DNA from: an uncultured SAR86 cluster bacterium | GTDB taxonomy: Bacteria; Pseudomonadota; Gammaproteobacteria; Magnimaribacterales; D2472 | Direction: 5' to 3' | Assembly (NCBI GenBank): GCA_902558395.1 | Contig: CACEDS010000001.1 | Span: forward strand, 72,180 to 136,179 | Length of the DNA: 64,000 bases | Shown: positions 1 through 64,000 of the stretch, one piece after another | Position numbering within the stretch: position 1 is the stretch's first letter | Layout: the number at the start of each line of letters is the position of its first letter | The notes under the pieces: generated by a model | Databases searched by the model: none | What the model saw: only the letters and a program-made list of their open reading frames with translations | Told to the model about the DNA's origin: nothing | Translations under genes and position numbers: made by a program

Positions 1-1895
1 ACGGAATTTATGGGTTCATAAAAATAATCACCATAATCTTTGTTATCAATTAGCTCTAGCAACTCTCTGCTTGCATTAAATGGTTTTTTGCCAGTATGTT
101 TCTGGGTAATACCCTCTAATCGAGTGAATGGCTCATAATTAATCCCATCTTTAAGTGATACCCCGGCAACATTGCCATAAGTGACTCTAAGTGTCCCATT
201 TGCATCTGAATATAATTGTTTATTTGATGTTTCATAATATTTTTTTAACACGCCAATAAACTTAGATTTCAGTAATTGCCTTCGAGCGCTTCGTGCTTCA
301 TATTTCTTTTCATAATCTAGTGACTCTTGATAAGTTTTTTTTGCAAAGATAACTAAAGGGTCTAGAGATCTGTTTAATTCCTCCAGGTTTAAATCCATAA
401 GTTGCAATAAGGTTTCTGAGTTATTAAATTCGGTTGAATAAATTTCTTCTACAGTATTTTTAGTTTCGGCAAAGCCACCATCAAGACCTAAAAGCTCACT
501 ATATACAGGTCTTCTATATGAGTTATCAATATTTGCATAATTCTTTAATCTATCAAGAAAAATTTCTTTATCTACTCGAGCATCAAATGAATAATCAAGA
601 GATTTAATCCTATTCACTAAATTTTCTTGATCTCTTTCTTGATATCCAGGCTTTCTCTCGGCATCAACTTTTTCAGCCTCTATAGCATTTCTATATATTC
701 TTTTTACAGTAGCAATTAAGGAAGAATTTCCATAATAAGCTCTTGCTCTATTTTCTAATTGCTCTTCACCAATAAGTTTCAAGAGTTCATCGAGATATTG
801 CTTATCTTCGGCAGAAGCCTCCTTATTAACAAATTCAAGAAAATTATCCCAATTTTCTTTTTCAGATTCTAAAAGTTTGAAGTTCTCTGCTCCATTTATC
901 TGGCCTGAAATCTTTTTATAGTAATTTTCATAACCACTTTTCATACCTCTGTACTTAAGCTTTGATCCATCTTCATCAATGGAATGCTCATTTATAAGAT
1001 CAATACCTTTTTTTAAAAATTTTACGACTTCATGGAATTGAACTTCAAGGTCATATTTAATTTCATTAAAAGTAAGCAGTCTATTAGTTCTTCCTGGATA
1101 GCCAACTACCATGACAAAATCACCATCATCAACACCTCTTGAAGAGATTTTTAAAAATGAATTTGATGAGTACGGAACATTATCTTTGTTGAATTCCTCA
1201 CTAGAACCGTCCTTACTTACATATGCTCGTAATAGAGCAAAATCACCTGTGTGTCGTGGGTACATCCAATTATCAATTTCTCCACCATATTCTCCAATAT
1301 GTGCTGGAGGTGCATAAACTAATCGGACATCTTTAATCTTTAGAACTTTTTCAAGTTTATAAGTTTCACCACTATAAAAAGACCTAACCCTGCATTCAAT
1401 TTCATCTGAGGTTTCGCAACTGTTAATAATCTCTTTAATGTTTTCTTCTATAATTTTTGCTCTTTTGATGTCTGCAGTTTCATCTTTAACGCCCATTAAA
1501 ACTTGCTCGGTAATATCGTTACTTTCAAGAGTTACATATACCCTTGACCCTGGAGCAGATTTTTTTTCTTCTTCTTTTGAACGAGCTACAAAGCCAGTTT
1601 CAAAAAGATTGTTTTCAGCATTAGAGTTAAATTGCAAATAACTCCTTTCAATACAATGATAATTTGTTGCTATTAAACCTTGGTCCGATACAAAAGCAGC
1701 AGAACATCCCCCCAAACTAACAATTGCACTCATAGGATGCTTAAATAAATCACTTACGTTAGAAATATTTTTTTTATAGCCTGTTGCTCTTAGCTCTTTC
1801 TTAAGACCTTCCATTTGATATGGTTCCCACATGCCCTCATCAGCTATAGCTATATTAGAAACGGTTAGTAAAGTAAGTAAAATTATTTTTAACAT
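1..1895 (-). CDS. S46-family serine dipeptidyl-peptidase (DPP7/DPP11-like), 3' end cut by window edge
   Basis: Absent from the ORF track because it has no stop inside the window. My translation of the minus strand from ATG at 1895-1893 stays open to base 1: MLKIILLTLLTVSNIAIADEGMWEPYQMEG...GLIATNYHCIE...TGDFALLRAYV...VVGYPGRTNR. The signal peptide followed by DEGMW and the ATNYHC catalytic-His block are S46 hallmarks. The catalytic Ser lies beyond the edge. Confidence 0.8.
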   Translation of the reverse strand, partial: MLKIILLTLLTVSNIAIADEGMWEPYQMEGLKKELRATGYKKNISNVSDLFKHPMSAIVSLGGCSAAFVSDQGLIATNYHCIERSYLQFNSNAENNLFETGFVARSKEEEKKSAPGSRVYVTLESNDITEQVLMGVKDETADIKRAKIIEENIKEIINSCETSDEIECRVRSFYSGETYKLEKVLKIKDVRLVYAPPAHIGEYGGEIDNWMYPRHTGDFALLRAYVSKDGSSEEFNKDNVPYSSNSFLKISSRGVDDGDFVMVVGYPGRTNRLLTFNEIKYDLEVQFHEVVKFLKKGIDLINEHSIDEDGSKLKYRGMKSGYENYYKKISGQINGAENFKLLESEKENWDNFLEFVNKEASAEDKQYLDELLKLIGEEQLENRARAYYGNSSLIATVKRIYRNAIEAEKVDAERKPGYQERDQENLVNRIKSLDYSFDARVDKEIFLDRLKNYANIDNSYRRPVYSELLGLDGGFAETKNTVEEIYSTEFNNSETLLQLMDLNLEELNRSLDPLVIFAKKTYQESLDYEKKYEARSARRQLLKSKFIGVLKKYYETSNKQLYSDANGTLRVTYGNVAGVSLKDGINYEPFTRLEGITQKHTGKKPFNASRELLELIDNKDYGDYFYEPINS

Positions 1896-1975
1896 TAGGA
1901 CACCTTGATTTTATTGGTTCAATATATTTTAAAGACTATATTAAAAAAATATATATTTTCAGGTAATATTTTCTT

Positions 1976-2341
1976 ATGCAGGAATACTATGGAAGTTGTC
2001 ATTGCGGCAATATAAATTTTAAATTTTTATCTAAAATTAAAGTAGAAATTTGGAAGTGTAATTGCTCTATTTGTAATATATATGATTACCAACACCTTTT
2101 TGTAAAACATGAAGATTTTACACTTTTAAGTGATTTTGCTGACTTGACCACATATACTTTTGGCACCCAAAATGCAAAGCATCTTTTCTGTAAAGCTTGT
2201 GGAATAAAGAGTTACTATCAGCCTAGGTCACATCCCGACATGTACAGTATTAATTTGAGATGCGTAAAAAACCCACCTGATGTTTATAACGTTGTTGAAT
2301 TCGATGGAATAAACTTTGAGGATAGCATTAAAGAAATCTAG
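1976..2341 (+). CDS. GFA-family (glutathione-dependent formaldehyde-activating enzyme / CENP-V-like) zinc protein
   Basis: 121 aa with the Cys pattern GSCHCG ... CNCSICN ... FCKACG typical of the GFA fold. Confidence 0.7.
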   Translation: MQEYYGSCHCGNINFKFLSKIKVEIWKCNCSICNIYDYQHLFVKHEDFTLLSDFADLTTYTFGTQNAKHLFCKACGIKSYYQPRSHPDMYSINLRCVKNPPDVYNVVEFDGINFEDSIKEI

Positions 2342-2937
2342 TTTCTTTTATTTGCTAGCTTTATTACTGTCATATACAAAAAGGGCGGCAATATAATCCA
2401 TGGAAGCTGGGTTTGAAACATCACAGATCTTCCGTTAAATTCAAAAATAAGCGGGTTATAAATATTTCCTGTCGGAATTAAAGGTGCCCATGATAAATTC
2501 TTCCCTTCACTAAGCTGGTCATAATAAAGAAAAAGCTCTACTAGAAGATTTTGTCCGATGCACCAGGCTAGTAAAATAAGAAATGGGCCCCAACGCCACT
2601 TTAAAAAAATGCTTTGTTCTTTATTGTTAAGCACCCACATTAAATACAATCCACCTAGGCACACTGTCCCAGCATCTGCCAATGAATTGACAATCCAATT
2701 GAGATGAAGTGGAATCCATTGGTTGAGGACATCAGCTCTTCTTTCAATTACAGACTCGCCATTAATAAGCCCATAGGTAAACCAGATTTCCCAACCTAAA
2801 GCGCATACTATAAACGAACCAACATATATTATGGGCACCCAATTTGGTAATTGAGATCTATATTTCATAAACAGAATTATCGGTAGTATAGAGCTTGCAT
2901 AAACTACAAAAACGAATCGAATTTCTTCAAAAGACAT
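2338..2937 (-). CDS. polytopic inner-membrane protein, function unknown
   Basis: 199-aa ORF with about 5-6 hydrophobic, Trp-rich segments. I recognise no family motif. Its stop overlaps the GFA stop by 4 nt. Confidence 0.5.
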   Translation of the reverse strand: MSFEEIRFVFVVYASSILPIILFMKYRSQLPNWVPIIYVGSFIVCALGWEIWFTYGLINGESVIERRADVLNQWIPLHLNWIVNSLADAGTVCLGGLYLMWVLNNKEQSIFLKWRWGPFLILLAWCIGQNLLVELFLYYDQLSEGKNLSWAPLIPTGNIYNPLIFEFNGRSVMFQTQLPWIILPPFLYMTVIKLANKRN

Positions 2938-2989
2938 TTTTTTAAACTAACATACTTCTTTTACTTTACTAAATATTTGGCATACTAGC

Positions 2990-4312
2990 TTGAGCATGAA
3001 CCAGACCAATAACTCAAAATCAAATATGCAAAAAGTTGCACTTACTTCCCTGGCAGGAACTAGTATCGAGTGGTATGACTTCTTTTTGTATGGTGCCTCT
3101 GCTGCGTTAATTTTTCCTACAGTATTTTTTGGAGAAACCACTCCTTCAACAGCTTTAATTTTATCTTTATTAACCTTTGCAGCTGGATTTATTGCAAGGC
3201 CTATTGGAGGAATAATATTTGGTCATTACGGAGATAAAGTTGGAAGAAAAAAAACACTGGTTATAGCATTAGTTTTAATGGGAGTATCTTCAACCCTTAT
3301 CGGCTTACTTCCAACTTATGCAATGATTGGCGTGGCAGCTCCAATACTATTAACAACTTTGCGTTTTGCTCAAGGCCTGGCAATTGGAGGTCAGTGGGGC
3401 GGGGCTATGCTTCTAGTTACTGAAACCGCTCCTGCAAATCAAAGAGGGTATTATGGAGCTTTTGCTCAAGCAGGAGTTCCGGTGGGAGTTATTTTGGCAA
3501 ACCTGGCTTTCATTGTTACAAGCTCAATGGTTTCCGAAGAATCATTTTTTGCATGGGGTTGGAGGATTCCATTTTTGGCAAGCGCTATCCTAATTGGTAT
3601 TAGTATGTATATTCAATTAAACCTGGAAGATACAAAAGCATTCAAAGAACTCGAGGCGTCAAGAAAAGTTGGCAATAAAGAAGAAATTAAAAGATCGCCG
3701 ATTATTGAAGCGGTAAAAAAATATCCATCCAAGATAGTTCTTGCAGCAGGAGCATTTTTGTCTATTCAGGTCACTTTTTATATCCTAATAGCCTTCCTAC
3801 TTGCTTATGGTGTAGCTAGTACTGAAGTTACAAGAGATGATATGTTAATTGCTGTTTTGATTGGTTCAGGAATAATGATTCCCTTCCAATTCTTCTTTTC
3901 AGCCTACTCAGATAGACATGGCAGGAGAGGAGTATTTATGCTTGGAGCAATACTTACTGCCATATGGAGTTTTGCGATATTCCCCCTAGTTGATACAGGT
4001 AATTTTTGGTTAATAGTTTTAGCCATTAGCTTTGGACTAGTTTTTGTTTCAATGATGTATGGCCCACAGGCTGCATTTTTTACTGAACTTTTTAGTACAG
4101 AAGTCAGATACTCTGGAGCAACGTTAGGTTATCAATTTGGAGCCATTTTGGGTGGAGCATTTGCTCCTACAATAGCAGCTTTACTATGGAATGATTACGG
4201 AATTATTTGGGTTTCAGTTTATATAGCTTTTGCCTCATTGTTAACTTTAATATCTGTATTATTTTTAACAGAAACTTATCAAAGCGATTTAAATCAAGAT
4301 TCTATTGAATAG
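2990..4312 (+). CDS. MFS transporter, metabolite:H+ symporter (MHS; ProP/KgtP/ShiA-like) family
   Basis: 440 aa with about 12 TM segments. N-terminal EWYDFFLYG and GHYGDKVGRKK motifs are characteristic of the MHS subfamily. Confidence 0.8.
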   Translation: MSMNQTNNSKSNMQKVALTSLAGTSIEWYDFFLYGASAALIFPTVFFGETTPSTALILSLLTFAAGFIARPIGGIIFGHYGDKVGRKKTLVIALVLMGVSSTLIGLLPTYAMIGVAAPILLTTLRFAQGLAIGGQWGGAMLLVTETAPANQRGYYGAFAQAGVPVGVILANLAFIVTSSMVSEESFFAWGWRIPFLASAILIGISMYIQLNLEDTKAFKELEASRKVGNKEEIKRSPIIEAVKKYPSKIVLAAGAFLSIQVTFYILIAFLLAYGVASTEVTRDDMLIAVLIGSGIMIPFQFFFSAYSDRHGRRGVFMLGAILTAIWSFAIFPLVDTGNFWLIVLAISFGLVFVSMMYGPQAAFFTELFSTEVRYSGATLGYQFGAILGGAFAPTIAALLWNDYGIIWVSVYIAFASLLTLISVLFLTETYQSDLNQDSIE

Positions 4313-4354
4313 CTATAGCACAAGAATTTAAAAACTTATATCATTAGATTTAAC

Positions 4355-4438
4355 TGCAAAGGGGTGGCCTAGCCTGAGATCTCTTAAAAAGAAACCCTTT
4401 GAACCTGATCCATACAATAATGGCGGAGGAATTGCATG
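4355..4438 (+). promoter_or_regulatory. TPP (THI-box) riboswitch, translational type
   Basis: Conserved core read directly: GGGGTG(4361) ... CTGAGA(4374-4379) ... ACCCTTTGAACCTGATC(4394-4410) CCAT-acaata-ATGG GCGGAGGAA. P1 is tgcaa 4355-4359 paired with ttgca 4432-4436. The SD GGAGGA (4425-4430) and the A of the ATG (4436) lie inside the aptamer. Confidence 0.85.
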
Positions 4439-6529
4439 AACACCATTAAAACCTATTTTTTTCTTTTTTTCTTTTCAATTTTTTTAGTTTCAGCTGATGT
4501 TGAAGAGGTTATTGTTCAAGGTGATTGGAGAGATACAAAATTAATTGAAGAGGACTCAAGTGTATTAGTGCTAACCTCGAAAGAAATTAATTCTGCTCCA
4601 ATAAAACATTTTGAGAATTTATCTTACCTAATACCAAACTTAAACTTTGCAGCCAGCGACTCAAGAGCAAGGCATTTTCAAATAAGGGGAATCGGCGAAA
4701 GATCTGGATATGAAAGGACTCCAAATTCAGCCGTTGGTTTTTTAATTGATGATATTGATTATTCTGGCCAGGGAGGAATTGCAACAACTTTTGATGTTGA
4801 TCAAATTGAAGTTCATAGAGGACCACAAGGCTCAAGAATCGGATCAAATGCTATGGCAGGACTTATTTACATAAAAACTAAAGAACCAACAGAAGTATTT
4901 GAAGGAGTTAGTGAAATTACAACAGGTACCTATGGAACTATAAACAGTGGTGTAGCCTTCGGAGGACCATCACAAATTGATGATTTAACATACAGAATTG
5001 CTTTAAGGAAAGATTACTCAGATGGATTTAGAAAAAATTTATTTTCTGGTAAATCAGATACCTCAAAAAAAGATGAATCTACTTTTAGGCTTAAAGCAAA
5101 TTGGAAAGTTAATTCAAAATCAACTTTAAAGTTTTTATTAACTCAAATAAACCTCGATGATCCTGCTGATATTTGGACAATTGATGGCAGTTTAAATACT
5201 CTTTCTGACAGGCCTGGTATGGATTCTCAAAAAACCAATGCTTATGGCATTAGATTCTTCCATATTCTAGAAAATTTTGAATTTCAGAGCTTAACCAGCA
5301 TGACAGATACTGATGTTGTGCTTAGCTATGATGCGGATTGGGGTAATCCTTCAACTCATTCGCCATATATTTATGATTATTTCTCTGAAACTCTAAGATT
5401 TAGAGAAACTATTAGTCAAGAATTTAGACTTTTATCAAATAAAGCTGATTTTAATTCCAATAAAAGATACGAATGGGTTGTTGGAATGAATTTTTTTGAA
5501 TCAAATGAGAAAAATTTAAAAAAAGATGATGGTATTTATGGTGATCCATCAGACCCCTATAGTCCTTATGTGAATGAAAGCTCATCATCAAGTAAATTTG
5601 ATATTCGAAACCTTTCTATTTATGGAAGTTTAAATTACTTAATAAGCGAGTCAACAAAATTTAGCATGGGTCTTCGCTGGGAGAACTCAGAATCAAAATA
5701 TTCAGATTCTTTTGGCGAATCATTTAACCCTTCAGATAAAATTTCGGGTGGCAAGATATCCGTTAATAAAATTTTAGACAAAAATTCTAATATCTTTTTT
5801 AGTATTGCAAGAGGATATAACCAAGGTGGTTTTAATTTAAATCTTGGGCTTGATCCAAATTCAGAGAATAGCAATCTTTATTATGATCCTGAATTTTTAA
5901 CTAATTATGAAATCGGATTTAATTCAAAAATTGAAGAATTAAATCTGAATTTAGCTGCTGTAATTTTTCACTCAGATAGAAAAGATCAACAGGTTTTAAT
6001 ATCAACTCAAGTAGATCTAAATGATCCAAATACGTTTACATTTTTAACCCAAAATGCAGCAGAAGGAACTAACAAAGGAATAGAGTTAGAAATGGACTTT
6101 CAGTTGTCTGAAAACTTAGATATCTTTATTAATTTTGGGCTGCTCAAAACTGAGATTAAAAGTTGGAAATCTCGACCAGAAATTGAGGGTAGAGCGCAAG
6201 CTCATGCCCCTGAAAAAAGTTATGCCATTGGTTTCAACTGGTACCCTTCAGAACAGTCAAGTTTATCATTTGATACGGTGGGTAAAAGTAGCTTTTACTA
6301 TTCTGATTCACATGACAACAAATCAAAATCATATTTCTTATCAAACATAAACTATAGTTATTTTTATGGTCAATGGACTTACTCTATTTGGGGAAGAAAT
6401 ATTTTCGATGAGTACTATTCAACAAGAGGTTTTTACTTTGGAAATGAGGCTCCAAATTTTATTGATACACTTTATGAAAGACATGGTGACCCAAGGCACC
6501 TAGGTGTTACAGTAAGATATGATTTCTAA
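4436..6529 (+). CDS. TonB-dependent outer-membrane receptor (riboswitch-controlled; predicted thiamine or thiamine-precursor uptake)
   Basis: 697 aa with a signal peptide, a TonB-box-like EEVIVQG, a plug domain (IEVHRGPQGSRIGSNAMAGLIYIKTK) and a beta-barrel ending in the terminal aromatic ...VTVRYDF. Confidence 0.9.
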   Translation: MNTIKTYFFLFFFSIFLVSADVEEVIVQGDWRDTKLIEEDSSVLVLTSKEINSAPIKHFENLSYLIPNLNFAASDSRARHFQIRGIGERSGYERTPNSAVGFLIDDIDYSGQGGIATTFDVDQIEVHRGPQGSRIGSNAMAGLIYIKTKEPTEVFEGVSEITTGTYGTINSGVAFGGPSQIDDLTYRIALRKDYSDGFRKNLFSGKSDTSKKDESTFRLKANWKVNSKSTLKFLLTQINLDDPADIWTIDGSLNTLSDRPGMDSQKTNAYGIRFFHILENFEFQSLTSMTDTDVVLSYDADWGNPSTHSPYIYDYFSETLRFRETISQEFRLLSNKADFNSNKRYEWVVGMNFFESNEKNLKKDDGIYGDPSDPYSPYVNESSSSSKFDIRNLSIYGSLNYLISESTKFSMGLRWENSESKYSDSFGESFNPSDKISGGKISVNKILDKNSNIFFSIARGYNQGGFNLNLGLDPNSENSNLYYDPEFLTNYEIGFNSKIEELNLNLAAVIFHSDRKDQQVLISTQVDLNDPNTFTFLTQNAAEGTNKGIELEMDFQLSENLDIFINFGLLKTEIKSWKSRPEIEGRAQAHAPEKSYAIGFNWYPSEQSSLSFDTVGKSSFYYSDSHDNKSKSYFLSNINYSYFYGQWTYSIWGRNIFDEYYSTRGFYFGNEAPNFIDTLYERHGDPRHLGVTVRYDF

Positions 6530-7112
6530 TCTTGTTCATGCTGATTGGATAGAACCAGCGGCAGTTATTCTTGCAATAGCCTATTTATTATTAGCCGTAA
6601 AACAGAACATAAGTTGTTGGTTTGCGGCATTTTTTAGTTCATTATTATATTTCTTTGTAATGTATTCTGCAGGTCTATATATGGAGGCAGGATTACAAAT
6701 ATTCTATTGTGTTATGGCTGTTTATGGGTGGACACAATGGAGAACATCTTTACCAAACAATAAAAAATTTCTCGTAAAAACATGGAATAGAAACCAACAC
6801 ATTAAAGCAATTTCATTGATATTTCTTTTAGCGTTTGCATCTGGCTGGGCGCTTGAAAAATTTACAAATGCTGCCTTACCTTTTATAGACTCTCTTACAA
6901 CTTGGGGGGCAATTGTAACGACATATATGGTCGCAAAGAGGCTTTTAGAAAACTGGATTTATTGGTTTGTAATAGACACAATTTCTGTGTTTTTATTTTA
7001 TTCAAGAGGACTATTCTTAACTTCAATATTATTTTTTGTATACCTAATAATTATTTATTTTGGTTACAAATCTTGGACCGAAATGAAAGATGAAATTGAT
7101 GCAAAAAATTGA
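6519..7112 (+). CDS. pnuT: PnuC-family inner-membrane transporter (PnuT-like, predicted thiamine transporter)
   Basis: 197 aa, 7-TM, with PnuC-type motifs (AYLLLAVKQNISCW, YGWTQW, NWIYWFVID). It overlaps the receptor stop by 11 nt. The thiamine assignment comes only from the riboswitch context. Confidence 0.7.
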   Translation: MISNLVHADWIEPAAVILAIAYLLLAVKQNISCWFAAFFSSLLYFFVMYSAGLYMEAGLQIFYCVMAVYGWTQWRTSLPNNKKFLVKTWNRNQHIKAISLIFLLAFASGWALEKFTNAALPFIDSLTTWGAIVTTYMVAKRLLENWIYWFVIDTISVFLFYSRGLFLTSILFFVYLIIIYFGYKSWTEMKDEIDAKN

Positions 7113-7926
7113 TAAAAAAATTGCTTCAGTCGATCATAAAATTGAAATTATTTCACCTTTAAAAATTGATCTAATTTCTCAAATTTTTCTATGTAATTTT
7201 AATGATATTAAATCTGTAATAAGGGTTGATTTTGATTTGCCAAATTGGTTAAAAAAACAAAGAGCTTTGGAATTTCAGATACTTAATTTTTTAAAAACAA
7301 AAACACAAAATCAAAAAATTTTATATAACGATTTTGATAGAGGAATTCTAATAAGAGAATTTCATGAAGGTAAAGAAATTGTATATTCTGATTTTAGAAG
7401 AAAAGAGAATTTAATTTCTTTGGGTAAAGAAATTAAGAAAGTTCATGAAATAAAAATTGATAACGTCGCAATTAATAATTTTGAAAACCTCATTGAAAAT
7501 TATAGAGACATTCTTAAAAACAAAATTAAAAATAATTGGTATCTAAATCAAGGCTTCAAAATTTTTAATTCTCTTTCTTGTGAAAAAGAGCAAATAATTT
7601 TTTCTCATAATGATTTAAATCGTGAAAATATTTTGTTTAATAAAAAATATTTTTTTATAGATTGGGAGTATGCGTCTGCCAACAGTCCTTATTTTGATTT
7701 AGCTACAATCATTTCCTCTTATGATTTTAATGATGAGGAAATTGGTTATTTATTTGATGGTTACGATAAAAATTTCCCTCTTGACCAAGAAAAATTAAAA
7801 AATTGGGTCAAATTTACTTTTTTTTTAGACTACATATGGAGAAAATGTCTTATTGAAACCACAATGCATGATGAAAAGACACTAAACATAAAGGATTTAG
7901 AAAGAAAGCTAGATATTTTTAAGTAA
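7090..7926 (+). CDS. thiK: APH/choline-kinase-fold small-molecule kinase, ThiK-like (predicted thiamine kinase)
   Basis: 278 aa with the Brenner catalytic motif HNDLNRENILF and the downstream IDWEYA. Size and fold class match thiamine kinase. It overlaps the PnuC-family gene by 23 nt. Confidence 0.6.
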   Translation: MKLMQKIDKKIASVDHKIEIISPLKIDLISQIFLCNFNDIKSVIRVDFDLPNWLKKQRALEFQILNFLKTKTQNQKILYNDFDRGILIREFHEGKEIVYSDFRRKENLISLGKEIKKVHEIKIDNVAINNFENLIENYRDILKNKIKNNWYLNQGFKIFNSLSCEKEQIIFSHNDLNRENILFNKKYFFIDWEYASANSPYFDLATIISSYDFNDEEIGYLFDGYDKNFPLDQEKLKNWVKFTFFLDYIWRKCLIETTMHDEKTLNIKDLERKLDIFK

Positions 7927-8020
7927 TTTTGTGCAATATTTATCAAGTTTTGCCAATGCTGCGATAATTATTGCGTATTTCGCTTCGGTTTTAAGGCTAA
8001 AATAGTAAATAATTAACAAA

Positions 8021-8221
8021 ATGGATAAATTTAAGGAAATTCTTACAGATCATATCTCCAATTGGAACATGGTATGGTTTGGCCTAATTTTTTGGGGAAG
8101 TGTCTTTAATGCTATAGCTATTCGCTATCAATTTACTGATATTACTATTTATTGTTACTTCACAGGTTTATGTCTTGGCCTTATAGCAAAGATAAGAGGA
8201 ACATGGTTATGGAAAATCTAG
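8021..8221 (+). CDS. small 2-TM membrane protein, hypothetical
   Basis: 66-aa ORF with two hydrophobic helices just upstream of the desaturase-family gene. It has no family signature and could be spurious. Confidence 0.3.
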   Translation: MDKFKEILTDHISNWNMVWFGLIFWGSVFNAIAIRYQFTDITIYCYFTGLCLGLIAKIRGTWLWKI

Positions 8222-9099
8222 AAAAGATTTCAGAAGAATTTTCCTTTGATAAAGAAAAAGAGATCGCTAGAAGTTTCTCAAAAAGGTTTCAATGGGAGAT
8301 GGCCTTAATTGGTGTTGGTCAAGCAACGGTTTGGCTATCTTTGTGGCCATTAGTAATTAATGGACATATTTCTTTATCACTTGGTTCTGTAATTGCAACT
8401 ATTTGTGCCTGTTTTGCATACCTGCCTTCGCATGAAGCGCAGCATGGCAATTATTCAAGGGGAAATCCAAAAAGACGTTGGATCGATTTATTTGTAAGCC
8501 ATTACACATTAATAACACTCATGTTTCCTCATGATGTTATGAGAGCTACTCACATGAAACATCATGCTTATACAAATAATCCAGAAAAAGATCCAGATCA
8601 TGATACTGCATCTGCTAAATCTCTTTGGGAGGTTATTGTTGCCACTCAGGCAGGGATATCAAAATATCAAGCAATAGCTAAAATCTATGAAAATGATAAA
8701 GCATTTATGAAATCCTTTAATAAAGGTTTGAATATAGGAATGTTATATAGAGTAATTCTTTTAACTTTAGTTGTATTTTTTCCTTTAGAGACACTTCTAT
8801 TATGGTGGTTGCCAAGTAAGTTTGGAGTCATTTATCTTTCAGTCTTTTTCAGCTGGTATCCTCATTATCAAGCTGAAACAGGAAGATATAAAGATACAAG
8901 ATTTTGGAGCCACTGGATGCCTAGATATTTAAATCATTCAATGCAACTCCATTTTATACATCATCTGCATCCTGGTATTGGCCATTATGATGAACCTAAG
9001 GCTATAGAAGCACTAAAACCTTTTTTAATTGCTAGAGGTGTTCCTGGTGCAGAAGACATTCCAGATAGAGTTAAACATAATCCACTTATCAAAGTTTAA
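8203..9099 (+). CDS. membrane di-iron fatty-acid-desaturase-superfamily protein (CrtW/CrtR-like His boxes)
   Basis: Three His boxes: HEAQHG, HMKHHAYTNNPEKDPD and HFIHHLHP. Two N-terminal TM helices. The track ORF starts at 8152, but Met at 8203 or 8209 (MVMENLEK) avoids overlap with the preceding small ORF, so the start is uncertain. Confidence 0.75.
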   Translation: MVMENLEKISEEFSFDKEKEIARSFSKRFQWEMALIGVGQATVWLSLWPLVINGHISLSLGSVIATICACFAYLPSHEAQHGNYSRGNPKRRWIDLFVSHYTLITLMFPHDVMRATHMKHHAYTNNPEKDPDHDTASAKSLWEVIVATQAGISKYQAIAKIYENDKAFMKSFNKGLNIGMLYRVILLTLVVFFPLETLLLWWLPSKFGVIYLSVFFSWYPHYQAETGRYKDTRFWSHWMPRYLNHSMQLHFIHHLHPGIGHYDEPKAIEALKPFLIARGVPGAEDIPDRVKHNPLIKV

Positions 9100-9177
9100 C
9101 TTTCTAATATTTTTCTTGTTTTTTTAAATAATTTCTGTTCTAGTAAAAGTTGAATTATTTACATAAAGGGGGAGTTT

Positions 9178-10374
9178 ATGAAAGTATTATGCGTTTTATA
9201 CGATGATCCAAAAACTGGCATGCCCGAAAAGTATGCACGAGATGATTTACCAAAAATTGATAAATATCCAGATGGTATGACATTGCCGTCTCCCAAGGGC
9301 ATTGATTTTACTCCAGGAGAATTACTTGGATGTGTTTCAGGAGAGTTGGGGCTTAGAAAATTTCTAGAAGATGCTGGACATACATTAGTAGTTACATCTG
9401 ACAAAGATGGTGAAGGGTGTGAAGCAGATAGAGAATTAGTTGATGCTGATATAGTCATATCTCAACCATTCTTTCCTTATTATTTAACTCGTGAAAAAAT
9501 GGAAACCGCTCCAAATCTTAAGATGGCAATAACTGCTGGAATCGGTTCAGACCACGTAGATCTTCAAGGAGCCATGGATCACAACATAGATGTTGTGGAG
9601 GTTACATACTGTAATTCAAGATCTGTAGCAGAGCATATTGTAATGATGATTCTTTCAATGGTTAGGGATTACCATAATCAACACAGGATAGTTAATGAAG
9701 GTGGTTGGAATATAGCTGACGCTGTTCAAAGATCATATGATGTTGAAGGAATGCATGTCGGAACTGTAGCTGCAGGAAGAATAGGTATCGACATGTTAAG
9801 AAAGATGAAACCTTTTGATGTCCATCTGCACTATTTCGACATTCATAAATTACCTGATGAGGTCGAGGCAGAACTAAATCTTACTTATCATGATTCTGTT
9901 GAATCTTTAGTTGCTGTTTGTGATGTGGTTAATATTAGTTGTCCACTGCATCCAAAGACAGAGCACTTATTTAATGATGAGATGATCGCAAAAATGAAAC
10001 GCGGTGCTTATATTGTTAACACTGCTAGAGGAAAGATTTGTGACAAAGATGCAATTGCAAGAGCTTTAGAATCTGGCCAGTTAAGCGGTTATGCTGGAGA
10101 TGTTTGGTTCCCGCAACCAGCTCCTAATGATCATGTTTGGAGAACAATGCCTAATCATGGGATGACTCCTCATACTTCTGGAACATCATTATCCGCTCAA
10201 GCTAGGTATGCTGCTGGTGTAAGAGAAATACTTGAGTGTTTCTTTTCTGGAGAGCCAATTAGAGAGCCATATTTAATTGTTAAAGACGGTGATCTTGCAG
10301 GAATGGGAGCTCATTCTTATACAAAAGGTACAGCAACCGACGGATCGGAAGAAGCTGCAAATTATAAAAAATAA
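9178..10374 (+). CDS. fdh: NAD+-dependent formate dehydrogenase (metal-independent, D-2-hydroxyacid dehydrogenase family)
   Basis: 398 aa, near-colinear with Pseudomonas sp. 101 FDH as I recall it: MKVLCVLYDDP...YARDDLPKID...IDFTPGELLG.VSGELGLRKFLE..GHTLVVTSDKDG...TAGIGSDHVDL...GTVAAGRIG...PLHPKTEH...YAGDVWFPQPAP. Strong SD (AAGGGGGAG) upstream. Confidence 0.95.
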   Translation: MKVLCVLYDDPKTGMPEKYARDDLPKIDKYPDGMTLPSPKGIDFTPGELLGCVSGELGLRKFLEDAGHTLVVTSDKDGEGCEADRELVDADIVISQPFFPYYLTREKMETAPNLKMAITAGIGSDHVDLQGAMDHNIDVVEVTYCNSRSVAEHIVMMILSMVRDYHNQHRIVNEGGWNIADAVQRSYDVEGMHVGTVAAGRIGIDMLRKMKPFDVHLHYFDIHKLPDEVEAELNLTYHDSVESLVAVCDVVNISCPLHPKTEHLFNDEMIAKMKRGAYIVNTARGKICDKDAIARALESGQLSGYAGDVWFPQPAPNDHVWRTMPNHGMTPHTSGTSLSAQARYAAGVREILECFFSGEPIREPYLIVKDGDLAGMGAHSYTKGTATDGSEEAANYKK

Positions 10375-10377
10375 TTT

Positions 10378-11346
10378 TTAGAAATTTTGCAGTCTTGATT
10401 TAATTATCTCATCAGCCTGGGACATAATATTATTTATTAAGTCCTGGACTGTTGGGATGTCATTAACAAGCCCAGCTACCATTCCACAAGACCAAGCGCC
10501 TGCTTCCATGGTTCCTTCATGCATAATTTTTGGGTAAACACCAGCAACTTCATCAAGAATATCTTCAAACTTGAGATCATCGCCTAATCTTTTTTCTTTT
10601 TCCATCAGTCTTTCCACTGCTTCATTATTAAGAACTCTTTCTGTATTTGTTAATGATCTCATAATCAATCGAGTATCAAGTTCTGTTGCATTAACAATAG
10701 CTTCTTTAACATTTTGATGAACTGGAGCATCTTGTGTCGCTATAAACCTTGTTCCCATATTCATTCCTTCTGCTCCAAGTGCCATAGCAGCAACCAAACT
10801 TCTACCGTCAGCCATTCCGCCTGATGCCACGAACGGGATTTCTAATTCTTCGGCGGCTCTAGGCAATAAAATAAAATTGGGAATATCATCTTCACCTGGG
10901 TGACCACCACATTCAAAACCATCAACTGATACAGCATCACAACCAATTGATTGAGCTTTTATAGAGTGTCTAACAGAAGTACATTTATGAATAACTTTTA
11001 TTCCAGCTTCCTTAAGAGCAGGTAAATATTCTGCAGGGTTTCTTCCAGCAGTTTCAACTACTGGCACTCCTGCATCGATTATTTCTTTGATCAATCCAGG
11101 ATAATCCGGGGGTGTTAGAGAGGGTAGAAAAGTTAAATTTACTGCAAAAGGCTTATCTGTCATTTCTTTACATCTTGCAATCTCATTTGCTAATTTTTCA
11201 GGTGTACCTTGAGTTAGACCAGTAATAGTTCCCAGCCCACCTGCATTAGAAACAGCTGCAGCAAGTTCAGCAAATCCTACATGATGCATGCCACCTTGAA
11301 TAATTGGATGCTCAATACCAAATAGTTCTGTTATTTTAGTTTTCAT
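10378..11346 (-). CDS. nitronate monooxygenase / FabK-like FMN-dependent oxidoreductase (NMO family)
   Basis: MKTKITELFGIEHPIIQGGMHHVGF... is the canonical NMO N-terminus. I place the start at 11346, preceded by AAGGAGAG, not at the track's 11469, which would run 134 nt into the upstream SDR gene. Confidence 0.85.
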   Translation of the reverse strand: MKTKITELFGIEHPIIQGGMHHVGFAELAAAVSNAGGLGTITGLTQGTPEKLANEIARCKEMTDKPFAVNLTFLPSLTPPDYPGLIKEIIDAGVPVVETAGRNPAEYLPALKEAGIKVIHKCTSVRHSIKAQSIGCDAVSVDGFECGGHPGEDDIPNFILLPRAAEELEIPFVASGGMADGRSLVAAMALGAEGMNMGTRFIATQDAPVHQNVKEAIVNATELDTRLIMRSLTNTERVLNNEAVERLMEKEKRLGDDLKFEDILDEVAGVYPKIMHEGTMEAGAWSCGMVAGLVNDIPTVQDLINNIMSQADEIIKSRLQNF

Positions 11347-12148
11347 TATTCTCTCCTTTATTTTGATCAGCCAAACTTTGATAAAATTCTTCAAATTGTT
11401 TTTGCAATCTTTGCATTCCAGATATCCATCTATCTCTATCGTTGCCTTTTCTTTGAACATATTCACCAACTTCTTTATGAGGCAATACTAAGAATCTTTC
11501 ATTCTCAATGGCATCTAAAACATCTTTAGCGACTATATCGGGCTCAAGCATTCCATCCACTCCAGCAACTCCAGCACCTTGAGCAGTCATAGCGGTTCTT
11601 ACTGCTTGTGGGCAGAGACATGAAACGCCAATTCCTTTATGACCATATGTAATTTTTACCCATTCAGCAAAACTTACTGCCGCTGATTTAGTAACAGCAT
11701 ATTGGGCGGCACCTATTTGAGATAAGAGGCCTGCAGCTGATGCTGTATTCATTAAATAGCCTTCACCCCTTTCAAGCATTTGGGGCAATACATGCCTTGC
11801 AGCATGAACATGAGACATTACATTAACTCCCCAAGTATTATTCCATTCTTCAGATGTAGTCTCTAAGAGCATTGGAGTTCCGCTAATACCTGCATTCGAA
11901 CAAAATATGTCTATTCCTCCTGAATATTCATTAGCCTTTTCAATAACATTAATTATGTCTTGTTCATTTGATACATCAGCTGCTATAGCAATACCATTAA
12001 TTTTTTCTGCGATTTCCTTAGCACCATCTTCATTCATATCTACACAAATAATAGATTGAGCTCCACTAGCATGAAATTCTTCACATAGCGCATATCCAAT
12101 GCCACTAGCAGCACCAGTAACTACCACTCTTTTATTTTTTATTTCCAT
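11336..12148 (-). CDS. short-chain dehydrogenase/reductase (SDR)
   Basis: 270 aa with TGAASGIGYAL (TGxxxGxG) and YAVTKSA (YxxxK). Confidence 0.85.
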   Translation of the reverse strand: MEIKNKRVVVTGAASGIGYALCEEFHASGAQSIICVDMNEDGAKEIAEKINGIAIAADVSNEQDIINVIEKANEYSGGIDIFCSNAGISGTPMLLETTSEEWNNTWGVNVMSHVHAARHVLPQMLERGEGYLMNTASAAGLLSQIGAAQYAVTKSAAVSFAEWVKITYGHKGIGVSCLCPQAVRTAMTAQGAGVAGVDGMLEPDIVAKDVLDAIENERFLVLPHKEVGEYVQRKGNDRDRWISGMQRLQKQFEEFYQSLADQNKGENNEN

Positions 12149-12152
12149 ATTT

Positions 12153-13190
12153 TTATCCTAATAATATTTCACACCCAGTTCCATCAAGAAAAGTTTTAAC
12201 TCTTGACTGATCATTTTCATTAAGCGCAGCAAACTCCTCTTTAATCCACTTTAAACATTTAGCTTGATAAGGAAAGGCTCTTTGTTTCCATAAAGACCCA
12301 TCAATTTCGATCTCCCATGTTTCCTCACCCTTCATAATTGCATTTGCATTTGCAAGCAAAGCTGGAACATACATCCTGCCAAACTCTTTCATGATTTCTT
12401 TTAAAGAATCAGGGCTTTCTTCAAGAGGAATCCAGTTGCTATTGTCAACATCATGACCAGACAAGTCAGCCATTACATCTTGCCAAGAAACAAGTCTTAA
12501 TGCATTATCGTAGGCAATTTTTCTTGATGTAGGTTCAAACCCAATGAGCTGAGTTAATTGCCCATAGATAGCAAAATCAGCAGAAGAAGGCTTTTCACCA
12601 AAAAGAAATTTACTAATAGATAAGTGATCATCCATCAATTTTAGGAATCTTTTATAACTAGCATCGATTAAACCAGCTGTTGTATCATTTGAGCCTACAA
12701 CCCATAACCTTCCAGTCTGTCTATCATGAACATATTTTTTTGCATCCTTTAGTATTTCATCAGGCAAATTCACAGCAAGATCACTCAATGGAAGGATGGT
12801 TGATGCATTATCAGCATCTTCATCAAAATACCATCTGTAATGGAACATATATTTAGTAACCCATTCATCTCCAAAATCTTCTAATAAATAATTTATGAAA
12901 GATAAAGCAGGGTCCTCAGGTAATAATTTTCTATCTGGATACTCGTTTTCAAATCTTCTAATGATTGGGGTGGTATCAGTAGTTGCTTTTAATTTACCAC
13001 TTTCATCTTCTAAAAGCAGAGTAGGAAGTAAAACAGGTTTTGGTGGCTCTATTCCTTCTAGCCTGCTTAATCTTCCTGGAACATCTCCCATGAAAACTTC
13101 ATAGGAAATATGGCGATACCTCAAAATAGAAATCATTTTCTGTGTGTAAGGTGAGGCAGGGACCCCAAAAACTTTTATTTTTTCTTTCAC
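12153..13190 (-). CDS. atypical long glutathione S-transferase-like protein
   Basis: 345 aa. N-terminal thioredoxin-like GST domain (VFGVPASPYTQKMISILRYRHISYEV), a central GST-C-like helix region (SSADFAIYGQLTQL) and an extra C-terminal domain of about 100 aa. Confidence 0.6.
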   Translation of the reverse strand: MKEKIKVFGVPASPYTQKMISILRYRHISYEVFMGDVPGRLSRLEGIEPPKPVLLPTLLLEDESGKLKATTDTTPIIRRFENEYPDRKLLPEDPALSFINYLLEDFGDEWVTKYMFHYRWYFDEDADNASTILPLSDLAVNLPDEILKDAKKYVHDRQTGRLWVVGSNDTTAGLIDASYKRFLKLMDDHLSISKFLFGEKPSSADFAIYGQLTQLIGFEPTSRKIAYDNALRLVSWQDVMADLSGHDVDNSNWIPLEESPDSLKEIMKEFGRMYVPALLANANAIMKGEETWEIEIDGSLWKQRAFPYQAKCLKWIKEEFAALNENDQSRVKTFLDGTGCEILLG

Positions 13191-13220
13191 TATTTCTCCT
13201 ATTTTTATTTGAATAATCTA

Positions 13221-14858
13221 TTAGTTAGACCAATAAATATATTCGTCACCTTCTTCGTATTCTTTTCCATCATATTTATCTATCATTATTGGAGCATCAT
13301 ATGATGAAGGGAATAAAGGATTTTTTTGTTCTGAATTAAACTCAACCAAAAGCTCTTCAATTTGTTTTACTACATCCGGATAACTATCAACTAGATTATT
13401 TTTTTCTGTTGGGTCCGCTGAAGTATCAAACAACCATCGAAAATTTTCATTTTTACTAATTATATATTTCCAGTTTTCATGAAGAACTGCTTGATGATTT
13501 CCAGATCGCCAAAAAAGTGTCTTGTGAGGCTTAGAAGAGCTATTATTATTTATGAAGGGTAGTAAATCTACACCATCTATTTTATTAGATAATTCAATAC
13601 CCGCAGCCTTTGCAATAGTAGGAAAAATATCAAAATGATGAACAGCATTATCTGATTTTTTTCCAGGGTTGATTTCATCAGGCCAGCTAACAATATAAGG
13701 AACTCTTATCCCTCCTTCAAAGAAGCTTATCTTCCATCCTCTATAGGGTTTATTAATATCCTCTAATTCAATGTAATTAGCCCCGCCATTATCGCTTGTA
13801 AATATGATTAAAGTCTTACCATATATATCTAATTCTTTGAGCTTTTCAATAATCTTTCCAACACTTCTATCTAAAGCATTTATCATTCCTGAGTAAACTT
13901 TAAGATTATGACCGTGCATATGACTCATTTGTTCATAATCGCTTCTTAGTGCCTGCAGTGGATTATGAATTGCCCAATGACTGAGATATAAAAAGAAAGG
14001 TCTATTTCTATTATTTTCAATTACTTTTAATGCTTCATCAGTATAGTAATCTGTAACATATTTATCAGGCGCAAATATCTCACCTTCATTAAAAGTTGCG
14101 GAATATTGACCATTACTCCATACCATTTTATCTATTCTTGTATCAAACTTTGCGTTTACAACATCAGGATGATTCTCAGGCAAATAGAGGGGCCCAACTA
14201 AACCTAGAGAGTCTTGAAAGCCTTGATTCAGTGGATCCATGCCATAAGCATGACCAAGGTGCCATTTTCCAATATGAGCTGTGTAATATCCAGCATCTTT
14301 TAAAACTTCTGCTATGGTTGTTTGTTCTGTTGGCATTCCCTGTTCCATAAAAGGTGGCATTTTTGAAACCACCTCTCGGTCAATTCTTTGTTTCAATTCA
14401 AAATTATCTTCTTCGGCAAGCCAGCCCAGAACTGTTCTGCCTAAAGAAGGTATTGGAGTAAATTCATAGCCAAATCTAGTTGGGTATTTCCCAGTCATTA
14501 TCGATGCTCTAGATGGAGCACAAGTTGCATTAGCAGCATAACCTCTAGTAAATAGAATTCCACTTTTTGCTAATGCATCAATATTTTTAGTTTGAAGGGT
14601 TCTATCAGCTGCTCCACCATTATGAATAGATATATCGTTATAGCCCATATCATCGGCCAGGATTAAAATTATATTTGGTCTATTATCATCAACTGGTGTA
14701 TCTGGACCCTTAGACCAAGTGGTTGGAATATTTTCTTGAACTGTAACATTTGATATTTTGGGTATAGCCCATACAAGAATATTTACTTTATATTCCCAGG
14801 CAACAAAACCAGAAACTATTAATACCACTAAAGAAAGCATGAGTTTTTTAGCCATCAC
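13221..14858 (-). CDS. exported or membrane-anchored formylglycine-dependent sulfatase (arylsulfatase family)
   Basis: 545 aa with an N-terminal signal anchor (LMLSLVVLIVSGFVAW), LADDMGYNDIS, the CxPxR maturation motif CAPSRASIMTG and GKWHLG. Confidence 0.9.
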   Translation of the reverse strand: MMAKKLMLSLVVLIVSGFVAWEYKVNILVWAIPKISNVTVQENIPTTWSKGPDTPVDDNRPNIILILADDMGYNDISIHNGGAADRTLQTKNIDALAKSGILFTRGYAANATCAPSRASIMTGKYPTRFGYEFTPIPSLGRTVLGWLAEEDNFELKQRIDREVVSKMPPFMEQGMPTEQTTIAEVLKDAGYYTAHIGKWHLGHAYGMDPLNQGFQDSLGLVGPLYLPENHPDVVNAKFDTRIDKMVWSNGQYSATFNEGEIFAPDKYVTDYYTDEALKVIENNRNRPFFLYLSHWAIHNPLQALRSDYEQMSHMHGHNLKVYSGMINALDRSVGKIIEKLKELDIYGKTLIIFTSDNGGANYIELEDINKPYRGWKISFFEGGIRVPYIVSWPDEINPGKKSDNAVHHFDIFPTIAKAAGIELSNKIDGVDLLPFINNNSSSKPHKTLFWRSGNHQAVLHENWKYIISKNENFRWLFDTSADPTEKNNLVDSYPDVVKQIEELLVEFNSEQKNPLFPSSYDAPIMIDKYDGKEYEEGDEYIYWSN

Positions 14859-15954
14859 TTAGCTCCACAATGATTCCTTCATTTGGATTAATATCTCCAC
14901 CTACAAATTTCTCATACATAGATATAAAATCTTCAAGGCCAATAATTTTTTTCACTTGCATCCAATCAGTGCTTTGATTAGATCTAGTTTTCATAAATTC
15001 ATTTATCTTTTGGTTATAGCCTTCATAACCCCAATCTTTTACTCGTTTTTGAATATGAGCTGGAGCAAAAAAGAATTCTGTTCTTTCTCTAAGCATGGCC
15101 TGACCCAGAGCATCTTCAGCAGTAACCTCATTATCCCAATGAGTCATCCCAACTGTCAGGCATTTAAGCATTTTGTCACCAAGTGACCCATGAAGAGTGC
15201 CCAGAATCTCGCGGCTTCCCGCCATATCAATCATTACAGACTTAAGATTAAAATTTATATCTAATAGACAATCATATGTAATCACTTCATCATAACAATC
15301 TAAGTTTTTAACAAAATCTAGATTCTTGTTAGAAGTAAGGCCTAATATTGATGGAGCACCAGAAGCTTCTTGAAGCCCCTGAGCAACACCAATCGCAGTC
15401 TTACTTGATGCACTAACTATAATAATTTGATCAGCACCGAAATAGCCCCCATCTTTCAATACATCACATATACAAAAAGATGTTATGTGCAATGGAAATA
15501 ATAATGATCTAATGTCATCTAATGAGTTATCGTAATTAACTTCCCCAGACAATCTTAAATAGTTGTTATATGTCGCTGGTAGATCTATACGATGTTCTTT
15601 GCCATCTACAAATCCTTGATTTGTAACTTTGATAGGCTTTAAATTTAAGATATCACCTGGAGGAAAATACCCAAACAATCTTTCTCCAACAATTAATTCT
15701 TTGACATTTGATTTAATGATTTTTGCAAATCCCCATACTGGTATGCAACCCCATTCATTATTAGCATCTTCGGTTGTTTTGAAGAATTGCCAATAACCTA
15801 TCGTGTCACCAGCTACTCCATACGTAACATTGTTTGAAGTGAAAGCAAAACTTTCTATTGATACTGAAATTTCTTCTTCTTGAATATCAGAGTTTTTTGT
15901 TTCAACGATTCTGGTTTTTGAAAGATCACTCTTTAATGTTTGTAATTGCCTCAA
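14848..15954 (-). CDS. DUF2855-like protein (MDR/alcohol-dehydrogenase-like fold, function unknown)
   Basis: 368 aa. The N-terminal SIESFAFTSNNVTYGVAGDTIGYWQFF block resembles DUF2855 family members as I recall them. Its stop overlaps the sulfatase start by 11 nt. Confidence 0.5.
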   Translation of the reverse strand: MRQLQTLKSDLSKTRIVETKNSDIQEEEISVSIESFAFTSNNVTYGVAGDTIGYWQFFKTTEDANNEWGCIPVWGFAKIIKSNVKELIVGERLFGYFPPGDILNLKPIKVTNQGFVDGKEHRIDLPATYNNYLRLSGEVNYDNSLDDIRSLLFPLHITSFCICDVLKDGGYFGADQIIIVSASSKTAIGVAQGLQEASGAPSILGLTSNKNLDFVKNLDCYDEVITYDCLLDINFNLKSVMIDMAGSREILGTLHGSLGDKMLKCLTVGMTHWDNEVTAEDALGQAMLRERTEFFFAPAHIQKRVKDWGYEGYNQKINEFMKTRSNQSTDWMQVKKIIGLEDFISMYEKFVGGDINPNEGIIVELSDG

Positions 15955-16364
15955 AATTTATATTCCTCAACCTCTATATTAAGCTGTCCAGCAAGTCCTG
16001 CCACTCTGTGTTTGTTGCTTTCTAGATAGTCAGGATCTGTAATCATTTTGAGCATTGCTTTTTTACTAGGATATTTAGCAATAAACGTTTTATCCCAAAG
16101 CTCTTCCACTTCTCCAAGCATTAGGCGATTTATAGATCCGCCAAAAGATACTTTGCCACCGACTTTTTTCAAATGTTCAATAACCTCTTCACTATATATG
16201 GCATATGCTTGCTCGCCAGTTAGGTCAGTATCTCGACCGTCCTCGTATTCAGCTTTTTCTTTAAACTTCAAAAGATTAATCATGACGATAGGTTTTTCAT
16301 TGTCACCTTCAAGAAATCCCTCCATTTGTTCTTTGGTAGGATGAACGCTATTTTTATATTTCAT
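15951..16364 (-). CDS. DUF1330 (dimeric alpha/beta-barrel) protein
   Basis: 137 aa. The PIVMINLLKFKEKAEY ... WDKTFIAKYPSKKAMLKM pattern resembles DUF1330. It overlaps the downstream gene by 4 nt. Confidence 0.55.
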   Translation of the reverse strand: MKYKNSVHPTKEQMEGFLEGDNEKPIVMINLLKFKEKAEYEDGRDTDLTGEQAYAIYSEEVIEHLKKVGGKVSFGGSINRLMLGEVEELWDKTFIAKYPSKKAMLKMITDPDYLESNKHRVAGLAGQLNIEVEEYKF

Positions 16365-16365
16365 T

Positions 16366-16980
16366 TTATTCTCCTAAGGTTATAGCTTTTTGAAATGCTG
16401 GTCGTGCTTCAATTCGGGCTACATAATTTTTAATGTGCTCCATTTCGTCAGGAACACATCCTAATCTATTAGCCATAAAACATGAGTGGCCAAGCATTAG
16501 ATCAGCAGCGGAAAAATTACCAACTAAGTAATCTTTATCTGCAAGGTTTTCATTAACTGGCCCAAGAGATTTAGTTATTAGGTTTTGTGCTTGCTTTAAA
16601 ACATTCTCATTTCTTCTATCCGGCGGTAAAAGAATTGTTTGAACTACGACCTGATTCATTGGAGGCATGACCATGCCCTCACAGTAATGAAACCATTGCA
16701 GATAATATGGAAACTCTTCAGAATCTGAATTCGGTTTAAGTCCACCATCTTTATGACGCTCAAGGATATATTGAATGATGGCTCCAGATTCAAATATAGA
16801 AATATCACCATCCTCAAGAACTGGCACTCTGCCCAGTGCATGTCTAGATCTATGTTCCGGTGATTTCAAACCTTCTTTTGTAAAAGGCATGATATTTACA
16901 TCATAATCTAGCCCTAATTCTTCTAGTAGCCAAACCACTCTTCCAGCCCTAGTACCTGGTGTAAAATGAACTTTTAACAT
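16366..16980 (-). CDS. glutathione S-transferase (copy A of tandem pair)
   Basis: 204 aa with a GST N-domain ([23 protein letters not shown]) and a C-domain. Confidence 0.85.
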   Translation of the reverse strand: MLKVHFTPGTRAGRVVWLLEELGLDYDVNIMPFTKEGLKSPEHRSRHALGRVPVLEDGDISIFESGAIIQYILERHKDGGLKPNSDSEEFPYYLQWFHYCEGMVMPPMNQVVVQTILLPPDRRNENVLKQAQNLITKSLGPVNENLADKDYLVGNFSAADLMLGHSCFMANRLGCVPDEMEHIKNYVARIEARPAFQKAITLGE

Positions 16981-17032
16981 AGTATTCTCCTTGTTTCTAT
17001 TAAATCACTCTTCTATAAAATTAATTGATACA

Positions 17033-17713
17033 TTAGATAGTAACTGTCCTTTTCTTCATTGAACGAAATGACCACCACCGATAAATTTTATGGAAAAATG
17101 TTTCACCCATTGATATAGCTTTTTGAAATGCAGGTCTTGCTTCAATGCGAGCTAAATAATTTTTAATGTTCTCCATTTCATCAGGAACACATCCTAATCT
17201 GTTAGCCATAAAACATGAGTGACCAAGCATTAGATCAGCAGCAGAAAAATCACCAATCAAATAATCTTTGCCCTCAAGATTCTTGTTTACAGGCCCTAAT
17301 GATTTAGTTAATAGATTTTTAGCTTGTTTTAAGACATTTTCATCTCTTCTATTGGATGATAATAGAATAGCTTGAACTACAATTTGATTCATAGGAGGCA
17401 TAACCATTCCCTCACAGTAATGAAACCATTGCAGATAATATGGAAACTCTTTAGAGCTTACATCAGGCTTTAAACCTCCGTCTTTATGTCGTTCAAGAAT
17501 ATATTGAATGATGGCACCAGATTCAAATATTGATATATCACCATCTTCTAGAACTGGAACCCTTCCAAGAGCATGACGCGTCCTATGTTCTGGTGACTTA
17601 AGACCTTTTTTGGTAAAAGACATGATATTAATATCATAATCTAGACCTAGCTCTTCAAGAAGCCAAACTACTCTTCCTGCTCGAGTACCTGCTGTAAAGT
17701 GAATTTTTAACAT
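17033..17713 (-). CDS. glutathione S-transferase (copy B of tandem pair, 22-aa C-terminal extension)
   Basis: 226 aa, about 86 percent identical by eye to copy A over 204 aa. It reads on past the position of copy A's stop (..MGETFFHKIYRWWSFRSMKKRTVTI). Confidence 0.85.
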   Translation of the reverse strand: MLKIHFTAGTRAGRVVWLLEELGLDYDINIMSFTKKGLKSPEHRTRHALGRVPVLEDGDISIFESGAIIQYILERHKDGGLKPDVSSKEFPYYLQWFHYCEGMVMPPMNQIVVQAILLSSNRRDENVLKQAKNLLTKSLGPVNKNLEGKDYLIGDFSAADLMLGHSCFMANRLGCVPDEMENIKNYLARIEARPAFQKAISMGETFFHKIYRWWSFRSMKKRTVTI

Positions 17714-17724
17714 AAGATTGCTTC

Positions 17725-18408
17725 TTATTTTTTTACCATTTTTTGTGCGTTTTTTATAAATTCCTTTTCGTCTTCTTCATTTTTTAAAATACTTTCTCTA
17801 TCTACTGGAACTTTAGTTCCCTTAATCATCCCTGGCTGCTCATACATTCTATTTTTCCAATCTTCTAGATGGACTAGTCCATCAATTGATACACCTGACC
17901 AATTATGGGTTCTAACCCAGCACCAATTAGCAATGTCTGCAATCGAATATTCTCCTGCTAGCCATTCATTGCTAGCTAGATGAGTATCTAAAACTTCAAA
18001 AAGACGCCTTGATTCATTTTGATATCTATCTATAGCTGGCTGAATTTTTTCAGGAAAGTACCTAAAAAAAACATTTGCTTGGCCCATCATGGGACCGATA
18101 CCACCCATTTGGAACATAAGCCATTCAGTTACTTTTGCTCTTCCTTTATCATCATTTGGGATAAGCTTGCCTGCCTTTTCTGCAAGATAAAGCATTATTG
18201 CACCAGACTCGAAGATCGAAAGGTCATCATTATCAGTATCAACAATAGCTGGAATTCTGCCATTAGGACTAATTTTTAAAAATTCAGGTTTTTTTTGCTC
18301 ACCTTCAGCAAGGTTTACTGAATGCACTTCGTAGGGCATTTCTAATGCCTCCAATAAGCATGAGACTTTATGTCCGTTAGGTGTTGAGGCTGTATATAAA
18401 TGAATCAT
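17725..18408 (-). CDS. Nu-class glutathione S-transferase (YfcG-like disulfide-bond reductase type)
   Basis: [57 protein letters not shown] parallels the E. coli YfcG N-terminus (TPNGHK, ISPN.KIPAIVD). Confidence 0.85.
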
Positions 18409-18414
18409 AAAAAA

Positions 18415-19482
18415 TTACCCTTTAATAAAATCAATTAATATCTTAGATAGTGGTTCTGCTTTAGTCCATTGAAAAAAATGACCTCCACCAATATGAGGAG
18501 CACTTTTTGCATTTGGAGCCATTCTCAGAACATCTCTCTCAGCACCATTTGTCACAGGATCATTGCCTGCAAAAACAGCTAAAAAAGGTTTTTCGGAAGT
18601 TTTAAAAAACTCTCTTGCTTTTCTCTGAGCATCTAAAGACTGATCAGGTATCATTGGAACTTGACTAGGCATTGCTCTAGGACCCATTTTATATGATGGA
18701 TTGGGGAAGGGTGCTTCATAAGCTTTCATCAAATCAGTATAGAACGGTGATATTTTTTCTAGTCCTATTTTTTGTAACAGAATATGAATATAGGCTTTGA
18801 CCGGAGATTTCCTAAATTGACTCTCCATTTGAAAGGAGTTAAAAAAACCAATTGGAAGATTTTTTGAATCCCAGGTAAATTTCTGCCAGTACATAAATTT
18901 TGTCGCCATATGCTTGTTTTTATCCATTTTGCTAACTTCTTTAGTCATTCCAAAGAAACTTATTTTTTTATTCGATGCCCTAAACTCATTTACTTCATCT
19001 ATAACTTCTTGAGGAGCATTAGGGTTATACGGAAGACCCGTATTACCCATAGCGATTTTTATAAATCTATCTGGATCTGCAGCCACCATTCTCAAACCAA
19101 TTAATCCACCCCAATCTTGTCCAAAAAAAGTTAAATTTTGAAAATCATTTTTCTTTAACCACTCTCCCATCCAATCAACTTGATTTTGATAAGAATAGTC
19201 TTCTCTGGCAGCTGGCTTATCTGACTTACCGTAACCAACTAAGTCAGGAGCTATAACTCTTATTCCTGCTTCGGTTAGAAATGGAATCATTCTGGCATAA
19301 AGATAGCTCCATACCGGTTGGCCATGCATAGCAAGCAAAATGGGACCATCTTTAGGGCCTTCATCAATATGATGAACTCTTACGATAGTTCCATCTTTAG
19401 TTTCTATATTTGTATAAACCGGCTCAAAAGGATAATTTTTGATATCCTCAAAGCATGAATCGGGTGTTCTTAGTACTTTCAT
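18415..19482 (-). CDS. haloalkane dehalogenase, HLD-I (DhlA-like), with enlarged cap domain
   Basis: 355 aa, alignable to Xanthobacter DhlA as I recall it: RTPDxxF...YPF.P.Y, HG.P.WSYLY..MIP...AG.RVIAPD..G.GKSDKP, nucleophile elbow QDWGG, acid in GNDPV, His in GGHFFQ. Confidence 0.8.
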   Translation of the reverse strand: MKVLRTPDSCFEDIKNYPFEPVYTNIETKDGTIVRVHHIDEGPKDGPILLAMHGQPVWSYLYARMIPFLTEAGIRVIAPDLVGYGKSDKPAAREDYSYQNQVDWMGEWLKKNDFQNLTFFGQDWGGLIGLRMVAADPDRFIKIAMGNTGLPYNPNAPQEVIDEVNEFRASNKKISFFGMTKEVSKMDKNKHMATKFMYWQKFTWDSKNLPIGFFNSFQMESQFRKSPVKAYIHILLQKIGLEKISPFYTDLMKAYEAPFPNPSYKMGPRAMPSQVPMIPDQSLDAQRKAREFFKTSEKPFLAVFAGNDPVTNGAERDVLRMAPNAKSAPHIGGGHFFQWTKAEPLSKILIDFIKG

Positions 19483-19512
19483 TTATTTTTTCTACTCCCC
19501 ACTAGATTAAAA

Positions 19513-19536
19513 AGTCTAATATAAAAATTATAGACT
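19513..19536. promoter_or_regulatory. inverted repeat AGTCTA-N12-TAGACT in the divergent LysR/operon control region
   Basis: 6-bp arms at 19513-19518 and 19531-19536. An overlapping TTATA-N7-TATAA sits at 19528-19544. It lies 31-54 nt upstream of the dehalogenase start. Candidate LysR-type site only. Confidence 0.3.
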
Positions 19537-19625
19537 TCATATAACAAAAATAAGCTTATGTATTGATTATATTTAATCACCCGTAGTATATTGTGCTCAT
19601 ATTTAAACAATGGGATTAAATTACA

Positions 19626-20519
19626 ATGCTTGATTGGGGAAATCTAGAATACTTTATCTCGTGTGCAAACCATGGCACTCTCAGTGGTTGTGCTAAAGAA
19701 ATGGGTGTCAATCATTCCACCGTCTCTAGAAAAATTGAAAAACTTGAAAAAGAATTAGCCATCAAATTATTTGAAAGAAGAAATTCAGGGTATGCATTAA
19801 CAGTCCACGGTAAAGATTTATACAAAGAGGTTCAAAAGATTGATTTTAAAATCTCAGCTCTAAAAGAGAGGTTTATACCTAATCCTGATTTAATGGATGG
19901 CAAATTGGTTATTTATAAACAAGGTGAGGGAGGTAAAAATATGACTAATATTATTACCAAACTTCGAAAAAATTTCCCAAACTTAAATATCCATATAATG
20001 AATCATTCTGACTCCAGTGAACTGACTACAGAAATGTATGATATCGGATTCATTGGAACTACCAGTCCGCCAGAAGATTCAATAGCAACTTTACTTGGTG
20101 AATTAAATATGCATGTTTATGGCAGCAAAGAATATTTAAAGAAGGTTAAAAATATTGATGATTTTGAATGGGTTACTTATAAAAGAAAAGATCAAGCAGA
20201 TACAAATTTTGTAGTAAATACTTTTTTTCAAAATCCAAATATAATAATTTCTTCAAACTCATACCAAGATGCTCATGCTTTTGTATCTTCGGGTAATGGC
20301 GTTACCTTCCTAACAGATTTAGATGGCGACAATGACCCTAGATTAGTGCCGTTTAATAAAGAAGAATATTCATTCAAAATTGGGTTCTATCTTATTCAAC
20401 ACGAACTCTCTCGATCTAATCCTATTGTTCGAGCTGTAAAACAAACTATTTTAGAAAATATAGAAGAGCTACTTCAGGGTACAAATTTTGTAACAGCCAG
20501 CAACCTAAAAAAGAGTTAA
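19626..20519 (+). CDS. LysR-family transcriptional regulator
   Basis: 297 aa with an N-terminal wHTH (LEYFISCANHGTLSGCAKEMGVNHSTVSRKIEKLEKEL) and a C-terminal substrate-binding domain. Divergent from the 10-gene operon. Confidence 0.9.
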   Translation: MLDWGNLEYFISCANHGTLSGCAKEMGVNHSTVSRKIEKLEKELAIKLFERRNSGYALTVHGKDLYKEVQKIDFKISALKERFIPNPDLMDGKLVIYKQGEGGKNMTNIITKLRKNFPNLNIHIMNHSDSSELTTEMYDIGFIGTTSPPEDSIATLLGELNMHVYGSKEYLKKVKNIDDFEWVTYKRKDQADTNFVVNTFFQNPNIIISSNSYQDAHAFVSSGNGVTFLTDLDGDNDPRLVPFNKEEYSFKIGFYLIQHELSRSNPIVRAVKQTILENIEELLQGTNFVTASNLKKS

Positions 20520-20568
20520 TTTTTTATATATAAATCTACTGTTGGATAATTCTCATACTCTGATAGTA

Positions 20569-20584
20569 TACAAACAGGTTTGTA
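20569..20584. promoter_or_regulatory. palindrome TACAAAC-ag-GTTTGTA upstream of the second TonB-dependent receptor
   Basis: 7-bp perfect arms, 61-76 nt upstream of the ATG at 20645. Candidate operator. Confidence 0.3.
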
Positions 20585-20644
20585 GATAATTTTATGTTAT
20601 CTTTTAATATCTAATTATTAATGTCTATAAGGGGGACTTTTATA

Positions 20645-23053
20645 ATGAAAAATTTATTTAATCTTATGTTATTTTTTGGTGTACTTCTAACACCCTTTAG
20701 TATAATCGCACAAGATTCAGAAGGAATTGAAGAAGTTATAGTATCTGCTACAAAAAAGGATGCTAGCGCTCAAGATGTGCCAATTTCACTTGATGTTCTT
20801 ACATCAGATCAAATTGATAGTTTAAACATTGATACTATGAGAGATGTTGCAGCAAGAATTCCTTCTTTAAGCACAAATTATAATACTGATCCGTTTCAGT
20901 CCTCAATGAGAATTAGAGGTGTTGGTTCAAGTCAATCAGATACTTCATTGGAGGCTGGCGTTGCTATTATTGTTGATGGTGTATATCTAAATAGAACAGG
21001 CTTGGGTTTAAATGATCTTACAGATATTGCTAGAGTAGAGGTTCTTCAAGGTCCTCAGGGTACCTTGTATGGTAAAAATGCTAATGCTGGTGTAGTTAAC
21101 ATTGTTACAAAATCTCCAGTTATTGGTGATGATGAGGGATTTATAGAAATAGAATCTGGTGATTACAATCAAGAAAGAATAACTGGGGGTATTTCAAAAA
21201 CCCTAAGTGATACTTCAGCAATGAGATTTTCATTTAATAAGAATGAAGCTGATGGTTGGATGAAGAATGTGGCCGATAATTCAACAGCAAATAATGAAGA
21301 CGATTTGACTATGTCTCTTAAGTTGTACTTTAACCCAAGTGATACTCGCTCCGTTGTTTTCACTCATACAGACACATCTAAAAACGGTAACTGTTGTGCA
21401 GCTGATTCTCAGCCTAATAACCCTGTATTGTTAGCTGGAGCATCGGTAACTGGAAAAACGCTTCAGAATAATGATACAACTGACTTTATTTTTTCAGCCA
21501 CCGATAGACCTCAGTTTGATTTAGATTCATCATTAACAAGTGTAAAAATAGATGATGATTTAGAAAAAGGAACGCTTACAACAATTATTTCAAGAAATAA
21601 ATATGACTTTTACAAAGGAGTAGATGCTGACTTTAGCTCAATTGATATGGCTAATTCTGACAGAAACATTGGAGGAAGCTCACTATCAACAGAAATTAGA
21701 TTTGCTTCAGATATGATTGGAAGCTGGGAATATTTAGTAGGCTTGTTCCATTACACCAGTGACCTCTATGAAAGAGGCGATAAAACTGTTTCCATAGGTG
21801 CTGACTGGGATCCAACTATGGCTGCTGTAATGGCAGGACTAAATGCAAGTATTGCTCAATTAACACAAGCTGTTGCGGCTGGATTAGCTCCTGCATCACA
21901 ACTTCAAGCATTGGTAGCCCAGGCTCAGGCTACTGGAGGACTAGTTGCTTTTGTTAATAGTGGCGATCGTATTGAAAACGATATGAAATGGGATGATTCT
22001 TTAATGGCTATTTTTGGATCTGCAACTAATCATATTAGTGATACCTTAAGATTAACCATTGGTCTTAGAGTTAGTGATGAGACTAAAGAAGCTGATCTGT
22101 ATGCTGGAACTATATTAGAGGGCACAATGACTCTAAGTCCAGGCATAGCAGCGGCACTTGGAAACCCAGCATTGGCTGGCGCTACAATTCCTAGACAAAA
22201 TGTTGCAGCCGCATGGCCTTTAAACGCATTTATGAATCCAGTAGATGACGAGTTCAAAAGAGAAAAGAATTCAACAACATACTCTATTAGTCTTCAAAAA
22301 GATCTTGCTGATGATGTTATGGTTTATACCTCATATGCAACAGGTTTTAAATCAGGTGGATTTAATTCTACCGGCGGTGATGATAGTTATCCAAGAGAAT
22401 ATAAAGATGAGGAATCAAGCAATTTCGAAGTAGGTATTAAATCAAGAATTAATGAAGGTAAAACTCAATTTAATGCAACAGTATTTAATATGGAAACTGA
22501 GAACCTTCAAGGTGTTTTACAAGTTCCAAGCGGAACTGGTACAGCTGTTTATAATTCTACAATACCTGCTAAAAGACTTGGTCTTGATCTTAATGTTATT
22601 CATAAGTTTTCACAAAGCTTGGTTATGAATCTTGGTTACATGAAATTAGATGATGACGATGCAGATATATCAACTAATGCTGCTGTTAGATTAACTCCCA
22701 AGATGGCATACAATGTTGGTCTTTCTCATTTCATGTCTCTTGGTAATGGACAAGTTCATACACGTATTGATTATTCTTATGATGATGAGATGGAAGTTAC
22801 TTCTAATTATTCAACATCACCTGCATTAGCAACTTTGCCTGCTTCATTCAAAGAGAAAAGAGATAGAGAAAATCTTAATGCAAAAATTGCTTGGTCTAAT
22901 AATCAGTGGGAGGTCGCTTATTGGGTTAAAAATGGTACTGATCAGCTATTTGAGAGATTAGTAACATCTCCAAGTCCCGTAGCTGGAGGTAACTTTGCTG
23001 TATTTATGATGAAACCAAAAACTCAAGGTTTTAGCGTAAAATATAATTTCTAA
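20645..23053 (+). CDS. TonB-dependent outer-membrane receptor, substrate unknown
   Basis: Start moved to the ATG at 20645 (MKNLFNLMLFFGVLLTPFSIIAQD signal peptide, preceded by AAGGGGGA). TonB box EEVIVSATKK, plug (VEVLQGPQGTLYGKNANAGVVNIVTK), terminal ...FSVKYNF. Confidence 0.9.
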   Translation: MKNLFNLMLFFGVLLTPFSIIAQDSEGIEEVIVSATKKDASAQDVPISLDVLTSDQIDSLNIDTMRDVAARIPSLSTNYNTDPFQSSMRIRGVGSSQSDTSLEAGVAIIVDGVYLNRTGLGLNDLTDIARVEVLQGPQGTLYGKNANAGVVNIVTKSPVIGDDEGFIEIESGDYNQERITGGISKTLSDTSAMRFSFNKNEADGWMKNVADNSTANNEDDLTMSLKLYFNPSDTRSVVFTHTDTSKNGNCCAADSQPNNPVLLAGASVTGKTLQNNDTTDFIFSATDRPQFDLDSSLTSVKIDDDLEKGTLTTIISRNKYDFYKGVDADFSSIDMANSDRNIGGSSLSTEIRFASDMIGSWEYLVGLFHYTSDLYERGDKTVSIGADWDPTMAAVMAGLNASIAQLTQAVAAGLAPASQLQALVAQAQATGGLVAFVNSGDRIENDMKWDDSLMAIFGSATNHISDTLRLTIGLRVSDETKEADLYAGTILEGTMTLSPGIAAALGNPALAGATIPRQNVAAAWPLNAFMNPVDDEFKREKNSTTYSISLQKDLADDVMVYTSYATGFKSGGFNSTGGDDSYPREYKDEESSNFEVGIKSRINEGKTQFNATVFNMETENLQGVLQVPSGTGTAVYNSTIPAKRLGLDLNVIHKFSQSLVMNLGYMKLDDDDADISTNAAVRLTPKMAYNVGLSHFMSLGNGQVHTRIDYSYDDEMEVTSNYSTSPALATLPASFKEKRDRENLNAKIAWSNNQWEVAYWVKNGTDQLFERLVTSPSPVAGGNFAVFMMKPKTQGFSVKYNF

Positions 23054-23064
23054 ATTTCAGAAAA

Positions 23065-23096
23065 TAAAAAAAGGGAGCATATGCTCCCTTTTTTAT
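23065..23096. terminator. bidirectional intrinsic terminator
   Basis: aaaaaaa-GGGAGCAT/ATGCTCCC-tttttt. The perfect 8-bp stem (23073-23088) is flanked by an A-run and a T-run, between convergent genes. Confidence 0.8.
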
Positions 23097-23108
23097 TGAT
23101 GATTATTT

Positions 23109-24323
23109 TTAGCTAGACAGAGATCTAATTGTAAGTTTTGCTAATTGCGACATATGAACTTCATCTGGACCATCTGCAATTCGACAAAATCTGCTTGTAG
23201 TGAATATATGGGCTAGTGGAGTATCCTGAGAAACGCCCATTCCTCCAAAAATTTGTATAGCTCTGCTAGAGACATCCTCACACATTTTTGGTGCAACTAT
23301 TTTTAACATTGAGATGTAATCTCTTGCAGCATCGATTCCGTATTTATCCATCTTTTCAGCAGCAGACAGAACAAGCAATCTACATTGCTCTATATCGCAC
23401 CTACTTCTTGCTATTTCATGTTGAACACTAGTTTTCTTAATAAGAGCCTCACCAAAAGCAACTCTATTTTGTGCTCTATCACACATGAGCTCTAAAGATC
23501 TTTGTGCCATACCAACAAACATCATGGCATATTGAAATCTTCCTGGACCAAGTCTGCCTTGAGCTATCTCGAACCCTCTTCCTTCGCCCAGAATTAAATT
23601 AGAAACTGGAACACGAACATTTTTAAAAATAACATCACCCTCACCACCTGGAGAGTGATATTCACCAAGAGATCTTAGGGCTCTTGTGATTGAAAAGCCT
23701 TCAGCGTCAGTAGGCACAATAATTGTTGAATGTTGAGTATGGCGGGGGTTGTCAGGATTTGATTTTCCCATGACAAGCATAAACTTACACTTTGGTGAAA
23801 TGACACCGGTTGTCCACCACTTCTTTCCATTAAGAACATATTCATCACCATCGCGTCTAATCTCTAGTTCCATATTTGTTGCATCTGATGACGCAACATC
23901 AGGTTCTGTCATTGCATATGCTGATCGAATTTCTCCTGCTAATAGTGGCTCAAGCCATTCTTTTTGTTGTTCAGGAGTACCGTATTTTGCTAATACTTCC
24001 ATATTGCCTCTATCCGGAGCATTGCAATTAAATATTTGCTGCGCCCATGCAGATTTAGACATTGTTTCAAAAAGGCCTGCAATCTCTAAATTTGACAAGC
24101 CAGGACTCCACGGAGCATATTCCTTTGGTAAAAATAAATTCCATAGTTCTTGTTTTTTTGCTTCTTTTTTTAAATCTTCATACCAATCAGGATATTGCCA
24201 GAGATTATCTTGATTGCTTGTAAATTCATCGTAGTCTCTTTCACGAGGATAGATATGCTCCTTCATGAATGCTTCAAGCCTTTCATTTATTTCTTTTGCT
24301 TTATCGCTTACTTCAAATCCCAT
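23109..24323 (-). CDS. acyl-CoA dehydrogenase (ACAD10/11- or FadE2-like subfamily)
   Basis: 404 aa with AMTEPDVASSDATN, KWWTTG and a C-terminal helical domain with IADGPDEVH. Confidence 0.9.
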   Translation of the reverse strand: MGFEVSDKAKEINERLEAFMKEHIYPRERDYDEFTSNQDNLWQYPDWYEDLKKEAKKQELWNLFLPKEYAPWSPGLSNLEIAGLFETMSKSAWAQQIFNCNAPDRGNMEVLAKYGTPEQQKEWLEPLLAGEIRSAYAMTEPDVASSDATNMELEIRRDGDEYVLNGKKWWTTGVISPKCKFMLVMGKSNPDNPRHTQHSTIIVPTDAEGFSITRALRSLGEYHSPGGEGDVIFKNVRVPVSNLILGEGRGFEIAQGRLGPGRFQYAMMFVGMAQRSLELMCDRAQNRVAFGEALIKKTSVQHEIARSRCDIEQCRLLVLSAAEKMDKYGIDAARDYISMLKIVAPKMCEDVSSRAIQIFGGMGVSQDTPLAHIFTTSRFCRIADGPDEVHMSQLAKLTIRSLSS

Positions 24324-24496
24324 AATTTTCTTTTTAATTAATTTTTAAAAAGTTTATAGCTATATTAATAACAATGGTATATTAAATTTTTATCAAGACC
24401 CTTTTAAAAAATAAGAACATAAAATTATTATGCACATCGCTATAAATAACTATAAGAGAATATATAGAAGAATTAGATGATAATAAGGAGACTAAA

Positions 24497-25213
24497 ATGA
24501 ATAAAAATATTGCAGTCATCGGTGCATCTGGAGCAATTGGAAATGCATTTGTAGAACATTACTCTAATGATCAATCAGTTAATACTGTTTATGCATTTTC
24601 AAGAAACAAACAAAGTTATGAAAATAAAAAAATTCAAAGTTACGAATTAGAAATTGAAAATCAAAATAGCATTCAAGATGCAGCAGAAAAAATTAAAGAA
24701 AACCGTCTAAATCATATTATTGTTGCTACAGGGATTTTGCACTCTGAAAGTTTTGGCCCTGAAAAAAGTATTAAAGATATTAATCATGACAGCATGACTA
24801 AAGTTATGAGCGTGAACACGATTGGCCCTTCATTAATTGGGAGATACTTCATACCATTATTAACAAAAGATACTAAGTCTGTTTTGGCCTTTTTAAGCGC
24901 AAGGGTAGGAAGTATTTCAGACAATAAATTGGGTGGCTGGTACTCATATAGAGCAAGCAAAACAGCACTTAATCAGATAATAAAAAACTTTAGTATTGAA
25001 TTAAAAAGAACAAACCCAAATGCAATTGTCTTAGGACTTCAACCTGGAACAGTAGATAGCAATCTTAGCGAGCCATTTAAGAAAAATGTAGCAAAAGGTA
25101 AGTTATTCACCCCAGAACAAAGCAGGGAGCTGCTTTCAAATGTAATTGAAAATGCAACTACAAATGATTCAGGAAACTTATTAGCATATGATGGAGAAAC
25201 TATTTCTCCATAA
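24497..25213 (+). CDS. short-chain dehydrogenase/reductase (CsgA/C-factor-like subgroup)
   Basis: 238 aa with GASGAIGNAF and YRASKTA (YxxxK). Confidence 0.8.
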   Translation: MNKNIAVIGASGAIGNAFVEHYSNDQSVNTVYAFSRNKQSYENKKIQSYELEIENQNSIQDAAEKIKENRLNHIIVATGILHSESFGPEKSIKDINHDSMTKVMSVNTIGPSLIGRYFIPLLTKDTKSVLAFLSARVGSISDNKLGGWYSYRASKTALNQIIKNFSIELKRTNPNAIVLGLQPGTVDSNLSEPFKKNVAKGKLFTPEQSRELLSNVIENATTNDSGNLLAYDGETISP

Positions 25214-25216
25214 AAT

Positions 25217-25660
25217 CTAATTGGAAATTATGCACAGATACCTTCTTGCTGTTACCTCATTATTTTTATCATACTCTGCAACAAAAGCATCTCGTGCGTT
25301 AACATCTGATTCGGTTCTTGTATTTTGGTTCCAATCCCACCATCTTTCCTGTTCAGGCAAAGATTTGTGAACGACATGAGTGCTTAACCTAAATATCTCT
25401 TCACTTGGTCCACCATCTTCTTCACTTGGCAAATATTGTATAGACGGTACAACCTCTACATCAAAACCTCTATCTTTATAGTAAGCCTCATGCATCTTTG
25501 TTGCATTTAGCCACCCCTCGATAGTTCCGCCTTCAATAAGTTTAGCGACATAGTAATTAGCTGGACTACCTTTGCAATCCGACGGTTTTGGAAAACCTTT
25601 GTGATCATCTGAGTAAATATTAAAAGAAATAATAGCTAAAGCTGTTATAAAGTACTTCAT
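25217..25660 (-). CDS. secreted protein of unknown function
   Basis: Start placed at 25660 (MKYFITALAIISFNIYSDD signal peptide, preceded by GGAGG) rather than the track's 25729. I recognise no family motif. One Cys lies near each end of the mature protein. Confidence 0.5.
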   Translation of the reverse strand: MKYFITALAIISFNIYSDDHKGFPKPSDCKGSPANYYVAKLIEGGTIEGWLNATKMHEAYYKDRGFDVEVVPSIQYLPSEEDGGPSEEIFRLSTHVVHKSLPEQERWWDWNQNTRTESDVNARDAFVAEYDKNNEVTARRYLCIISN

Positions 25661-25732
25661 TATTTTTAACCTCCAATAAGCAATAATATAAATTATTAAA
25701 ACACACTTTTTGTTACAAACTGGTAACAAATT

Positions 25733-25762
25733 TAAAAAAAAACCCGGTATAAACCGGGTTTT
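25733..25762 (-). terminator. intrinsic terminator of the proteorhodopsin gene
   Basis: On the minus strand: AACCCGG-tttata-CCGGGTT followed by a T9 run (plus-strand A-run 25732-25742). It sits 25 nt after the stop codon. Confidence 0.8.
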
Positions 25763-25786
25763 AAATTTTAAGTATCTATTACTTAA

Positions 25787-26533
25787 TTATGCACTAGATT
25801 CTTTGACTGCAACATTCCAAATGATTAAACCAAATAGAATCTTGTTAACAAAGTCAGCAAGGTTATAAATTAAGTTTAGATTCATAGCTGATGATCCATC
25901 ACCTACTAGGTAGCCTGAAGCATATCCAAGTGGGTAAATTGCCCAACCAACTATAATAATCCACATCATTGTGTTGTATGCAGATTGAACCGCAGGACTT
26001 GCTGTATTGCATGCAGACTTACCTTCACCAGCCCATAGCTCATAGATCATGTAAATCCAAGCTAACATTCCAACAATGAAAGCAGGCATAGCTGCCATTA
26101 TTCCAGCTTCTCCCATATATCCGAATACAAGCATTACAAGAGAACCAATTAATAGTTTCTTAAATAAAGAACCTGCAACATTGGTTGCAGCAGCAAGTAT
26201 TAAGTAGAATTCACATATTAATAAAGGCACTGTTAGTAACCAGTCAATATATCTGAATACAGTTGGTGTTTCTCCAGTCTCTACCCAGACTCCTCTCATG
26301 TACAAGTAATGCCAAAAAGCAATACCAGTAACAAGACCGGATACTGTTAATGAAGTCTTCCATTTAGCTGAAACTCTATCTCTTTCAATAAAAAAGAATA
26401 CAGTAGAAGCTAACAGCGCAGCAGTAACCAACCAAAAAGATACACCAGTGTAATCACTAGCATCTAGGTCGCCACCACTAGCAGCAAAAGAAGGAAGCGC
26501 AATAACACTACCCAAGATTAATAAATATTTCAT
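25787..26533 (-). CDS. proteorhodopsin, green-absorbing light-driven proton pump
   Basis: 248 aa, 7 TM, with H75, D97 (RYIDWLL), L105, E108 (ICEF), D227 and K231 (DFVNKILFG). Colinear with, and about 90 percent identical to, the SAR86 EBAC31A08 proteorhodopsin as I recall it. Confidence 0.97.
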   Translation of the reverse strand: MKYLLILGSVIALPSFAASGGDLDASDYTGVSFWLVTAALLASTVFFFIERDRVSAKWKTSLTVSGLVTGIAFWHYLYMRGVWVETGETPTVFRYIDWLLTVPLLICEFYLILAAATNVAGSLFKKLLIGSLVMLVFGYMGEAGIMAAMPAFIVGMLAWIYMIYELWAGEGKSACNTASPAVQSAYNTMMWIIIVGWAIYPLGYASGYLVGDGSSAMNLNLIYNLADFVNKILFGLIIWNVAVKESSA

Positions 26534-26589
26534 ATTAAACTCCTATTTTTTAGAGTAAAAAATTACTCCCCCGTTAGTATGAACTTAAG

Positions 26590-26618
26590 ATAATAGCTAA
26601 AAATGGTATATGTATCAA
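26590..26618 (-). promoter_or_regulatory. candidate sigma70 promoter of proteorhodopsin
   Basis: Minus strand TTGATA (26618-26613), 17 nt spacer, TATTAT (26595-26590). This implies a leader of about 50 nt ending in AGGAG before the ATG at 26533. Confidence 0.4.
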
Positions 26619-26717
26619 ATTTTAAAAATATATTTTTTGAGATAACTTGATTTTCTTATTCATTTAGTATTAATTCTAAAATATTGCTTAAATATTATTG
26701 TTTAGTATGATTCGCTT

Positions 26718-27200
26718 ATGAAAGTTGCAATTTACCCAGGTTCCTTTGACCCAATAACATATGGACATATGGACATTATTGAGAGAGGTTGTGGTCTTTT
26801 TGATAAGGTAGTTGTTGCAATTGCAAAAAGTGAATCAAAAAATCCCATGTTTTCATTAGAAGATAGGATTAACCTTGCAACATCTATATACGAAGATAAT
26901 AACAAAGTTGAGGTTGTTGGCTTTCCTAGAAAACTTACTGTTGATTTAGCTAAAGACTTTGATGCATGTGCAATTATAAGAGGATTAAGAGCTGTATCAG
27001 ATTTTGAATACGAGTTTCAATTAGCAACCATGAATAGATCATTGGCTCCTGACATAGAAAGTATATTTTTAACGCCTAAAGAAAGCTTAATCTATGTTTC
27101 TTCAAGCTTGATAAAAGAAATTTCTGATCTAAAGGGGGATATTTCTAAATTTGTTCACCCAAAAGTTGAACAGGCATTAAAAGCTAAACTACAGACTTAA
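26718..27200 (+). CDS. coaD: phosphopantetheine adenylyltransferase
   Basis: 160 aa: MKVAIYPGSFDPITYGHMDIIERG..., canonical CoaD. Confidence 0.95.
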   Translation: MKVAIYPGSFDPITYGHMDIIERGCGLFDKVVVAIAKSESKNPMFSLEDRINLATSIYEDNNKVEVVGFPRKLTVDLAKDFDACAIIRGLRAVSDFEYEFQLATMNRSLAPDIESIFLTPKESLIYVSSSLIKEISDLKGDISKFVHPKVEQALKAKLQT

Positions 27201-28006
27201 GACTGACAGTTGGGACAATAGAACGTAGCTCTTTGATTAATAGTAACTTTTACTATTGCCTCTTCACAATTTTTACATTTTTGGCCGCTTCGCCCATAAA
27301 CATTTAATTTAATTTTGAAATATCCTGGACTGCCATCAGCTGAGTAAAAATCTTTTAGGGTAGTGCCCCCCACCTCAATTGCTTTATTCAGAACTTTTTT
27401 TGCCGAACTTACAATTCTTTTACATTCTTCAATATCTAATTTTTGTGATTCTTTTTGAGGGTTCACTCTTGAGAGATAAAGAGACTCTGACGCATATATG
27501 TTCCCAATGCCAACGACATTTTTTTGATTCATTATGAGTGTTTTAATATTAGTCTTGGATCTTTTACAGCAGTCTAAAAGATATTCTCCATTAAAATTTT
27601 CAGAGAGAGGTTCTGGGCCAAGCTGAGATATTAATTTGTGATTATTAATATCTTTTGCAATATGAAGTGAACCAAACCTTCTTGGATCATTATAAATGAT
27701 CTTTTCATTATCAAAGATAAATTCAATATGATCATGTTTTAGAAAATAGTTGTCTTCACTTTTTAAGATTCTCAAACTTCCTGACATTCCCAAATGCAGC
27801 AATAGGTAAGTATTTTCTAATTCAAAAATTATATATTTGGCTCTTCTGTGAAGATTAATTAATTTTTGATTTCTTGAATTTTTTTCAAGACCTTTGGCAA
27901 CAGTCCATCTCAAGTTTCTATTATGAACTTTAATATTTGTTAGACTTTGACCTTGAAATTTCTTTATTGCCCTGAGGGTTGTTTCAACCTCCGGTAATTC
28001 TGGCAT
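27197..28006 (-). CDS. mutM: formamidopyrimidine-DNA glycosylase
   Basis: 269 aa with an MPELPEVET N-terminus and a C-terminal C4 zinc finger (CKNC...CPNC). Confidence 0.95.
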   Translation of the reverse strand: MPELPEVETTLRAIKKFQGQSLTNIKVHNRNLRWTVAKGLEKNSRNQKLINLHRRAKYIIFELENTYLLLHLGMSGSLRILKSEDNYFLKHDHIEFIFDNEKIIYNDPRRFGSLHIAKDINNHKLISQLGPEPLSENFNGEYLLDCCKRSKTNIKTLIMNQKNVVGIGNIYASESLYLSRVNPQKESQKLDIEECKRIVSSAKKVLNKAIEVGGTTLKDFYSADGSPGYFKIKLNVYGRSGQKCKNCEEAIVKVTINQRATFYCPNCQS

Positions 28007-28010
28007 TTAA

Positions 28011-29351
28011 TTAATTTAGAAGATTATTAATTGAAACTAAATCTCCAGGAGTAATAGTTCCTGCAGATAAATCTAATCTAAGATTAGCAAGAATATAATC
28101 ATATTTAGCATTAGCAAGATTTTTTTCAGCGCTATAAAGGTTTTTTTCTGCTTGTAAAAGATCTACAACATTTCTTGTTCCGACCTTGTAACCGACTTGT
28201 GTAGCTTCAAGTGCACTAGTTGCTGAGATTACAGCTTGTTTTTGAGCAGTTACATTGGCAACTAGGGTAACAACGTTAGAGTATCCAGATCGAACATCTT
28301 GTATGATTTTTCTTTGAGTAAATAAAGTGTTCTCATTAGTTCTCTCATATTGTGCGTAAGCTTGTTTTCTTCTTGAGCTGACAGCTCCACTTTGAAAAAT
28401 TGGCATACTAAACTGGATAGCAAAATTTCTTCTGCCTGTTACTTCAGGAACGGGAACACCCTGACCGTTAAAGTTTAGGCCTTCATAGTTAAATTGGTTT
28501 GTTTCAGACTCAGATTTAGATCCAACAATATCTATTTTAGGTAAATGATTAGAAGCAGCATTTCTAGCATTACTTTTGGCTGCATCTTTTTTTAAATATG
28601 CAGCTTTAAGTTGATAATTATTTTCTAATGCTATATCTACCCATTCTTCTTTTGAGCTTGGTGCAGGACTTTCAATTAATAAACCTTCACCCAATTCGTC
28701 AAGACTAAATATTTCTCTACCTATCAATGCGTTTAATGCTTCTCTTGCAGAAAATAAACTTCCTTCCGCATTAATTCTGGATGCCTTACTTAAGTCATAT
28801 GCTAGTTGAGCTTCTTGCACACCAGTTATTGCAGAAAGACCAACCTCATACCTTTGTTGGGCTTGATCAAGCTGTTTTTTTATTGCCTTTTCTTCTGACA
28901 TGGCTGCATTTAGATTATCTATAGCTCTTAATACCCCAAAATAAAGTTCTGCAGTTCGAACTAAAAGATTTTGTTGTTCATATGCAAACTCAGCTTCAGC
29001 AGCATTTGTTAATGATTTAGATTGTTTAAACTGAAACCAAGAATCCAACCTGAACAAAGGCTGTGTTAATCTTGCTGAGCTCGAGAATGAGTTATATTCC
29101 TGTTGAAGCTGTTTATCTTGATAATACTCATTCCAATTAGTTGAACCACTCAAAGTTAGGCTTGGTAAGAGAGAAGCTCTACCTTGAACAACTAATTCTT
29201 TGTCTGCAAGGTATGAATATTCTGCGGCTTTAAAGGTTGGATCATTTTTTAAAGCCTCATTATAAATATCTAATAAGTTTTCTGCTAAAAGGCTAGAAGT
29301 TGAAAAAATTAATATGAATAATGATTTTGAAATTTTGTTCATTTTGTTCAT
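28011..29351 (-). CDS. tolC: TolC-family outer-membrane efflux channel
   Basis: 446 aa with a signal peptide and two tandem OEP repeats (LLDIYNEALKNDPTFKAA..., ...ALENNYQLKAA...). An alternative start exists at 29342. Confidence 0.9.
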   Translation of the reverse strand: MNKMNKISKSLFILIFSTSSLLAENLLDIYNEALKNDPTFKAAEYSYLADKELVVQGRASLLPSLTLSGSTNWNEYYQDKQLQQEYNSFSSSARLTQPLFRLDSWFQFKQSKSLTNAAEAEFAYEQQNLLVRTAELYFGVLRAIDNLNAAMSEEKAIKKQLDQAQQRYEVGLSAITGVQEAQLAYDLSKASRINAEGSLFSAREALNALIGREIFSLDELGEGLLIESPAPSSKEEWVDIALENNYQLKAAYLKKDAAKSNARNAASNHLPKIDIVGSKSESETNQFNYEGLNFNGQGVPVPEVTGRRNFAIQFSMPIFQSGAVSSRRKQAYAQYERTNENTLFTQRKIIQDVRSGYSNVVTLVANVTAQKQAVISATSALEATQVGYKVGTRNVVDLLQAEKNLYSAEKNLANAKYDYILANLRLDLSAGTITPGDLVSINNLLN

Positions 29352-29373
29352 TTTGTTATTTTAACTCAATATT

Positions 29374-29394
29374 AATGTTTACAGTGTAAACATT
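29374..29394. promoter_or_regulatory. perfect 10+1+10 palindrome, candidate TetR-type operator upstream of tolC
   Basis: AATGTTTACA-g-TGTAAACATT, 23 nt upstream of the tolC ATG. Its reverse complement matches the operator copy at 63022-63042 at 18 of 21 positions. Confidence 0.6.
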
Positions 29395-29484
29395 TGCAAA
29401 TTTTTTATATTTTATAATTTTTTTAATATTTCTTAGAGTAGAATATCTTTCATAAGTTCAATCATTAATAAGGCATCTTACAAA

Positions 29485-31380
29485 TTGGCAAAAAATTCAT
29501 ATGATGCAGAAGCAATCGAGGTTTTATCAGGTTTAGATCCTGTAAAAAAAAGACCTGGGATGTATACAGACACATCCAACCCCAACCATTTAATTCAAGA
29601 AGTTTTAGATAATTCAGTTGATGAAGCCTTATCTGGCCATTGTTCAAATATAAAAATATCACTCTTAAAGGATGGCAAAATCAAAGTCTCAGATAATGGA
29701 AGAGGAATGCCAGTCGATATCCACCCCGAGCACAAAGTTACTGGTGTTGAGTTAATTTTGTGCAAGCTTCATGCTGGAGCAAAATTTTCAGGTGACGATT
29801 ATAATTTTTCTGGCGGACTTCATGGGGTTGGAGTTTCTGTTGTAAATGCTCTATCCGAAGTTTTAGAGGTCAAAGTAAAAAGAGACTCCCAAGAATTTCA
29901 AATAGATTTTAGTAACGGCGATAAGGTCAGTGAGCTCAAGAAAATTGGAGATGTTGGCTTAAGAAACACCGGAACTGCAATAACCTTTAAGCCTAATCCG
30001 GTATATTTCGAAGATATTAATGTACAAGTTAAAACCTTAAAACACTTACTTAAGGCAAAAGCAGTGCTTTGCCCAGGTTTAACCATTGAATTTATTAATG
30101 AAAAAAAACCCAATGATAAAGAGAAATGGCACTTTGAAGATGGCTTAAAAAGTTACCTTAATGAATCATCAGAGGGTTCAGAGCTTATATTAGAAGATTC
30201 AATAATATGTGCAAAAGAAGGCAGTGCTCAGGAACTAGAGTTTGCTATAAATTGGTCTCCAAAACCGCCTAAAAATAAACTTGATGAGTCCTATGTAAAT
30301 TTAATTCCTACCGCTCAAGGCGGTTCTCACCTCAATGGTTTTAAATCAGGCCTCTTAGAGTCTATAAAAGAATTTTGTGAATATAGAAATTTGTTACCTA
30401 AAGGCTTAAAAATAAATGCAGATGACATAATAAATAATGCTATTTTTATAGTTTCATCAAAGTTACAAAATCCTCAGTTTGCAGGGCAAACCAAAGAAAG
30501 ACTAGACTCTAAAGATCACATGTCATTTGTCTCAAGTACCACTAAAGATGTATTGAGTATTTGGCTTAACACGCACACTGAAGAAGGAGAAAAAATTGCT
30601 GAGCTTGCAATTATCTCTGCGCAGACGCGGGCAAAAGTTTCCAATATTGTAGAGCGAAAGAAAACTTTTAAAGGACCAGCATTGCCAGGAAAACTTTCTG
30701 ATTGTAATAGTCAGGATTTAAATGAAACTGAGTTATTCCTTGTTGAGGGAGATTCTGCTGGTGGCTCAGCTAAGCAGGCTAGAGAGAGATCATTTCAAGC
30801 AATAATGCCGCTACGCGGAAAAATATTAAATACATGGGACTTAGAAAGTGCTGAAATTATAAAATCTCAAGAGATAAAAAATCTTTCCACTGCTATTGGT
30901 GTATTGCCTGGTAATAGTGATTTATCATCTTTAAGATATGGAAAAATTTGTATTTTAGCTGATGCAGACTCTGATGGATTACATATAGCAACATTATTAT
31001 GTGCTCTTTTCTTAAGACACTACAAACCTTTGGTGCAAGAGGGACGTATATATATTTCAATGCCACCTCTATATAGAATCGATTGTGGTAAAGAAGTGTT
31101 ATATGCCTTAGATGACTCTCAAAGGGATGAGATTGTTAAAAATTTTAAAAGTAAAAAAGGTAAACCAAAGATAAATATTCAGAGATTTAAAGGTTTGGGA
31201 GAGATGAATCCTTCTCAGTTAAGAGAAACTGTCATGGATCCATCAACAAGACAGCTTGTAAAACTTTCTATTAGCTCAAGCGATAATGCTAACTCAATGA
31301 TGGACCTTCTTTTATCAAAGAAAAATGCAGCTGCAAGAAAAGAATGGCTTGAGAAAAAAGGTTCATTAGCAAAAATATAA
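29485..31380 (+). CDS. parE: DNA topoisomerase IV subunit B
   Basis: 631 aa, TTG start. (M)[48 protein letters not shown] parallels E. coli ParE. The length lacks the GyrB insertion. Confidence 0.93.
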
Positions 31381-31382
31381 TT

Positions 31383-33644
31383 ATGAAAGAGCAATCAGAT
31401 ACAAATTCAATAAGCCTTAAACAGTACGCAGAAGAATCTTATCTAAATTATGCAATGTATGTAATTTTAGATAGAGCTTTACCAAATATTGGGGATGGAT
31501 TAAAACCAGTTCAAAGAAGAATCTTATATGCCATGTCTGAATTGGGATTAGATGCGGGATCTAAGTATAAAAAATCAGCAAGGACTGTGGGTGATGTTAT
31601 AGGTAAGTTTCATCCCCATGGAGATAGTGCTGCTTATGAAGCCATGGTTTTAATGGCTCAGAATTTTTCTTTTAAATATCCTCTTGTAGACGGTCAGGGT
31701 AACTGGGGTTCACAAGATGATCCTAAATCATTTGCAGCAATGAGGTATACAGAATCAAAATTAACTAAATTTGCAGATTTGTTGATCTCTGAGCTCAAGT
31801 CAGGAACAGTTGATTGGCAGCCAAACTTTGATGGCTCTCTTTTAGAGCCAGTAATTTTTCCTGCTAAATTGCCTTCTATTCTATTAAATGGTACCTCTGG
31901 TATTGCTGTAGGAATGGCAACTGATATCCCATCACATAATATCAATGAAGTCATAGATGCGACCATTCATGTTTTAGAAAACCCAAAATCTGAATTAAAA
32001 GACCTTTTAAAAATCATTAAAGGACCTGATTTTTCAAACCATGCACCAATTATTGCAAGCAATGAAGAGCTTGAAGAAATTTATTCGACTGGAAGAGGGG
32101 GGTTTAAAGCACAAGCCCATTGGGAACAGGAAAAAAATGAAATTATTATTAATGCTCTTCCTTATCAGGCTTCTGGTTCAAAAATTCTCGAACAGATAGC
32201 TGACCAAATGCTTAAAAAGAAAATACCCATGGTTGTGGATTTAGCTGATGAGGGCGATCATGAAGAACCAGTAAGACTAGTAATTACATTAAAGTCTAAT
32301 CGAGTTAATGCAGAAGATGTTATGAATCATCTGTTTGCATCAACAGATCTTCAAAAGAATTACAGAGCAAATATGAACCTTATTTCTTTAAAAGGTGGCC
32401 CAAAAGTTTTCTCATTAGTTGAATTGCTTAAAGAGTGGCTTGTTTTTAGAAAAAATACAGTTACAAGAAAATTAGAGCATAGACTAGATCAGGTAAATGA
32501 TAGGCTTCATATCCTTGAGGGTCTTTTAATAGTTTATTTGGATCTCGATAAAGTTATAAAAATCATAAGAGAGTCAGATGAGCCTAAAAAAGAAATTATA
32601 AAAGCTTTCAAACTATCAGATATTCAAGCCAATGCAATTCTTGAAATTAGATTAAGGCAACTTGCAAAGCTTGAACAAATTAAACTTGAACAAGAGAGAG
32701 ATTCGTTAGTTGAGGAAAGAGATGATATTGAAAAAATATTGAATTCTAAAACTAGACTCAAAACCCTAATCAAAAAAGAATTGCTTGAAATAAAAGATGA
32801 GTTTGGTGATGAAAGAAAGTCTCCAATAAAAGAGTCTTCTGAAGCAAAAGTATTCTCTGAGGAGGAAACGCTGGTAACTGAATCTATAACAGTAGTTCTT
32901 TCAGAAGCTGGATGGATTAGAAGCGCAAAAGGACATGAAATTGATCCAAGTTCTTTATCATATCGCGGGGAAGATAAGCTTCAAGATTTCTGTCGTGGAA
33001 AAAGTAATCAGCTTGCAGTCTTTCTTGATTCAAATGGTAAAGCGTATTCTCTTCCAAGTCATTCACTTCCATCAGCAAGGGGCATGGGTGATCCAATTTC
33101 AGGCAGAGTGACTGCAGATTCTGGGGTCAAATTTATATCGACCTTAATTGGTAATGATGATGATAAATATATGATTATGAATACTGCTGGATATGGCTAT
33201 ATTTCAGAATTTAAAAATATGGTTTCTAATAAAAAGTCAGGTAGGGCTTTCATGAAACTACCCAATGATGCTGATCTCTTAAGAGCTATAAGGGTTCGAG
33301 ATGATCATGTTTATATTGCTGCTGTATCAAATATTGGGAGATTACTAATATTTAAAATAGATGAATTACCTGTTCTTGCGAAAGGTAAAGGAAATAAGAT
33401 AATTAATATTCCAACACCAAAATTTGTTGCAAAAGAAGAATTCATGGCTCATGCACAGCTTCTATCTCCTGTTAGTTCATTAAGAATTGAGAGCGGCAAA
33501 AGATTTTTAACTTTAAAATTAAAAGATTTAGAGAACTATATTTCTTCAAGAGCTAAACGAGGCAATATGCTGCCTCAAGGCTATAGAAAAGTAGATAGAA
33601 TGATTGAAGAGGTTGAAACTATTTCTTCAGAAGAGCAAGAATAG
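31383..33644 (+). CDS. parC: DNA topoisomerase IV subunit A
   Basis: 753 aa with [29 protein letters not shown] and the catalytic-Tyr region AAMRYTE. Follows parE by 2 nt. Confidence 0.93.
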
Positions 33645-34818
33645 AAGATTCAAAAATCCCTAAACCTTTTTTAATCAGATCATCTTCTATGATTAAACTT
33701 GGAGAAAATCTGACTGTATTAATATTTGCTTTCAAGATCATAAGACCTTTTGTGTGAGCCAGCGCAATTAAGCTATCTATATTTATATCTTGATTAAATT
33801 CAACGCTAATCCATAAACCTGCTGAAGATATTGATTGAATACATCCCAGTTTTTTACTTATTGAATCAAGCTCATTTATAAAAATCTTTTCTTTTTTAGT
33901 TACTTTTTGTAGAAAAGATTTTTTAGAAATTGTGTCAACAACTGATGAGCCTATAGCACAAGCAATTGGTCCGCCTCCAAATGTTGTTCCATGCGAACCA
34001 ACAGTCATAGCACTAGCTATTTTATTTGAAGTAAGAATTCCCCCCAAAGGAAATCCATTTGCTATACCTTTGGCAAAACATAAAATATCTGGAACTAAAT
34101 TAAATTGTTCATACGCAAAAAATGTACCCGTTCTTCCAATACCAGATTGAACTTCATCAATAATTATTAAAGCCCTATGTTTTCTAGCAAGTTGTTTAAT
34201 TTTTGAAATAAATTTTTGATCTGCTTTTGTTATTCCAGACTGCCACTGAACTAATTCAAGAATAACTGCTGAAGTTTTATCTGAAAATAATGTCTCAAGG
34301 CCCTCAAATTTATTATATGGATGATTTTTTATACCTTTAGGCAGAGGTGCAAAACCATCAATAAGATTCTTTGCTTTTGCTAAAGCAATACCCAGCATTG
34401 TTCTGCCATGAAATGAGCTTGAGAAAGATATAATTTCATTCTTATCTTTTTTGAATTTCTTGGATGTATATTTTCTTGCCGTTTTAACTGCAGCCTCTAT
34501 TGATTCAGCCCCAGAATTACAAAAGAAAACTTTATCAGCAAAAGTCTTTTGACATAATTTTTTTGATAGTTGAACGGCATGTTCGTTTATGTATAAGTTT
34601 GATAAATGCCATACATTTTTAGATTGCTGATTTAGAATTTTTGTTAATTCGCTGTTACTATGGCCTAAATTTGTTACAGCTATGCCAGCAGTAAAATCAA
34701 TATATTTCTTATTATTTGTATCCCATACATATGAACCTTTTGCTTTTTTTACAACAAAATCTGCTGGTCCGTAAAAAGGCACCGTATAATTTGCATAGTC
34801 ATTAATTATTTTTTTCAT
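33619..34818 (-). CDS. argD: class-III PLP aminotransferase (acetylornithine aminotransferase-like)
   Basis: 399 aa with [23 protein letters not shown] and the PLP-Lys context [13 protein letters not shown]. Confidence 0.75.
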
Positions 34819-34833
34819 TGGTTATATTGTATC

Positions 34834-35316
34834 GTGGTTTCTATTCAAAAAATTAGTTCAAATTCATTTGGAGTATACATAAAACCTAATAGCTCGTTAA
34901 CTGGAACATACAGAGTAATATTCATTTCGAGTATTGCATTTATTTGCCTTGGGATAGCAACTATATTTTATTTAGTTGGTGCAACTTTGATATTGCCATT
35001 TGCCGGTCTAGAAATAAGTATTTTGCTTATAGCATTTTATTTAAATTTTAGGTGGAGTGGTAAAAGAGAAAAAATATTTATGTCTAAAGATAAGGTAATA
35101 GTAGAAAAAGGCATCCATAAGGCTGAGTATCGCTGGGAAGAATTTAGAACTTTTACTTCTTTTCAAATTTCAAAAGACATTAATAAGGTACTTAAACTAA
35201 GCTTTCGCTCTAAGGGCGAAGATGTAGAAATAGGATCTTTCTTGAATGACGAAGAAAAAGTTGAGCTAAAAGAGAATATTTCAAAAATTATTGAGGACTT
35301 AAATGCTGATCCTTGA
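34834..35316 (+). CDS. DUF2244-like 2-TM membrane protein
   Basis: 160 aa, GTG start. Two TM helices are followed by a soluble domain. The family call is from memory only. Confidence 0.45.
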   Translation: MVSIQKISSNSFGVYIKPNSSLTGTYRVIFISSIAFICLGIATIFYLVGATLILPFAGLEISILLIAFYLNFRWSGKREKIFMSKDKVIVEKGIHKAEYRWEEFRTFTSFQISKDINKVLKLSFRSKGEDVEIGSFLNDEEKVELKENISKIIEDLNADP

Positions 35317-36567
35317 TTATCGCCATGTAGTTAATTTTTTTTGAACAGGCACTAATTTAAATTCTTTTAAATCTGGAATTCCATTTTTAAACGGAGGATT
35401 TGATTCTCCCTGAATAAGTGGGCTCAGATAATCTAATCCTCTTGCAGTAACCCCCATTCCGTTTTTTGTAATAAAAGATTTTGGTAATTTTTTTTCTAGA
35501 TTGGCAATTTTAGATAGTGGAGCTGGTTCTATTTTCCATTTATATTTACTACTTTTACTTCTTACAATTATTGGCATTACACCATTCATACCTGCTAAAG
35601 CATATTTGATAGCATGAGCCCCAACAGCTTCTGCATGGGCTAAATCTACTTTTGAAGCTATATGACTTGCACTTCTTTGAAGATAATCAGAAACAGCCCA
35701 ATGGTTTTTAAGTTTTAATTTTGTGCTAATAAGACCTGCTATATAAGGGGCAACTCCACCTAATTGAGCATGTCCAAAAGCATCTTTTGTATTTGATTCA
35801 GAAAGAAATTTACCTTTGCTGTTTTTAACACCCTCTGACACAACCACAACACAAAAACCTTTATCTGAAACAGTTTTCTTTACGAGTGATAAGAACTCTT
35901 TTTGATTAAAAGTAATTTCTGGTAAAAGAATAATATGCGGAGCATCTCCTTTATTTTTTCTTGCCAAAGCTGATGAGGCAGCCATCCATCCAGCATGCCT
36001 TCCCATCACCTCCATAATAAAAACCTTTGTTGAGGTTTCTGACATTGACTGAACATCCAAAGAAGCTTCTTGTATTGAGGTTGCAATATATTTAGCTGCA
36101 GAGCCAAACCCAGGACAACAATCTGTGAGTGCTAAGTCATTATCTACTGTTTTTGGAATAGCAATACATTGGATCGGATAGTTAAGTTTTTTACTTATTT
36201 GAGATACCTTAAAAGCAGTATCGGCGGAATCATTTCCGCCATTATAGAAAAAATAACCAATATTATGAGCCTTGAATACTTCAATTAGTCTTCTATATTC
36301 CTTTTCGCTAGTTTCAAGATCTTTAAGCTTAAACCTACAAGATCCAAATATACCACCCGGTCTGTACCTTAAGGATAATAGAGAATTATTTGATTCTTTT
36401 GATGTATCAATCAAATCTTCACGAAGTGCTCCTAGTATTCCATTTTTAGCAGCAAAAACCTTTCCAATCTTATTACTTTTTTTTGCTTCTAGAATTAAAG
36501 CTCCTGCTGTTGCATTTATTACTGCAGTCACGCCACCAGATTGAGCATATAAAGCATTTTTTTTCAT
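35317..36567 (-). CDS. pfk: 6-phosphofructokinase family enzyme (possibly PPi-dependent type)
   Basis: 416 aa with QSGGVTAVINA, GGNDS in place of GGDGS, and PKTVDNDL. Confidence 0.85.
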   Translation of the reverse strand: MKKNALYAQSGGVTAVINATAGALILEAKKSNKIGKVFAAKNGILGALREDLIDTSKESNNSLLSLRYRPGGIFGSCRFKLKDLETSEKEYRRLIEVFKAHNIGYFFYNGGNDSADTAFKVSQISKKLNYPIQCIAIPKTVDNDLALTDCCPGFGSAAKYIATSIQEASLDVQSMSETSTKVFIMEVMGRHAGWMAASSALARKNKGDAPHIILLPEITFNQKEFLSLVKKTVSDKGFCVVVVSEGVKNSKGKFLSESNTKDAFGHAQLGGVAPYIAGLISTKLKLKNHWAVSDYLQRSASHIASKVDLAHAEAVGAHAIKYALAGMNGVMPIIVRSKSSKYKWKIEPAPLSKIANLEKKLPKSFITKNGMGVTARGLDYLSPLIQGESNPPFKNGIPDLKEFKLVPVQKKLTTWR

Positions 36568-36620
36568 TTTTCCCCACCCAAATATGTTGTAATAAAACTT
36601 GTTAAAGTATTATAACTAAT

Positions 36621-37913
36621 ATGAAGATACATATCTTAGGCATCTGTGGAACCTTCATGGGTGGCCTTGCGCAAATACTCAAAGATTCCGGTCATGATGT
36701 CTCAGGTTCAGATATGCAATTTTATCCACCGATGTCAGATCATCTAGATGCTTTAAAAATTGATTTAATAGAGGGTTATGCATTAGATAATCTTCCTGAG
36801 GCTGATTTATATGTAATTGGCAATGCATTATCGAGAGGAAATGAATCCGTTGAACATATATTAAATAATCGTCTTCCATTTAAATCAGGACCTGAAATGC
36901 TTGGTGAAATTCTTAGAAATAGAAAAGTATTTGCTGTATCAGGAACACATGGTAAAACAACTACCTCTTATATGCTTACACATATTCTTAAGTCATCAGG
37001 TAGGGATATTGGTTATTTAGTTGGCGGAATTTCAAATGATATTGATGGTTCAGCTTCTCTTGGAACCGATGAAATATTTGTTATTGAGGCTGATGAATAT
37101 GACTCGGCTTTTTTTGATAAAAGATCAAAATTTATTCATTACTCGCCTGATACCCTTGTTATTAACAATATAGAGTTTGATCATGCTGATATATTTAATA
37201 ATTTAGATGATATAAAAAAACAATTTCATCATCTTTTAAAAATTATTCCATCTAACGGAAATATCGTATGTTTTTATGATGATAGAAATGTTGTAGATGT
37301 TCTCGATATGGGATGCTGGTCAAATGTTATTAAAATTAATGATAAAAATTTAAAAATTAATTTTAGCTCTAAAGAAATAAAAATAGATGAAGATATATTT
37401 TTATTAAACTCTTTACCTTTAATTGGAGAGCATAATTTTAAAAATTATGTTTCAGCAATAATGGCTGCAACCACATGCGGTATATCAGTAAACGATTCTA
37501 TTAAGGCATTAGAAAGTTTCAATGGAGTGCGAAGAAGACTGGAATATAAAGGAGAGCATTCTGGTGTGAAAATTTATGATGATTTTGCTCATCACCCAAC
37601 TGCAATAACCTATGCATCAGAAGCTATCAGAAATGAATTTAAAGAGAATAAAATATTAGGAGTTATCGAGCTTGGATCAAACACTATGTCCTCTGGATCT
37701 CATGGTAATGCTATTTTTGATTCAGTAACTGCTTTTGATAAAGTGATATGGCTTGATCACAACAAAGTTATTAAAGATGATGAATCTTTCAACCGCCATG
37801 AAGAATGTATTAGTAATATAAAAAGTATTATAAAAGATTATGATGTTGTTCTTTTAATGACAAATAAAGATAGTAGTAAACTTTATGGACCGATTATTGA
37901 TTTTTTATCATGA
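36621..37913 (+). CDS. mpl: UDP-N-acetylmuramate:L-alanyl-gamma-D-glutamyl-meso-DAP ligase (murein peptide recycling)
   Basis: 430 aa: MKIHILGICGTFMGGLAQILKDSGHDVSGSD..YPPMS, with the Mur ligase P-loop GTHGKTTT. Confidence 0.9.
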   Translation: MKIHILGICGTFMGGLAQILKDSGHDVSGSDMQFYPPMSDHLDALKIDLIEGYALDNLPEADLYVIGNALSRGNESVEHILNNRLPFKSGPEMLGEILRNRKVFAVSGTHGKTTTSYMLTHILKSSGRDIGYLVGGISNDIDGSASLGTDEIFVIEADEYDSAFFDKRSKFIHYSPDTLVINNIEFDHADIFNNLDDIKKQFHHLLKIIPSNGNIVCFYDDRNVVDVLDMGCWSNVIKINDKNLKINFSSKEIKIDEDIFLLNSLPLIGEHNFKNYVSAIMAATTCGISVNDSIKALESFNGVRRRLEYKGEHSGVKIYDDFAHHPTAITYASEAIRNEFKENKILGVIELGSNTMSSGSHGNAIFDSVTAFDKVIWLDHNKVIKDDESFNRHEECISNIKSIIKDYDVVLLMTNKDSSKLYGPIIDFLS

Positions 37914-38491
37914 AAAATAACTTGCCTGTTTTTCCTCTTGGCTTGGTTGCCCTGCCTGGTAGCATTCAATCACTACAAATTTTTGAACCAAGATATCTAA
38001 AGATGATTAAGAAATGCATGTCAGATAGTCATGGATTTGTGATTGTTTTGAAAATAAATGATGCATCTGAATTTGGAATTTCTAAAAAAGGTACTTATGT
38101 TGAAATAGTTGATTTTAATAATCTTCCAAATGGTCTTCTTGGCATCACTGTCAAAGCTGAAACTAAAGTTTCAATTAACAATATATGCCAACTTGAAGAT
38201 GGGTTGCATATTGCAGATATTAAGCCCGAGATAGATCCTGAGGTTGATAATCAAGCTTTGTTAGCAGAGTATCCTGATATAATTAATATTTTATCTCAGA
38301 TAATAAAGCATCCAAAAGTTAATGAGCTTCCAATCAAAGTAGATTTTAATTCTGCTGATTCTGTTGCCTACCACCTTGCAGGCCTGATTCCGCTTACTTC
38401 AATCCAGAAGCAAAATTTACTTGAAGCATTTGATGCCACTCAAAGACTTTCAATCTTATCAAAGTACATTGAAAAAATTTCTAGTCTTTAA
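37910..38491 (+). CDS. LON substrate-binding (N-terminal, PUA-like) domain protein
   Basis: 193 aa. LPVFPLGLVALPGSIQSLQIFEPRYLKMI is the typical Lon-N start. No ATPase or protease domain. Confidence 0.7.
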   Translation: MKNNLPVFPLGLVALPGSIQSLQIFEPRYLKMIKKCMSDSHGFVIVLKINDASEFGISKKGTYVEIVDFNNLPNGLLGITVKAETKVSINNICQLEDGLHIADIKPEIDPEVDNQALLAEYPDIINILSQIIKHPKVNELPIKVDFNSADSVAYHLAGLIPLTSIQKQNLLEAFDATQRLSILSKYIEKISSL

Positions 38492-38916
38492 GCAATTCTT
38501 ATCGGTGGCTTATTTGATTTTCTTCTTAGCCAGTTTATAGATTTTAAAATTGTAGGAATAGCAATAAATTTTTTCTCAATAGAATACTTGCCAGGATAAT
38601 TGCTCATCATTAAACCGATAATGATTGTAAATAAACCTTGACCAGGAAGGACAAGCATCATTATGCCTCCTAGAATAAGCGAGTACCCAATTAGATTTTT
38701 AAAAATTAAGACCATATACCAAATAAAAATATTACTTGTCTTAATTTTTGAATCTTTTTTATTTATAAAATAATCCTCAGGAATTAATGAAACAAGCCAC
38801 TTTATGCTTAACAAACTAAACAAGAAAACGAATAAAGAAATAGACCCAAACCAAAGAATTAAATTTTTATAAACATTAAAAATCTCTATCAATGAATTAA
38901 ATGATGTTAATTCCAA
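38488..38916 (-). CDS. small membrane protein (PGPGW-like)
   Basis: 142 aa with 3-4 TM segments and LPGQGLFTII resembling the PGPGW motif. Low certainty. Confidence 0.4.
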   Translation of the reverse strand: MELTSFNSLIEIFNVYKNLILWFGSISLFVFLFSLLSIKWLVSLIPEDYFINKKDSKIKTSNIFIWYMVLIFKNLIGYSLILGGIMMLVLPGQGLFTIIIGLMMSNYPGKYSIEKKFIAIPTILKSINWLRRKSNKPPIRIA

Positions 38917-39008
38917 AATTTGTCACCTTTTTTATAAATAATGATTTAGTATAACTCTCAATATAAGTTAATTTTTAGTTAATAAAAACTATTGAAATAT
39001 AAATAATC

Positions 39009-39356
39009 TTGTCTGAGAAAAAACTTCAAAATATTTGCCAAAAAAGTCTAGAATATAATAAAGCTGAAAATATTTTATCACTTGATATTGAGGGCATCTC
39101 GTCTTTTGCAGATGTAATAATGATTGCAACAGCTAATTCAAATAGACATGCAAAATCTCTTGCAGATAAACTTGTTGAATCAATTAAAGCAGGCAATAAA
39201 AATGTTTTAAATGTTGAAGGCAAAGTAGAGTCAGGTTGGATTTTAGTTGACTGTGGTGGTGTCGTTGTCAATATTATGAAAGAGGACATAAGAGAGTTTT
39301 ATGATCTAGAAGGCCTATGGGGGGAAAATACCCTTTTGAATTCTTCTAATCAATGA
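39009..39356 (+). CDS. rsfS: ribosome silencing factor
   Basis: 115 aa, TTG start. Has the FADVIMIATANSNRHAKSLAD motif and the conserved position upstream of rlmH. Confidence 0.85.
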   Translation: MSEKKLQNICQKSLEYNKAENILSLDIEGISSFADVIMIATANSNRHAKSLADKLVESIKAGNKNVLNVEGKVESGWILVDCGGVVVNIMKEDIREFYDLEGLWGENTLLNSSNQ

Positions 39357-39817
39357 ACCTTTCTATTATTTCTGTTGGCAACAAGCCTAATAAATGGGAA
39401 TTAGAGGGAATAAATTACTATCTTAAGCAACTAAATAATCATGTAAAAATTGATTTTATAAACGTAAAAGGTCAACAAAACCCGAAAAGATCAATAGAAG
39501 AAGTAATTAAATTAGAAGCAGATTTAATTTTAAAAAAAATTCCTAGTGATAGCTTTCTGATCATATGTGATATGGCTGGCGATAAAGTTAGCAGTAGTGA
39601 GTTCAGTAAAATATTTGAAAATTTAATGCATGAAAACACAAAAGTTTGCTTCGTAATTGGAGGGTCGTTTGGGTTATCTGAAGATCTTAAATTGATTTCA
39701 AACAAAGTGCTCTCAGCATCAAATTTTACATTTCCTCATCGGCTTTTTAGAATAATTTTGGTTGAACAAATATATAGAGCAATTTCGATAATAAATAATG
39801 CGCCATATCACAAATGA
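39353..39817 (+). CDS. rlmH: 23S rRNA (pseudouridine1915-N3)-methyltransferase
   Basis: 154 aa, SPOUT fold, with FVIGGSFGLSE and FPHRLFRIILVEQIYRA. Confidence 0.9.
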   Translation: MNLSIISVGNKPNKWELEGINYYLKQLNNHVKIDFINVKGQQNPKRSIEEVIKLEADLILKKIPSDSFLIICDMAGDKVSSSEFSKIFENLMHENTKVCFVIGGSFGLSEDLKLISNKVLSASNFTFPHRLFRIILVEQIYRAISIINNAPYHK

Positions 39818-39829
39818 TTGATTTAACAA

Positions 39830-41668
39830 ATGATTGATTTAAATGAAAGGTATGCTGAAAAGAAGAGTTTTTTTAATAGACTAGTAGTGGTTTATGTATT
39901 TTTTGGTTTTGTATTTTCATTTTTTCTTTATCAAACCTACTCACTCCAAGTCTCTGAATACAAAGACTATGAGACAGCAGCAATTGCAAACAAAACAAAA
40001 GAGGTATTGGTACAACCAGTAAGAGGAATAATTTATGATAGATCTGGAAAGATTATTGTAAACAATGTCCCAACTTATGATCTCATAGTAAAAGCGTCGC
40101 TAATAAAAAATATAGATGCTTTCTTGTCTGATTTATCGCCAATTATTGAGCTAGATTCAAATGAATTAGACTATGTTAGAGAAAATTTTGATCTTAAAGC
40201 TCGTTACAACAGAGAGCTAATTGTAAAAAAAAATCTGTCTAGGGAAGAAATTGCCAAATTTGAAGTAAGGGGTTATAAATTTCCGAATGCATTTATTGAT
40301 GTTAGATATAGTCGTTATAACAATTATCCGGAATTATTTTCACATGCTGTAGGATATGTGGGAGGTGTTAATAATGATGAGCTAGCCTCAATACTTAACA
40401 GTCAAGCATTACCGCAAATAGAGACAATTTTTAAATATTCAAATGGATTTCAAATAGGTAAAACAGGACTGGAAAGCACTTATGATCAAATACTAAGAGG
40501 TAAATTTGGTAAGAAAATTTTTGAAGTTGATGCTAGAGGAAGATTTGTTGAAGAAAGAGAGTTCATTAAACCCACAAATGGCGAAAATCTTTTTACAACA
40601 TTAGATATTGAAGCTCAACAAGTTGCCTATGATCAGATGGGTAACAGACGCGGAGCTGTTGTTGCAATTGAGATAGATAGTGGGTCAATTGTCAGCTACG
40701 TTAGTACGCCTAGTTTTTCAACTAATGCAATTTCGAATGGAATTTCTTCTAGGGCATTTAATGCGCTAATCCAAGATAATGATAAACCTTTTTTCGATAG
40801 AGCCTCTCAAGGGAGATATTCTCCTGCGTCAACAATCAAGCCTGCTATTGCTCTATTTGGTATAGAAAATAATATTATTGATTGGGATTTTTCTATGGAA
40901 GATCCTGGATATTTTATATTACCTGAAGATCAAAGAGTCTACAGGGGGTGGAGAAAAGGAGGGCATGGAAATGTTAACTTGAACAAGGCAATGATTGTTA
41001 GTTCAAATACTTTCTTCTTCTCGTTAGCTTATAAGTCAGATATCAATAAATTAATTGAACATTTATCTAACTTTGGCTTTGGAAGTGAAGTTTGTGCAGA
41101 TTGCTTTAACCCCGATAAAGCTTTATTGCCGACCCCAGAATGGAAAATGAACAATCTAAATTTTGGATGGTTTAAGGGAGACACCGTTAATTTGGGAGTG
41201 GGTCAAGGCTATCTTAGTGCTACTCCATTACAACTAGCATATTACTCCACAGTATTAGCTAATAAAGGAACTTCTAAAGAACTATCATTCATTCACGAAA
41301 GGCAAGACATCAAAAATCTAAATATACAATTAAATAATACTGATGATCTTGATTGGAAAAGATTACATCAAAGCATGATAGGAGTGATAGAGAGCCCTAT
41401 TGGAACAGCAAAAAGATTGCAAGAACTAAAAACATATACAGTTGCTGCTAAATCTGGAACCGTTGAGTTGGTTAGCACAGATACCAAAGAGGATTACAAA
41501 ATTATAAGAGAGAATGAAGGAAATAGGGACCATGCGATTATCATTGCTTTTGGGCCTATGCCCAACCCAAAATATGCTGTGAGCGTGGTTATAGAAAATG
41601 GCGAAAGCGGAGGTTCTGTCGCTGGACCAGTTGCAATAGCAGTTCTCAATAGTTTGGTAGGTAAATGA
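39830..41668 (+). CDS. mrdA: penicillin-binding protein 2 (elongasome transpeptidase)
   Basis: 612 aa with an N-terminal anchor, SxxK (ASTIKP), SxN (SSN) and KSGT. Confidence 0.93.
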   Translation: MIDLNERYAEKKSFFNRLVVVYVFFGFVFSFFLYQTYSLQVSEYKDYETAAIANKTKEVLVQPVRGIIYDRSGKIIVNNVPTYDLIVKASLIKNIDAFLSDLSPIIELDSNELDYVRENFDLKARYNRELIVKKNLSREEIAKFEVRGYKFPNAFIDVRYSRYNNYPELFSHAVGYVGGVNNDELASILNSQALPQIETIFKYSNGFQIGKTGLESTYDQILRGKFGKKIFEVDARGRFVEEREFIKPTNGENLFTTLDIEAQQVAYDQMGNRRGAVVAIEIDSGSIVSYVSTPSFSTNAISNGISSRAFNALIQDNDKPFFDRASQGRYSPASTIKPAIALFGIENNIIDWDFSMEDPGYFILPEDQRVYRGWRKGGHGNVNLNKAMIVSSNTFFFSLAYKSDINKLIEHLSNFGFGSEVCADCFNPDKALLPTPEWKMNNLNFGWFKGDTVNLGVGQGYLSATPLQLAYYSTVLANKGTSKELSFIHERQDIKNLNIQLNNTDDLDWKRLHQSMIGVIESPIGTAKRLQELKTYTVAAKSGTVELVSTDTKEDYKIIRENEGNRDHAIIIAFGPMPNPKYAVSVVIENGESGGSVAGPVAIAVLNSLVGK

Positions 41669-42765
41669 AAAAAAAACTAACGTTTAAAAATTTCTCAATA
41701 TATTTTGATCAATATTTATTCATTTCTATTACTTTATTGTCCGTAATGGGCTTATTTTTTTTATATAGCGCATCACAAGGAGACATCAACACAGTTATTA
41801 AACAATCAATATTTGTAGGATTTGGATTATTTTTAATGTTTATCTTAAGCCAACCAGACCCAGATTTTTATAAGATATTTTCTAGTCTATTTATTATCTT
41901 AGCTGTATTGTTGATGTTTGCTACCATGATTTTTGGAAGAGAGGTAAATGGAGCAAAAAGATGGCTTAATTTTGGTTTTTTCACCTTACAAACCTCGGAA
42001 ATAATAAAAATTGCATTACCAATCTTTTTAGCTTCATATTTATATAACAAACCTTTACCAATAAGCTTAAAACATACTTTTATTACACTAGCTTTAATTT
42101 GCTTTGTCTTTTATTTAGTTTATTCACAGCCTGATCTTGGAACAGGCCTTGTTGTGTTTATGGCTGGAATTTATATTTTGTTTTTAGCAGGATTAAGCTG
42201 GAAATTTATTTTTACATCTTTTGGCTTGATAGTTCTTTCGATGCCTTTTTTATGGAACAATTTTTTAGAACCCTTTCAGAGACAAAGAATTTTAACTTTT
42301 ATAGACCCGTCTAGTGATCCTTTTGGAAGTAGTTGGAATATTACACAATCAAAAATTGCTATTGGCTCCGGAGGTATGAGTGGAAAAGGTTATCAAGAAG
42401 GTTCGCAGGCACATTTAAATTTTTTACCTGAAGCTGAAACAGATTTTATTTTTGCAGTGATTGCTGAAGAATTTGGATTCATTGGTATTTGTGTCTTACT
42501 ATCTTTCTTCTTTTTTATATTATTGAGATGTATTTATTTAGCTTTTAATGCTAGAGACAGATTTTGTAGATTAACCATTGGTGGCCTTAGCCTAGTATTT
42601 GCATCAACACTATTTATTAATTTGGGTATGGTTGTTGGCATAATACCTGTTGTGGGGATGCCCATGCCATTTATCAGCAAAGGAGGTTCATCTTTGTTAT
42701 CATTCTATATATCTTTTGGAATTATTATTTCTATGGCCACACATAAAAAATTGATGCAAAAATGA
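41665..42765 (+). CDS. mrdB: SEDS glycosyltransferase RodA
   Basis: 366 aa, 10 TM, with LQTSEIIKI and FISKGGSSL motifs. Overlaps mrdA by 4 nt. Confidence 0.93.
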   Translation: MKKKLTFKNFSIYFDQYLFISITLLSVMGLFFLYSASQGDINTVIKQSIFVGFGLFLMFILSQPDPDFYKIFSSLFIILAVLLMFATMIFGREVNGAKRWLNFGFFTLQTSEIIKIALPIFLASYLYNKPLPISLKHTFITLALICFVFYLVYSQPDLGTGLVVFMAGIYILFLAGLSWKFIFTSFGLIVLSMPFLWNNFLEPFQRQRILTFIDPSSDPFGSSWNITQSKIAIGSGGMSGKGYQEGSQAHLNFLPEAETDFIFAVIAEEFGFIGICVLLSFFFFILLRCIYLAFNARDRFCRLTIGGLSLVFASTLFINLGMVVGIIPVVGMPMPFISKGGSSLLSFYISFGIIISMATHKKLMQK

Positions 42766-43649
42766 AAAAATTTATATTAATTACATTGTCAATCTCATTG
42801 TTTGTCGAAGGTGATTATTTAGCGCATCCCAAATCACAAGCATTAATTGATGAACTTGTTACAAATCATGGATTTAAACAATCATTTGTAGAAGATGTCT
42901 TATCAAATGCTGTAAGGCAACAAAAAATAATTGATTCAATTTCAAAACCTGCTGAATTTACTTGGACGTGGGATAGATATAAAAAATTGTTCATAGAAGA
43001 TAAAAGAATTGCTAATGGAAAATTGTTCATTAAAAACAATTTTCAAACTCTTGAAAGAGCAGAAAAAGAATTTGGAGTACCTAAGGAGGTAATAACTGCA
43101 ATTTTAGGTGTTGAAACAAGGTATGGAAAAATTCAAGGCAGCTACAGAGTTATTGATAGTTTGCTTACACTTGGTTTCGATTATCCTAGGAGAGCAAAAT
43201 TTTTTAGAAAAGAACTCGTTGACTTTTTTTTACTGACCAGAGAAAACGATTTAAATATAAATGAAATAAAGGGCTCATATGCCGGTGCAATGGGTTATGG
43301 ACAATTTATTTCTTCAAGTTATAGAGCATATGCAATTGATTATGATGGGGATGGGTATGCAGATTTATTTAGCTCAGTTGATGATGCAATAGGAAGCATA
43401 GCTAACTACTTATATATTCATGGATGGAAAAAAGATGGCCAAATTATTTACGATGCTTATCCAAACAATGTAAGAAAAGTATTTCAACCAAATAAAAACC
43501 TTTCGAAATTTATACCATTAAGCTTTAATGAGGATGGAAAAGATATATATTTTATTGGGGATGATAACTTTATTGCAATAACCAAATATAATATCAGTCA
43601 CTTTTACGCTATGGCGATTTATTATTTATCAGAAGAGTTAAAAAAATGA
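42762..43649 (+). CDS. mltB: lytic murein transglycosylase B family
   Basis: 295 aa with GVETRYG and GAMGYGQFISSSY. Confidence 0.85.
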   Translation: MKKFILITLSISLFVEGDYLAHPKSQALIDELVTNHGFKQSFVEDVLSNAVRQQKIIDSISKPAEFTWTWDRYKKLFIEDKRIANGKLFIKNNFQTLERAEKEFGVPKEVITAILGVETRYGKIQGSYRVIDSLLTLGFDYPRRAKFFRKELVDFFLLTRENDLNINEIKGSYAGAMGYGQFISSSYRAYAIDYDGDGYADLFSSVDDAIGSIANYLYIHGWKKDGQIIYDAYPNNVRKVFQPNKNLSKFIPLSFNEDGKDIYFIGDDNFIAITKYNISHFYAMAIYYLSEELKK

Positions 43650-44803
43650 AAAATTTATTAGTATTACCCTTATTAACATCAATGGTTGCTTTTGGTCAAA
43701 GCTTTGTACCTGATGCACCAGAACTTGATTTAAAAAGTTATATCTTAATTGAACCTAATACAAATACAGTAATTGCAGAATTTAATTCAAGCTCTGAAAT
43801 TGAGCCTGCCAGCATGACTAAAATAATGACGGTATATGTCACTGCAGACCAGATATCTAACAATTTAATTTCAATAGATGATGAGGTTTTGATAAGCGAA
43901 AAAGCTTGGAGAATGGAAGGATCAAGAATGTTTGTCGAGGCTGGAAAAAAAGTAAGCGTATCAGACTTGCTTAAAGGAATAATAATTCAGTCAGGAAATG
44001 ACGCCTCGGTTGCTATATCTGAATATGTTGGCGGAACAGAAAGAGGTTTTGTTGACTTAATGAACGCTTACGCGAGTTCATTAAATATGAATAATACTAT
44101 TTTTCAGAATTCTACAGGTCTTCCTGATGACAATCATTTCTCGTCAGCACAAGATCTGGCGACTCTAACCTCAAATCTAATTACAAAGTTTCCAGATATA
44201 TATTCATTTTATAAAGAAAAACAATTCACTTTTAATGATATAAAACAATTAAACAGAAATAAGCTTTTGTGGAGAGATGATTCTTCAGATGGTGTAAAAA
44301 CCGGTCATACTGAAGCTGCAGGTTATTGTTTGGTTGGCTCAGCTAAAAGAGGCGATATGCGATTAATTACCGTGGTTGCAGGCAGTGATTCAGATAATAA
44401 TAGATTTTTGGCTAGTCAAAGGTTGTTAGAGTATGGCTTTAGGTTTTTTGCTACTCAAAAAGTTTTAAATGCTAATCAGGAATATAAAAAAATTAATATT
44501 TGGGGTGGTGTAGAAAAAACTCTTGGCTTGGGTGTTCTTGAAGATGTCTCTATTACTCTTCCAAGAACTAGCTTCAAAGACCTAACTGTTAATTATAATT
44601 ATAATAATAATATTCAAGCTCCAATTGAGGTTGGTCAAAAAATTGGAACCCTTGAAATTATTAGTAATGATGAGATTGTATTTTCAACCAACCTAGTTGC
44701 ACTAGAAAACATAAAGTCTAAGGGTTTCTTTGGAAGGCTTTGGTCAAAGTTTGTATTATGGATATTAAGTCTTTTTGGAATGACGGAGAATGCATCAGAT
44801 TAA
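43646..44803 (+). CDS. dacA: D-alanyl-D-alanine carboxypeptidase (PBP5/6 class)
   Basis: 385 aa with a signal peptide, SMTK (SxxK), SGN, KTGHT and a C-terminal amphipathic anchor. Confidence 0.9.
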   Translation: MKNLLVLPLLTSMVAFGQSFVPDAPELDLKSYILIEPNTNTVIAEFNSSSEIEPASMTKIMTVYVTADQISNNLISIDDEVLISEKAWRMEGSRMFVEAGKKVSVSDLLKGIIIQSGNDASVAISEYVGGTERGFVDLMNAYASSLNMNNTIFQNSTGLPDDNHFSSAQDLATLTSNLITKFPDIYSFYKEKQFTFNDIKQLNRNKLLWRDDSSDGVKTGHTEAAGYCLVGSAKRGDMRLITVVAGSDSDNNRFLASQRLLEYGFRFFATQKVLNANQEYKKINIWGGVEKTLGLGVLEDVSITLPRTSFKDLTVNYNYNNNIQAPIEVGQKIGTLEIISNDEIVFSTNLVALENIKSKGFFGRLWSKFVLWILSLFGMTENASD

Positions 44804-45617
44804 AGCTGTATTTAATGGTAATTTTGATTACATAGAAAATATAAAAGTTTCTCCCTTCTCAAGGGCGTATACATTTTCAGATAGTGTCTACGAAGTCATA
44901 CCTTTTTATAACAAGCAATCCATTTCATTTGAAAGTCATATTGAAAGGTTGCAAAGAAGTGTGGATGCTCTTTCAATAAACTTAGATGTAAAAAAAGTTA
45001 CAGCTGAAATCAATGAGTTGCTATCTTCATCAAGTTTTGATGATGGTTATATTTATTATCAAGTCACTAGAGGCGAAGATTTAATCAGATCACATATGTA
45101 CTCTGAACATATGAGTACAGAAACTTTTGGCTATATCACCCCCTGTGCATTTGAAACTAAAAAATTAAGTGTAATGATTTGTGAAGATACAAGGTGGGGA
45201 AGATGCGATATAAAATCAACCTCATTATTAGCCAATGTTATGAATATGAATAATGCTAGATTACATGATTGCGATGAGGTTGTTATGCATAAAGATGGAA
45301 TCTTAACCGAGGCTGGAGCTTCTAATTTATTCTTTATTAAAGACCACAATGTTTGCACACCAGCCCTATCTAACAATATTTTGCCGGGTATAACTAGATC
45401 AATTTTAATTGATGCTTTGTCAGATAAAGGTATTAAGGTTATTGAAGGGGATTTTAATTATCTTGAACTTAAGACTGCAACATCTGCTTGGCTTACAAGC
45501 TCTACTAAAGGCATTGCCCCAATAGAAAATATCGTTAACATTGATCACTCACTAAGTCTTGATGATTCTCTTTATATCTCTTGCAAGGAGATTTTTGACT
45601 CTAAATTTTTTGGGTAG
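44790..45617 (+). CDS. class-IV PLP aminotransferase (D-amino-acid / branched-chain type)
   Basis: 275 aa. Fold-type IV pattern (FSDSVYEVIP, CDIKSTSLL, EAGASNLFFIK, LPGITR). Substrate not assignable from sequence alone. Confidence 0.7.
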   Translation: MHQIKAVFNGNFDYIENIKVSPFSRAYTFSDSVYEVIPFYNKQSISFESHIERLQRSVDALSINLDVKKVTAEINELLSSSSFDDGYIYYQVTRGEDLIRSHMYSEHMSTETFGYITPCAFETKKLSVMICEDTRWGRCDIKSTSLLANVMNMNNARLHDCDEVVMHKDGILTEAGASNLFFIKDHNVCTPALSNNILPGITRSILIDALSDKGIKVIEGDFNYLELKTATSAWLTSSTKGIAPIENIVNIDHSLSLDDSLYISCKEIFDSKFFG

Positions 45618-45622
45618 TATTT

Positions 45623-46603
45623 TTAATTAGTAGTCATGCTTATGATCATTTTATCTACATCATCCCAGAAATTTTTTTTAGATAAGCCTTTGCTAGTAAG
45701 ATCAAGCTCATAAACATTTTTTTGCAACGATATAAGTTTTTGTAAAGAATGAAACTTAATGAAATTCATATAACTAGCAATTTTGCTACTCCAGATGCCT
45801 GACTTTTCAAGACTTAACTTAGGGTTTGTGTTTTGTTTTGCAATAGTCGAACTAGTAACAATTTTTCCAATTATCCAAACCAATAGAGGAGCATAATGTG
45901 CCTCAGAATCTTTTATTGAGCTTGTAATTCTCAATGCATGTCTTGTATTTAAATTTGTAAGAGCATCTTCAAGCTCAAAAGGTTCAAACTCAGCTGAATC
46001 TGTATAAAAAAGATGAGAAATATCAACACCATCTTTGTAAATTAATTTAAGGATATTTATTTCATTTTGTTGAGCAACCAGGTTCCCGGCATTCAATTCG
46101 TATATATTTTGTATAAGATTCTTTCTATCTTGTTCAGGAATAAATTCTAACTGTGCTTTCAACCAGATTTTTTCTTCAAAAGATTTCAATTTACTACACT
46201 CAATAATGAGCGCATTTTTTTCCATTGCTTTATATAGTTTTGTTTTACTATTTAATTTTTCGTTATGAGAATTAATAATAATGGCAATATTTTCGTTATT
46301 AAAAATATTTTCTATTTGAAATATCTTTTCTATTTTATCTGGCAATCGTCCTTGATCATGGCTTATATCAATTATCAATTTTGACCCAAAAAGAGACCCA
46401 CCAGAACTCTCAATAATAATCTGCTCAATGTTATCAAAATTTTCTTTGGTTATAAGCCTTCTTTCATTAAATCCTTTTTGAGATAAATACTCTTTTATTA
46501 AATCTTTTGAATTATTTCTCAGAACGACCTCAGAGCCAAATATAAAAAAAATATTTTGAGATTTCTCTAGATATTTTCCTAGAGAGAGCGATTCACATTT
46601 CAA
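45623..46603 (-). CDS. holA: DNA polymerase III delta subunit
   Basis: 326 aa. Weak motif support, but it holds the conserved position in leuS-lptE-holA. Confidence 0.75.
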   Translation of the reverse strand: MKCESLSLGKYLEKSQNIFFIFGSEVVLRNNSKDLIKEYLSQKGFNERRLITKENFDNIEQIIIESSGGSLFGSKLIIDISHDQGRLPDKIEKIFQIENIFNNENIAIIINSHNEKLNSKTKLYKAMEKNALIIECSKLKSFEEKIWLKAQLEFIPEQDRKNLIQNIYELNAGNLVAQQNEINILKLIYKDGVDISHLFYTDSAEFEPFELEDALTNLNTRHALRITSSIKDSEAHYAPLLVWIIGKIVTSSTIAKQNTNPKLSLEKSGIWSSKIASYMNFIKFHSLQKLISLQKNVYELDLTSKGLSKKNFWDDVDKMIISMTTN

Positions 46604-47081
46604 AGAGACTAACCTCTAGTAGTAATTGGTTATATATTTCATTATTAATAATTTTTTTTAGACTTTCGACTGTCTCTTGTTCAGCAAAAGGATTTAGCTC
46701 GCTCGATTTATGTCTTTTCATTACTTTAATACTTTTATTTTTTGTTTTTGATTCACTAATAATTTCAAGTTGGACGCTTACAGTTACTTCACCTTCAAGC
46801 GACCTTAGTGACGATCCAGCATATATATTGTAATTATTTGAATAAAAGTTTTTTAAATAAATGCGAGTTTTTTTTTCATCATCAAGCGTTGTATGATTGA
46901 AAGATATATCTAATATTTCCTTAAGAGAGTCAGGAATGGAATCATCAAAGTAGACCAAATAGTTTTCCCTACTATTGGGACCTAATGCTATTTGACTATA
47001 ACTACAGCTTGAAACAACAAATATAGAAATAAAAAAAATTAAATAATAACGAAGCTTCATAAAATTTATCTTAACTAGCAA
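46593..47081 (-). CDS. lptE: LPS-assembly lipoprotein LptE
   Basis: 162 aa with a lipobox (FVVSSC). Conserved position between leuS and holA. Confidence 0.65.
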   Translation of the reverse strand: MLVKINFMKLRYYLIFFISIFVVSSCSYSQIALGPNSRENYLVYFDDSIPDSLKEILDISFNHTTLDDEKKTRIYLKNFYSNNYNIYAGSSLRSLEGEVTVSVQLEIISESKTKNKSIKVMKRHKSSELNPFAEQETVESLKKIINNEIYNQLLLEVSLFEM

Positions 47082-47117
47082 ATAAAAAATATTAAAGTAA
47101 TAAGAAAAATAAATTAA

Positions 47118-49532
47118 CTAGATAACAAAATTAATGATTTTTCCCTTGATATAGATTACTTTTTTTATATTTTTACCATCAAGATTGATGGCAACATTCT
47201 CAATTTTTTTTGCCATTTCCTCTATTTGGTTTTGAGTATCTTCAATTCTAGCAGTTGTTTTGCCTCTAACCTTTCCATTAATTTGTATTACTAATTCAAA
47301 TTCAGATACTTCTAATAAGCTGTCTTCAACTTTTGGCCACGAGGATTCTATCTCTTCTGGAGCATTCAAGTTATAAAAATGATTCCATAAGAATTCTGAT
47401 ACATGAGGGGCAATAGGATTAAGAGTTTTAAGAATAATAATTATTGTTTCATTTAAGCAATATTTTTTTGAGTTTGATGCATCTTTATCTTTAAAATCAT
47501 CCGGTATAGCATTTAGTAGCTCCATTATTGAAGCTATGGCAGTATTAAATGAAAATCTTGTTTCAAAATCATTAGTAACTTTTTTTAGTGTTGTATGTGT
47601 TTTTCTTCTTAAATCTAGTTCTTCTTTTGAAAAGTTATCTGGAATATTAATGTCTTCGTAATTTCTGCATACAACTAAATTCCACACCTTTTTTATAAAT
47701 CTTGATGCTCCCTCGACTGAAGATTCAGACCACTCTAGGCTTTGTTCTGGTGGGGCAGTGAACATCATATAAAGTCTTACGGTATCTGCGCCGTATTTAT
47801 CAATGTAGGACTGTGGATCAACTGTATTACCCTTTGATTTTGACATCTTTGCACCATCTTTAAGAACCATGCCTTGCGTTAAAAGTTTTTTAAATGGTTC
47901 ATTGCCCTCAACCATGCCCATGTCTCTAAGGGCCTTATGGAAAAATCTTGAATAAAGTAAGTGCAGTATTGCATGCTCAATACCGCCAATATATAAATCT
48001 ACAGGAAGCCAATACTTTGAATTTTCATCAAAAATTTCACTATCATTATCTGCAGAAGTAAATCGAGCGTAGTACCATGATGAATCCATAAAGGTATCAA
48101 ATGTATCAGTCTCTCTTTCAATCCCATCGGATATTTTATAAAACTCTTCGTTCTGACTTAGGGGAATTGGCGGAGAATCTTTTGGTAACTCAGGAAGAAC
48201 TACAGGAAGTTCATTTTCTTCAACTAATTTAGCATTACCATTTTCATATATAACAGGTATTGGACATCCCCAATATCTTTGTCTGCTCACGCCCCAGTCT
48301 CTTAATCTAAATTGTATAAGTCCCTCACCAAGTTTTTTTTCACTTAGCTCTTCAATGATTTTTTTTGATGCTGAATCAGAATCTAAATCATTATATTTAT
48401 CAGAGTTAAGCAAGATTCCTCTGGTAAGAACAGGTAATTCATCATTGGTACTGCTTGATATAACTTGCTTGATATCAAGGTTATATTTTGAAGCAAATTC
48501 AAAATCTCTCTGATCATGCCCAGGAACACCCATAACAACTCCCGTTCCATAATCAAGAAGAACAAAATTACCAATCCATACTGGAATTTCTTCATCCGTA
48601 AGCGGGTGAATAACCTTCATTCCAGTATCAATACCAAGCTTTTCGGCTTTTGCCATATCCGCTTCTGCAGAAGATGTTTCTTTGCATTGCTTAAGGAAAG
48701 ATTCTATCTTTTTATCATGTTCCGATAGATTTAAAGCAATTTTATGATTAGGAGAAATAGCTACGAACGAGACACCATAAATCGTATCAGGTCTTGTTGA
48801 GAAAGCAGTTAGATATTCTTCTGAATCTTTAATTTGATATTTTATTTCTGCTCCATGAGATTTTCCTATCCAGTTTTCTTGCATAGTTTTTACATTTTCT
48901 GGCCAATCAACTTCGTTTAAAGATGATAGTAACTCATCAGCATAATCAGTAATTTTTATAAACCATTGATCAATCTCTTTAATTTCTACTGGAGCTCCAG
49001 ATCTCCATCCTTTACCATCTATTACTTGCTCATTTGCAAGAACAGTTTCATCTATGGGATCCCAGTTAACTAGAGATTTTTTCTTATATACAAGACCTTT
49101 TTCAAAGAACTTTTTAAAGATTAATTGTTCCCATTTATAATATTTTGGCTCGCAGGTTCTTAACTCTTTTGACCAGTCATATCCTAAACCTAGAGATATG
49201 AGCTGTTGTTTCATGTGTTCTATGTTGTCATTTGTCCATTCTTTTGGACTTACTTCATTTGCTATCGCTGCATTTTCTGCTGGCAACCCAAATGCATCCC
49301 ACCCCATTGGTTGAAATACATTAAAGTTGTTCATTCTTTTGTATCTAGATATTACATCACCAATGGTATAGTTTCTGACATGGCCCATATGTAATTTACC
49401 TGACGGATATGGAAACATTGAGAGGCAATAATATTTTTCACGATTATCTGGTTTTGCTTCAAATCTGCCATCCTCAATCCACTTTTTTTGTGCAGATTCT
49501 TCAATTTTTTTTGGATTATATTCAGCTGTCAT
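47118..49532 (-). CDS. leuS: leucine--tRNA ligase
   Basis: 804 aa with the HIGH-type motif (HMGHVRNY) and KMSKSKGN. Confidence 0.97.
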
Positions 49533-50871
49533 TTTTCAAAAACTCATTTTCTAAATAGTTAATTGTATGCTTATTAGCAACAAAAGTTTCATCATGAAGA
49601 ATTCTTTGATGAAGAGAATGATTGGTTTTAATACCATCAATAAAAAATTCATCTAATGCACTTATCATTCTTTTAATAGCGGAATTTCTTGAATTAGCTT
49701 GAGTTATTATTTTTGCTAAAAGGGAGTCGTAATAGGGTGGAACAGTATAACCGCCATATATGTGCGAATCGTACCTGATGCCAAAACCACCAGGTATATG
49801 CATTTTGGTTATTTTTCCTGGAGAGGGCTGGAATGTCTCTGGATCCTCTGCATTAATCCTACACTCCATCGCATGACCATTAAAATTTATAGATTCTTGG
49901 CTTAAAGATATTTCCATGCCAAGGGCAATTCTTAGTTGAGCTTTGACAATATCAAATCCAGTTATCATTTCTGTAACGGGATGCTCGACCTGAATCCTTG
50001 TATTCATTTCAATGAAGTAGAATTCACCATCTTCATATAAGAATTCAATTGTTCCCGCTCCTTCATATTTAAGTTGTTTACATAAATTGATGGATGCCTC
50101 ATAGGTTTGCTCAAGTGAATTTTTATCTATATTTTTTGCAGGGGCTTCTTCAATAATTTTTTGATGCCTTCTCTGCATACTACAATCTCTAGTTCCTAAA
50201 TGTATCGCATGGCCTTTACCATCACCTACAACTTGAATTTCGATATGCCTTGGATTGGGAATAAATTTCTCTAAATAAATTTTTTCATTACCAAAGGCAT
50301 TTTTTGCCTCTTGCATGGTTATCTCAGCGCTTGAAATAAGATCATCTTCGTTTTCAACAACTCTCATACCGCGACCACCGCCACCAGCAGTTGCTTTAAT
50401 CATGATTGGATATCCTATTTCTTTTGCAATTTTTTTAAATTCTTCAGGATCTTCTGGAATATCATTTTTATAACCTGGAACAATCTGAATACCAGAGTCT
50501 TCAGCTAATGTTTTAGCAGTTATTTTATCTCCCATATTTTTTATAGTCTCAGAGCTTGGGCCAATAAATTTAAAACCACTTTTTTCACACATCTCTGCAA
50601 AATTAGAATCTTCGGCAAGAAAACCATAACCAGGATAAATAGCATCTACTTGAGTTAATTCAGCAGCTGAAAGAATCGCTGGTGTATTAAGATAGCTTTC
50701 AAGCGGAGATGCTGGGCCGATACAGACTGTTTCATCTGAAAATTTCAAGTGTTTTAAATCCTTATCACCTTCTGAATATACTGAAACAGTAGAAATATTT
50801 AATTCTTTGCAGGCTCTTATAGCTCTAAGGGCTATTTCGCCTCTATTTGCGATGAGAACTTTAAAGGACAT
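49522..50871 (-). CDS. accC: acetyl-CoA carboxylase biotin carboxylase subunit
   Basis: 449 aa, ATP-grasp: [26 protein letters not shown]..., [10 protein letters not shown]. Confidence 0.97.
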
Positions 50872-50877
50872 GATAAT

Positions 50878-51315
50878 TTAGTTAATTGTTATGATATGTT
50901 GTCCGTACTCGACTGGTTGCCCATCTTCTACGTCAATTGAAACTATTTTACCGCTAAAATCAGATTTTATTTCATTCATCATTTTCATAGCTTCAATGAT
51001 GCAAAGAATATCACCTTCTTGAACTTCATCACCAACTTTTATAAAAGGATCCTTATCAGGACTTGGTTTTCTATAAAAAGTCCCAACTATTGGTGATATG
51101 ACTTTGTTACCCTTAACTTCTTCTTGAGGTATTTCTTCTTGAGAGACAATATTGGAAGCCTCATGAACAACTTGTTTTTGTATTATTGGTTCTGATGTTT
51201 GAGAGCTATTGTTTCTTGAAATACGAACTGATTCGTCTCCTTGGCTGACTTCTATCTCCTTAAGATCTGAATCTTGTAACATTTCTATTAATTTTTTAAT
51301 CTTTCTAATATCCAT
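50878..51315 (-). CDS. accB: biotin carboxyl carrier protein
   Basis: 145 aa with the biotinylation motif EAMKMMNEI. Confidence 0.95.
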
Positions 51316-51759
51316 CTATTTCTCCAAATTATTTTTAATAGCATCATTGAGTGCTAATTCATAACCCTTTAAACCCTGTCCTGAGAATACTTTTTTTGCT
51401 ATATCAGAAAGATATGAAAATTTTCGAAAATCTTCTCTATTATTGATGTCTGAAATGTGCACCTCATAGAATGGTATTTCCACTCCAGAAAGAGCATCTC
51501 TTATTGCTATGCTTGTATGAGTGAAAGCACCTGGATTAATTACAATTGAGCTAATATTATTCTTGAATTTGGCATCATGAATTGCATTAATTATTTCATG
51601 CTCAGCATTAGTTTGTACGCAATGTAATTTATGGCCTTGATTCTGAGCAATAAGTACAAGATTTTCCTCAAGCTCTGATAAGGTTATCTCACCATATATG
51701 TCTATTTCTCTCATACCTAATAAATTTAAATTAGGTCCATTTATTAATAAAATGTTCAT
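51316..51759 (-). CDS. aroQ: type II 3-dehydroquinate dehydratase
   Basis: 147 aa with LINGPNLNLLGMRE and INPGAFTHTSIAIRDA. Confidence 0.95.
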   Translation of the reverse strand: MNILLINGPNLNLLGMREIDIYGEITLSELEENLVLIAQNQGHKLHCVQTNAEHEIINAIHDAKFKNNISSIVINPGAFTHTSIAIRDALSGVEIPFYEVHISDINNREDFRKFSYLSDIAKKVFSGQGLKGYELALNDAIKNNLEK

Positions 51760-51801
51760 TTTTAAGATTTTAACAGAATTTAAGCGAAATTTGATATATT
51801 T

Positions 51802-52218
51802 TTACAGAAGTTTATGTATTTGAATTGGATAACAGATACCTGCATCTGCACAGCCTTGGTATTTTATCAATATATTATTTAAATCCAACCCTATAGATTT
51901 ATTTAATTTAATTAATATTTTGTCTCTAAATATTTTACTTTCACCAAAGAACTCATCGTTATGGATAGATTCCTTAGACTCCAAAACTTCAAAGTTTAAT
52001 ATTTCATAATTATTTTCAATTTTTATACTTTTAGAATACAAGTAGTATCCTTCCATAACATCCCATGAAATCAATATGGAATCATCACTTATGGTTGTTT
52101 CAATATCAAAGGCTTCATTAGCAGGTAAGACATTATTTTGCTTAATTAAAAAATCAGACGCATTCGAATTAGAGTATAAATTTAAAGATAGGAGTATAAT
52201 TGCAATAAATTTCATCAT
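51802..52218 (-). CDS. periplasmic DsbD N-terminal (alpha) domain only
   Basis: Signal peptide (MMKFIAIILLSLNLYS), then GYYLYSKSI, DEFFGESKIFRD and YQGCADAGICYP, matching E. coli nDsbD including both redox Cys. The ORF stops 9 residues later. Start taken at Met 52218 or 52215. Confidence 0.75.
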   Translation of the reverse strand: MMKFIAIILLSLNLYSNSNASDFLIKQNNVLPANEAFDIETTISDDSILISWDVMEGYYLYSKSIKIENNYEILNFEVLESKESIHNDEFFGESKIFRDKILIKLNKSIGLDLNNILIKYQGCADAGICYPIQIHKLL

Positions 52219-52279
52219 AGAGTGTAAAGAATAAACTTCTAAGTTATTAAAATAAAGTACAACATTATTTATAAGAATC

Positions 52280-53287
52280 ATGAGAACTATGCTTTTAAAA
52301 TTTTTTTTTCTTATACCGTCGTGGTTTTTTAATATCTTTATAAAAAAGAGACCTCCCTATAGAGGACATATTTTTGACCAACAGTCTCAAGCTTTAATTA
52401 GCCTTCAACCATCAATAGATCTTTCGACTATACCAGATAAGGAAATTTCTGATATTAGAAAGTTAATCACAGAAAATAGAATTAAAAACAAGTTATCACT
52501 GGGCACAAAAAATCCCGTCATAAAGCTCGACCACTTTGTAGGTAATGATAAAAATATTTTACTTCGTGAATATAATCCTGATTCTATAAATACTGATAAG
52601 GTGGTTTTATTTTTCCATGGTGGCGGATATGTATTAAATTCTGTTCAAACGCACGACGATACAGTTTCTTATATGGCTGAAAAATTACAGGCGAGATTTT
52701 TTTCTTTAGAATACAGACTTTCTCCTGAGAATAAATATCCAGATTCATTAGATGATGCGTTATTTGCTTATGAATGGTTAGAGAAAAATGGATATACATC
52801 GGATAATATTTCTGTATGTGGGGATAGTGCAGGCGCTCACTTAGCGGCTTCATTGGTTCATAAACTTATAGCTGATAACGACGACAGACTTCCTGACAGT
52901 CAGTTCTTGATTTATCCTATGTGTGATCCTGAATGTATATCTGAATCTTATGATGACCTAGCAGAAGGTTATTTGCTAACAAAGAAAACGATGATTTGGT
53001 TTTGGGAAAAATTTGGCAAAAGTGAAGAGAACATAAAAGACCAAGTGTTTAATTTACTGAAGTTAGATACTGATTTGGCAATGCCTAACACTATAATTAT
53101 TACTGCTGGATTTGATCCTTTGTGCGACGATGGAGAAAAGTATGCATATTTGTTGCATGAAAAAGGAGATAAAGTAAAACAATTGCATTATCCTAATATG
53201 TTTCATGGCTTTGCATCTGCAACACGAATCAAAGCTGCTCAAATAGCTGTGGATGATTTTTTAAGAGAGTATAAAGAAATACTATGA
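52280..53287 (+). CDS. alpha/beta-hydrolase esterase/lipase, HSL (family IV) type
   Basis: 335 aa with the oxyanion motif HGGGY, nucleophile elbow GDSAGA and a C-terminal HGF. Confidence 0.8.
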   Translation: MRTMLLKFFFLIPSWFFNIFIKKRPPYRGHIFDQQSQALISLQPSIDLSTIPDKEISDIRKLITENRIKNKLSLGTKNPVIKLDHFVGNDKNILLREYNPDSINTDKVVLFFHGGGYVLNSVQTHDDTVSYMAEKLQARFFSLEYRLSPENKYPDSLDDALFAYEWLEKNGYTSDNISVCGDSAGAHLAASLVHKLIADNDDRLPDSQFLIYPMCDPECISESYDDLAEGYLLTKKTMIWFWEKFGKSEENIKDQVFNLLKLDTDLAMPNTIIITAGFDPLCDDGEKYAYLLHEKGDKVKQLHYPNMFHGFASATRIKAAQIAVDDFLREYKEIL

Positions 53288-54882
53288 GTAATATATTAGA
53301 AATTAGCAACTTAACTATAAATTTTGCTACCAGGGATGGTAGTTTTAAAGCAGTAGATAATATAAGTTTTAATATAGAAAGTAATAAGACAATGGCGCTT
53401 GTTGGCGAGTCTGGATCTGGAAAATCTGTTACTGCAATGTCTATTCTTCAATTATTGCCAAGACCTCAGGCATCATATTCGCAAGCTTCATCCATAAAAT
53501 TTAAAGGAGATGAAATAATTGATGCTCCTAATAATAAATTGCTAAACATAAGGGGTAACATCGTTTCAATGGTTTTCCAAGAACCAATGACATCATTAAA
53601 TCCATATCATAGAGTTGGCGATCAAATAACAGAGTCAATATTACTTCATACTGACAGTACAAAAAAAGAAGCTATAGATGAAGCTAGAAAACTCTTAGAA
53701 CTTGTAGAAATCGATGACATAGAAAGAAGATTTTATGCATATCCTCATGAATTATCTGGTGGTCAAAGACAAAGGATCATGATCGCAATGGCATTGGTTA
53801 ATAAACCCCAATTACTCATAGCAGATGAGCCTACCACCGCATTAGACGTTACTATTCAGGCTCAAATTTTAGATTTGATGTCTAAATTAAAAAATGAATT
53901 AGGTATGTCAATTTTATTTATAACTCATGATCTTGGTTTAGTTCAGCAGTTTTCAGATCATGTATGTGTAATGAAAGATGGAATTATTGTTGAGCAAGGA
54001 GTTACATCAGATGTTTTTAATAATCCGGGTCATGATTACACCAAAAGACTTTTAGATGCCGAGCCAAAACCTAAAGAAACTAGCACTATAAGTAAAAATC
54101 CAATAATACAAGTAGATAATTTAAATGTTTACTACAACATTCCTTCTGCAAATATTTTTAAAAAAAGTACGTTCCATGCTGTAAAAGATGTTTCATTTAA
54201 AATATTTGAAAACACAACGATTGGATTGGTGGGTGAATCTGGATCAGGAAAATCAACTCTTGGAAAAGCAATTGCAAATTTGATTTCTTATGAAGGCGAT
54301 GTATTTTTTAAAGGCAAAGATCTTAATTCAAATTCTTCTAAAGAAAAGAAAGAGCTAAAAAAGAATATCCAAATAGTCTTTCAAGATCCTTATGGCTCCC
54401 TTTCACCAAGGATGACAATTGGAGAGATAGTTGGAGAAGGGCTAGGAGTTCATTTCAAATTATCAAAAAAAGAAAGAGAATTAAAAATAGATAAGGTTCT
54501 ATTAGATGTAGGAATAGAAGTTAATGCAAAAAATAAATATCCACATGAGTTTTCAGGAGGTCAAAGACAGAGAATTGCTATTGCAAGATCATTAATAATG
54601 AATCCTTCATTTATGATTTTAGATGAACCTACTTCTGCATTAGATAGATCAATCCAAATACAAGTAATAAATCTTCTTAAGAGTATTCAAGATGAATATG
54701 GCTTGACCTATCTTTTTATCAGTCATGATTTAAAAGTTATAAGATCAATGTCAGATTATATTTTTGTAATGAAAAATGGTGAGATTGTTGAGTCTGGAAT
54801 TTCAGAGGAAGTTTTTGATGAACCAAAAGAAGAATATACTAAAAAACTATTAACAGCTGCTTTAAGGTATGCATCTGAATAA
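53284..54882 (+). CDS. fused double ABC ATPase of the peptide/opine (DppD-DppF, YejF-like) type
   Basis: 532 aa with two Walker A motifs (GESGSGKS twice) and two signatures (LSGGQRQR, FSGGQRQR). No permease or binding protein adjacent. Confidence 0.9.
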   Translation: MSNILEISNLTINFATRDGSFKAVDNISFNIESNKTMALVGESGSGKSVTAMSILQLLPRPQASYSQASSIKFKGDEIIDAPNNKLLNIRGNIVSMVFQEPMTSLNPYHRVGDQITESILLHTDSTKKEAIDEARKLLELVEIDDIERRFYAYPHELSGGQRQRIMIAMALVNKPQLLIADEPTTALDVTIQAQILDLMSKLKNELGMSILFITHDLGLVQQFSDHVCVMKDGIIVEQGVTSDVFNNPGHDYTKRLLDAEPKPKETSTISKNPIIQVDNLNVYYNIPSANIFKKSTFHAVKDVSFKIFENTTIGLVGESGSGKSTLGKAIANLISYEGDVFFKGKDLNSNSSKEKKELKKNIQIVFQDPYGSLSPRMTIGEIVGEGLGVHFKLSKKERELKIDKVLLDVGIEVNAKNKYPHEFSGGQRQRIAIARSLIMNPSFMILDEPTSALDRSIQIQVINLLKSIQDEYGLTYLFISHDLKVIRSMSDYIFVMKNGEIVESGISEEVFDEPKEEYTKKLLTAALRYASE

Positions 54883-54887
54883 AAATT

Positions 54888-56549
54888 ATGACAAATAGAA
54901 AATTTTCAAAAGATCTTGTAGATGGCCCAAATCAAGCTGCCTCAAGATCTATGCTTAGGGGAGTCGGGTTTACGTCTGAAGACTTTAAAAAACCATTTGT
55001 TGGCATAGCATCAACTGGTGCAAAGGTCACTCCATGCAACATGCATATAAATCAATTAGCTGATGTAGTTGAGCATTCTATTGATAACTCTGGTGGCAAG
55101 GGAGTTCTATTTAATACAATTACCGTCTCAGACGGAATATCTATGGGAACTCAAGGAATGAAATATTCCTTAGTTTCAAGAGAAGTTATAGCTGATTCAA
55201 TTGAAACTGTTGTAGGGTGTTTGGGCTATGACGGTGTCATTGCTATTGGTGGATGTGATAAAAATATGCCTGGCTGCATCATTGGTTTAGCAAGGCTTAA
55301 TAGACCTTCTATATTTATATACGGCGGTTCAATAAAACCGAGTTCTGAAAATACTGATTATGTTACTGTCTGCGAAAAGACTGGAGAATTTTCAAAAGGT
55401 GAATTAGAAGAATCTGACTTAATCCATGTTGAGAAAATTTCAGTCAAAGGCCCTGGTTCATGTGGCGGCATGTATACAGCAAATACAATGGCATCAGCAA
55501 TTGAAGCGCTTGGAATGAGTTTGCCTGGTAGCAGTAGCCAAGATGCGACTTCTGAAGATAAGCAAAAAGATTGTATTGATTCGGGTCAGGCAATTATGAA
55601 CCTTCTAGACAAGGACATAAAACCTTCTGACATAATGACCAAGGAAGCATTTGAAAATGCAATTACTGTGGTTATATCACTTGGAGGTTCTACAAATGCA
55701 GTTTTGCATATGTTAGCAATGGCTCATGCTATTGGTGTGCAATTAGATTTAGATGACTTTACAAGAATTGGTAAAAAGACTCCTGTTATGGCAGATTTAA
55801 AGCCTTTCGGTTCTCATTACATGTCAGAACTAAATGCTAACGGAGGTATACAACCTCTCATGAAAACACTTCTTGATAAGGGTTTACTTCATGGAGAATG
55901 TTTAACGGTTACTGGCAACACTCTAGCTGAAAACTTATCCAATGTTACACCTTATGCAGATAATCAAAATATTATTAGGAGCTTTGAGAATCCAATTAAG
56001 ACAACAAGTCATCTTAGAATACTATATGGAAATCTTGCATCAGAGGGTGCTGTGGCAAAAATAACAGGAAAAGAGGGAACTTCTTTTGAAGGAAAAGCCA
56101 GAGTTTTCAATTCTGAAGAAGAGGGTGTAGAAGCGATATTAAATAAATCTATTGAAGCTGGTGATGTGGTTGTTATTAGATATGAAGGACCAAAGGGAGG
56201 TCCTGGAATGCGTGAAATGTTGAAACCAACATCTGCAATTATGGGCCAAGGCTTAGGAGATAAAGTAGGATTTATTACAGATGGAAGGTTTTCAGGTGGT
56301 ACCCACGGATTTGTGGTCGGGCATATTACTCCTGAAGCTGCTGATGGTGGCGTAATTGCTATTGTTGAAGACGGAGATACTATTCTAATTGATGCTGAGA
56401 AAGATGAACTAACACTCAAAGTATCATCAGAAGAAATTGAAAAAAGATTAGCAAATTGGATAAATCCAAAAAACCCACCTCAAAAAGGAGTTTTGTCAAA
56501 ATTTGCTAAAAGTGTAAAATCTGCAAGCCTTGGGGCTATTACAGATTAA
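54888..56549 (+). CDS. ilvD: dihydroxy-acid dehydratase
   Basis: 553 aa with [17 protein letters not shown] and GRFSGGTHG. Confidence 0.97.
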
Positions 56550-56554
56550 AAACT

Positions 56555-57553
56555 ATGAATGTAAAAAGAAATTTTCCAAATTCAAGACTTAGAAGACTAA
56601 GAGCAAGTGATAATTTAATTAAGTTAGTTTCTGAAACAAGTTTATCTTCTAATGATTTAATACAGCCATTATTTATTAAAGAAAATCTTGAAGGAACAGA
56701 GCCGATTGACTCTATGCCAAACATATCAAGATTCAGCGCAGACAGTATTCTTAATGAAGTAGAAGATGTATTAAATAGTGGCGTCAACTCAATTGCGTTA
56801 TTTCCTGTAATTGAAGAGAGTAAGAAAGATGATCTTGGTAAAGAGGCGCTGAATCAATCAAATCTAATTTGCAAATCAATCCAATCAATCAAAAAGAGGT
56901 TTCCAGAGATTATCATTATTGCCGATGTTGCATTAGATCCTTATACAAATCATGGGCATGATGGAATCATCAAAGATAGTTACGTCGATAACGATTTAAC
57001 ACTTGATGCATTAAAATCCCAATCACTTTTATTGGCTGAATCGGGTGCTGATATTATTGCGCCGTCAGATATGATGGATGGCAGAATTGGAATTATAAGA
57101 AAAGCATTAGAAGAAGCTAACTACAAAAATACAATTCTTTTGTCTTATGCTGCTAAATATAACTCAAAATTTTATGGTCCTTTTAGAGATGCTGTAAACT
57201 CAGCCGGCAATCTTGCAGGAGCATCTAAGTCTTCTTATCAAATGTCATTTCATAACAAAAATGAAGCCATTCATGAGGTTGCAATGGACATTAGCGAAGG
57301 CGCAGATATTGTAATGATTAAACCTGGTATGCCTTATCTTGATATAATTTCATTGGTTAAAGACACTTTTAAAGTCCCTACATTTGCATATCAAGTCAGT
57401 GGAGAATACAGCATGTTAAAACTTGCTATCAATAAAGGGTGGCTTGACGAGAATGTTATGTTAGAATCTCTTATAAGCTTTAAAAGAGCTGGTGCAGACG
57501 CAATTCTAACGTATGCAGCTAAAGAAATTTCCAAGGAGATAACAACCAAATGA
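56555..57553 (+). CDS. hemB: porphobilinogen synthase (Asp-rich, zinc-independent type)
   Basis: 332 aa. The metal site reads DVALDPYTNHGHDG (Asp-rich as in P. aeruginosa, not the Cys-rich Zn type). Active-site Lys context IVMIKPG. Confidence 0.97.
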   Translation: MNVKRNFPNSRLRRLRASDNLIKLVSETSLSSNDLIQPLFIKENLEGTEPIDSMPNISRFSADSILNEVEDVLNSGVNSIALFPVIEESKKDDLGKEALNQSNLICKSIQSIKKRFPEIIIIADVALDPYTNHGHDGIIKDSYVDNDLTLDALKSQSLLLAESGADIIAPSDMMDGRIGIIRKALEEANYKNTILLSYAAKYNSKFYGPFRDAVNSAGNLAGASKSSYQMSFHNKNEAIHEVAMDISEGADIVMIKPGMPYLDIISLVKDTFKVPTFAYQVSGEYSMLKLAINKGWLDENVMLESLISFKRAGADAILTYAAKEISKEITTK

Positions 57554-57876
57554 GTAGCGTTATAGAATTACATGATGAAGAAAATTTTAACAATGATGTG
57601 TTAAATTCTGATGTACCGGTACTTGTAGACTTTTGGGCTGAATGGTGTGGGCCATGCAAACAATTATCTCCAACTGTAGAAGAAATAGCAGAAGAAAATA
57701 AAAATAAAATCAAAGTTTGTAAAATGGATGTTGACTCAAATAGGGAGTTAGCAGCAAAATATGGGATTAGATCAATTCCATCATTAATAATATTTAAAGA
57801 CGGAGAGCCTGCAGGAGTAGAAATAGGGGCTTTAAGTAAACAACAATTAGAGGAGTTTATAAGTACTGTTGTTTAA
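57550..57876 (+). CDS. trxA: thioredoxin
   Basis: 108 aa with WAEWCGPCK. Confidence 0.95.
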   Translation: MSSVIELHDEENFNNDVLNSDVPVLVDFWAEWCGPCKQLSPTVEEIAEENKNKIKVCKMDVDSNRELAAKYGIRSIPSLIIFKDGEPAGVEIGALSKQQLEEFISTVV

Positions 57877-57990
57877 TTAAAGATTAATTTTGCATCTTTA
57901 GTTAAAAACAATTATCATCTTCGCATCACGATCTTAGATCACCACCTTATCAAATCCTCTTTTAATTAATATAAAAACGGAAAAATTTAT

Positions 57991-59268
57991 ATGAATCTCA
58001 CTGAAATAAAAGTTAAGCCAATTAATGAATTGGTTGATATAGCAACCGAGCTTGGTCTTGAAGATGTTGGTAGGCTTAAAAAACAAGAAATAATTTTTAG
58101 AATTTTCAAACATAAAGCTTCTGAAGGGATCGATATTTATGGCGGCGGAGTTTTAGAAATACTTAATGATGGGTTTGGTTTTCTTCGTTCTCCTGAAGGT
58201 TCATATTGTGCAGGTGAAGATGATATATATGTTTCTCCAAGTCAGATAAGAAAATTTGGTCTTAGAAAAGGGGACTCTATTGCTGGCAAAATCAGAACAC
58301 CAAAAGATAAAGAGAGATACTTTGCTCTAATTCAGGTCGACACTATCAATGGCGAAGAGCCTAAAAATACAAAAAATAAGATTTTATTTGAAAATTTAAC
58401 ACCTCTTTTCCCTAATGAAAGATTAATTCTTGAACAAGGAAGCGGCTCTAATGAAGATCTTTCGTCACGAATTATTGACCTAATAGCACCAATAGGTAAA
58501 GGTCAGCGTGGATTAATCGTTTCTCCACCAAAAGCTGGTAAGACATTGATGCTTCAGAGCATAGCTCATTCTATTAAAAGCAATAATCCGGAAGTTGAAT
58601 TAATAGTATTGCTTATCGATGAGAGACCAGAAGAGGTTACAGAGATGTCAAGAACTGTTAAAGGAGAGGTTGTCGCAAGTACATTTGATGAGCACCCAAG
58701 CAGACATGTTCAAGTAGCAAACATGGTTATTGAGAAAGCTAAAAGGCTAGTTGAACATAAAAAAGATGTTGTTATTTTGTTGGACTCAATTACTCGACTT
58801 GGAAGAGCATATAACTCAGTTCAACCAGCATCTGGAAAAATACTAAGTGGGGGTGTTGATTCAAATGCTCTAGAAAGACCAAAAAGATTCTTTGGAGCAG
58901 CAAGAAATCTAGAAGAGGGAGGCAGCTTAACTATTTTAGCAACTGCCTTAGTTGAAACTGGATCTAAAATGGATGAAGTTATTTACGAAGAATTTAAAGG
59001 TACAGGTAATATGGAAATCCATTTGGAAAGAAAAATTGCAGAAAAACGTATTTTTCCAGCAATTAATATCAGAAGATCGGGTACACGAAGAGAGGACTTG
59101 TTAACTTCTGAGGACGAGCTACAAAGAATGTGGGTTCTTAGAAAAATCCTTGATGAGATGGAAGATGCACAATCAATACAGTTCTTAATTGACAGACTGA
59201 AGTCACATAAAACAAACGACGAGTTCTTTACCTCAATGAAGGCTGGAAATGGAAAAAAATCTAAATAA
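57991..59268 (+). CDS. rho: transcription termination factor Rho
   Basis: 425 aa with [15 protein letters not shown], the RNA-binding domain GFGFLR and the Walker A motif PPKAGKT. Confidence 0.98.
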
Positions 59269-59983
59269 TCTCTTTAGCCTTATCTAGCATATCCTCATCC
59301 ATATAAGACTTTGAAACATAAATCTTGTTGAGAATTTCTGTCTCTTCAACTATTTTTGAAACTTCTGATTTAATTCTTTCAGATGCAAGGACAAATGATT
59401 TATTTTCTATTAAACCCTTTACAAGGTTTTTATAAATAAATTCAAATGTTAAAAAATTATATATGAGTATTACCGCAGAGCTTTTTGGTACATTTTGAAG
59501 CTGATTTATATCGAATATTAATTTATAACATACAGCCTCATTCATATTTTCCTTAAAGGCATTTTGCAAATTCATATTTGAATTTTTTCCGCAAAAAATT
59601 AAATTTTTCCCTGGAAATTTTTCTTTAATTAAATCAATAATGCCTTGTGATGATTTATTGCTTGGTGTTATCGACTTAAACCCATTATCAATCAATATTT
59701 TTTTAGTAGCATCCCCTACAGAAAAAATATTTTGTTTTGAATTGAGCAGGCCGGGATGTAAATTAAACAACTCAGATCCAAATTTTGCTGAGGCTTGGCT
59801 GGTAAAAATTATATTTGAAAATGTATGAATATTTTTGATTACTTCTATGTATATGTGTTGTTTTTTTAAACCAGACAAAAATTCAATCCTAGACATATGA
59901 ACGTGTCTAGATTCAATCTTTTCTTGCTCACACAGTTCAATAATTTTTTTTGAGACTTCTTCTGGCCTAGTATTAATTATCAT
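59261..59983 (-). CDS. hemD: uroporphyrinogen-III synthase
   Basis: 240 aa. Weakly conserved family, but the start overlaps the hemC stop (TAATG), giving the classical hemCD arrangement. Confidence 0.7.
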
Positions 59984-60888
59984 TAGGTAAGGATTAATTT
60001 ATCAGCACCCATAGATATGAAGTCTTGAGATAAATCTCTGATATCTTTTTGTATGGATTCAAAAGAGCTGATTTTTTCTTTATGAATTTGCTTTTCTCCA
60101 TTCTGAGATAATACCCTTGCAGAAATTAAAATTTTATCTAAATTTTGTCTGCAATATATAGCAATTGGAGATAGGCATGACCCATTTAATTTTAAAACAA
60201 AATCTCTCTCTGCTTGAGCAAGAATTAGATCTTCTGGTGAATTTATTGTTTTTAAAATATCTAAAATTTTCTTATTTGATGTTAAACACTCCACACCTAT
60301 ATAACCCTGAGAGGCTGCTGGTAACATTTCTTCAAAAGAAAATTCATAGCAATTATCATTACTTATGTTTAGTCTTTCTAGTGCAGCTTTGGCAACCACT
60401 AAACCGTCAATATTTTCTTGATCTAGCTTGCTAATTCTTGTTGCTATGTTTCCTCTAATAGGAACAATTTTAATTTCAGGATATAAATTTTTGATTTGAG
60501 CATACCTTCTGGGACTGGAAGTTGCTATTGTAGAATTTATACCCAGATCTTTGATTGAACAGCCATTATTAGTAAGGAGTGTGTCGCCAGCGGAAGCTCT
60601 ATTAAGAACGGCTGCAACACAAAAGTCTTCATCAAGCTTTGCTGGAACATCTTTTAAGCTGTGAACTGCAATATCAGCTTTTTCTTTAAGAAGGGCAGAT
60701 TCTAGAGTATTTATAAAAAGACCTTTACCACCAATTTTATGAAGTGGTGCGTCTGTTTCATCTCCATCTGAAGACATTGGAACCAGTTCAACCTGTAGAG
60801 AATTATTTTTTTCGATAAGCTTTTCAGCAACTAAATTTGCTTGAAATAATGCTAATTCTGATTTTCTTGTTGCTATTCTAATTTTCAT
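59983..60888 (-). CDS. hemC: hydroxymethylbilane synthase (porphobilinogen deaminase)
   Basis: 301 aa: MKIRIATRKSELALFQA..., HSLKDVP, RGNIATR. Confidence 0.95.
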   Translation of the reverse strand: MKIRIATRKSELALFQANLVAEKLIEKNNSLQVELVPMSSDGDETDAPLHKIGGKGLFINTLESALLKEKADIAVHSLKDVPAKLDEDFCVAAVLNRASAGDTLLTNNGCSIKDLGINSTIATSSPRRYAQIKNLYPEIKIVPIRGNIATRISKLDQENIDGLVVAKAALERLNISNDNCYEFSFEEMLPAASQGYIGVECLTSNKKILDILKTINSPEDLILAQAERDFVLKLNGSCLSPIAIYCRQNLDKILISARVLSQNGEKQIHKEKISSFESIQKDIRDLSQDFISMGADKLILT

Positions 60889-61438
60889 TTTTTATTAAGA
60901 GCAGTGCTTTAACATCTCCAACATCTTTTTCTTTGAGGACAATAAATCCTTTTGGTATTTCAATCTCATTATACTTACTATATTCAAGATAAATTTTGCA
61001 TGATGGTTTTAAATCCTTCTTTTTAAATAATTGATTAAGAATCTTGGCTTCATAATCTTTGTTAAAAGGAGGATCTAAAAAAATGATATCAATGTCCGAA
61101 AGATCATAGTTTTTGAGCCAAGAAAATGCATCTTTAAAAAAAATTTTACATCTATTCCTTATACCTAAACTTTTTAAATTTAATGATAAGGACGAATAAT
61201 TTTTCTTATTAAGTTCAACGAAAATTACTTTAGGAGAACCTCTTGAAATAGCTTCGATACCAAGTGAACCAGTGCCTGCAAATAAATCTAAGCAAACACA
61301 CTCATGAATTTCGAACTGAACCCAATTAAATAAGATTTCTTTAAGCTTGCTTGAAGTGGGCCTAAGAGAATCCTTAAATTCAAATGGTATTTTTTTTCCC
61401 CTTAGATTTCCTCCAGATATTCTTAAACTATTCTTCAT
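60878..61438 (-). CDS. rsmD: 16S rRNA (guanine966-N2)-methyltransferase
   Basis: 186 aa with RISGGNLRGKKI, DLFAGTGSLGIEA and the DPPF motif. Confidence 0.85.
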   Translation of the reverse strand: MKNSLRISGGNLRGKKIPFEFKDSLRPTSSKLKEILFNWVQFEIHECVCLDLFAGTGSLGIEAISRGSPKVIFVELNKKNYSSLSLNLKSLGIRNRCKIFFKDAFSWLKNYDLSDIDIIFLDPPFNKDYEAKILNQLFKKKDLKPSCKIYLEYSKYNEIEIPKGFIVLKEKDVGDVKALLLIKNEN

Positions 61439-61503
61439 TTTTTATTTGATAAAATTATAAATAACCAGATATTTTTTTTATTTAAACTAAGTATAATTCA
61501 AAC

Positions 61504-61968
61504 ATGTCTCTTCAAGATAATTTTAGAAAAGCAATGAGAAGTTATGTTTACTCAGTAAGCATCTTGTCCAATGTAAGTGAAAATAAAGAATATAATGCAA
61601 TTACTGTTTCTTCGGTTACATCGGTGTCAATAGATCCTCCAAGCATATTGGTTTGCATAAATAAAACTGCTGGTATTCATGATTCAATAAAACTCGGAAC
61701 TAAATACTGCATCAATCTTCTTACCAAAACTCATGAAGAACTTTCTAATATTTGCAGTAATTATGAAGAAGAAAAAAATAGATTTATAACTGATCAGTGG
61801 GATCTTTCAGACATTCCATTTTTAAAGGATGCCCAAGCAAATATCTTCTGTAAAGTTGACCAATTGATTGAATATCATACTCACACAATTGTTATTGGAA
61901 AAGTAATTGAATCTAAAAATTTAGATGCAATTAATACTCTCACTTATGTTGATGGTTCTTATGAATAA
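61504..61968 (+). CDS. flavin reductase-like (HpaC/NADH:FMN oxidoreductase domain) protein
   Basis: 154 aa. The AITVSSVTSVSIDPPSILVCINK pattern is typical of the flavin reductase-like domain. Confidence 0.7.
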   Translation: MSLQDNFRKAMRSYVYSVSILSNVSENKEYNAITVSSVTSVSIDPPSILVCINKTAGIHDSIKLGTKYCINLLTKTHEELSNICSNYEEEKNRFITDQWDLSDIPFLKDAQANIFCKVDQLIEYHTHTIVIGKVIESKNLDAINTLTYVDGSYE

Positions 61969-62383
61969 GATTTTTATTACAAGTTTTTTATTTTTTATAT
62001 CCTTCATGCAGGCAGAAGAATGTGTTCCTGAGCCTAATGCAAGTGTCTATTTTATAAGTCCACAAGATAACTATGTATCGAAAAGCTCTGAAGTAAAGAT
62101 AGTTTTTGGAATTAAGAATTTTGATATATTGCCAGCAGGTACTATTGGTTGCAATTCTGGACATCATCATCTTGTAATTAATGCTGAATTACCAAACTTA
62201 TCAAGGCCCATACCAAGTACAGAAAATTATATTCATTTTGGAAAGGGTCAGACAGAAACAACTATTAATTTAAAACCTGGCAAACATACTCTTCAACTTT
62301 TAGTTGGAGACTATGCACACATCCCTCATAAAAATCCTATTTTTTCAGAAAAGATAAATATTGAAGTAATTAGTTCTGAATAA
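61961..62383 (+). CDS. DUF4399-like secreted protein
   Basis: Start placed at 61961 (MNKIFITSFLFFISFMQA signal peptide). Has a GHHHL motif (CNSGHHHLVIN). The family call is from memory. Confidence 0.5.
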   Translation: MNKIFITSFLFFISFMQAEECVPEPNASVYFISPQDNYVSKSSEVKIVFGIKNFDILPAGTIGCNSGHHHLVINAELPNLSRPIPSTENYIHFGKGQTETTINLKPGKHTLQLLVGDYAHIPHKNPIFSEKINIEVISSE

Positions 62384-62984
62384 GACCGGTTAATACTTTA
62401 TCCAAATGATCTTCTAAATTAGTCGCTATAACACTAGCAGTTGAGATAGGACCAAAGCCTTCTTCAAAGTCATCTCCAACTACTTGAACCTTTCTTAATA
62501 TACCAACTAACCCGTGAACCATTGACCATAAAGTAATACATTTAAAAGCTATAACCTCATCACTGTCACTGGCTAATTTAGAAAAACTTAATCTCATATT
62601 TTCATACGTCGAGTTTGCTGATTCCAGTAATTCAGGATATTCAGCAAAGTTACCAACGGCAGTGCCAAACATAAGATCATAGGTATTAGCATTTTTAAGA
62701 CCAAACTCAATATAGTTACATCCTATTTTTACAAGATCCTTTTTAGTAATTTTTTTATCAGCATCAATATGGCAAGCTTTTGAAAGTTTCTTAAAACCTT
62801 CCGTTGCAACTGATGCATATAATGTTTCTTTTGTTTCAAAGTGACGATAGGGTGCAGTTTGTGATACTCCGCTTTCCTTAGCAAGTGATCGAATACTTAA
62901 TTTTGTGTATCCATCCCGTTCACATAACTTACAAGCGCAATCTATTAGTTCTTGTTTAAGGTTTCCGTGATGATATGATTTCAT
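62370..62984 (-). CDS. TetR/AcrR-family transcriptional repressor
   Basis: 204 aa with an N-terminal HTH (LSIRSLAKESGVSQTAPYRHFETKETL). Divergent from an efflux adaptor gene. Confidence 0.9.
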   Translation of the reverse strand: MKSYHHGNLKQELIDCACKLCERDGYTKLSIRSLAKESGVSQTAPYRHFETKETLYASVATEGFKKLSKACHIDADKKITKKDLVKIGCNYIEFGLKNANTYDLMFGTAVGNFAEYPELLESANSTYENMRLSFSKLASDSDEVIAFKCITLWSMVHGLVGILRKVQVVGDDFEEGFGPISTASVIATNLEDHLDKVLTGLIQN

Positions 62985-62992
62985 TTTATTTA

Positions 62993-63042
62993 AATGTTGA
63001 CACTGCTAACATTTTAGCTATCATGTTTACACTGCTAACATT
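62993..63042. promoter_or_regulatory. two tandem 21-bp operator copies overlapping divergent sigma70-like promoters
   Basis: AATGTTGACACTGCTAACATT (62993-63013) and CATGTTTACACTGCTAACATT (63022-63042). Plus-strand promoter TTGACA (62997-63002), 16 nt, TATCAT (63019-63024). Minus-strand promoter TTGACT (63066-63061), 17 nt, TAATGT (63043-63038). Confidence 0.65.
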
Positions 63043-63066
63043 AAATTTTTTAGTTAATAAAGTCAA

Positions 63067-64000
63067 ATGATTAAATATATTGTTAATAAACTTAATTTAT
63101 TTTTGATATCAATAATTTTTAGTTCAGAATTGCTCTCGCTTGAAATACTTGAAGTTAAGATGATGGACTCTTATAAAATTACAAGAGAGTTTCCTGGAAA
63201 ATTATTACCTGCACAGCAATCTAATCTAGCTTTTGAAATACCAGGAAAAATTAACGTTGTAAACGTTGATATCGGAGATGCTGTAAAAAAAGGACAAATA
63301 CTCGCAGAGTTAGATAACCGTGAAGCAACCGCTCAACTAAAACAAGCCAAAGCTAAATATGATCTTGCTTTACAAATATTAAATAGATACAAAGATCTCA
63401 GATCAGAAGGACATATATCAATCCAAGACCTTGATAATGCAAATTCTGAAGAGCTCATAGCTAAATCACAGTACGAGTTTTATAAAGTAAAACTTGAACA
63501 AACTAAACTAATAGCCCCTTTTGATGGCGTAATTCAAAACAGATATCTTGATACGGGCTCTGTTATAAACGGTGGAATTCCAATTGTAGAAATTTTAGGA
63601 TCTAAGAATGTGGAGGCACACATATCTATACCTTTAAAATTTATTGATAAATTAAATATTGGCAATTCTTATGATTTCAAAATTGGAAATAAAAGACCTA
63701 AAGGTGTGCTTGCAAGACTTGCTCCGATGACACCTGGAGGTTCAGATAACAGATTGGCAATTTTTAATTTTGATACATTTTTTGATCCTGGCTCCATAGC
63801 AGAATTAAACTTAAGCCTAAATATAGAAGGAAGAGGCACATGGGTTCCCATTAAATCTCTATCTCAATCCGAACAGGGCATTTGGGCAATCTATACAGTT
63901 AATGATAAAAAAGTTGTTGTAAGAGATCTTGTAGAAATTTTATATTTTGAAGGTGAGTATGCTTTCGTTAATGGAACATTAAACGATGGTGATCTTGTGG
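63067..64000 (+). CDS. RND-type efflux membrane-fusion (periplasmic adaptor, HlyD family) protein, 3' end cut by window edge
   Basis: Absent from the ORF track (no stop). My translation from ATG 63067: MIKYIVNKLNLFLISIIFSS...FPGKLLPAQQSNLAFEIPGKINVVNVDIGDAVKKGQILAELD..., a coiled-coil segment, then LIAPFDGVIQNRYLDTGSVI. This is the lipoyl / hairpin / beta-barrel order typical of MFPs. Confidence 0.85.
   Translation, partial: MIKYIVNKLNLFLISIIFSSELLSLEILEVKMMDSYKITREFPGKLLPAQQSNLAFEIPGKINVVNVDIGDAVKKGQILAELDNREATAQLKQAKAKYDLALQILNRYKDLRSEGHISIQDLDNANSEELIAKSQYEFYKVKLEQTKLIAPFDGVIQNRYLDTGSVINGGIPIVEILGSKNVEAHISIPLKFIDKLNIGNSYDFKIGNKRPKGVLARLAPMTPGGSDNRLAIFNFDTFFDPGSIAELNLSLNIEGRGTWVPIKSLSQSEQGIWAIYTVNDKKVVVRDLVEILYFEGEYAFVNGTLNDGDLV

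Follow-up and report, generated by a model that had tools for sequence, protein, structure and literature searches.

The three-gene operon behind the TPP riboswitch is, with good probability, the only route to vitamin B1 for this SAR86 cell, which, judging from its gene content, could neither make nor assemble thiamine. In the 64,000-nucleotide window (the whole stretch of DNA analyzed), a TPP riboswitch, a TonB receptor, a Pnu transporter, and a kinase follow one another in this order as one unit:

4350..4448, + strand: TPP (THI-box) riboswitch aptamer (Rfam RF00059)
4425..4430, + strand: Shine-Dalgarno-like GGAGGA, read from the sequence, containing the 3' strand of aptamer helix P4
4436..6529, + strand: TonB-dependent outer-membrane receptor (Omr1/omp_thi type), 697 aa (PF07715 and PF00593; synteny with the riboswitch and PnuT in relatives)
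6519..7112, + strand: Pnu-family inner-membrane facilitator (PnuT), 197 aa (PF04973, TIGR01528; match to 4QTN; motif and spacing like those of S. woodyi PnuT)
7090..7926, + strand: choline-kinase/APH-fold kinase, 278 aa, predicted thiamine kinase (thiamine to TMP) (PF01633, PF01636; AlphaFold; ortholog distribution)

The initial annotation had described three genes overlapping by 11 nt (receptor and PnuT) and 23 nt (PnuT and kinase) behind a TPP riboswitch. This was borne out by the ORF coordinates, Pfam, and Rfam RF00059, and both kinase motifs that it cited (HNDLNRENILF and IDWEYA) are present in the ORF translation. An in-frame ATG at 7099 provides an alternative kinase start that would shorten the second overlap to 14 nt and the protein to 275 aa, the length of many database homologs of the kinase. 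The arrangement is not due to chance, because in 67 of 78 informative loci of other genomes PnuT is followed by a homologous kinase; the same order is found in Sulfurovum. The receptor protein has a signal-peptide-like N terminus, a TonB-box-like EEVIVQG, and a C-terminal Phe. Two neighbors were rejected as operon members: the upstream MFS gene (2990-4312), present in 7 of about 100 related loci, and the downstream desaturase gene (8152-9099), present in 5 of about 100. A promoter and terminator scan found no site close to the leader and gave fewer matches than shuffled sequences did, and hence was uninformative.

The RF00059 match, the single copy in the genome, is full length (model positions 1-105) and scored 66.2 bits versus a gathering score of 54.3 (E = 8.7e-11). 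The leader contains no separate expression platform. Helix P1 pairs 4355-4359 (UGCAA) with 4432-4436 (UUGCA), its final base being the A of the receptor AUG, and the distance from the end of GGAGG to this ATG is 6 nt. The receptor starts within 7 nt of the aptamer end in 48 of 52 SAR86-type loci versus 3 of 30 distant loci. Across 25 SAR86-type aptamers, 97.5% of cells were paired, helices P1 to P5 were kept, and 7 pairs had two-sided changes, which were clearest in P3, P3a, and P5; those in P1 occurred in single rows and are partly misalignment. The ligand-free fold of the leader was not unusually stable (z = 0.77), and its minimum-free-energy structure lacked P1 and P4, a weak hint that would be compatible with an ON state. 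At low TPP levels, the aptamer would be unfolded and GGAGG and AUG would be free, allowing the receptor to be translated. When TPP is bound, P4 and P1, which overlie the ribosome site and start codon, would close and switch translation off. Translation of PnuT and the kinase would be coupled to that of the receptor through the overlapping stops and starts.

The kinase matched the choline kinase family PF01633 (7e-17) and also APH (PF01636). H173, D175, N180, D191, D203, and W250 are invariant in 45 operon kinases, and an Asp occupies the place of the usual loop glycine. The label "ThiK-like" given in the initial annotation holds for the fold and for the predicted function but not for the family: the protein scored 51.5 bits against TIGR02721 (enterobacterial ThiK; cut-off, 299.45), and its profile lies nearer to LicA-type choline kinases (E = 6.5e-40) than to E. 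coli ThiK (E = 7.6e-15). It shares with enterobacterial ThiK/YcfN the fold and motifs (HxDxxxxN and IDWEYA), TIGR02721 is its best NCBIfam match (best E among the 45 operon kinases, 3.4e-34), and the hhalign probability is 98%. However, the two are only 18% identical, and the gene for enterobacterial ThiK belongs to lpoB-thiK-nagZ, not to a thiamine operon. A class-wide ThiK search returned nothing above the cut-off. ThiK formed its own clade in the kinase tree (SH-aLRT 99), in which deep branches were unresolved, and the AU test of a kinase/ThiK grouping was borderline (P = 0.044), on a quick tree and for a group named after a tree had been inspected.

These affinities could mean that the receptor and PnuT import thiamine while the kinase has an accessory role and a different or wider range of substrates (choline, ethanolamine, or a thiamine analog), TMP being made by a different, unlinked enzyme that also serves a kinase-less SAR86 family. 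LicA (PDB 4R77/4R7B) is indeed the best profile match and the best match to the AlphaFold model (pLDDT 94; TM 0.75), with other choline kinases also near, and the catalytic D176, N181, D194, and E196 (LicA numbering) are kept. The kinase also diverges much faster than its neighbors (at locus L039, receptor 70%, PnuT 66%, kinase 34%). In a pairwise alignment, however, half of the four-residue aromatic cage of LicA (Y197, W251, W254, and Y268) is kept: Y197 and W251 correspond to Y194 and W250, while C253 replaces W254 and no Tyr lies near 267. S210 replaces E213, V178 and T29 are not kept, and there is no lic gene context. LicD (PF04991) was not found in the source genome or in four related genomes. 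The cage differences and the LicD result disfavor a choline kinase role. Coupling of the kinase behind PnuT in most loci, Sulfurovum included, and the confinement of its orthologs to operon-bearing genomes also argue against an accessory role, which we consider improbable.

Also in favor of an accessory role is family f2, probably the Magnimaribacteraceae, which has the same import genes and ThiL, no full-length ThiE, and no recognizable kinase. The kinase is absent from 20 of the 22 PnuT-bearing f2 genomes, so some SAR86 manage without it. A search for a substitute in f2 gave as best profile matches APH genes that lie beside sulfotransferases and form a separate clade; these were rejected. 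NadR-type AAA_28 was not found in 30 genomes, TPK was not found in the 8 genomes tested, and thiL neighborhoods contained nothing special. No PnuT residue separates kinase-less from kinase-bearing genomes. We tentatively propose, as a possibility that we rate somewhat below even, that a member of the choline-kinase family was recruited as the thiamine kinase of the operon, separately from enteric ThiK, and that f2 (receptor, PnuT, and ThiL; no ThiE, ThiK-like, TPK, or NadR-type kinase) activates thiamine by an undescribed route, be it a new kinase, a thiamine-accepting ThiL, or phosphotransfer.

Thiamine gene content was assessed in the source genome, which is SAR86-like and 93% complete in 8 contigs, so that absences are to be read as "not found." ThiL scored above the cut-off and is unlinked to the operon. 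The genome gave no ThiC, ThiE, ThiM, TPK, or TenA; no ThiG or ThiD, for which the weak matches were HisF and NnrD; and no ThiB/ThiP, NCS1 transporter, or NadR-type kinase. The search for thi genes proposed in the initial annotation thus yielded ThiL but not thiC, thiG, thiE, thiD, or thiM, and no complete de novo pathway. TPP demand is represented by AceE and by a Dxs-like C-terminal ORF adjoining thiL, the latter read from the sequence. ExbBD is present, and the genome has a ykoF-like gene on a different contig (C6:2143-2463); in two relatives, ykoF is divergent and just upstream. On pathway logic, the kinase is predicted to fill the single missing step, thiamine to TMP.

The same gene content largely settles whether the ligand is thiamine or one of HMP, AmMP, and HET, a question that the initial annotation had raised. 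Salvage of a precursor or degradation product (HMP, AmMP, FAMP, HET, or cHET) with a moiety kinase is conceivable: these vitamers circulate in seawater (PMC10881298), YkoF-type proteins bind thiamine and HMP (PMC3020362), and HET has the hydroxyethyl group of thiamine. However, HMP, AmMP, and HET could not be converted to TPP, because ThiE, ThiD, ThiM, and TenA were not found in the source genome. ThiE is likewise present in 0 of 40 PnuT genomes, and the five genomes with ThiE but not ThiC, which must import the pyrimidine, all lack the operon. ThiD and ThiM, the established moiety kinases, have a ribokinase fold, unlike the operon kinase. Precursor salvage was rejected on gene content as very improbable. 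Intact thiamine is the most probable ligand, because precursors could not be joined without ThiE.

The transporter matched PF04973 (1e-47) and consists of the Pnu core without an extra N-terminal helix. It carries the motif W146-x-x-W149-x3-D153 (WIYWFVID) and gate residues Y63/W74 and Y175/W186, spaced like Y77/W88 and Y188/W199 of S. woodyi PnuT; motif and gate residues are family-wide, and the PnuT assignment rests on gene context. It passes the cut-off of TIGR01528, a model named PnuC, but a true PnuC (nicotinamide riboside) or riboflavin PnuX, with the riboswitch controlling only the receptor, is the least probable reading of all, given that nearly all loci place the transporter in a coupled unit led by a TPP riboswitch, that the aptamer stands straight before PnuT in receptor-less L048 and L075, that the motif ends in Asp like that of S. 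woodyi PnuT versus Asn in 4QTN, that a NadR-type kinase was not found in the genome, and that the distribution of the transporter mirrors ThiE absence.

The uptake-and-trap scheme of the initial annotation is supported by the riboswitch, the three gene families, and a fitting gene content, with the kinase activity predicted. The receptor would concentrate intact thiamine in the periplasm with ExbBD/TonB energy. PnuT would pass the thiamine cation across the inner membrane with the membrane potential as driving force, as shown for S. woodyi PnuT, which binds thiamine but not TMP or TPP (PMC5749112). Phosphorylation of the hydroxyethyl group by the kinase would yield TMP, and since PnuT would not bind TMP, the vitamin would be trapped. 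ThiL, whose gene is present, would convert TMP to TPP.

Across 61 genomes of the order, which are related and not independent samples, PnuT was found in 40, the riboswitch in 41, the kinase ortholog in 33, ThiE in 16, ThiL in 55, and TPK in none. PnuT, riboswitch, and kinase ortholog never occurred together with ThiE, which was above the cut-off in 0 of 24 same-genus genomes. One riboswitch without PnuT is only apparent, as the operon runs off the contig ends. Judged by gene content, B1 strategies are mutually exclusive genome by genome, and most sampled SAR86 would need intact thiamine, a minority being prototrophs or pyrimidine auxotrophs.

[quoted passage not shown] The first SAR86 genome paper was unable to name a B1 transporter (PMC3358033), and some papers class SAR86, like SAR11, among the precursor users (PMC12998435). 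A need for intact thiamine would guide culture media and B1-cycling models, and the operon can serve to mark a demand for intact B1. Its mechanism is already known; what invites testing is the predicted kinase and the family that lacks it.

TPP riboswitches acting by direct translation attenuation were described by Barrick and Breaker (2007, PMC2258182). As in those, the purine-rich 3' part of the aptamer doubles as the ribosome-binding site, but here the direct form is the usual one in a gammaproteobacterial order and P1 covers the first AUG base too. For SAR86, omr1 with a riboswitch has been published (PMC10881298). The initial annotation cited receptor-pnuT clusters and Bacteroides as precedents but understated them, since a kinase-bearing operon is listed for Shewanella (PMC3766115). 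Bacteroides OMthi-pnuT-tnr3, whose transporter roles were shown genetically (Costliow and Degnan 2017, PMC5613172), likewise places a TonB receptor, PnuT, and a trapping kinase under a TPP riboswitch. Its trap, however, is a pyrophosphokinase (thiamine to TPP), of a kind found in 0 of 61 genomes of the SAR86 order, whereas the SAR86 trap would be a choline-kinase-fold enzyme that needs ThiL for the second step. In Shewanella, known here by published annotation, "omp_thi-ykoF-pnuT-thiK" lies under a TPP riboswitch (RegPrecise; Sun et al. 2013, PMC3766115 supplement), with riboswitch, receptor, PnuT, and kinase in common order. This full four-gene form was also seen in distant loci, 22 of 36 of which have a YkoF/Thiamine_BP gene within the operon. 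Unlike the Shewanella entry, the SAR86 host lacks a detected de novo pathway, its aptamer covers the ribosome site and start codon directly, without a separate expression platform, and ykoF lies outside the operon, receptor and pnuT overlapping by 11 nt instead of flanking it. The design is thus already known from Shewanella, and the SAR86 operon, because ykoF does not stand between receptor and pnuT, is its streamlined, reduced form.

The three overlapping genes that the initial annotation placed behind a TPP riboswitch are borne out by the open reading frames, their family matches, and the riboswitch match.

4350-4448: TPP riboswitch, full-length (66.2 bits)
4436-6529, + strand: receptor, with TonB receptor plug and barrel
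6519-7112, + strand: Pnu-family transporter, PnuT (PF04973, 1e-47)
7090-7926, + strand: choline kinase/APH-fold kinase (PF01633, 7e-17)

The receptor and Pnu-family frames overlap by 11 nt, and the Pnu-family and kinase frames overlap by 23 nt. A metabolite/H+ symporter (ShiA-like) gene (2990-4312) ends 42 nt 5' of aptamer P1. The gap between this gene and the aptamer yielded no promoter match, so transcription may run through into the operon. The desaturase-superfamily gene at 8152-9099, whose best NCBIfam match is CrtR beta-carotene hydroxylase (2.6e-17, below the cut-off), lies outside the operon.

A whole-genome search found only this one TPP riboswitch. The 3' strand of its P4 helix is contained in GGAGG (4425-4429), and the 3' strand of P1 is UUGCA (4432-4436), whose last base is the A that opens the AUG. 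Some TPP aptamers are known to bury the ribosome site directly within themselves (PMC2258182). Where the receptor is at least 50% identical, the start codon lies at most 7 nt from the end of the aptamer in 48 of the 52 loci. Only 3 of 30 distant loci share this spacing, and in the distant loci the start expected from the alignment falls at a median of 108 nt downstream. These counts include some duplicates and related, nonindependent loci. Across 25 SAR86-type aptamers, 97.5% of paired cells are retained as pairs, with two-sided changes in seven pairs.

The ligand had been left open between thiamine and a precursor, and a search of the genome for thiC, thiG, thiE, thiD, thiM, and thiL had been proposed. 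That search of the source genome (93% complete, 33% GC, 1.29 Mb) returned only ThiL above the cut-off (contig C2, 70144-71004). ThiC, ThiE, ThiM, TPK, and TenA were not found by profile, and tblastn with Escherichia coli ThiC/E/F/S/G/H/D/M/B/P gave no match, while AceE and ExbBD were matched by the same method. Weak ThiG and ThiD matches proved to be HisF and NAD(P)H-hydrate dehydratase, respectively. An NCS1 transporter, a NadR-type kinase, and LicD were likewise not found in the genome. ThiE couples the two thiamine moieties, and ThiL takes TMP as its substrate (PMC3020362). Without ThiE, precursors would be of no use to this organism, which makes intact thiamine the most likely ligand. The only step then left unaccounted for between import and TPP is a kinase converting thiamine to TMP. 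We therefore consider it very likely that the operon is an uptake-and-trap system for intact thiamine, a reading that upholds and sharpens the original interpretation.

PnuT carries the motif WIYWFVID, and its Tyr/Trp gate pairs are spaced as in Shewanella woodyi PnuT, which binds thiamine with a Kd of 12 uM, binds neither TMP nor TPP, and acts as a facilitated-diffusion carrier driven by the membrane potential (PMC5749112). In dilute seawater, a micromolar carrier of this kind would need both a receptor that concentrates the ligand and a step that traps it. The kinase retains its catalytic set (H173, D175, N180, D191, and E193), and its model (pLDDT 94) is nearest to pneumococcal LicA (TM 0.75). 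Searches with its family profile give 6.5e-40 for LicA and 7.6e-15 for E. coli ThiK, values from different programs that are only roughly comparable. From the LicA choline cage (PMC4364537), Y197 and W251 are retained, whereas W254 and Y268, together with E213, are not. Thiamine, like choline, has a hydroxyethyl group on a cationic center, so the fold would suit it. The kinase scores far below the ThiK equivalog cut-off, and kinase trees leave its relation to enteric ThiK unsettled; the name "thiamine kinase-like enzyme" given to close relatives in JGI is automatic.

Among 61 genomes of the order, PnuT is found in 40, the riboswitch in 41, a kinase ortholog (E < 1e-25) in 33, and ThiE in 16. 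The overlap of the ThiE set with each of the other three is zero, and three incomplete genomes (71-78%) have neither. ThiL is found in 55 genomes of the order and TPK in none. Because none of the 16 ThiE genomes has a TPP riboswitch, thiamine synthesis genes, including thiC, appear to be free of riboswitch control in these SAR86 bacteria. ThiC accompanies ThiE in eleven of them; the other five (G030, G031, G042, G045, and G054), which also lack PnuT, are by gene content probable pyrimidine auxotrophs that presumably import the pyrimidine, and an NCS1 transporter was not found in the two of these searched. In two other genomes, the operon kinase is broken by frameshifts or stops (G008, contig C2, 38316-39166; G024, contig C24, 322-1144), for which assembly error and decay are both possible.

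The main caution against an indispensable kinase comes from one SAR86 family, f2, in which 22 of 30 genomes have PnuT and only 2 have the kinase. Its loci show riboswitch, receptor, and pnuT with no downstream kinase (e.g., L120, L121, L122, L130, L145, L146, and L149-L165). Two f2 genomes are single contigs; genome G046 measures 1,616,670 bp, with 36.4% GC in sampled stretches. Five f2 genomes have full-length ThiE, all without PnuT, and one PnuT-bearing member (G062) has a partial ThiE-like match. Neither TPK (8 f2 genomes tested) nor a NadR-type kinase (30 tested) was found. These loci would point to some other thiamine-activating step. A conserved f2 block (L136, 3068-5731; L137-L139) encodes an APH-family kinase, a small secreted Cys-rich protein, and a sulfotransferase, to which L137-L139 add a pair read as adenylylsulfate kinase-like and nucleotidyltransferase-like.

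Of 80 loci taken from GTDB genomes, 67 have a homologous kinase after PnuT and 11 have none, the contigs of the other 2 being too short to judge. Three loci (L048, L075, and L098) have pnuT-kinase without a receptor homolog, and in L075 an above-threshold TPP aptamer lies immediately 5' of pnuT. The module also occurs with a TPP riboswitch in Sulfurovum; in the Sulfurovum mangrovi record (L180, 3777-8087) it is a four-gene operon whose receptor and pnuT are frameshifted as annotated, and another TPP riboswitch follows downstream. Of 36 distant loci, 22 carry a small YkoF/Thiamine_BP gene, which sits between receptor and pnuT in those inspected for its position. A YkoF-like gene is divergent and just upstream of the riboswitch in two relatives (L038 and L128), and the source genome has its homolog displaced from the operon, on contig C6 (L202, 2143-2463, - strand).

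RegPrecise lists omp_thi-ykoF-pnuT-thiK of Shewanella as a TPP-regulated operon (PMC3766115 supplement), OMthi-pnuT-tnr3 of Bacteroides has genetic support (PMC5613172), and omr1 adjoining a TDP riboswitch has been reported in two SAR86 clusters (PMC10881298). Given these precedents, the operon belongs to an already known type of system, of which the SAR86 version is a reduced form, with ykoF relocated and the expression platform lost.

Follow-up and report, generated by a model that had tools for sequence, protein, structure and literature searches.

Among described systems, the nearest known analogue of the gene cluster analysed here is, as judged by shared enzyme classes, the Lin pathway, by which Sphingobium japonicum UT26 degrades gamma-hexachlorocyclohexane. 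It comprises the dehalogenase LinB, the SDR LinC, the glutathione-dependent reductive dechlorinase LinD and the LysR regulator LinR (PMC7119470), and a hydrolytic dehalogenase, SDR alcohol oxidation, a GST-type enzyme and a LysR regulator are common to the pathway and the cluster. The initial annotation had held that no characterised pathway has such a composition. This is true for the full set, but Lin already combines four of the same classes (PMC7119470), which limits the novelty of composition to that full set. The two systems differ in other respects. LinB is an HLD-II enzyme, whereas the cluster dehalogenase belongs to HLD-I; the lin genes are dispersed (PMC4824263), whereas the cluster genes lie in one block; and Lin lacks a sulfatase, DUF1330, DUF2855, a Nu-class GST and an NMO-family flavoprotein, all of which the cluster contains. 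Homologues of LinA and LinE were not seen in the cluster, and no similarity to the plasmid-borne linD was detected for its long GST-like protein, GST345. Moreover, the Lin substrate is a synthetic pesticide, whereas the cluster is of ancient origin and found widely among ocean plankton.

The HLD-I signature, an Asp-His-Asp triad with a Trp-Trp halide site, is shared by the cluster dehalogenase and DhlA-type enzymes, namely DhlA (1edb), from the pathway by which Xanthobacter autotrophicus GJ10 degrades 1,2-dichloroethane, and the HLD-I enzymes 5esr, 6f9o and 4mj3. The GJ10 pathway and the cluster also share their logic, in which hydrolysis yields an alcohol that is then dehydrogenated. The GJ10 pathway continues with a PQQ alcohol dehydrogenase, an aldehyde dehydrogenase and a haloacid dehalogenase, contains no GSTs and is not encoded in one operon; an aldehyde dehydrogenase, a haloacid dehalogenase and a transporter are absent from the gene content of the cluster. 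In the Lig (beta-etherase) pathway of sphingomonads, alcohol oxidation by a LigD-type SDR activates the neighbouring carbon, glutathione replaces the leaving group through the GST etherases LigE/F, and a Nu-class GST lyase then frees the glutathione (PMC5892560); such glutathione lyase activity is known for Nu-class GSTs, YfcG among them (PMC5892560). Lig and the cluster both hold an SDR, conjugating GSTs and a Nu-class GST, but Lig has neither dehalogenase nor sulfatase, its lignin aryl ether substrates are unlikely for the cluster, and no LigE/F-type sequence match was found among the cluster GSTs. Two GSTs and an SDR are likewise encoded together in the glutathione-dependent route through which isoprene degraders process the epoxide (IsoI GST, IsoH SDR, IsoJ GST), but an isoprene monooxygenase is absent from the cluster, the other genes differ, and GST345 matched the IsoI model NF049950 only weakly (23.5 bits; cut-off 300). 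A literature search found no paper describing the cluster.

In the window, i.e. the whole 64-kb stretch of DNA that was analysed, positions 10378–19482 are filled by ten ORFs, all on the minus strand (Table 1). Pfam and NCBIfam searches bore out the domain labels initially given to all ten. The junctions measure, in gene order, +6, +11, +52, +1, -4, -11 (-8 from ATG), +30, +4 and -11 nt, in agreement with the range of -11 to 52 nt reported before; the number of overlapping junctions is three rather than the four then counted. Mid-cluster, the translationally coupled DUF1330 gene runs 4 nt into the start of DUF2855, and the sulfatase gene overlaps the DUF2855 stop, with an overlap of 1–7 nt between the orthologues in 23 related loci. 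The tight packing had led to the statement that the block is almost certainly a single transcript. Gaps between same-strand genes are very short throughout the window, however (median ~5 nt; ≤52 nt in 21 of the 31 gene pairs outside the cluster), so that packing by itself is weak evidence for a single transcript, and it is the conserved gene order in relatives that lifts the cluster above chance. On balance, we lean towards a single ten-gene transcript.

Table 1. Features of the cluster, its control region and the divergent regulator (window coordinates).
Feature	Size	Coordinates	Strand	Basis
HLD-I haloalkane dehalogenase, first cluster gene	355 aa	18415..19482	-	NF002043
Nu-class (YfcG-like) GST	227 aa	17725..18408	-	NF010579, PDB matches
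GST-B, tandem paralogue of GST-A	226 aa	17033..17713	-	DNA identity
GST-A, Phi/Beta-like	204 aa	16366..16980	-	Pfam GST_N, GST_C
DUF1330 protein, RPA0582 type	137 aa	15951..16364	-	PF07045
DUF2855 protein, TTG start	368 aa	14848..15954	-	PF11017, 303 bits
Cys-type S1 (formylglycine) sulfatase, N-terminal signal/anchor	545 aa	13221..14858	-	PF00884
GST345, long GST-like protein, GTG start	345 aa	12153..13190	-	Pfam GST_N_3
Classical SDR	270 aa	11336..12148	-	PF00106, E 6e-42
NMO/FabK-like FMN flavoprotein, last cluster gene	322 aa	10378..11346	-	PF03060
Divergent control region	143 nt	19483..19625	.	promoter scan, sequence
Divergent LysR-family regulator	297 aa	19626..20519	+	Pfam HTH_1, LysR_substrate

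SAR86 are among the most abundant bacteria of the ocean. The cluster recurs among 160 related loci across this group, including that of the cultured isolate HIMB1674 (locus L069), and parts of it are present in OCS116/Rhodobiaceae alphaproteobacteria. Of 50 genome loci anchored on DUF2855 that extend 6 kb or more to either side, 88% contain DUF1330, 78% the dehalogenase, 76% GST345, 72% GST-A, 64% the Nu-class GST, 62% a sulfatase, 58% the NMO and 44% the SDR. A set of 31 metagenome loci anchored independently on the dehalogenase contained DUF1330 in 30, where it adjoins the dehalogenase, GST345 in 27, GST-A and the Nu-class GST in 26 each, DUF2855 in 25 and a sulfatase in 21. The core gene order is strictly conserved and the translational coupling of DUF1330, DUF2855 and sulfatase is kept across large evolutionary distances; the content is mosaic and differs from clade to clade. 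The constant heart is the long-cap HLD-I dehalogenase with DUF1330, nearly always joined by DUF2855 and the 345-aa serine-type GST, while frequent modules are the Nu-class GST with the Phi/Beta-like GST, a sulfatase-type hydrolase, the NAD-type SDR and the NMO-family flavoprotein. Conservation of gene order in relatives, which the initial annotation had set as a test, thus holds for the enzyme genes throughout SAR86, and the block is very probably a conserved functional cluster. The window lacks a ~160-aa membrane protein and an MBL hydrolase that many relatives possess.

The dehalogenase scored 322 bits against NF002043, above the NCBIfam cut-off of 265. Its best PDB matches, 6f9o, 5esr and 4mj3 (E 1e-70 to 1e-75), align only to residues 1–154 and 250–353, and at 355 aa, compared with 297–325, it has a cap ~46 aa longer than any solved HLD-I enzyme. 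The catalytic pentad, comprising the nucleophile Asp (D123), two halide-binding Trp (W124, W199), the acid Asp (D308) and the His (H335), is invariant among 49 cluster-linked homologues, which sustains the dehalogenase assignment. In metagenome loci, this long-cap subfamily is almost confined to the cluster context. Few haloalkane dehalogenases have, to our knowledge, an established natural substrate.

Four GST genes were found, as had been claimed, but GST-B, which shares ~80% DNA identity with GST-A, carries a 22-aa C-terminal extension and is confined to the window and the most closely related loci (L001, L081, L082 and L103), is a strain-level tandem duplicate, leaving effectively three GST types. 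The Nu-class enzyme, present in 64–84% of related clusters, matched 4eci (E 4e-88) and YfcG (3gx0; E 7.5e-52) in the PDB and scored 183.7 bits against NF010579, under the equivalog cut-off of 332. GST-A is very strongly conserved (80–97% identity across SAR86). Its nearest solved structures are plant Phi-class GSTs, and it has Gly at the position that aligns with the first residue (Ser) of the Phi-class 'STN' motif. GST345 gave weak GST_C Pfam matches and only weak tau/omega-like matches to other GST classes; S13-P14-Y15 is invariant and C312 and C340 are conserved in the homologue alignment. It occurs in 76–89% of related clusters, with a shifting position.

Structure prediction, which the initial annotation had proposed for the DUF proteins, gave a confident AF2 model of DUF2855 (pLDDT 94.2, pTM 0.92) with an MDR-type fold of GroES-like and Rossmann domains. 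Its best Foldseek matches were PA1648 and the double-bond reductases PTGR1 and CurA (E 2e-15, TM 0.6–0.7), and it has the same two-domain fold as NADPH-dependent alkenal/one reductases generally (PTGR1/LTB4DH, CurA, plant DBRs, PA1648; E ~1e-15), but only 12–16% sequence identity to MDR double-bond reductases and no match to Pfam ADH_N or ADH_zinc_N. An S181-A-S-S-K-T186 loop, invariant in the family alignment, stands in place of the reductases' glycine-rich nucleotide motif. From the model, the fold of DUF2855 is confidently predicted to be that of MDR double-bond reductases, its nucleotide loop being atypical; distant family members occur in unrelated gene contexts. The DUF1330 protein matched 3dca (E 6e-25). 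The SDR, found in 44–61% of related clusters, carries the classical motifs (T-G-A-A-S-G-I-G; S137...Y150-x-x-x-K) and Asp37 at the end of beta-2, and is therefore predicted to be an NAD-type enzyme. For the NMO (E 9e-59 to PF03060 in Pfam; 261.7 bits against TIGR03151 in NCBIfam, cut-off 453), the most likely start codon is the ATG at 11346 rather than the TTG at 11469. The protein is 85–100% identical to its relatives, compared with 60–70% for the other cluster genes, and behaves as a conserved anchor gene, a pattern as would be expected of a housekeeping neighbour.

The explanation that we tentatively favour is that the block is the form taken in this strain by a catabolic or detoxifying cluster that is conserved but mosaic in the SAR86 order (Magnimaribacterales) and has exchanged parts with marine OCS116/Rhodobiaceae alphaproteobacteria. 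Its substrates would be organic compounds with good leaving groups, a halide and often a sulfate ester too. The membrane-anchored or exported S1 sulfatase would take off sulfate outside the cytoplasm; in the cytoplasm, the dehalogenase would hydrolyse sp3 C-halogen bonds to alcohol and halide, and the alcohols would be oxidised by the SDR with NAD+. Glutathione could then displace remaining activated leaving groups with the help of the serine-type and Phi-like GSTs, and the Nu-class GST may act as a lyase like its Lig counterpart, the glutathionyl group leaving as GSSG. Enone or enal double bonds arising from oxidation and elimination would be reduced by DUF2855 and possibly the NMO. We see an even chance that an organohalide is a physiological substrate, the odds are similarly balanced for sulfate-ester removal belonging to the same process, and this particular order of steps is doubtful. 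The cluster would thereby point to an undescribed processing route for halogenated and sulfated organic matter in SAR86.

The enzymes might instead act in parallel, with no linear pathway, on many alkylating and electrophilic compounds of sunlit surface water (halocarbons, alkyl/aryl sulfates, enals, quinones), the genes being kept together for co-regulation with no gain of carbon or energy. Such a detoxification island would be consistent with the clade-variable mosaic, in which relatives add DJ-1/PfpI and DsbA-like/kappa-GST-type proteins and OCS116 has an epoxide hydrolase nearby, with regulators that vary by clade, with the absence of a transporter and of a central-metabolism link from the cluster, and with the high GST copy number that is a SAR86 trait in general (PMC11582366). 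It is harder to reconcile with the strict core order and the far-reaching DUF1330/DUF2855/sulfatase coupling, with a dedicated dehalogenase subfamily and with the TonB receptor and acyl-CoA dehydrogenase that adjoin the block in the window's clade, and we consider it rather unlikely.

Among the cluster proteins, only the sulfatase (E 7e-53 to PF00884 in Pfam) bears an export signal or anchor; its hydrophobic N-terminal segment and the motif C113-A-P-S-R-A-S-I-M-T-G are in line with the exported CxPxR sulfatase claimed earlier. Among solved structures, it comes closest to carrageenan (sugar-sulfate) sulfatases of the S1_19/S1_16 type, first of all to the exo-4S-kappa-carrageenan sulfatase 6prm (281 bits), and it resembles steryl sulfatase more weakly. 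This likeness argues against an alkyl-sulfate reading, and alkyl sulfates and chlorosulfolipids, which had been put forward as substrates, are not favoured. Three sulfatase-type genes have been recruited in related clusters, i.e. one S1 gene (type A) that overlaps DUF2855, another (type B) that lies upstream of the dehalogenase and one for an MBL protein, for which the top PDB hit bears the name 'Arysulfatase'. An S1 sulfatase is absent from about one third of the clusters; an S1 sulfatase or MBL arylsulfatase-like gene is present in 60 of 63 dehalogenase clusters. This near-universal occurrence and the carrageenan and steryl sulfatase likeness would also suit a sulfated, non-halogenated substrate (sugar, glycoside or sterol), with the Asp-His-Asp and anion site of the 'dehalogenase' serving another leaving group or an ester, as would its much expanded cap, the least conserved part of the enzyme (56% vs 79–83%), and the proposal in a SAR86 isolate paper that the GST substrates are steroids and other hydrophobic compounds (PMC11582366). 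However, both halide-stabilising Trp and the entire pentad are invariant, the curated dehalogenase cut-off is passed, and the cluster contains no steroid-ring enzyme and, despite the carrageenan-sulfatase likeness, no glycoside hydrolase, making such a substrate improbable.

In the window, a true NAD-dependent FDH converges on the cluster, with 3 nt between its end and the NMO stop. Small halomethanes and haloethanes are substrates of DhlA-type enzymes, and in the glutathione-dependent oxidation of formaldehyde an MDR enzyme acts together with an alpha/beta-hydrolase. An HLD-I dehalogenase and several GSTs might turn C1/C2 halocarbons such as CH2Br2, CH2ClI and CH3I into methanol or formaldehyde, which would be oxidised via glutathione adducts to formate and by the FDH to CO2. 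Yet the FDH is a neighbour in the closest relatives only (10% of DUF2855-anchored and 14% of pooled loci), the enlarged cap suggests larger substrates, DUF2855 is nearer to zinc-free double-bond reductases than to class III alcohol dehydrogenase, and the sulfatase would be left without a role; we hold this route to be improbable as well. That unrelated genes are adjacent merely through a streamlined, gene-dense genome is highly improbable and largely refuted by synteny for eight or nine of the ten genes: short same-strand gaps are usual in the window and the LysR, TonB receptor, acyl-CoA dehydrogenase and FDH neighbours are not conserved, but the core association is seen in 160 loci with two independent anchors and spans SAR86 clades 60–70% identical as well as another bacterial class.

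The TonB-dependent receptor and acyl-CoA dehydrogenase genes flank the cluster in the window, as had been stated, together with LysR and FDH; these four occur in 6–10% of DUF2855-anchored loci, in the closest relatives only, so that the 'LysR-associated' character and the link to beta-oxidation are clade-specific. In SAR86E-type clusters, a TetR gene replaces LysR. In the window's clade, the LysR regulator probably controls the block, which is probably co-transcribed. Promoter-like and terminator-like matches were no more frequent in our scan than in shuffled sequences; one promoter-like site for the cluster lies at 19547–19518 on the minus strand. The control region also contains a perfect 6-bp inverted repeat, TGATTA-N4-TAATCA, at 19564–19579, a candidate LysR box.

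Pfam and NCBIfam searches bore out the initial annotation of the cluster, with each of the ten minus-strand ORFs at 10378-19482 receiving the label first given to it (see table). That annotation also holds for the flanks, where a LysR gene diverges from the cluster, a TonB-dependent receptor and an acyl-CoA dehydrogenase (ACAD) are encoded, and the gene for an NAD-dependent FDH converges on it. From the dehalogenase to the NMO-like flavoprotein, the junctions measure +6, +11, +52, +1, -4, -11/-8, +30, +4 and -11 nt; overlapping junctions thus exist, but there are three and not the four claimed. All ten genes share one strand, with short gaps and without an internal terminator, which is weak evidence for an operon because it is equally true genome-wide: same-strand gaps across the 64-kb window have a median of ~5 nt and are at most 52 nt in 21 of 31 pairs outside the cluster. 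Promoter-like and terminator-like matches showed no enrichment over shuffled sequence, and an Rfam scan returned no regulatory RNA within or beside it. The packing by itself does not exceed chance, and synteny is the decisive evidence. The dehalogenase and LysR genes are 143 nt apart, and the spacer holds a perfect 6-bp inverted repeat, TGATTA-N4-TAATCA, a candidate regulator site. At the other end, the FDH gene stops 3 nt from the stop codon (10378) of the convergent NMO gene, leaving no space for a terminator between the two.

Positions of features in the window and in related loci
Feature	Sequence	Positions	Strand	Remark
TPP riboswitch	window	4350-4448	+	RF00059, 66.2 bits
TonB-dependent receptor	window	4436-6529	+	
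PnuC/NMN-transporter-family protein	window	6519-7112	+	
Choline/thiamine-kinase-like protein	window	7090-7926	+	
NAD-dependent FDH	window	9178-10374	+	
NMO/FabK-like flavoprotein	window	10378-11346	-	ATG at 11346 is the probable true start
Classical SDR	window	11336-12148	-	PF00106
345-aa GST-like protein (GST345)	window	12153-13190	-	Pfam GST_N_3
S1 sulfatase	window	13221-14858	-	PF00884; C-A-P-S-R motif
DUF2855	window	14848-15954	-	PF11017, 303 bits
DUF1330	window	15951-16364	-	PF07045
GST-A	window	16366-16980	-	Pfam GST_N and GST_C
GST-B	window	17033-17713	-	GST-A paralogue
YfcG-like Nu-class GST (GST-Nu)	window	17725-18408	-	NF010579, 183.7 bits, below the equivalog cut-off of 332
Haloalkane dehalogenase (HLD)	window	18415-19482	-	NF002043, 322.3 bits, cut-off 265
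Inverted repeat	window	19564-19579		candidate regulator site
Proteorhodopsin-type gene	window	25787-26533	-	PF01036, E 1e-43
CSPSR sulfatase	L003	5549-7177		before the dehalogenase
u160 and MBL loci	L024	9493-9984, 13105-14193		
u160 and MBL loci	L069	9490-9993		
u160 and MBL loci	L079	5709-7243		
GST345 homologue	L168	7807-9795		CP128431.1

Taking DUF2855 as anchor and a single genome for each species gave 80 loci, of which the 50 flanked by 6 kb or more on both sides were counted. DUF1330 (88%), the dehalogenase (78%), GST345 (76%), GST-A (72%), the Nu-class GST (64%), a sulfatase (62%), NMO (58%) and SDR (44%) lay near DUF2855 in these loci, as against only 6-10% for LysR, the TonB receptor, ACAD and FDH. 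A second, independent anchor, the dehalogenase in metagenome contigs, gave 31 loci flanked by 4 kb or more on both sides; DUF1330 was found in 30/31, GST345 in 27/31, GST-A and GST-Nu in 26/31 each, DUF2855 in 25/31 and a sulfatase in 21/31. On these counts the enzyme genes are a conserved neighbourhood, and their chance juxtaposition is essentially excluded. Conservation of gene order in distant relatives holds for the enzyme genes but fails for LysR, the TonB receptor, ACAD and FDH, this regulator and the flanking genes being limited to the window's clade. Locus L001, from the SAR86 single-cell genome AG-447-J17, is 95-100% identical to the window.

Gene order within the cluster differs by clade. 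In the window clade it is (S1 sulfatase type B)-HLD-GSTNu-GSTA-DUF1330-DUF2855-(S1 sulfatase type A)-GST345-SDR-NMO, where type A carries CAPSR and type B CSPSR. In the SAR86E type (L024), a divergent TetR gene is followed by NMO2-GST345-HLD-GSTNu-GSTA-DUF1330-DUF1330-u160-DUF2855-sulfatase-u125-MBL-SDR-NMO, and in the cultured isolate HIMB1674 (L069) MBL is followed by DUF1330-GST345-HLD-NMO2-u160-DUF2855-sulfatase-NMO. Genomes labelled OCS116, Rhodobiaceae or Alphaproteobacteria (e.g., L079, L065) have MBL-u160-DUF1330-HLD-GST345 divergent from DUF2855, with an epoxide hydrolase and a SnoaL-like gene nearby. Many of the related clusters include two genes that the window lacks, one for a ~160-aa membrane protein with no Pfam match (u160) and one for a membrane-anchored, RNase-Z-like MBL-fold hydrolase (MBL). 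The dehalogenases of OCS116 (L079, L065) and of the HIMB1674-type SAR86 clade (L069, L070, L073) share 88-89% identity, which is more than the 68-78% seen between SAR86 clades and suggests mosaic horizontal exchange between SAR86 and OCS116, or else mis-binning, the taxon labels being those written in the records. In the same comparison, the adjoining DUF2855 protein shows only ~67% identity.

The dehalogenase core matches the solved HLD-I enzymes 6f9o, 5esr and 4mj3 (E 1e-70 to 1e-75), and equivalog models of other subfamilies were not reached. The alignment to the solved enzymes is confined to residues 1-154 and 250-353, leaving residues 155-249 unaligned; at 355 aa, as compared with 297-325 in the solved HLD-I enzymes, the protein has a cap ~46 aa longer than any of them. 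This cap departs from the usual HLD-I length in all cluster-linked homologues, and is the least conserved part of the protein (56% vs 79-83%). The full HLD-I pentad D123, W124, W199, D308 and H335 is invariant in 49 cluster-linked homologues, comprising the nucleophile elbow Q122-D123-W124-G-G with its Asp and halide-stabilising Trp, the acid D308 (G-x-D-P-V) and catalytic H335 (GGGHF), whose motifs recur in 6f9o and 5esr, and the second halide-stabilising Trp, W199 (F-M-Y-W-Q-K), which matches the cap Trp of 5esr. The cluster defines a long-cap HLD-I subfamily that may appeal to enzyme engineers.

The window sulfatase has a clear sulfatase domain (E 7e-53), and its signature C113-A-P-S-R-A-S-I-M-T-G is kept in 29 related sequences, a second paralogue group having CSPSR. 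Alone among the ten proteins it bears an N-terminal hydrophobic segment (KD15 2.73, residue 6); it is probably exported or anchored, and because such a signal or anchor is restricted to it, the other nine proteins look cytoplasmic. No equivalog for a named sulfatase, such as arylsulfatase or choline sulfatase, was reached (best NCBIfam 161 bits vs 481), steryl sulfatase matched partially at most, and the nearest PDB entries are the carrageenan sulfatases 6prm (281 bits) and 9fo1 (230 bits). This proximity disfavours the alkyl-sulfate and chlorosulfolipid substrates considered in the initial annotation. With a sulfatase that groups with sugar-sulfate sulfatases, chlorosulfolipids are demoted to a low-probability special case. 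Window-type orthologues carry CAPSR, are 68-97% identical to relatives and, in 23 related loci belonging to several SAR86 clades, overlap the DUF2855 stop codon by 1-7 nt, while the CSPSR paralogue (45-50% identity) lies upstream of the dehalogenase in a clade without the CAPSR type. Even between near-identical SAR86 genomes, whose NMO and FDH proteins share 99-100% identity, the S1 sulfatase paralogue and its place in the cluster vary; in L003 a CSPSR enzyme precedes the dehalogenase, and in the window a CAPSR enzyme follows DUF2855. Judging from these sequences, the cluster has had its sulfatase swapped. The best solved match of the relatives' MBL hydrolase is 8gyg (E 4.8e-19), named 'Arysulfatase' by its depositors, and an S1 sulfatase or MBL protein occurs in 60 of 63 dehalogenase clusters with sufficient flank (both locus sets pooled). 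Three independent recruitments of a sulfatase-type enzyme argue that sulfate-ester hydrolysis, or a chemically similar step, would be part of the same process as the dehalogenase.

Among the glutathione transferases, GST-Nu matches Nu-class structures strongly (4eci, E 4e-88; YfcG, 3gx0, E 7.5e-52) and scores below the equivalog cut-off, and hence is probably a member of the class but not a YfcG orthologue. Glutathione lyase activity on glutathionyl ketones is described for GSTs of the Nu class, E. coli YfcG and YghU among them (PMC5892560). GST-A, extremely conserved among relatives, is nearest to class Phi, with a Gly aligned to the Ser that opens the Phi 'STN' motif. GST-A and GST-B (16366-17713, minus strand) are a tandem duplication with ~80% DNA identity, GST-B having a 22-aa C-terminal extension; the duplicate is confined to the window and its nearest relatives (L001, L081, L082, L103). 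GST345 has conserved G-site residues and an invariant S-P-Y where the tau/omega 'SPF/CPF' motif stands, which we take to predict a conjugating rather than a deglutathionylating enzyme. A profile search for GST345 homologues returned close relatives and no others, and tblastn against 72,556 plasmids turned up two members of the GST family, one each from Microbulbifer and Pseudomonas, with no linD annotation on either. A LinD-like identity, proposed from similar length (LinD is 38.4 kDa; PMC7119470), was rejected since no similarity was detected. On a plasmid of the sponge-associated Microbulbifer sp. MKSA007 (L168), a 37%-identical GST345 homologue is split between two annotated CDSs, perhaps through a frameshift; the adjoining alpha/beta-hydrolase was rejected as a dehalogenase, being a Ser-type enzyme.

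The SDR carries the classical motifs, and its strand beta-2 ends in an Asp, which by SDR classification rules predicts use of NAD+. The NMO-like protein failed as a FabK equivalog (TIGR03151, 261.7 bits vs a cut-off of 453.1); at 85-100% identity to relatives, compared with 60-70% for other cluster proteins, it acts like a conserved anchor gene.

For DUF2855, a profile search of PDB sequences gave no match, an exact-sequence database look-up of the window protein returned no record, and the literature searched held no mention of the family. A first AF2 model from 19 close homologues (pLDDT 61, low TM) was superseded by one from a 103-sequence alignment drawn from a 50%-identity library (pLDDT 94.2, pTM 0.92). 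The structure prediction called for at the outset thereby yielded a confident model, with a predicted GroES-like plus Rossmann MDR fold. The top 50 Foldseek matches were all MDR enzymes or PA1648 (E ~1e-15, TM 0.6-0.7), mainly NADPH-dependent double-bond reductases such as PTGR1, CurA and plant DBRs. By sequence profile the protein matched PF11017 alone, with no MDR model, and the glycine-rich nucleotide-binding motif is absent; an invariant S-A-S-S-K-T takes its place in the loop leading from the first Rossmann strand into the helix. Elsewhere in the family, one protein of 501 aa (P0001) has two DUF2855 stretches, and the only two kinds of fusion partner are an SRPBCC lipid-binding domain (Polyketide_cyc2, in P0280) and DUF4386 (P0325), suggestive of hydrophobic ligands and no more. 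Distant DUF2855 contexts are unrelated (cupin; FAA hydrolase and TonB receptor; SDR and HxlR), so the family as a whole is not bound to dehalogenases. The DUF1330 protein is similar to RPA0582 (3dca, E 6e-25), a product of structural genomics for which the literature searched offered no function. Its gene is translationally coupled to that of DUF2855. The cluster supplies both uncharacterised families with functional context, together with a confident structural model.

No published description of the cluster was found in the literature on DUF2855, DUF1330, SAR86 dehalogenases and GSTs, or HIMB1674; the SAR86 isolate paper notes a high GST copy number and leaves the cluster unmentioned (PMC11582366). 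Closest in composition is the Lin pathway, with the LinB dehalogenase, LinC SDR, LinD GST-type dechlorinase and LysR regulator LinR (PMC7119470). The enzyme subfamilies differ, however, and most cluster genes have no Lin counterpart: the cluster dehalogenase hits the HLD-I model but none of the HLD-II equivalogs, LinB being HLD-II, and similarity between GST345 and linD went undetected. Moreover, the lin genes are dispersed and in some strains plasmid-borne (PMC4824263), whereas the cluster is one block. The SDR/GST/Nu-GST logic also parallels that of the Lig beta-etherase pathway (PMC5892560).

We class the genes as an organohalide or xenobiotic-type catabolic cluster, and there is a real chance that they make up a new pathway. 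As the most likely mechanism we infer an order of steps running from the sulfatase to DUF2855. The exported or anchored sulfatase would cleave sulfate esters outside the cytoplasm, the dehalogenase would hydrolyse carbon-halogen bonds to alcohols, and the SDR would oxidise these. Conjugating GSTs would then replace remaining activated leaving groups by glutathione, the Nu-class GST would regenerate the carbon skeleton with release of GSSG, and DUF2855, perhaps also NMO, would reduce the enones so formed. Alternatively, the cluster could be a detoxification island with the same conserved enzymes acting in parallel. A sulfated but non-halogenated substrate would fit the sulfatases; it conflicts with a halide site that is intact and under selection, which speaks most strongly for a carbon-halogen bond as a genuine substrate. 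A C1-halocarbon route supplying the adjacent FDH has that gene beside it in the window, and few relatives share this neighbour.

The stepwise route has a wider form, in which SAR86, and OCS116-type alphaproteobacteria via gene exchange, would remove halide and sulfate from natural marine organohalogens or organosulfates with DUF1330 and DUF2855 as dedicated new enzyme families; we consider this form possible but on balance unlikely. If it were true, a major biological sink for natural organohalogens, as yet unassigned, would lie in SAR86. Few bacterial groups of the surface ocean are as abundant, and the substrates of SAR86 are poorly known; marine algae and photochemistry make large amounts of organic matter that is halogenated or sulfated, climate-relevant halocarbons among it. 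To our knowledge, the organisms and enzymes consuming such matter are mostly unidentified, and an order-wide conserved cluster with an intact dehalogenase halide site is a concrete candidate for that role. As HIMB1674, the sole cultured SAR86 strain, carries a version of the cluster (at about 1,095-1,116 kb of CP151794.1), its induction and the release of halide and sulfate are already open to experiment.

Two further features of the window lie outside the cluster. A TPP riboswitch is directly followed by genes for a TonB-dependent receptor, a PnuC/NMN-transporter-family protein and a choline/thiamine-kinase-like protein, and 4350-7926 looks like an operon under riboswitch control that has an outer-membrane receptor of its own and serves uptake and salvage of thiamine or one of its precursors. 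A proteorhodopsin-type gene is located ~6 kb from the cluster.

Follow-up and report, generated by a model that had tools for sequence, protein, structure and literature searches.

The window analyzed in this report, by which we mean the whole stretch of 64,000 nucleotides, carries on its minus strand, at positions 25787-26533, a gene that encodes a proteorhodopsin (PR) of the green-absorbing, DTE-motif type. The gene is an ATG-to-TAA open reading frame (ORF) of 248 codons plus the stop codon. Its predicted protein matches the Pfam family Bac_rhodopsin (PF01036) across residues 29-244 (E = 1.2e-43; 149.6 bits, compared with a cutoff of 24.6), and it matches a green PR in the Protein Data Bank (PDB) with an E value of 5e-148. 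Based on these two matches, we consider the ORF to be real, and not a chance ORF. A hydropathy scan found seven hydrophobic segments and an N-terminal signal segment. Codons 1-17 (MKYLLILGSVIALPSFA; 26483-26533, minus strand) are predicted to encode a signal peptide, given a hydrophobic segment spanning residues 1-21 and given that this N-terminus aligns with the signal sequence MGKLLLILGSVIALPTFA of the characterized green PR (GPR), as described in PMC11322631. The signal peptide is presumably removed by cleavage.

All residues by which we recognize the PR family are present in the translation (codons in brackets are on the minus strand). The lysine predicted to form the retinal Schiff base in helix G, K231 (AAG, 25841-25843), aligns with K231 of GPR. 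D97 (GAC, 26243-26245), the presumed primary proton acceptor and counterion, is found together with its partner H75 (CAT, 26309-26311), which is a histidine specific to PRs. The second counterion, D227 (GAC, 25853-25855), is likewise found, as is R94. The DTE motif is completed by T101 (ACA, 26231-26233), its middle residue, and by E108 (GAA, 26210-26212), the expected cytoplasmic proton donor. The spectral-tuning residue at position 105 is Leu (TTA, 26219-26221), as in the green form. An earlier examination of this DNA, made from the letters alone (the sequence-only reading), had named H75, D97, L105, E108, D227 and K231, with codon positions for D97, L105, E108 and K231, and all were correct when we recomputed them.

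Signals for translation and transcription flank the gene. An AGGAG ribosome-binding site can be read from the sequence at 26540-26544 (minus strand), with the ATG 6 nucleotides further on. The gap between the PR gene and the divergently oriented coaD gene is 184 bp, and it contains a promoter-like site, TTGATA-17-TATTAT, at 26590-26618 on the minus strand (10 of 12 positions match). A promoter scan of the region found seven sites of this kind, compared with 7.5 expected by chance. Because promoter-like sites thus occur at chance frequency in AT-rich DNA, the assignment of this one to PR is weak. Downstream, 25 nucleotides past the stop codon, is an intrinsic terminator hairpin (25739-25762, minus strand) with a 10-bp stem that includes five G-C pairs and is followed by a run of T residues. 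Among 200 shuffled sequences, none was as stable as the corresponding RNA, whose predicted folding energy is -18.3 kcal/mol (z = -3.3). A terminator in this location implies a monocistronic PR transcript, and the combination of a ribosome-binding site upstream and a terminator downstream makes the gene look like a self-contained transcription unit. The PR gene therefore appears to be transcribed alone, from a private intergenic promoter region to an intrinsic terminator.

Beyond the terminator are two further genes. The first (25217-25660, minus strand) encodes an orphan protein of 147 amino acids with a predicted signal peptide and two invariant Cys residues, and it has no match in Pfam or NCBIfam. 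The second (24497-25213, plus strand), which is convergent with the PR gene, encodes a 238-amino-acid short-chain dehydrogenase/reductase (SDR) that matches the Pfam family adh_short. The score of the SDR against the NCBIfam model PRK09009 (235 bits) is below the cutoff of 330, and its best relative in PDB is a carbonyl reductase (E = 7e-15). In the sequence-only reading, everything around the PR gene was described as housekeeping or catabolism. This description suits the rest of the genes, but the SDR was overlooked.

The host is a SAR86 bacterium. At least 127 public contigs, some of them from SAR86 single-cell genomes, encode the exact 248-amino-acid PR sequence, which belongs to a cluster of 671 proteins defined at 90% identity. 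The sequence-only reading had rightly treated the gene family as established knowledge. An identical PR with the same neighbors as in the window is present in GCA_902619075.1 (on an 856-kb contig) and in GCA_902557705.1. The window and GCA_902619075.1 are 99.86% identical in nucleotide sequence across 20.7 kb. A scan that used one genome per species yielded 80 PR loci. Among these, the matches with 100% protein identity are the SAR86 single-cell genomes AG-390-F09 and AG-390-J18, and the roughly 50 loci ranked next are likewise from SAR86 or marine Gammaproteobacteria. The G+C content of the window is 33.1%, in agreement with the 30-33% published for SAR86 (PMC3358033).

Comparison with rhodopsins of known structure places the protein firmly with green PRs. 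The best PDB matches are all of this type (8CQC, 7B03, 8CNK and 2L6X; E = 5e-148 to 3e-140), and blue PRs are second, at about 1e-124 (7e-125). The remaining classes of rhodopsin match at E values of roughly 1e-20 or weaker, beginning with xanthorhodopsin (8e-20). Sodium-pumping rhodopsins reach 8e-14 and, together with chloride pumps, cover a range of about 1e-13 to 1e-10 (7e-11 for a chloride pump), and sensory rhodopsin II matches at 8e-10.

The closest characterized protein is GPR of the SAR86 bacterial artificial chromosome (BAC) clone EBAC31A08 (PDB 2L6X, 7B03, 8CQC/8CQD and 8CNK), with which the PR of the window shares 224 of 246 positions (91.1% identity) in an alignment with no gaps. 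Light-driven proton pumping was reportedly first shown with GPR, by Beja et al. in 2000. The two proteins share the SAR86 host lineage and an identical signal-peptide architecture. They are also identical at W34, H75, Y76, R94, D97, W98, T101, L105, E108, M134, G138, E142, G155, W159, A178, W197, Y200, P201, Y204, D227, N230 and K231, a set of residues known to be important in GPR. All residues compared in the retinal pocket and at the interprotomer interface are the same in both. The PR of the window differs from GPR by conservative substitutions at 22 positions, among them L77M, W149M, C156M, Y191W, F195V, V202L, F205A and M210V (GPR residue first), and by a C-terminus that is one residue shorter. 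None of these changes is at a residue known to define pump function. The 22 differences may cause small shifts in absorption maximum, in the rate of the photocycle or in oligomer state.

Because all determinants are present and the gapless identity to a characterized GPR is 91%, an outward, green-tuned proton pump is the best-supported reading of this gene, in keeping with the type of pump proposed in the sequence-only reading. Another type of transport can be imagined, in that the protein might pump Na+ or Cl-, or might be tuned to blue light. Rhodopsins that pump Na+ or Cl- are detectable homologues at the E values given above, and close SAR86 relatives have blue-type alleles, with Gln at position 105, at the corresponding genomic location. 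However, the motif formed by D97, T101 and E108 is neither NDQ nor NTQ, which rules out the sodium pumps having the former motif and the chloride pumps having the latter. Moreover, residue 105 is Leu and not Gln, and the closest PDB chains are green PRs. We therefore give next to no credence to a different ion or to blue tuning.

A photosensory role, in which the rhodopsin signals via a transducer and conserves no energy as a pump, has just as little to recommend it. Sensory rhodopsins belong to the same superfamily of type 1 rhodopsins, and sensory rhodopsin II is among the distant matches noted above. Against such a role, the protein has a carboxylate donor (E108) and a complete DTE motif, as well as 91% identity to a demonstrated pump. 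In addition, the PR gene appears to be monocistronic, and our Pfam scan of the window detected no genes for a transducer, methyl-accepting chemotaxis protein (MCP), HAMP domain or histidine kinase. We consider it almost inconceivable that this PR is a sensor.

A further close relative is blue-absorbing PR (BPR) of the HOT75 type (PDB 4KLY, 4KNF and 4JQ6). BPR is in the same family and has the same DTE pump motif. Position 105 in BPR is Gln, whereas it is Leu in the PR of the window. Given this Leu, the absorption maximum is expected near 520-525 nm, as in GPR. For BPR, absorption is near 490 nm (PMC9325082), and the exchange of Leu and Gln at position 105 is known as a color switch (PMC9325082, PMC10807816). 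In close SAR86 relatives of the window, such as locus L027, the PR gene flanked by coaD and the SDR gene is a BPR-type allele with Gln. Of 65 SAR86-type loci, 42 have Leu at position 105 and 23 have Gln, and we observed a gene-precise replacement of one PR allele by the other (L versus Q at position 105) within a nearly identical genomic backbone.

A functioning PR also needs its chromophore, retinal, and we searched for genes that could supply it. The Pfam scan covered every non-nested ORF with 90 or more amino acids (62 in total), as well as the two frames that are open at the ends of the window. It detected no polyprenyl synthase, phytoene synthase, phytoene desaturase, lycopene cyclase, Blh or RPE65-type oxygenase in the window. 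In a second approach, hidden Markov models (HMMs) for crtI, crtB, crtY and blh were built from PR loci of Burkholderiales and were used to search stop-to-stop pieces of at least 50 amino acids in all six frames of the window and of 90 loci. As a positive control, these profiles matched in 17-20 loci from outside SAR86. They had no match within 10 kb around the PR gene in the 65 SAR86-type loci. We also considered whether hidden or broken copies of crt or blh genes might be present in the window, and rejected this because the best six-frame E values (1.7-7) are noise. A fatty-acid desaturase gene at 8152-9099 was likewise rejected as a carotenoid hydroxylase, as its score with the NCBIfam CrtR model is 62.9 bits, compared with a cutoff of 475. 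In sum, retinal synthesis is encoded by nothing within the window; crtE, crtB, crtI, crtY and blh are absent from the 64 kb, as the sequence-only reading had it, and the gene is not part of a self-sufficient photosystem in which PR is linked to crtEIBY and blh.

The contrast with other bacteria is clear. Freshwater Burkholderiales have clusters in which crtI, crtB, crtY and blh are directly downstream of a PR gene, and these genes are missing from the window and from SAR86 loci. The PRs in these clusters are 60-67% identical to that of the window and have L105. For example, in locus L072, from a Variovorax metagenome-assembled genome, the PR is 64% identical, and the adjoining ORFs are crtI, crtB, crtY and blh in this order.

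Within SAR86, in contrast, the lack of such genes is the published norm. Dupont et al. (2012) found four SAR86 genomes, as well as BACs and fosmids, to be without a retinal pathway, and proposed scavenging (PMC3358033). The PR loci of these genomes, SAR86A-D, resemble the window in having a green-tuned PR with a flanking SDR gene and no retinal pathway; SAR86A-D are also similar in having numerous TonB-dependent receptors and a G+C content near 33% (PMC3358033). A difference is that the sublineage of the window has the additional 147-amino-acid orphan ORF inserted between the PR and SDR genes. The missing crt and blh genes are therefore a lineage-wide trait of SAR86 that has already been published, and are not peculiar to this window. 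Judging from the published genomics of other SAR86 organisms, the cell probably does not make retinal at all, and if so, its retinal is most likely scavenged. Hirschi et al. (2024) found retinal-free GPR to be stable, with a fatty acid as a placeholder in the retinal pocket, and modeled a mechanism of retinal uptake or scavenging (PMC11322631). The sequence-only reading, in which the chromophore was either encoded elsewhere or scavenged, was right in this respect, and the published evidence favors the second option (PMC3358033, PMC11322631).

If the cell never obtains retinal, PR cannot pump, and this consideration leads to a different view of the gene. The opsin might exist in the cell largely as apoprotein, either as a relic or with a function that is independent of retinal, and would then provide little or no energy from light. 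Such a view is compatible with the absence of crt and blh genes from the window and from the vicinity of PR in the 65 SAR86-type loci, with the published SAR86 genomes that have no pathway (PMC3358033), and with the stability of GPR apoprotein with its fatty-acid placeholder (PMC11322631). However, purifying selection on the gene is strong: pairwise comparisons of the window gene with 53 SAR86-type relatives gave dN/dS values of 0.05-0.24. Also, the Schiff-base lysine and the residues of the proton relay are invariant, as H75, R94, D97, T101, E108, D227 and K231 are unchanged in 65 of 65 SAR86-type loci. Low dN/dS in combination with invariant pump residues indicates that PR is kept for a function that needs the Schiff base and the proton relay. 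Similarly, the clean alternation between Leu and Gln at position 105, including the gene-precise allele replacement, makes sense only if light absorption is under selection. An opsin that is mostly devoid of retinal is thus highly improbable.

The genes adjacent to PR could be thought to serve this acquisition. In this proposal, the orphan protein and the SDR would form a module for chromophore salvage. The orphan, as a lineage-restricted and secreted protein with a disulfide, would capture exogenous retinoids or apocarotenoids in the periplasm, and the SDR would oxidize retinol to retinal. The proposal would explain how PR is loaded with retinal in SAR86 organisms that have no crt or blh genes. 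Also, Dupont et al. (2012) noted the SDR beside SAR86 PRs and suggested retinoid conversion as a possible role (PMC3358033). The location of the orphan gene is a further hint. Its family, as recovered by a homologue search, comprises 27 clusters with identities of 53% or more, and on every contig that is long enough to show neighbors, the gene is just downstream of PR. On all such contigs except one, including that of the most divergent member, it is between the PR and SDR genes; in the exception, locus L047, the orphan gene is 846 bp downstream of PR and no SDR was detected. In two other SAR86 PR contexts, moreover, small ORFs similar to SnoaL/NTF2 adjoin the PR gene.

Other observations speak against a salvage module. 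A specific retinol dehydrogenase is conceivable but unsupported in the case of the SDR, whose matches are those of a generic SDR and which has no retinol-dehydrogenase signature. The SDR gene adjoins PR in about 31 of 88 loci, and the same loci retain coaD and mutM at the opposite flank of PR. Clustering of these 88 loci by neighbors revealed at least four other types of SAR86 PR context that have no SDR. We therefore also rejected a special linkage between the SDR and PR: the SDR is confined to coaD-linked contexts, and across the PR gene the housekeeping genes coaD and mutM are associated with PR at least as tightly, so that the linkage does not exceed ordinary synteny. Furthermore, a terminator is situated between the PR gene and the orphan. 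No fold relatives of the orphan were detected. AlphaFold2 predictions gave a pLDDT of 52.6 from the single sequence and a mean of 62.7 with the family alignment, and a Foldseek search of PDB with the orphan model found nothing under an E value of 0.8. Comparison of the orphan with the SnoaL-like PR neighbors by using hhalign gave a probability below 10%, which is not a significant similarity. Overall, we think it improbable that the orphan and the SDR salvage the chromophore.

Taken as a whole, the data are very probably best explained by a green-absorbing SAR86 PR that would act as an outward proton pump, as judged by homology to GPR, that is transcribed alone, and whose retinal is scavenged. 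From the sequence, we infer formation of the pigment, its absorption maximum, the direction of transport and the ion transported, as well as the source of retinal. PR is expected to function as a seven-helix opsin in the inner membrane after its signal peptide has been removed. The opsin would bind all-trans retinal at K231 through a protonated Schiff base, and absorption of a green photon would isomerize the retinal to the 13-cis form. The Schiff-base proton would then be transferred to D97, which is predicted to be coupled to H75 and to form, together with R94 and D227, a counterion complex. E108 would reprotonate the Schiff base from the cytoplasmic side, and a proton would be released to the periplasm. 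The net outward transport of protons would add to the proton-motive force, which in turn could serve ATP synthase and secondary transporters as well as TonB-dependent uptake and RND efflux. Use of the proton-motive force in this manner was already argued for SAR86 by Dupont et al. (PMC3358033).

The PR in this window is a textbook SAR86 green PR in its usual genomic setting, and it is already known. As annotation, our analysis yields a predicted green-tuned proton pump of SAR86 origin with no linked chromophore genes. SAR86 PR is the founding example of marine rhodopsin phototrophy, and one more intact copy confirms the known picture and adds nothing new to it. The live question, posed in 2012, is how a retinal protein can stay under strong selection in a lineage that has no pathway for retinal, and this question is no easier to test here than with existing SAR86 genomes and the new isolate.

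Among the genes that the sequence-only reading had proposed as beneficiaries of the light-driven proton-motive force are two TonB-dependent receptors, and both are present (4436-6529 and 20621-23053, identified by Pfam). It had also placed an RND pump in the window, which is true only in part. A TolC-family channel is encoded at 28011-29351 (TIGR01844, 320 bits). A TetR regulator (62370-62984, identified by Pfam) is also present, and an RND periplasmic adaptor begins near 63061 and is cut by the end of the window (TIGR01730, 154 bits). The Pfam scan found no ACR_tran permease within the 64-kb window, so the efflux system is incomplete in this window. In a relative, locus L089, a gene for an ACR_tran protein of 1020 amino acids comes after the adaptor, and this gene order suggests that the permease here lies beyond base 64000. 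Other genes of the window include coaD, mutM, parE/parC, leuS, accBC and rho, as well as genes for murein enzymes, heme, acyl-CoA dehydrogenase, sulfatase, several glutathione S-transferases (GSTs) and hydrolases.

The proteorhodopsin gene of the window (25787-26533, minus strand; green type, with L105) differs sharply from that of a close relative, the SAR86 single-cell genome AG-447-B02 (locus L027), in a backbone that is otherwise shared. On both sides of the gene, the flanks of the two loci are 91-97% identical in nucleotides. Between window positions 25787-26533 and L027 positions 10001-10744, identity is 66-80%, and the drop is confined exactly to the proteorhodopsin gene. The L027 allele carries Q105, in the motif LQMVEF, and is of the blue type. 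This pattern looks like the result of a gene-precise recombination that would have exchanged a green allele for a blue one, or the reverse, within a nearly identical backbone.

An orphan ORF (25217-25660, minus strand), whose 147-aa product has a signal peptide, lies between the proteorhodopsin gene and a convergent short-chain dehydrogenase gene. Its family is confined to close SAR86 relatives, with invariant cysteines at C29 and C143, and searches of Pfam, NCBIfam and PDB folds returned no match. Other SAR86 contexts have a gene for a small SnoaL_2/NTF2-like protein directly downstream of proteorhodopsin. These genes form two ORF clusters: C20 (loci L033-L045, L070, L076 and L088), which is convergent and narrowly misses the Pfam cutoff with an E value of 2.4e-5, and C44 (loci L049, L051 and L059), which has a signal peptide and an E value of 1e-7. 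A freshwater Burkholderiales locus (L072, a Variovorax MAG) has two tandem rhodopsin genes, at 8987-9733 and 9776-10744, and crtI-crtB-crtY-blh is located directly downstream of the pair.

Within the window, a membrane fatty-acid desaturase family protein (8152-9099, plus strand) has weak similarity to the beta-carotene hydroxylase CrtR, scoring 62.9 bits with that profile, for which the cutoff is 475. Most probably, this protein is a lipid desaturase or hydroxylase of the ordinary kind.

A TPP riboswitch (4350-4448; Rfam RF00059, 66 bits) is positioned directly before the first of three genes, all on the plus strand like the riboswitch; in order, they encode a TonB-dependent receptor (4436-6529), a PnuC/NMN-transporter-family protein (6519-7112) and a choline/APH-type kinase (7090-7926). 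The region 4350-7926 appears to be an operon for uptake and salvage of thiamine vitamers, a reading that agrees with the published thiamine auxotrophy of SAR86 (PMC3358033).

Three glutathione S-transferase paralogues in tandem, with a fourth GST-like gene nearby, occupy 16366-18408 and 12153-13190 (both minus strand). Two of the three tandem paralogues are approximately 83% identical to each other in nucleotides. The GST genes are accompanied by genes for a sulfatase, a DUF2855 protein, an alpha/beta hydrolase and a LysR-regulated TonB receptor, and together these genes resemble a catabolic island. At 62370-64000, a TetR regulator gene is divergent from an RND adaptor gene, and the window ends inside the latter; in a relative (L089), the adaptor gene is followed by one for a 1020-aa ACR_tran permease.

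What the first reader, a model, noticed from the sequence alone, without database searches (positions are those of the whole stretch)
29374..29394. Perfect 21-bp palindrome upstream of tolC matches the operators beside the TetR gene 33 kb away, implying a dispersed efflux regulon
AATGTTTACA-g-TGTAAACATT has 10-bp perfect arms and lies 23 nt upstream of the tolC start, in the tolC/parE divergent spacer. Its reverse complement, AATGTTTACACTGTAAACATT, matches CATGTTTACACTGCTAACATT (63022-63042) at 18 of 21 positions. It matches AATGTTGACACTGCTAACATT (62993-63013) at 18 of 21 as well. Those two copies lie between a TetR-family repressor gene and an RND membrane-fusion gene. The consensus is ATGTT(T/G)ACACTG(T/C)(A/T)AACAT. 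A rough estimate from AT-rich base frequencies gives well under a 5 percent chance of such a match anywhere in 64 kb. Here it falls exactly in the promoter of the functionally matching outer-membrane channel. This suggests one repressor co-ordinates the pump operon and the unlinked tolC.
Basis: partly seen in the sequence, partly recalled or inferred. Interest (0 to 1): 0.65.

Follow-up and report, generated by a model that had tools for sequence, protein, structure and literature searches.

The report
TetR operator upstream of SAR86 tolC
The perfect palindrome in front of the tolC outer-membrane channel gene of this marine SAR86 bacterium is very probably a binding site for the TetR repressor encoded 33 kb away beside an RND pump operon, so one repressor probably controls both; this is an ordinary mechanism wired in a less common way.

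Summary
The palindrome ATGTTTACA-g-TGTAAACAT (core 29375-29393) lies 23 nt before the tolC ATG. It matches two tandem sites (62994-63012, 63023-63041) between a TetR gene and an RND adaptor gene. Shuffles predict 0.03 such matches in the window; 4 were found, at 3 sites.

Three lines of comparison indicate a functional TetR operator:
- The site is present in 84 tolC loci of related marine bacteria (TolC 79-98% identical). Its distance to the tolC start is fixed, while its distance to parE varies.
- In a truncated scan of about 185,000 species genomes, 62 of 117 motif-bearing loci have a homologue of this TetR starting within 300 bp. These come from many phyla and share the recognition helix VSxxAPYRHF.
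- In four SAR86 genomes (counting the window's) both the tetR/pump spacer and tolC carry the motif.

In the closest genome the pump operon has no outer-membrane gene, so co-control with tolC makes functional sense. Related SAR86 genomes carry the same operator at two further loci: a di-iron oxygenase cluster and a rhodanese/lipase/TonB-receptor cluster. The regulon is therefore broader than efflux.

No binding experiment exists and the tolC transcription start is unresolved. I rate this a new member of a known kind, of moderate interest.

The parts
29375..29393 (.). tolC operator: perfect palindrome ATGTTTACA-g-TGTAAACAT (21-mer is 29374-29394), the predicted binding site for one TetR dimer
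   Evidence: Conserved in 84 related tolC loci.
29355..29366 (-). Conserved block RGTTARAAT (here GAGTTAAAAT; the -10-like hexamer TAAAAT is 29363-29358 on the minus strand). It lies 11 nt after the operator and 6 nt before the tolC ATG. It is a candidate extended -10 element for a leaderless tolC mRNA.
   Evidence: Present in 84 of 84 loci. The spacer to the ATG is 5-7 nt, and 6 nt in 68 loci. An RNA contig in run X6 ends at 29348. The promoter role is inferred.
28011..29351 (-). tolC, the outer-membrane efflux channel and predicted regulated gene
29433..29445 (+). Conserved block CTTAGAGTAGAAT on the parE side of the spacer, probably the parE -10 region (TAGAAT). It is not part of the operator.
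   Evidence: alignment. Its distance to the operator varies from 29 to 84 nt.
62370..62984 (-). TetR-family repressor gene (204 aa; TetR_N plus TetR_C_33; recognition helix VSQTAPYRHF)
   Evidence: It is the only gene of this subfamily in the window.
62994..63012 (.). Operator O1 (ATGTTGACACTGCTAACAT). It contains the TTGACA -35 hexamer of the predicted pump promoter and lies 9 nt from the tetR ATG.
63023..63041 (.). Operator O2 (ATGTTTACACTGCTAACAT), 29 bp centre-to-centre from O1. It overlaps the end of the predicted -10 hexamer and the predicted transcription start of the pump promoter.
   Evidence: The 29-bp tandem arrangement recurs in SAR86 relatives.
62997..63024 (+). Predicted sigma-70 promoter of the pump operon, TTGACA-16-TATCAT (11 of 12 consensus positions)
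   Evidence: RNA contigs of the adaptor gene begin at 63044-63052, so the mRNA has a leader.
63067..64000 (+). RND membrane-fusion (adaptor) gene, cut by the window end. In the closest genome it is followed by an RND permease and no outer-membrane gene.

Best explanation
The palindrome at 29375-29393 is a DNA operator for the TetR-family repressor encoded at 62370-62984. A TetR dimer bound there blocks transcription of tolC. Dimers bound at the two tandem operators O1 and O2 block the divergent tetR and adaptor/RND-pump promoters. When an unknown ligand, presumably a hydrophobic pump substrate, binds the repressor's C-terminal domain, the repressor leaves all three sites. The inner-membrane pump, its adaptor and the outer-membrane channel are then made together.

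Shown here: the sites, their rarity, their conservation, their association with this TetR subfamily, and the gene content.

Inferred: physical binding, the direction of control (repression), the ligand, and the exact promoter geometry at tolC. For the geometry there are two possibilities. Either the operator covers -42 to -24 of a leaderless extended -10 promoter, or it sits at about +1 to +19 of a promoter lying upstream. Both predict repression.
For: 1. Rarity: 0.03 matches expected in 64 kb, against 4 matches at 3 sites found.

2. Conservation at tolC: the site is present in 78 of 80 metagenomic tolC loci (TolC 79-98% identical) and in 6 genome loci. One exception is truncated and the other (L080) has a degraded copy. 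The site and the RGTTARAAT-N5-7-ATG block stand out against a variable AT-rich spacer. The operator lies 9-14 nt from that block but 29-84 nt from the parE-side block.

3. Link to the protein: in an exact-pattern scan of genome contigs, 62 of 117 loci have a homologue of this TetR starting within 300 bp of the motif. About 39 of these are outside SAR86, in Actinobacteria, Firmicutes, Cyanobacteria, Spirochaetes, Alphaproteobacteria and others. These proteins are only 20-30% identical overall but share the recognition helix VS[QHA][TA]APYRHF.

4. Same-genome co-occurrence: the window, SAG AG-447-B02 (L138 plus L158), CAZTGS (L177 plus L153) and CAJXAZ (L088 plus L110) each carry the motif at tolC and at tetR/adaptor.

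5. No other TetR of this subfamily lies in the window or near any tolC locus.

6. Functional logic: in the closest genome the operon is adaptor plus RND permease, followed by bamD and rluD, with no outer-membrane factor.

7. Promoter overlap at the pump locus: TTGACA-16-TATCAT is embedded in O1 and O2.

8. Evidence against an RNA role:
- 31 of 84 sites have a non-pairing A.C at arm positions 7 and 13.
- The predicted fold is weak, -7.1 kcal/mol with z-score -0.86.
- There is no Rfam match.
- Metatranscriptome run X6 has tolC RNA ending at 29348 and none over the palindrome.
Against: - There is no experimental binding or expression evidence.
- The rest of the genome is not visible, so a paralogous TetR with the same specificity cannot be excluded.
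- The tolC transcription start is unresolved. Consensus scanning found no sigma-70 promoter on the tolC strand. RNA contigs in runs X1 and X8 span the whole spacer, which may reflect DNA carry-over or read-through.
- TolC usually serves several exporters, so tight control by one pump's repressor would be costly.
- No change of specificity occurs among the relatives, so there is no operator-protein co-variation to test.
Confidence: 0.8

Rival explanations
1. The tolC palindrome is a real operator, but it is bound by a different TetR paralogue of the same subfamily encoded outside the window, not by the repressor beside the pump operon.
For: Only 64 kb of the genome is visible. The operator is shared by the whole subfamily across phyla, so any paralogue would recognise it.
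Against: No second gene of this subfamily was found in the window or in any of the tolC, oxygenase-cluster or rhodanese-cluster loci. In every SAR86 locus that has such a gene, it is the one next to the adaptor/RND operon. SAR86 genomes are small and have few regulators (own knowledge).
Confidence: 0.08
2. The palindrome controls the divergent parE-parC (topoisomerase IV) operon, instead of or as well as tolC.
For: The site lies in the shared tolC/parE spacer, 91 nt before the parE start.
Against: The distance from the operator to the conserved parE-side block varies from 29 to 84 nt among relatives. The distance to the tolC-side block and the ATG is nearly fixed. The operator ends about 45 nt upstream of the likely parE -10 (TAGAAT, 29440-29445), outside a core promoter. 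Other operators of this regulon sit next to the start of the gene they precede.
Confidence: 0.05
3. The palindrome acts as an RNA hairpin in the tolC 5' leader, affecting translation or stability, rather than as a protein-binding DNA site.
For: Some relatives change both arms together, from A..T to G..C at arm positions 7 and 13. RNA contigs in X1 and X8 cover the spacer.
Against: - 31 of 84 sites carry a non-pairing A.C at that position.
- The tetR-side copies are imperfect palindromes.
- The fold is weak and no better than shuffles.
- There is no Rfam family and no terminator-like T run.
- The same sequence sits next to TetR genes in many phyla, in spacers transcribed in either direction.
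Confidence: 0.03
4. The match is a coincidence or a non-functional relic.
For: AT-rich genomes contain many short palindromes.
Against: 0.03 matches are expected by chance, and the site is conserved in 84 loci against a variable background.
Confidence: 0.01

Closest known systems
AcrR / acrAB with tolC in Escherichia coli
   Same: A TetR-family repressor is encoded divergently from an adaptor-plus-RND operon that lacks an outer-membrane gene. It binds a palindrome in the spacer and autoregulates. The pump depends on a distant tolC. AcrR also has distal targets: marRAB, soxRS, mdtJI and puuA (PMC9769551).
   Different: In E. coli tolC is not reported as a direct AcrR target. It is co-induced through the AraC/XylS activators MarA, SoxS and Rob at a marbox (PMC9769551; PMC11200565). 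Here the pump's own repressor appears to have an operator directly at tolC. The operator sequence and the C-terminal domain (TetR_C_33) also differ, and AcrR scores only E = 7e-5 against this protein.
Tn10 TetR with tandem operators O1/O2
   Same: Two palindromic operators of about 19 bp lie about 30 bp apart centre-to-centre, in the spacer between divergent regulator and transporter genes. They overlap both promoters, and each binds one dimer (own knowledge).
   Different: TetR controls only its local pair of genes and has no distal operator. The sequence (TCTATCATTGATAGA core), the ligand and the transporter class (MFS) are different.
MtrR of Neisseria gonorrhoeae and CmeR of Campylobacter jejuni (local efflux repressors with wider regulons)
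   Same: These are TetR-family repressors encoded beside an RND operon that also bind distant promoters (own knowledge).
   Different: In those systems the outer-membrane component (MtrE, CmeC) is encoded in the pump operon. The distal targets are not the pump's channel gene.
PDB 3on2 (Rhodococcus jostii RHA1 'probable transcriptional regulator') and the Pfam TetR_C_33 group
   Same: It is the closest solved relative (E = 1e-13 over residues 3-111) and has a similar N-terminus, YHHGSLR...LSLRQLAREAGVSHAAP.
   Different: It is a structural-genomics entry with no function or operator in the entry's molecule name. Its helix reads APSKHF rather than APYRHF.

Membership tests
TetR-family transcriptional regulators | N-terminal helix-turn-helix domain of the TetR_N type | tested here: met
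   PF00440 at 37.5 bits against a cutoff of 24, covering residues 13-58.
TetR-family transcriptional regulators | All-helical C-terminal ligand-binding and dimerisation domain | tested here: met
   PF13305 TetR_C_33 at 28.2 bits against a cutoff of 26.8, covering residues 85-164. The conserved W-x-x-V-H-G motif is seen in the alignment. No structure was predicted.
TetR-family transcriptional regulators | Palindromic operator(s) in the spacer between the regulator gene and a divergently transcribed target, overlapping the promoters | tested here: met
   O1 and O2 lie in the 82-bp tetR/adaptor spacer, and TTGACA-16-TATCAT is embedded in them. The same arrangement occurs in SAR86 relatives and next to homologues in other phyla.
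TetR-family transcriptional regulators | Protein binds the operator as a dimer and is released by a small-molecule ligand | not testable with these tools
   This needs EMSA or footprinting and ligand assays.
TolC-family outer-membrane factor | Two OEP repeats, and a full-length match to the TolC subfamily model | tested here: met
   PF02321 matches in two stretches. TIGR01844 scores 319.9 bits against a cutoff of 225. The E. coli TolC equivalog model is below its cutoff (340 against 495), so this is a TolC-family member rather than a strict orthologue.
Tripartite RND efflux system | Adjacent adaptor (MFP) and RND permease genes, with an outer-membrane factor in the operon or elsewhere | tested here: met
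   The adaptor matches TIGR01730 at 153.9 bits. The permease lies beyond the window end but is present in the closest genome (L107 2729-5791, ACR_tran E = 1.4e-106), with no outer-membrane gene following.
Intrinsic terminator or structured RNA element | G+C-rich stem followed by a T run, or a match to a curated RNA family, or a fold more stable than shuffles | tested here: not met
   There are 0 terminator-like sites and no meaningful Rfam match. The fold is -7.1 kcal/mol with z-score -0.86. 31 of 84 homologous sites break a stem pair.

The most novel reading that the evidence does not exclude
The 19-bp sequence ATGTT(T/G)(A/G)CA-N-TG(Y)(W)AACAT is the near-invariant operator of a TetR subfamily found across many bacterial phyla (TetR_C_33 type, recognition helix VSxxAPYRHF), for which I found no characterised member.

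In SAR86, an abundant uncultured marine clade with few regulators, one such repressor governs a dispersed regulon of at least four loci:
- the RND pump operon;
- the distant tolC, possibly made from a leaderless mRNA;
- an AurF-like di-iron oxygenase / beta-helix / cytochrome c cluster;
- a rhodanese / PAN-domain protein / patatin lipase / RNA-binding protein / TonB-receptor cluster.

This would tie export of hydrophobic compounds to their uptake and oxidation. It would also make regulons of this subfamily predictable from sequence in any genome.
Probability: 0.45. Interest if true: 0.5.

Novelty: new member of a known kind. Interest (0 to 1): 0.35.

Why it matters
SAR86 is among the most abundant bacterial groups in the surface ocean, and no isolate was available to the genome study I read (PMC3358033). 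Its gene regulation can therefore mostly be read only from sequence. This finding gives one of its few regulators a defined operator, and a testable regulon that links an RND pump to its outer-membrane channel.

It also shows a wiring that differs from the E. coli textbook case. There tolC is co-induced by global activators rather than by the pump's own repressor.

The operator is shared with homologous repressors in many phyla. The same 19-bp pattern could therefore be used to predict targets of an uncharacterised TetR subfamily widely, and as a ready-made repressor/operator pair for biosensor work. The mechanism itself, a TetR dimer on a palindrome, is conventional.

Tried and rejected
- **Possible fourth site, rejected.** ATGTTTACTCAGTAAGCAT at 61544-61562 has 3 mismatches and lies inside the flavin-reductase gene. 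It varies at synonymous positions in relatives and simply follows the conserved peptide Y(V/I)YSVS, so it is a chance match.
- **RNA hairpin or terminator reading, rejected**.
- **Exact-sequence look-ups failed.** The window's TolC and TetR found no record, so the source contig could not be retrieved that way. The organism was identified instead from the genome scan: ParC is 99.7% and ParE 98.7% identical to SAR86 SAG AG-447-B02, and TetR is 97% identical to AG-390-J18.
- **Full-text search for the motif was useless.** Searching TGTAAACAT returned only miR-30 and primer papers.
- **No literature precedent found.** Four further searches found no TetR-type repressor with an operator at a distant tolC. 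This is not proof that none exists.
- **Solved structures did not help.** The closest are uncharacterised structural-genomics entries.
- **No consensus promoter on the tolC strand.** The sigma-70 scan found none. The -10/leaderless proposal rests on conservation only.
- **Metatranscriptome contigs were informative but not decisive for transcription starts**, because only assembled contigs were available, not raw reads.
- **Not run.** I did not run the large protein-homology searches or a structure prediction, because they would not have changed the verdict.

Full report
**The observation**

The window carries AATGTTTACAGTGTAAACATT at 29374-29394, a perfect palindrome with 10-nt arms around one central base. 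It also carries AATGTTGACACTGCTAACATT at 62993-63013 and CATGTTTACACTGCTAACATT at 63022-63042.

Dinucleotide-preserving shuffles predict 0.03 matches, and none of 100 shuffles reached the observed four. With the variable positions set to N and three mismatches allowed, the three sites have zero mismatches. All other matches have two or three, which is the chance level (11 found, 8.2 expected).

**Surroundings**

- ORF 28011-29351 (minus strand) is a TolC-family outer-membrane factor: two OEP repeats, and TIGR01844 at 320 bits against a cutoff of 225.
- ORF 29485-31380 (plus strand) is topoisomerase IV subunit B (parE), followed by parC.
- ORF 62370-62984 (minus strand) is a 204-aa TetR-family protein (TetR_N plus TetR_C_33).
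- The ORF from 63067 to the window end is an RND membrane-fusion (adaptor) protein.
- A proteorhodopsin gene lies at 25787-26533.

The window belongs to the uncultured marine SAR86 clade. ParC is 99.7% and ParE 98.7% identical to SAG AG-447-B02, and the TetR is 97% identical to that of SAG AG-390-J18.

In AG-390-J18 the adaptor gene (328 aa) is followed by a 1020-aa AcrB-type permease, then a convergent bamD and rluD. The operon therefore has no outer-membrane gene of its own.

**Is the tolC site conserved?**

A scan of metagenome contigs with the TolC protein returned 80 loci, 79-98% identical. The palindrome lies just upstream of tolC in 78 of them. One exception (L057) is cut 26 nt before the gene. 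The other (L080, the most distant) has a degraded copy, ATGTAAACACCGCATACAT. Six more tolC loci came from the genome scan, giving 84 sites.

The variants and their counts are:

| Sequence | Count |
|---|---|
| ATGTTTGCACTGCAAACAT | 27 |
| ATGTTTACACTGTAAACAT | 24 |
| ATGTTTACACTGCAAACAT | 20 |
| Four minor forms | 11 |

In the alignment of the spacer, the operator and a following block RGTTARAAT are almost invariant, while the AT-rich sequence around them varies. The operator ends 9-14 nt before that block, and the block ends 5-7 nt (6 nt in 68 loci) before the tolC ATG. In contrast, the distance from the operator to the conserved parE-side block (CTTAGAGTAGAAT) ranges from 29 to 84 nt. The site is therefore tied to tolC, not to parE.

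**Is the motif the operator of this TetR?**

I scanned one genome per species (185,579 species) for ATGTTKRCACTGYWAACAT.

- In 62 of the 117 loci, a homologue of the window's TetR starts within 300 bp of the motif.
- About 39 of these 62 are outside SAR86: Acidiphilium, Microbacterium, Actinokineospora, Desulfosporosinus, Clostridium, spirochaetes, cyanobacteria, Gemmatimonadales, Fibrobacteria, Steroidobacter and others.
- These proteins are only 20-30% identical to the window's TetR overall. They share the recognition-helix region [LF]S[LIM]R..A...[GN]VS[QHA][TA]APYRHF.

A rare 19-bp sequence lying beside the same gene family in many phyla is strong evidence that it is the family's cognate operator.

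The window holds only one gene of this subfamily, and none lies within several kb of any tolC locus. Four SAR86 genomes carry the motif at both the tetR/adaptor spacer and tolC: the window, AG-447-B02 (L158 and L138), CAZTGS (L153 and L177) and CAJXAZ (L110 and L088). In the first three the two loci are about 30-33 kb apart.

**How it probably works**

At the pump locus, the scan found a near-consensus promoter TTGACA-16-TATCAT (11 of 12) at 62997-63024 on the adaptor strand. Its -35 hexamer lies inside O1, and its -10 end and predicted start lie inside O2. It also found a weaker promoter for tetR on the other strand within the same two sites. Bound dimers would therefore shut off both genes. 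This is the classical arrangement of tandem TetR operators about 30 bp apart.

Metatranscriptome contigs show that both genes are expressed in the sea. Adaptor contigs begin at 63044-63052, tetR contigs end at 62967-63017, and none of the listed contigs bridges the two operators in the four runs examined.

At tolC two geometries are possible.

- **Leaderless geometry.** The invariant RGTTARAAT-N6-ATG looks like a -10 element with the -14 G of an extended -10, placed so that transcription would start at the A of the ATG. There is no Shine-Dalgarno sequence at the usual distance, whereas other genes of the regulon have clear GAGG or GGAG sites. In that case the operator covers about -42 to -24 and occludes the polymerase. 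In run X6, the tolC RNA contig ends at 29348 with no RNA over 29366-29513, which fits this geometry.
- **Roadblock geometry.** A promoter in the AT-rich sequence upstream would place the operator at about +1 to +19. Contigs in X1 and X8 that span the spacer allow this, but they could also be DNA carry-over.

Both geometries predict repression. I regard the leaderless version as slightly more likely, but unproven.

**Rival readings**

- *RNA hairpin.* This is unlikely for several reasons:
  - 31 of 84 sites have a non-pairing A.C at arm positions 7 and 13.
  - The fold is weak and no better than shuffles.
  - There is no Rfam match and no terminator-like feature.
  - The A/G and T/C variation fits a degenerate half-site ATGTT[TG][AG]CA, which is also what the tetR-side operators show.
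- *Control of parE.* This is unlikely because of the variable distance described above.
- *A paralogous regulator outside the window.* This cannot be excluded, but nothing points to one.

**A wider regulon**

In related SAR86 genomes the same exact motif occurs at two further kinds of locus.

- *Oxygenase cluster.* The motif lies about 20 nt upstream of a 368-aa AurF-like di-iron oxygenase gene. This gene follows cobS/cobT-like genes and precedes a NosD-like beta-helix protein and a cytochrome c-like protein (17 loci). A TATAAT hexamer lies 5-6 nt before the operator, so the operator sits at the transcription start.
- *Rhodanese cluster.* The motif lies between a rhodanese gene and a small secreted PAN-domain protein gene. 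These are followed by a patatin-like lipase, an RRM RNA-binding protein and a TonB-dependent receptor, with a GMC oxidoreductase on the other side (12 loci). There are often two operators 37-42 bp apart, arranged like O1 and O2, with TTGACA inside the upstream one.

One MAG (CALJHI) carries the tetR/adaptor site and both of these. AG-917-O19 carries the tolC site and the oxygenase site. The regulon is therefore broader than efflux. Whether the window's own genome has these extra sites could not be checked.

**Comparison with known systems**

The mechanism is that of an ordinary TetR-family repressor. The closest analogue is AcrR/acrAB in E. coli, whose pump also depends on a distant tolC. There, however, tolC is induced through MarA, SoxS and Rob, and is not listed among AcrR's direct targets (PMC9769551; PMC11200565).

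Local efflux repressors with additional distal targets are known (AcrR in that paper; MtrR and CmeR from my own knowledge). I found no report of such a repressor with an operator at a distant channel gene, and nothing on SAR86 regulation. These searches cover only the held library.

The nearest solved structure (3on2) is uncharacterised, and no NCBIfam equivalog model reaches its cutoff.

**Verdict**

It is a new member of a known kind: a conventional repressor/operator pair whose wiring, a distal operator at tolC within a dispersed regulon, is newly described for an uncultured but abundant marine clade. Interest is moderate (0.35). Experiments are needed for binding, the ligand and the transcription start.

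Noticed in passing
L093 4208-4226, with the same arrangement in L100, L104, L108, L121, L131, L142, L145, L147, L154, L155, L160, L162, L165, L166, L185, L192: The same 19-bp operator lies about 20 nt before a 368-aa AurF-like di-iron oxygenase gene in many SAR86 genomes. The gene follows cobS/cobT-like genes and precedes a NosD-like beta-helix protein and a cytochrome c-like protein. A TATAAT hexamer lies 5-6 nt upstream of the operator.
   Followed up: partly
L113 5356-5416, with the same arrangement in L092, L094, L098, L118, L119, L125, L128, L132, L136, L151, L180: One or two copies of the operator (37-42 bp apart) lie between a rhodanese gene and a small secreted PAN-domain protein gene. 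These are followed by a patatin-like lipase, an RRM RNA-binding protein and a TonB-dependent receptor, with a GMC oxidoreductase on the other side. This suggests the regulon includes uptake or lipid-related genes.
   Followed up: partly
Window 29355-29366 (minus strand), and all 84 related tolC loci: An invariant RGTTARAAT block lies 5-7 nt before the tolC ATG, with no Shine-Dalgarno sequence at the usual distance. This suggests a leaderless tolC mRNA made from an extended -10-like promoter. An RNA contig in run X6 ends at 29348.
   Followed up: partly
Window 29433-29445 and 29455-29468: Two strongly conserved blocks lie on the parE side of the spacer: CTTAGAGTAGAAT and CATAAGTTCAATCA. They are probably the parE -10 region and leader, and they are conserved even in the most distant relatives.
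   Followed up: no
L081-L197 (non-SAR86 loci), e.g. L095 3492-4052, L120, L127, L129, L157: In Firmicutes and spirochaetes the TetR homologue with this operator is often divergent from a protein of about 190 aa with a conserved C-x-G-C-F-x-C-W motif. By eye it looks like a flavodoxin-like NAD(P)H/FMN reductase. Elsewhere the neighbours are carotenoid-oxygenase-like, MFS, ABC, acyl-CoA dehydrogenase or patatin-like genes. These neighbours were read by eye and not scanned against a library.
   Followed up: no
Window 29333-29351: The tolC start carries a 9-nt tandem duplication (ATGAACAAA twice, giving MNKMNK) that is absent from the closest metagenomic and RNA-derived relatives (reported as a 9-nt deletion at 29332 in runs X1 and X8).
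   Followed up: no
Window 61925-62383: The DUF4399 gene between the flavin reductase gene and tetR is only about 47% identical to its counterpart in the two closest genomes, although the flanking genes are 96-97% identical. The tetR gene of AG-447-B02 is also only 81% identical. This marks a locally variable spot.
   Followed up: no
Window 25787-26533: A proteorhodopsin gene (Bac_rhodopsin, E = 1e-43) lies 1.5 kb from tolC. This fits SAR86 and is unrelated to the finding.
   Followed up: no
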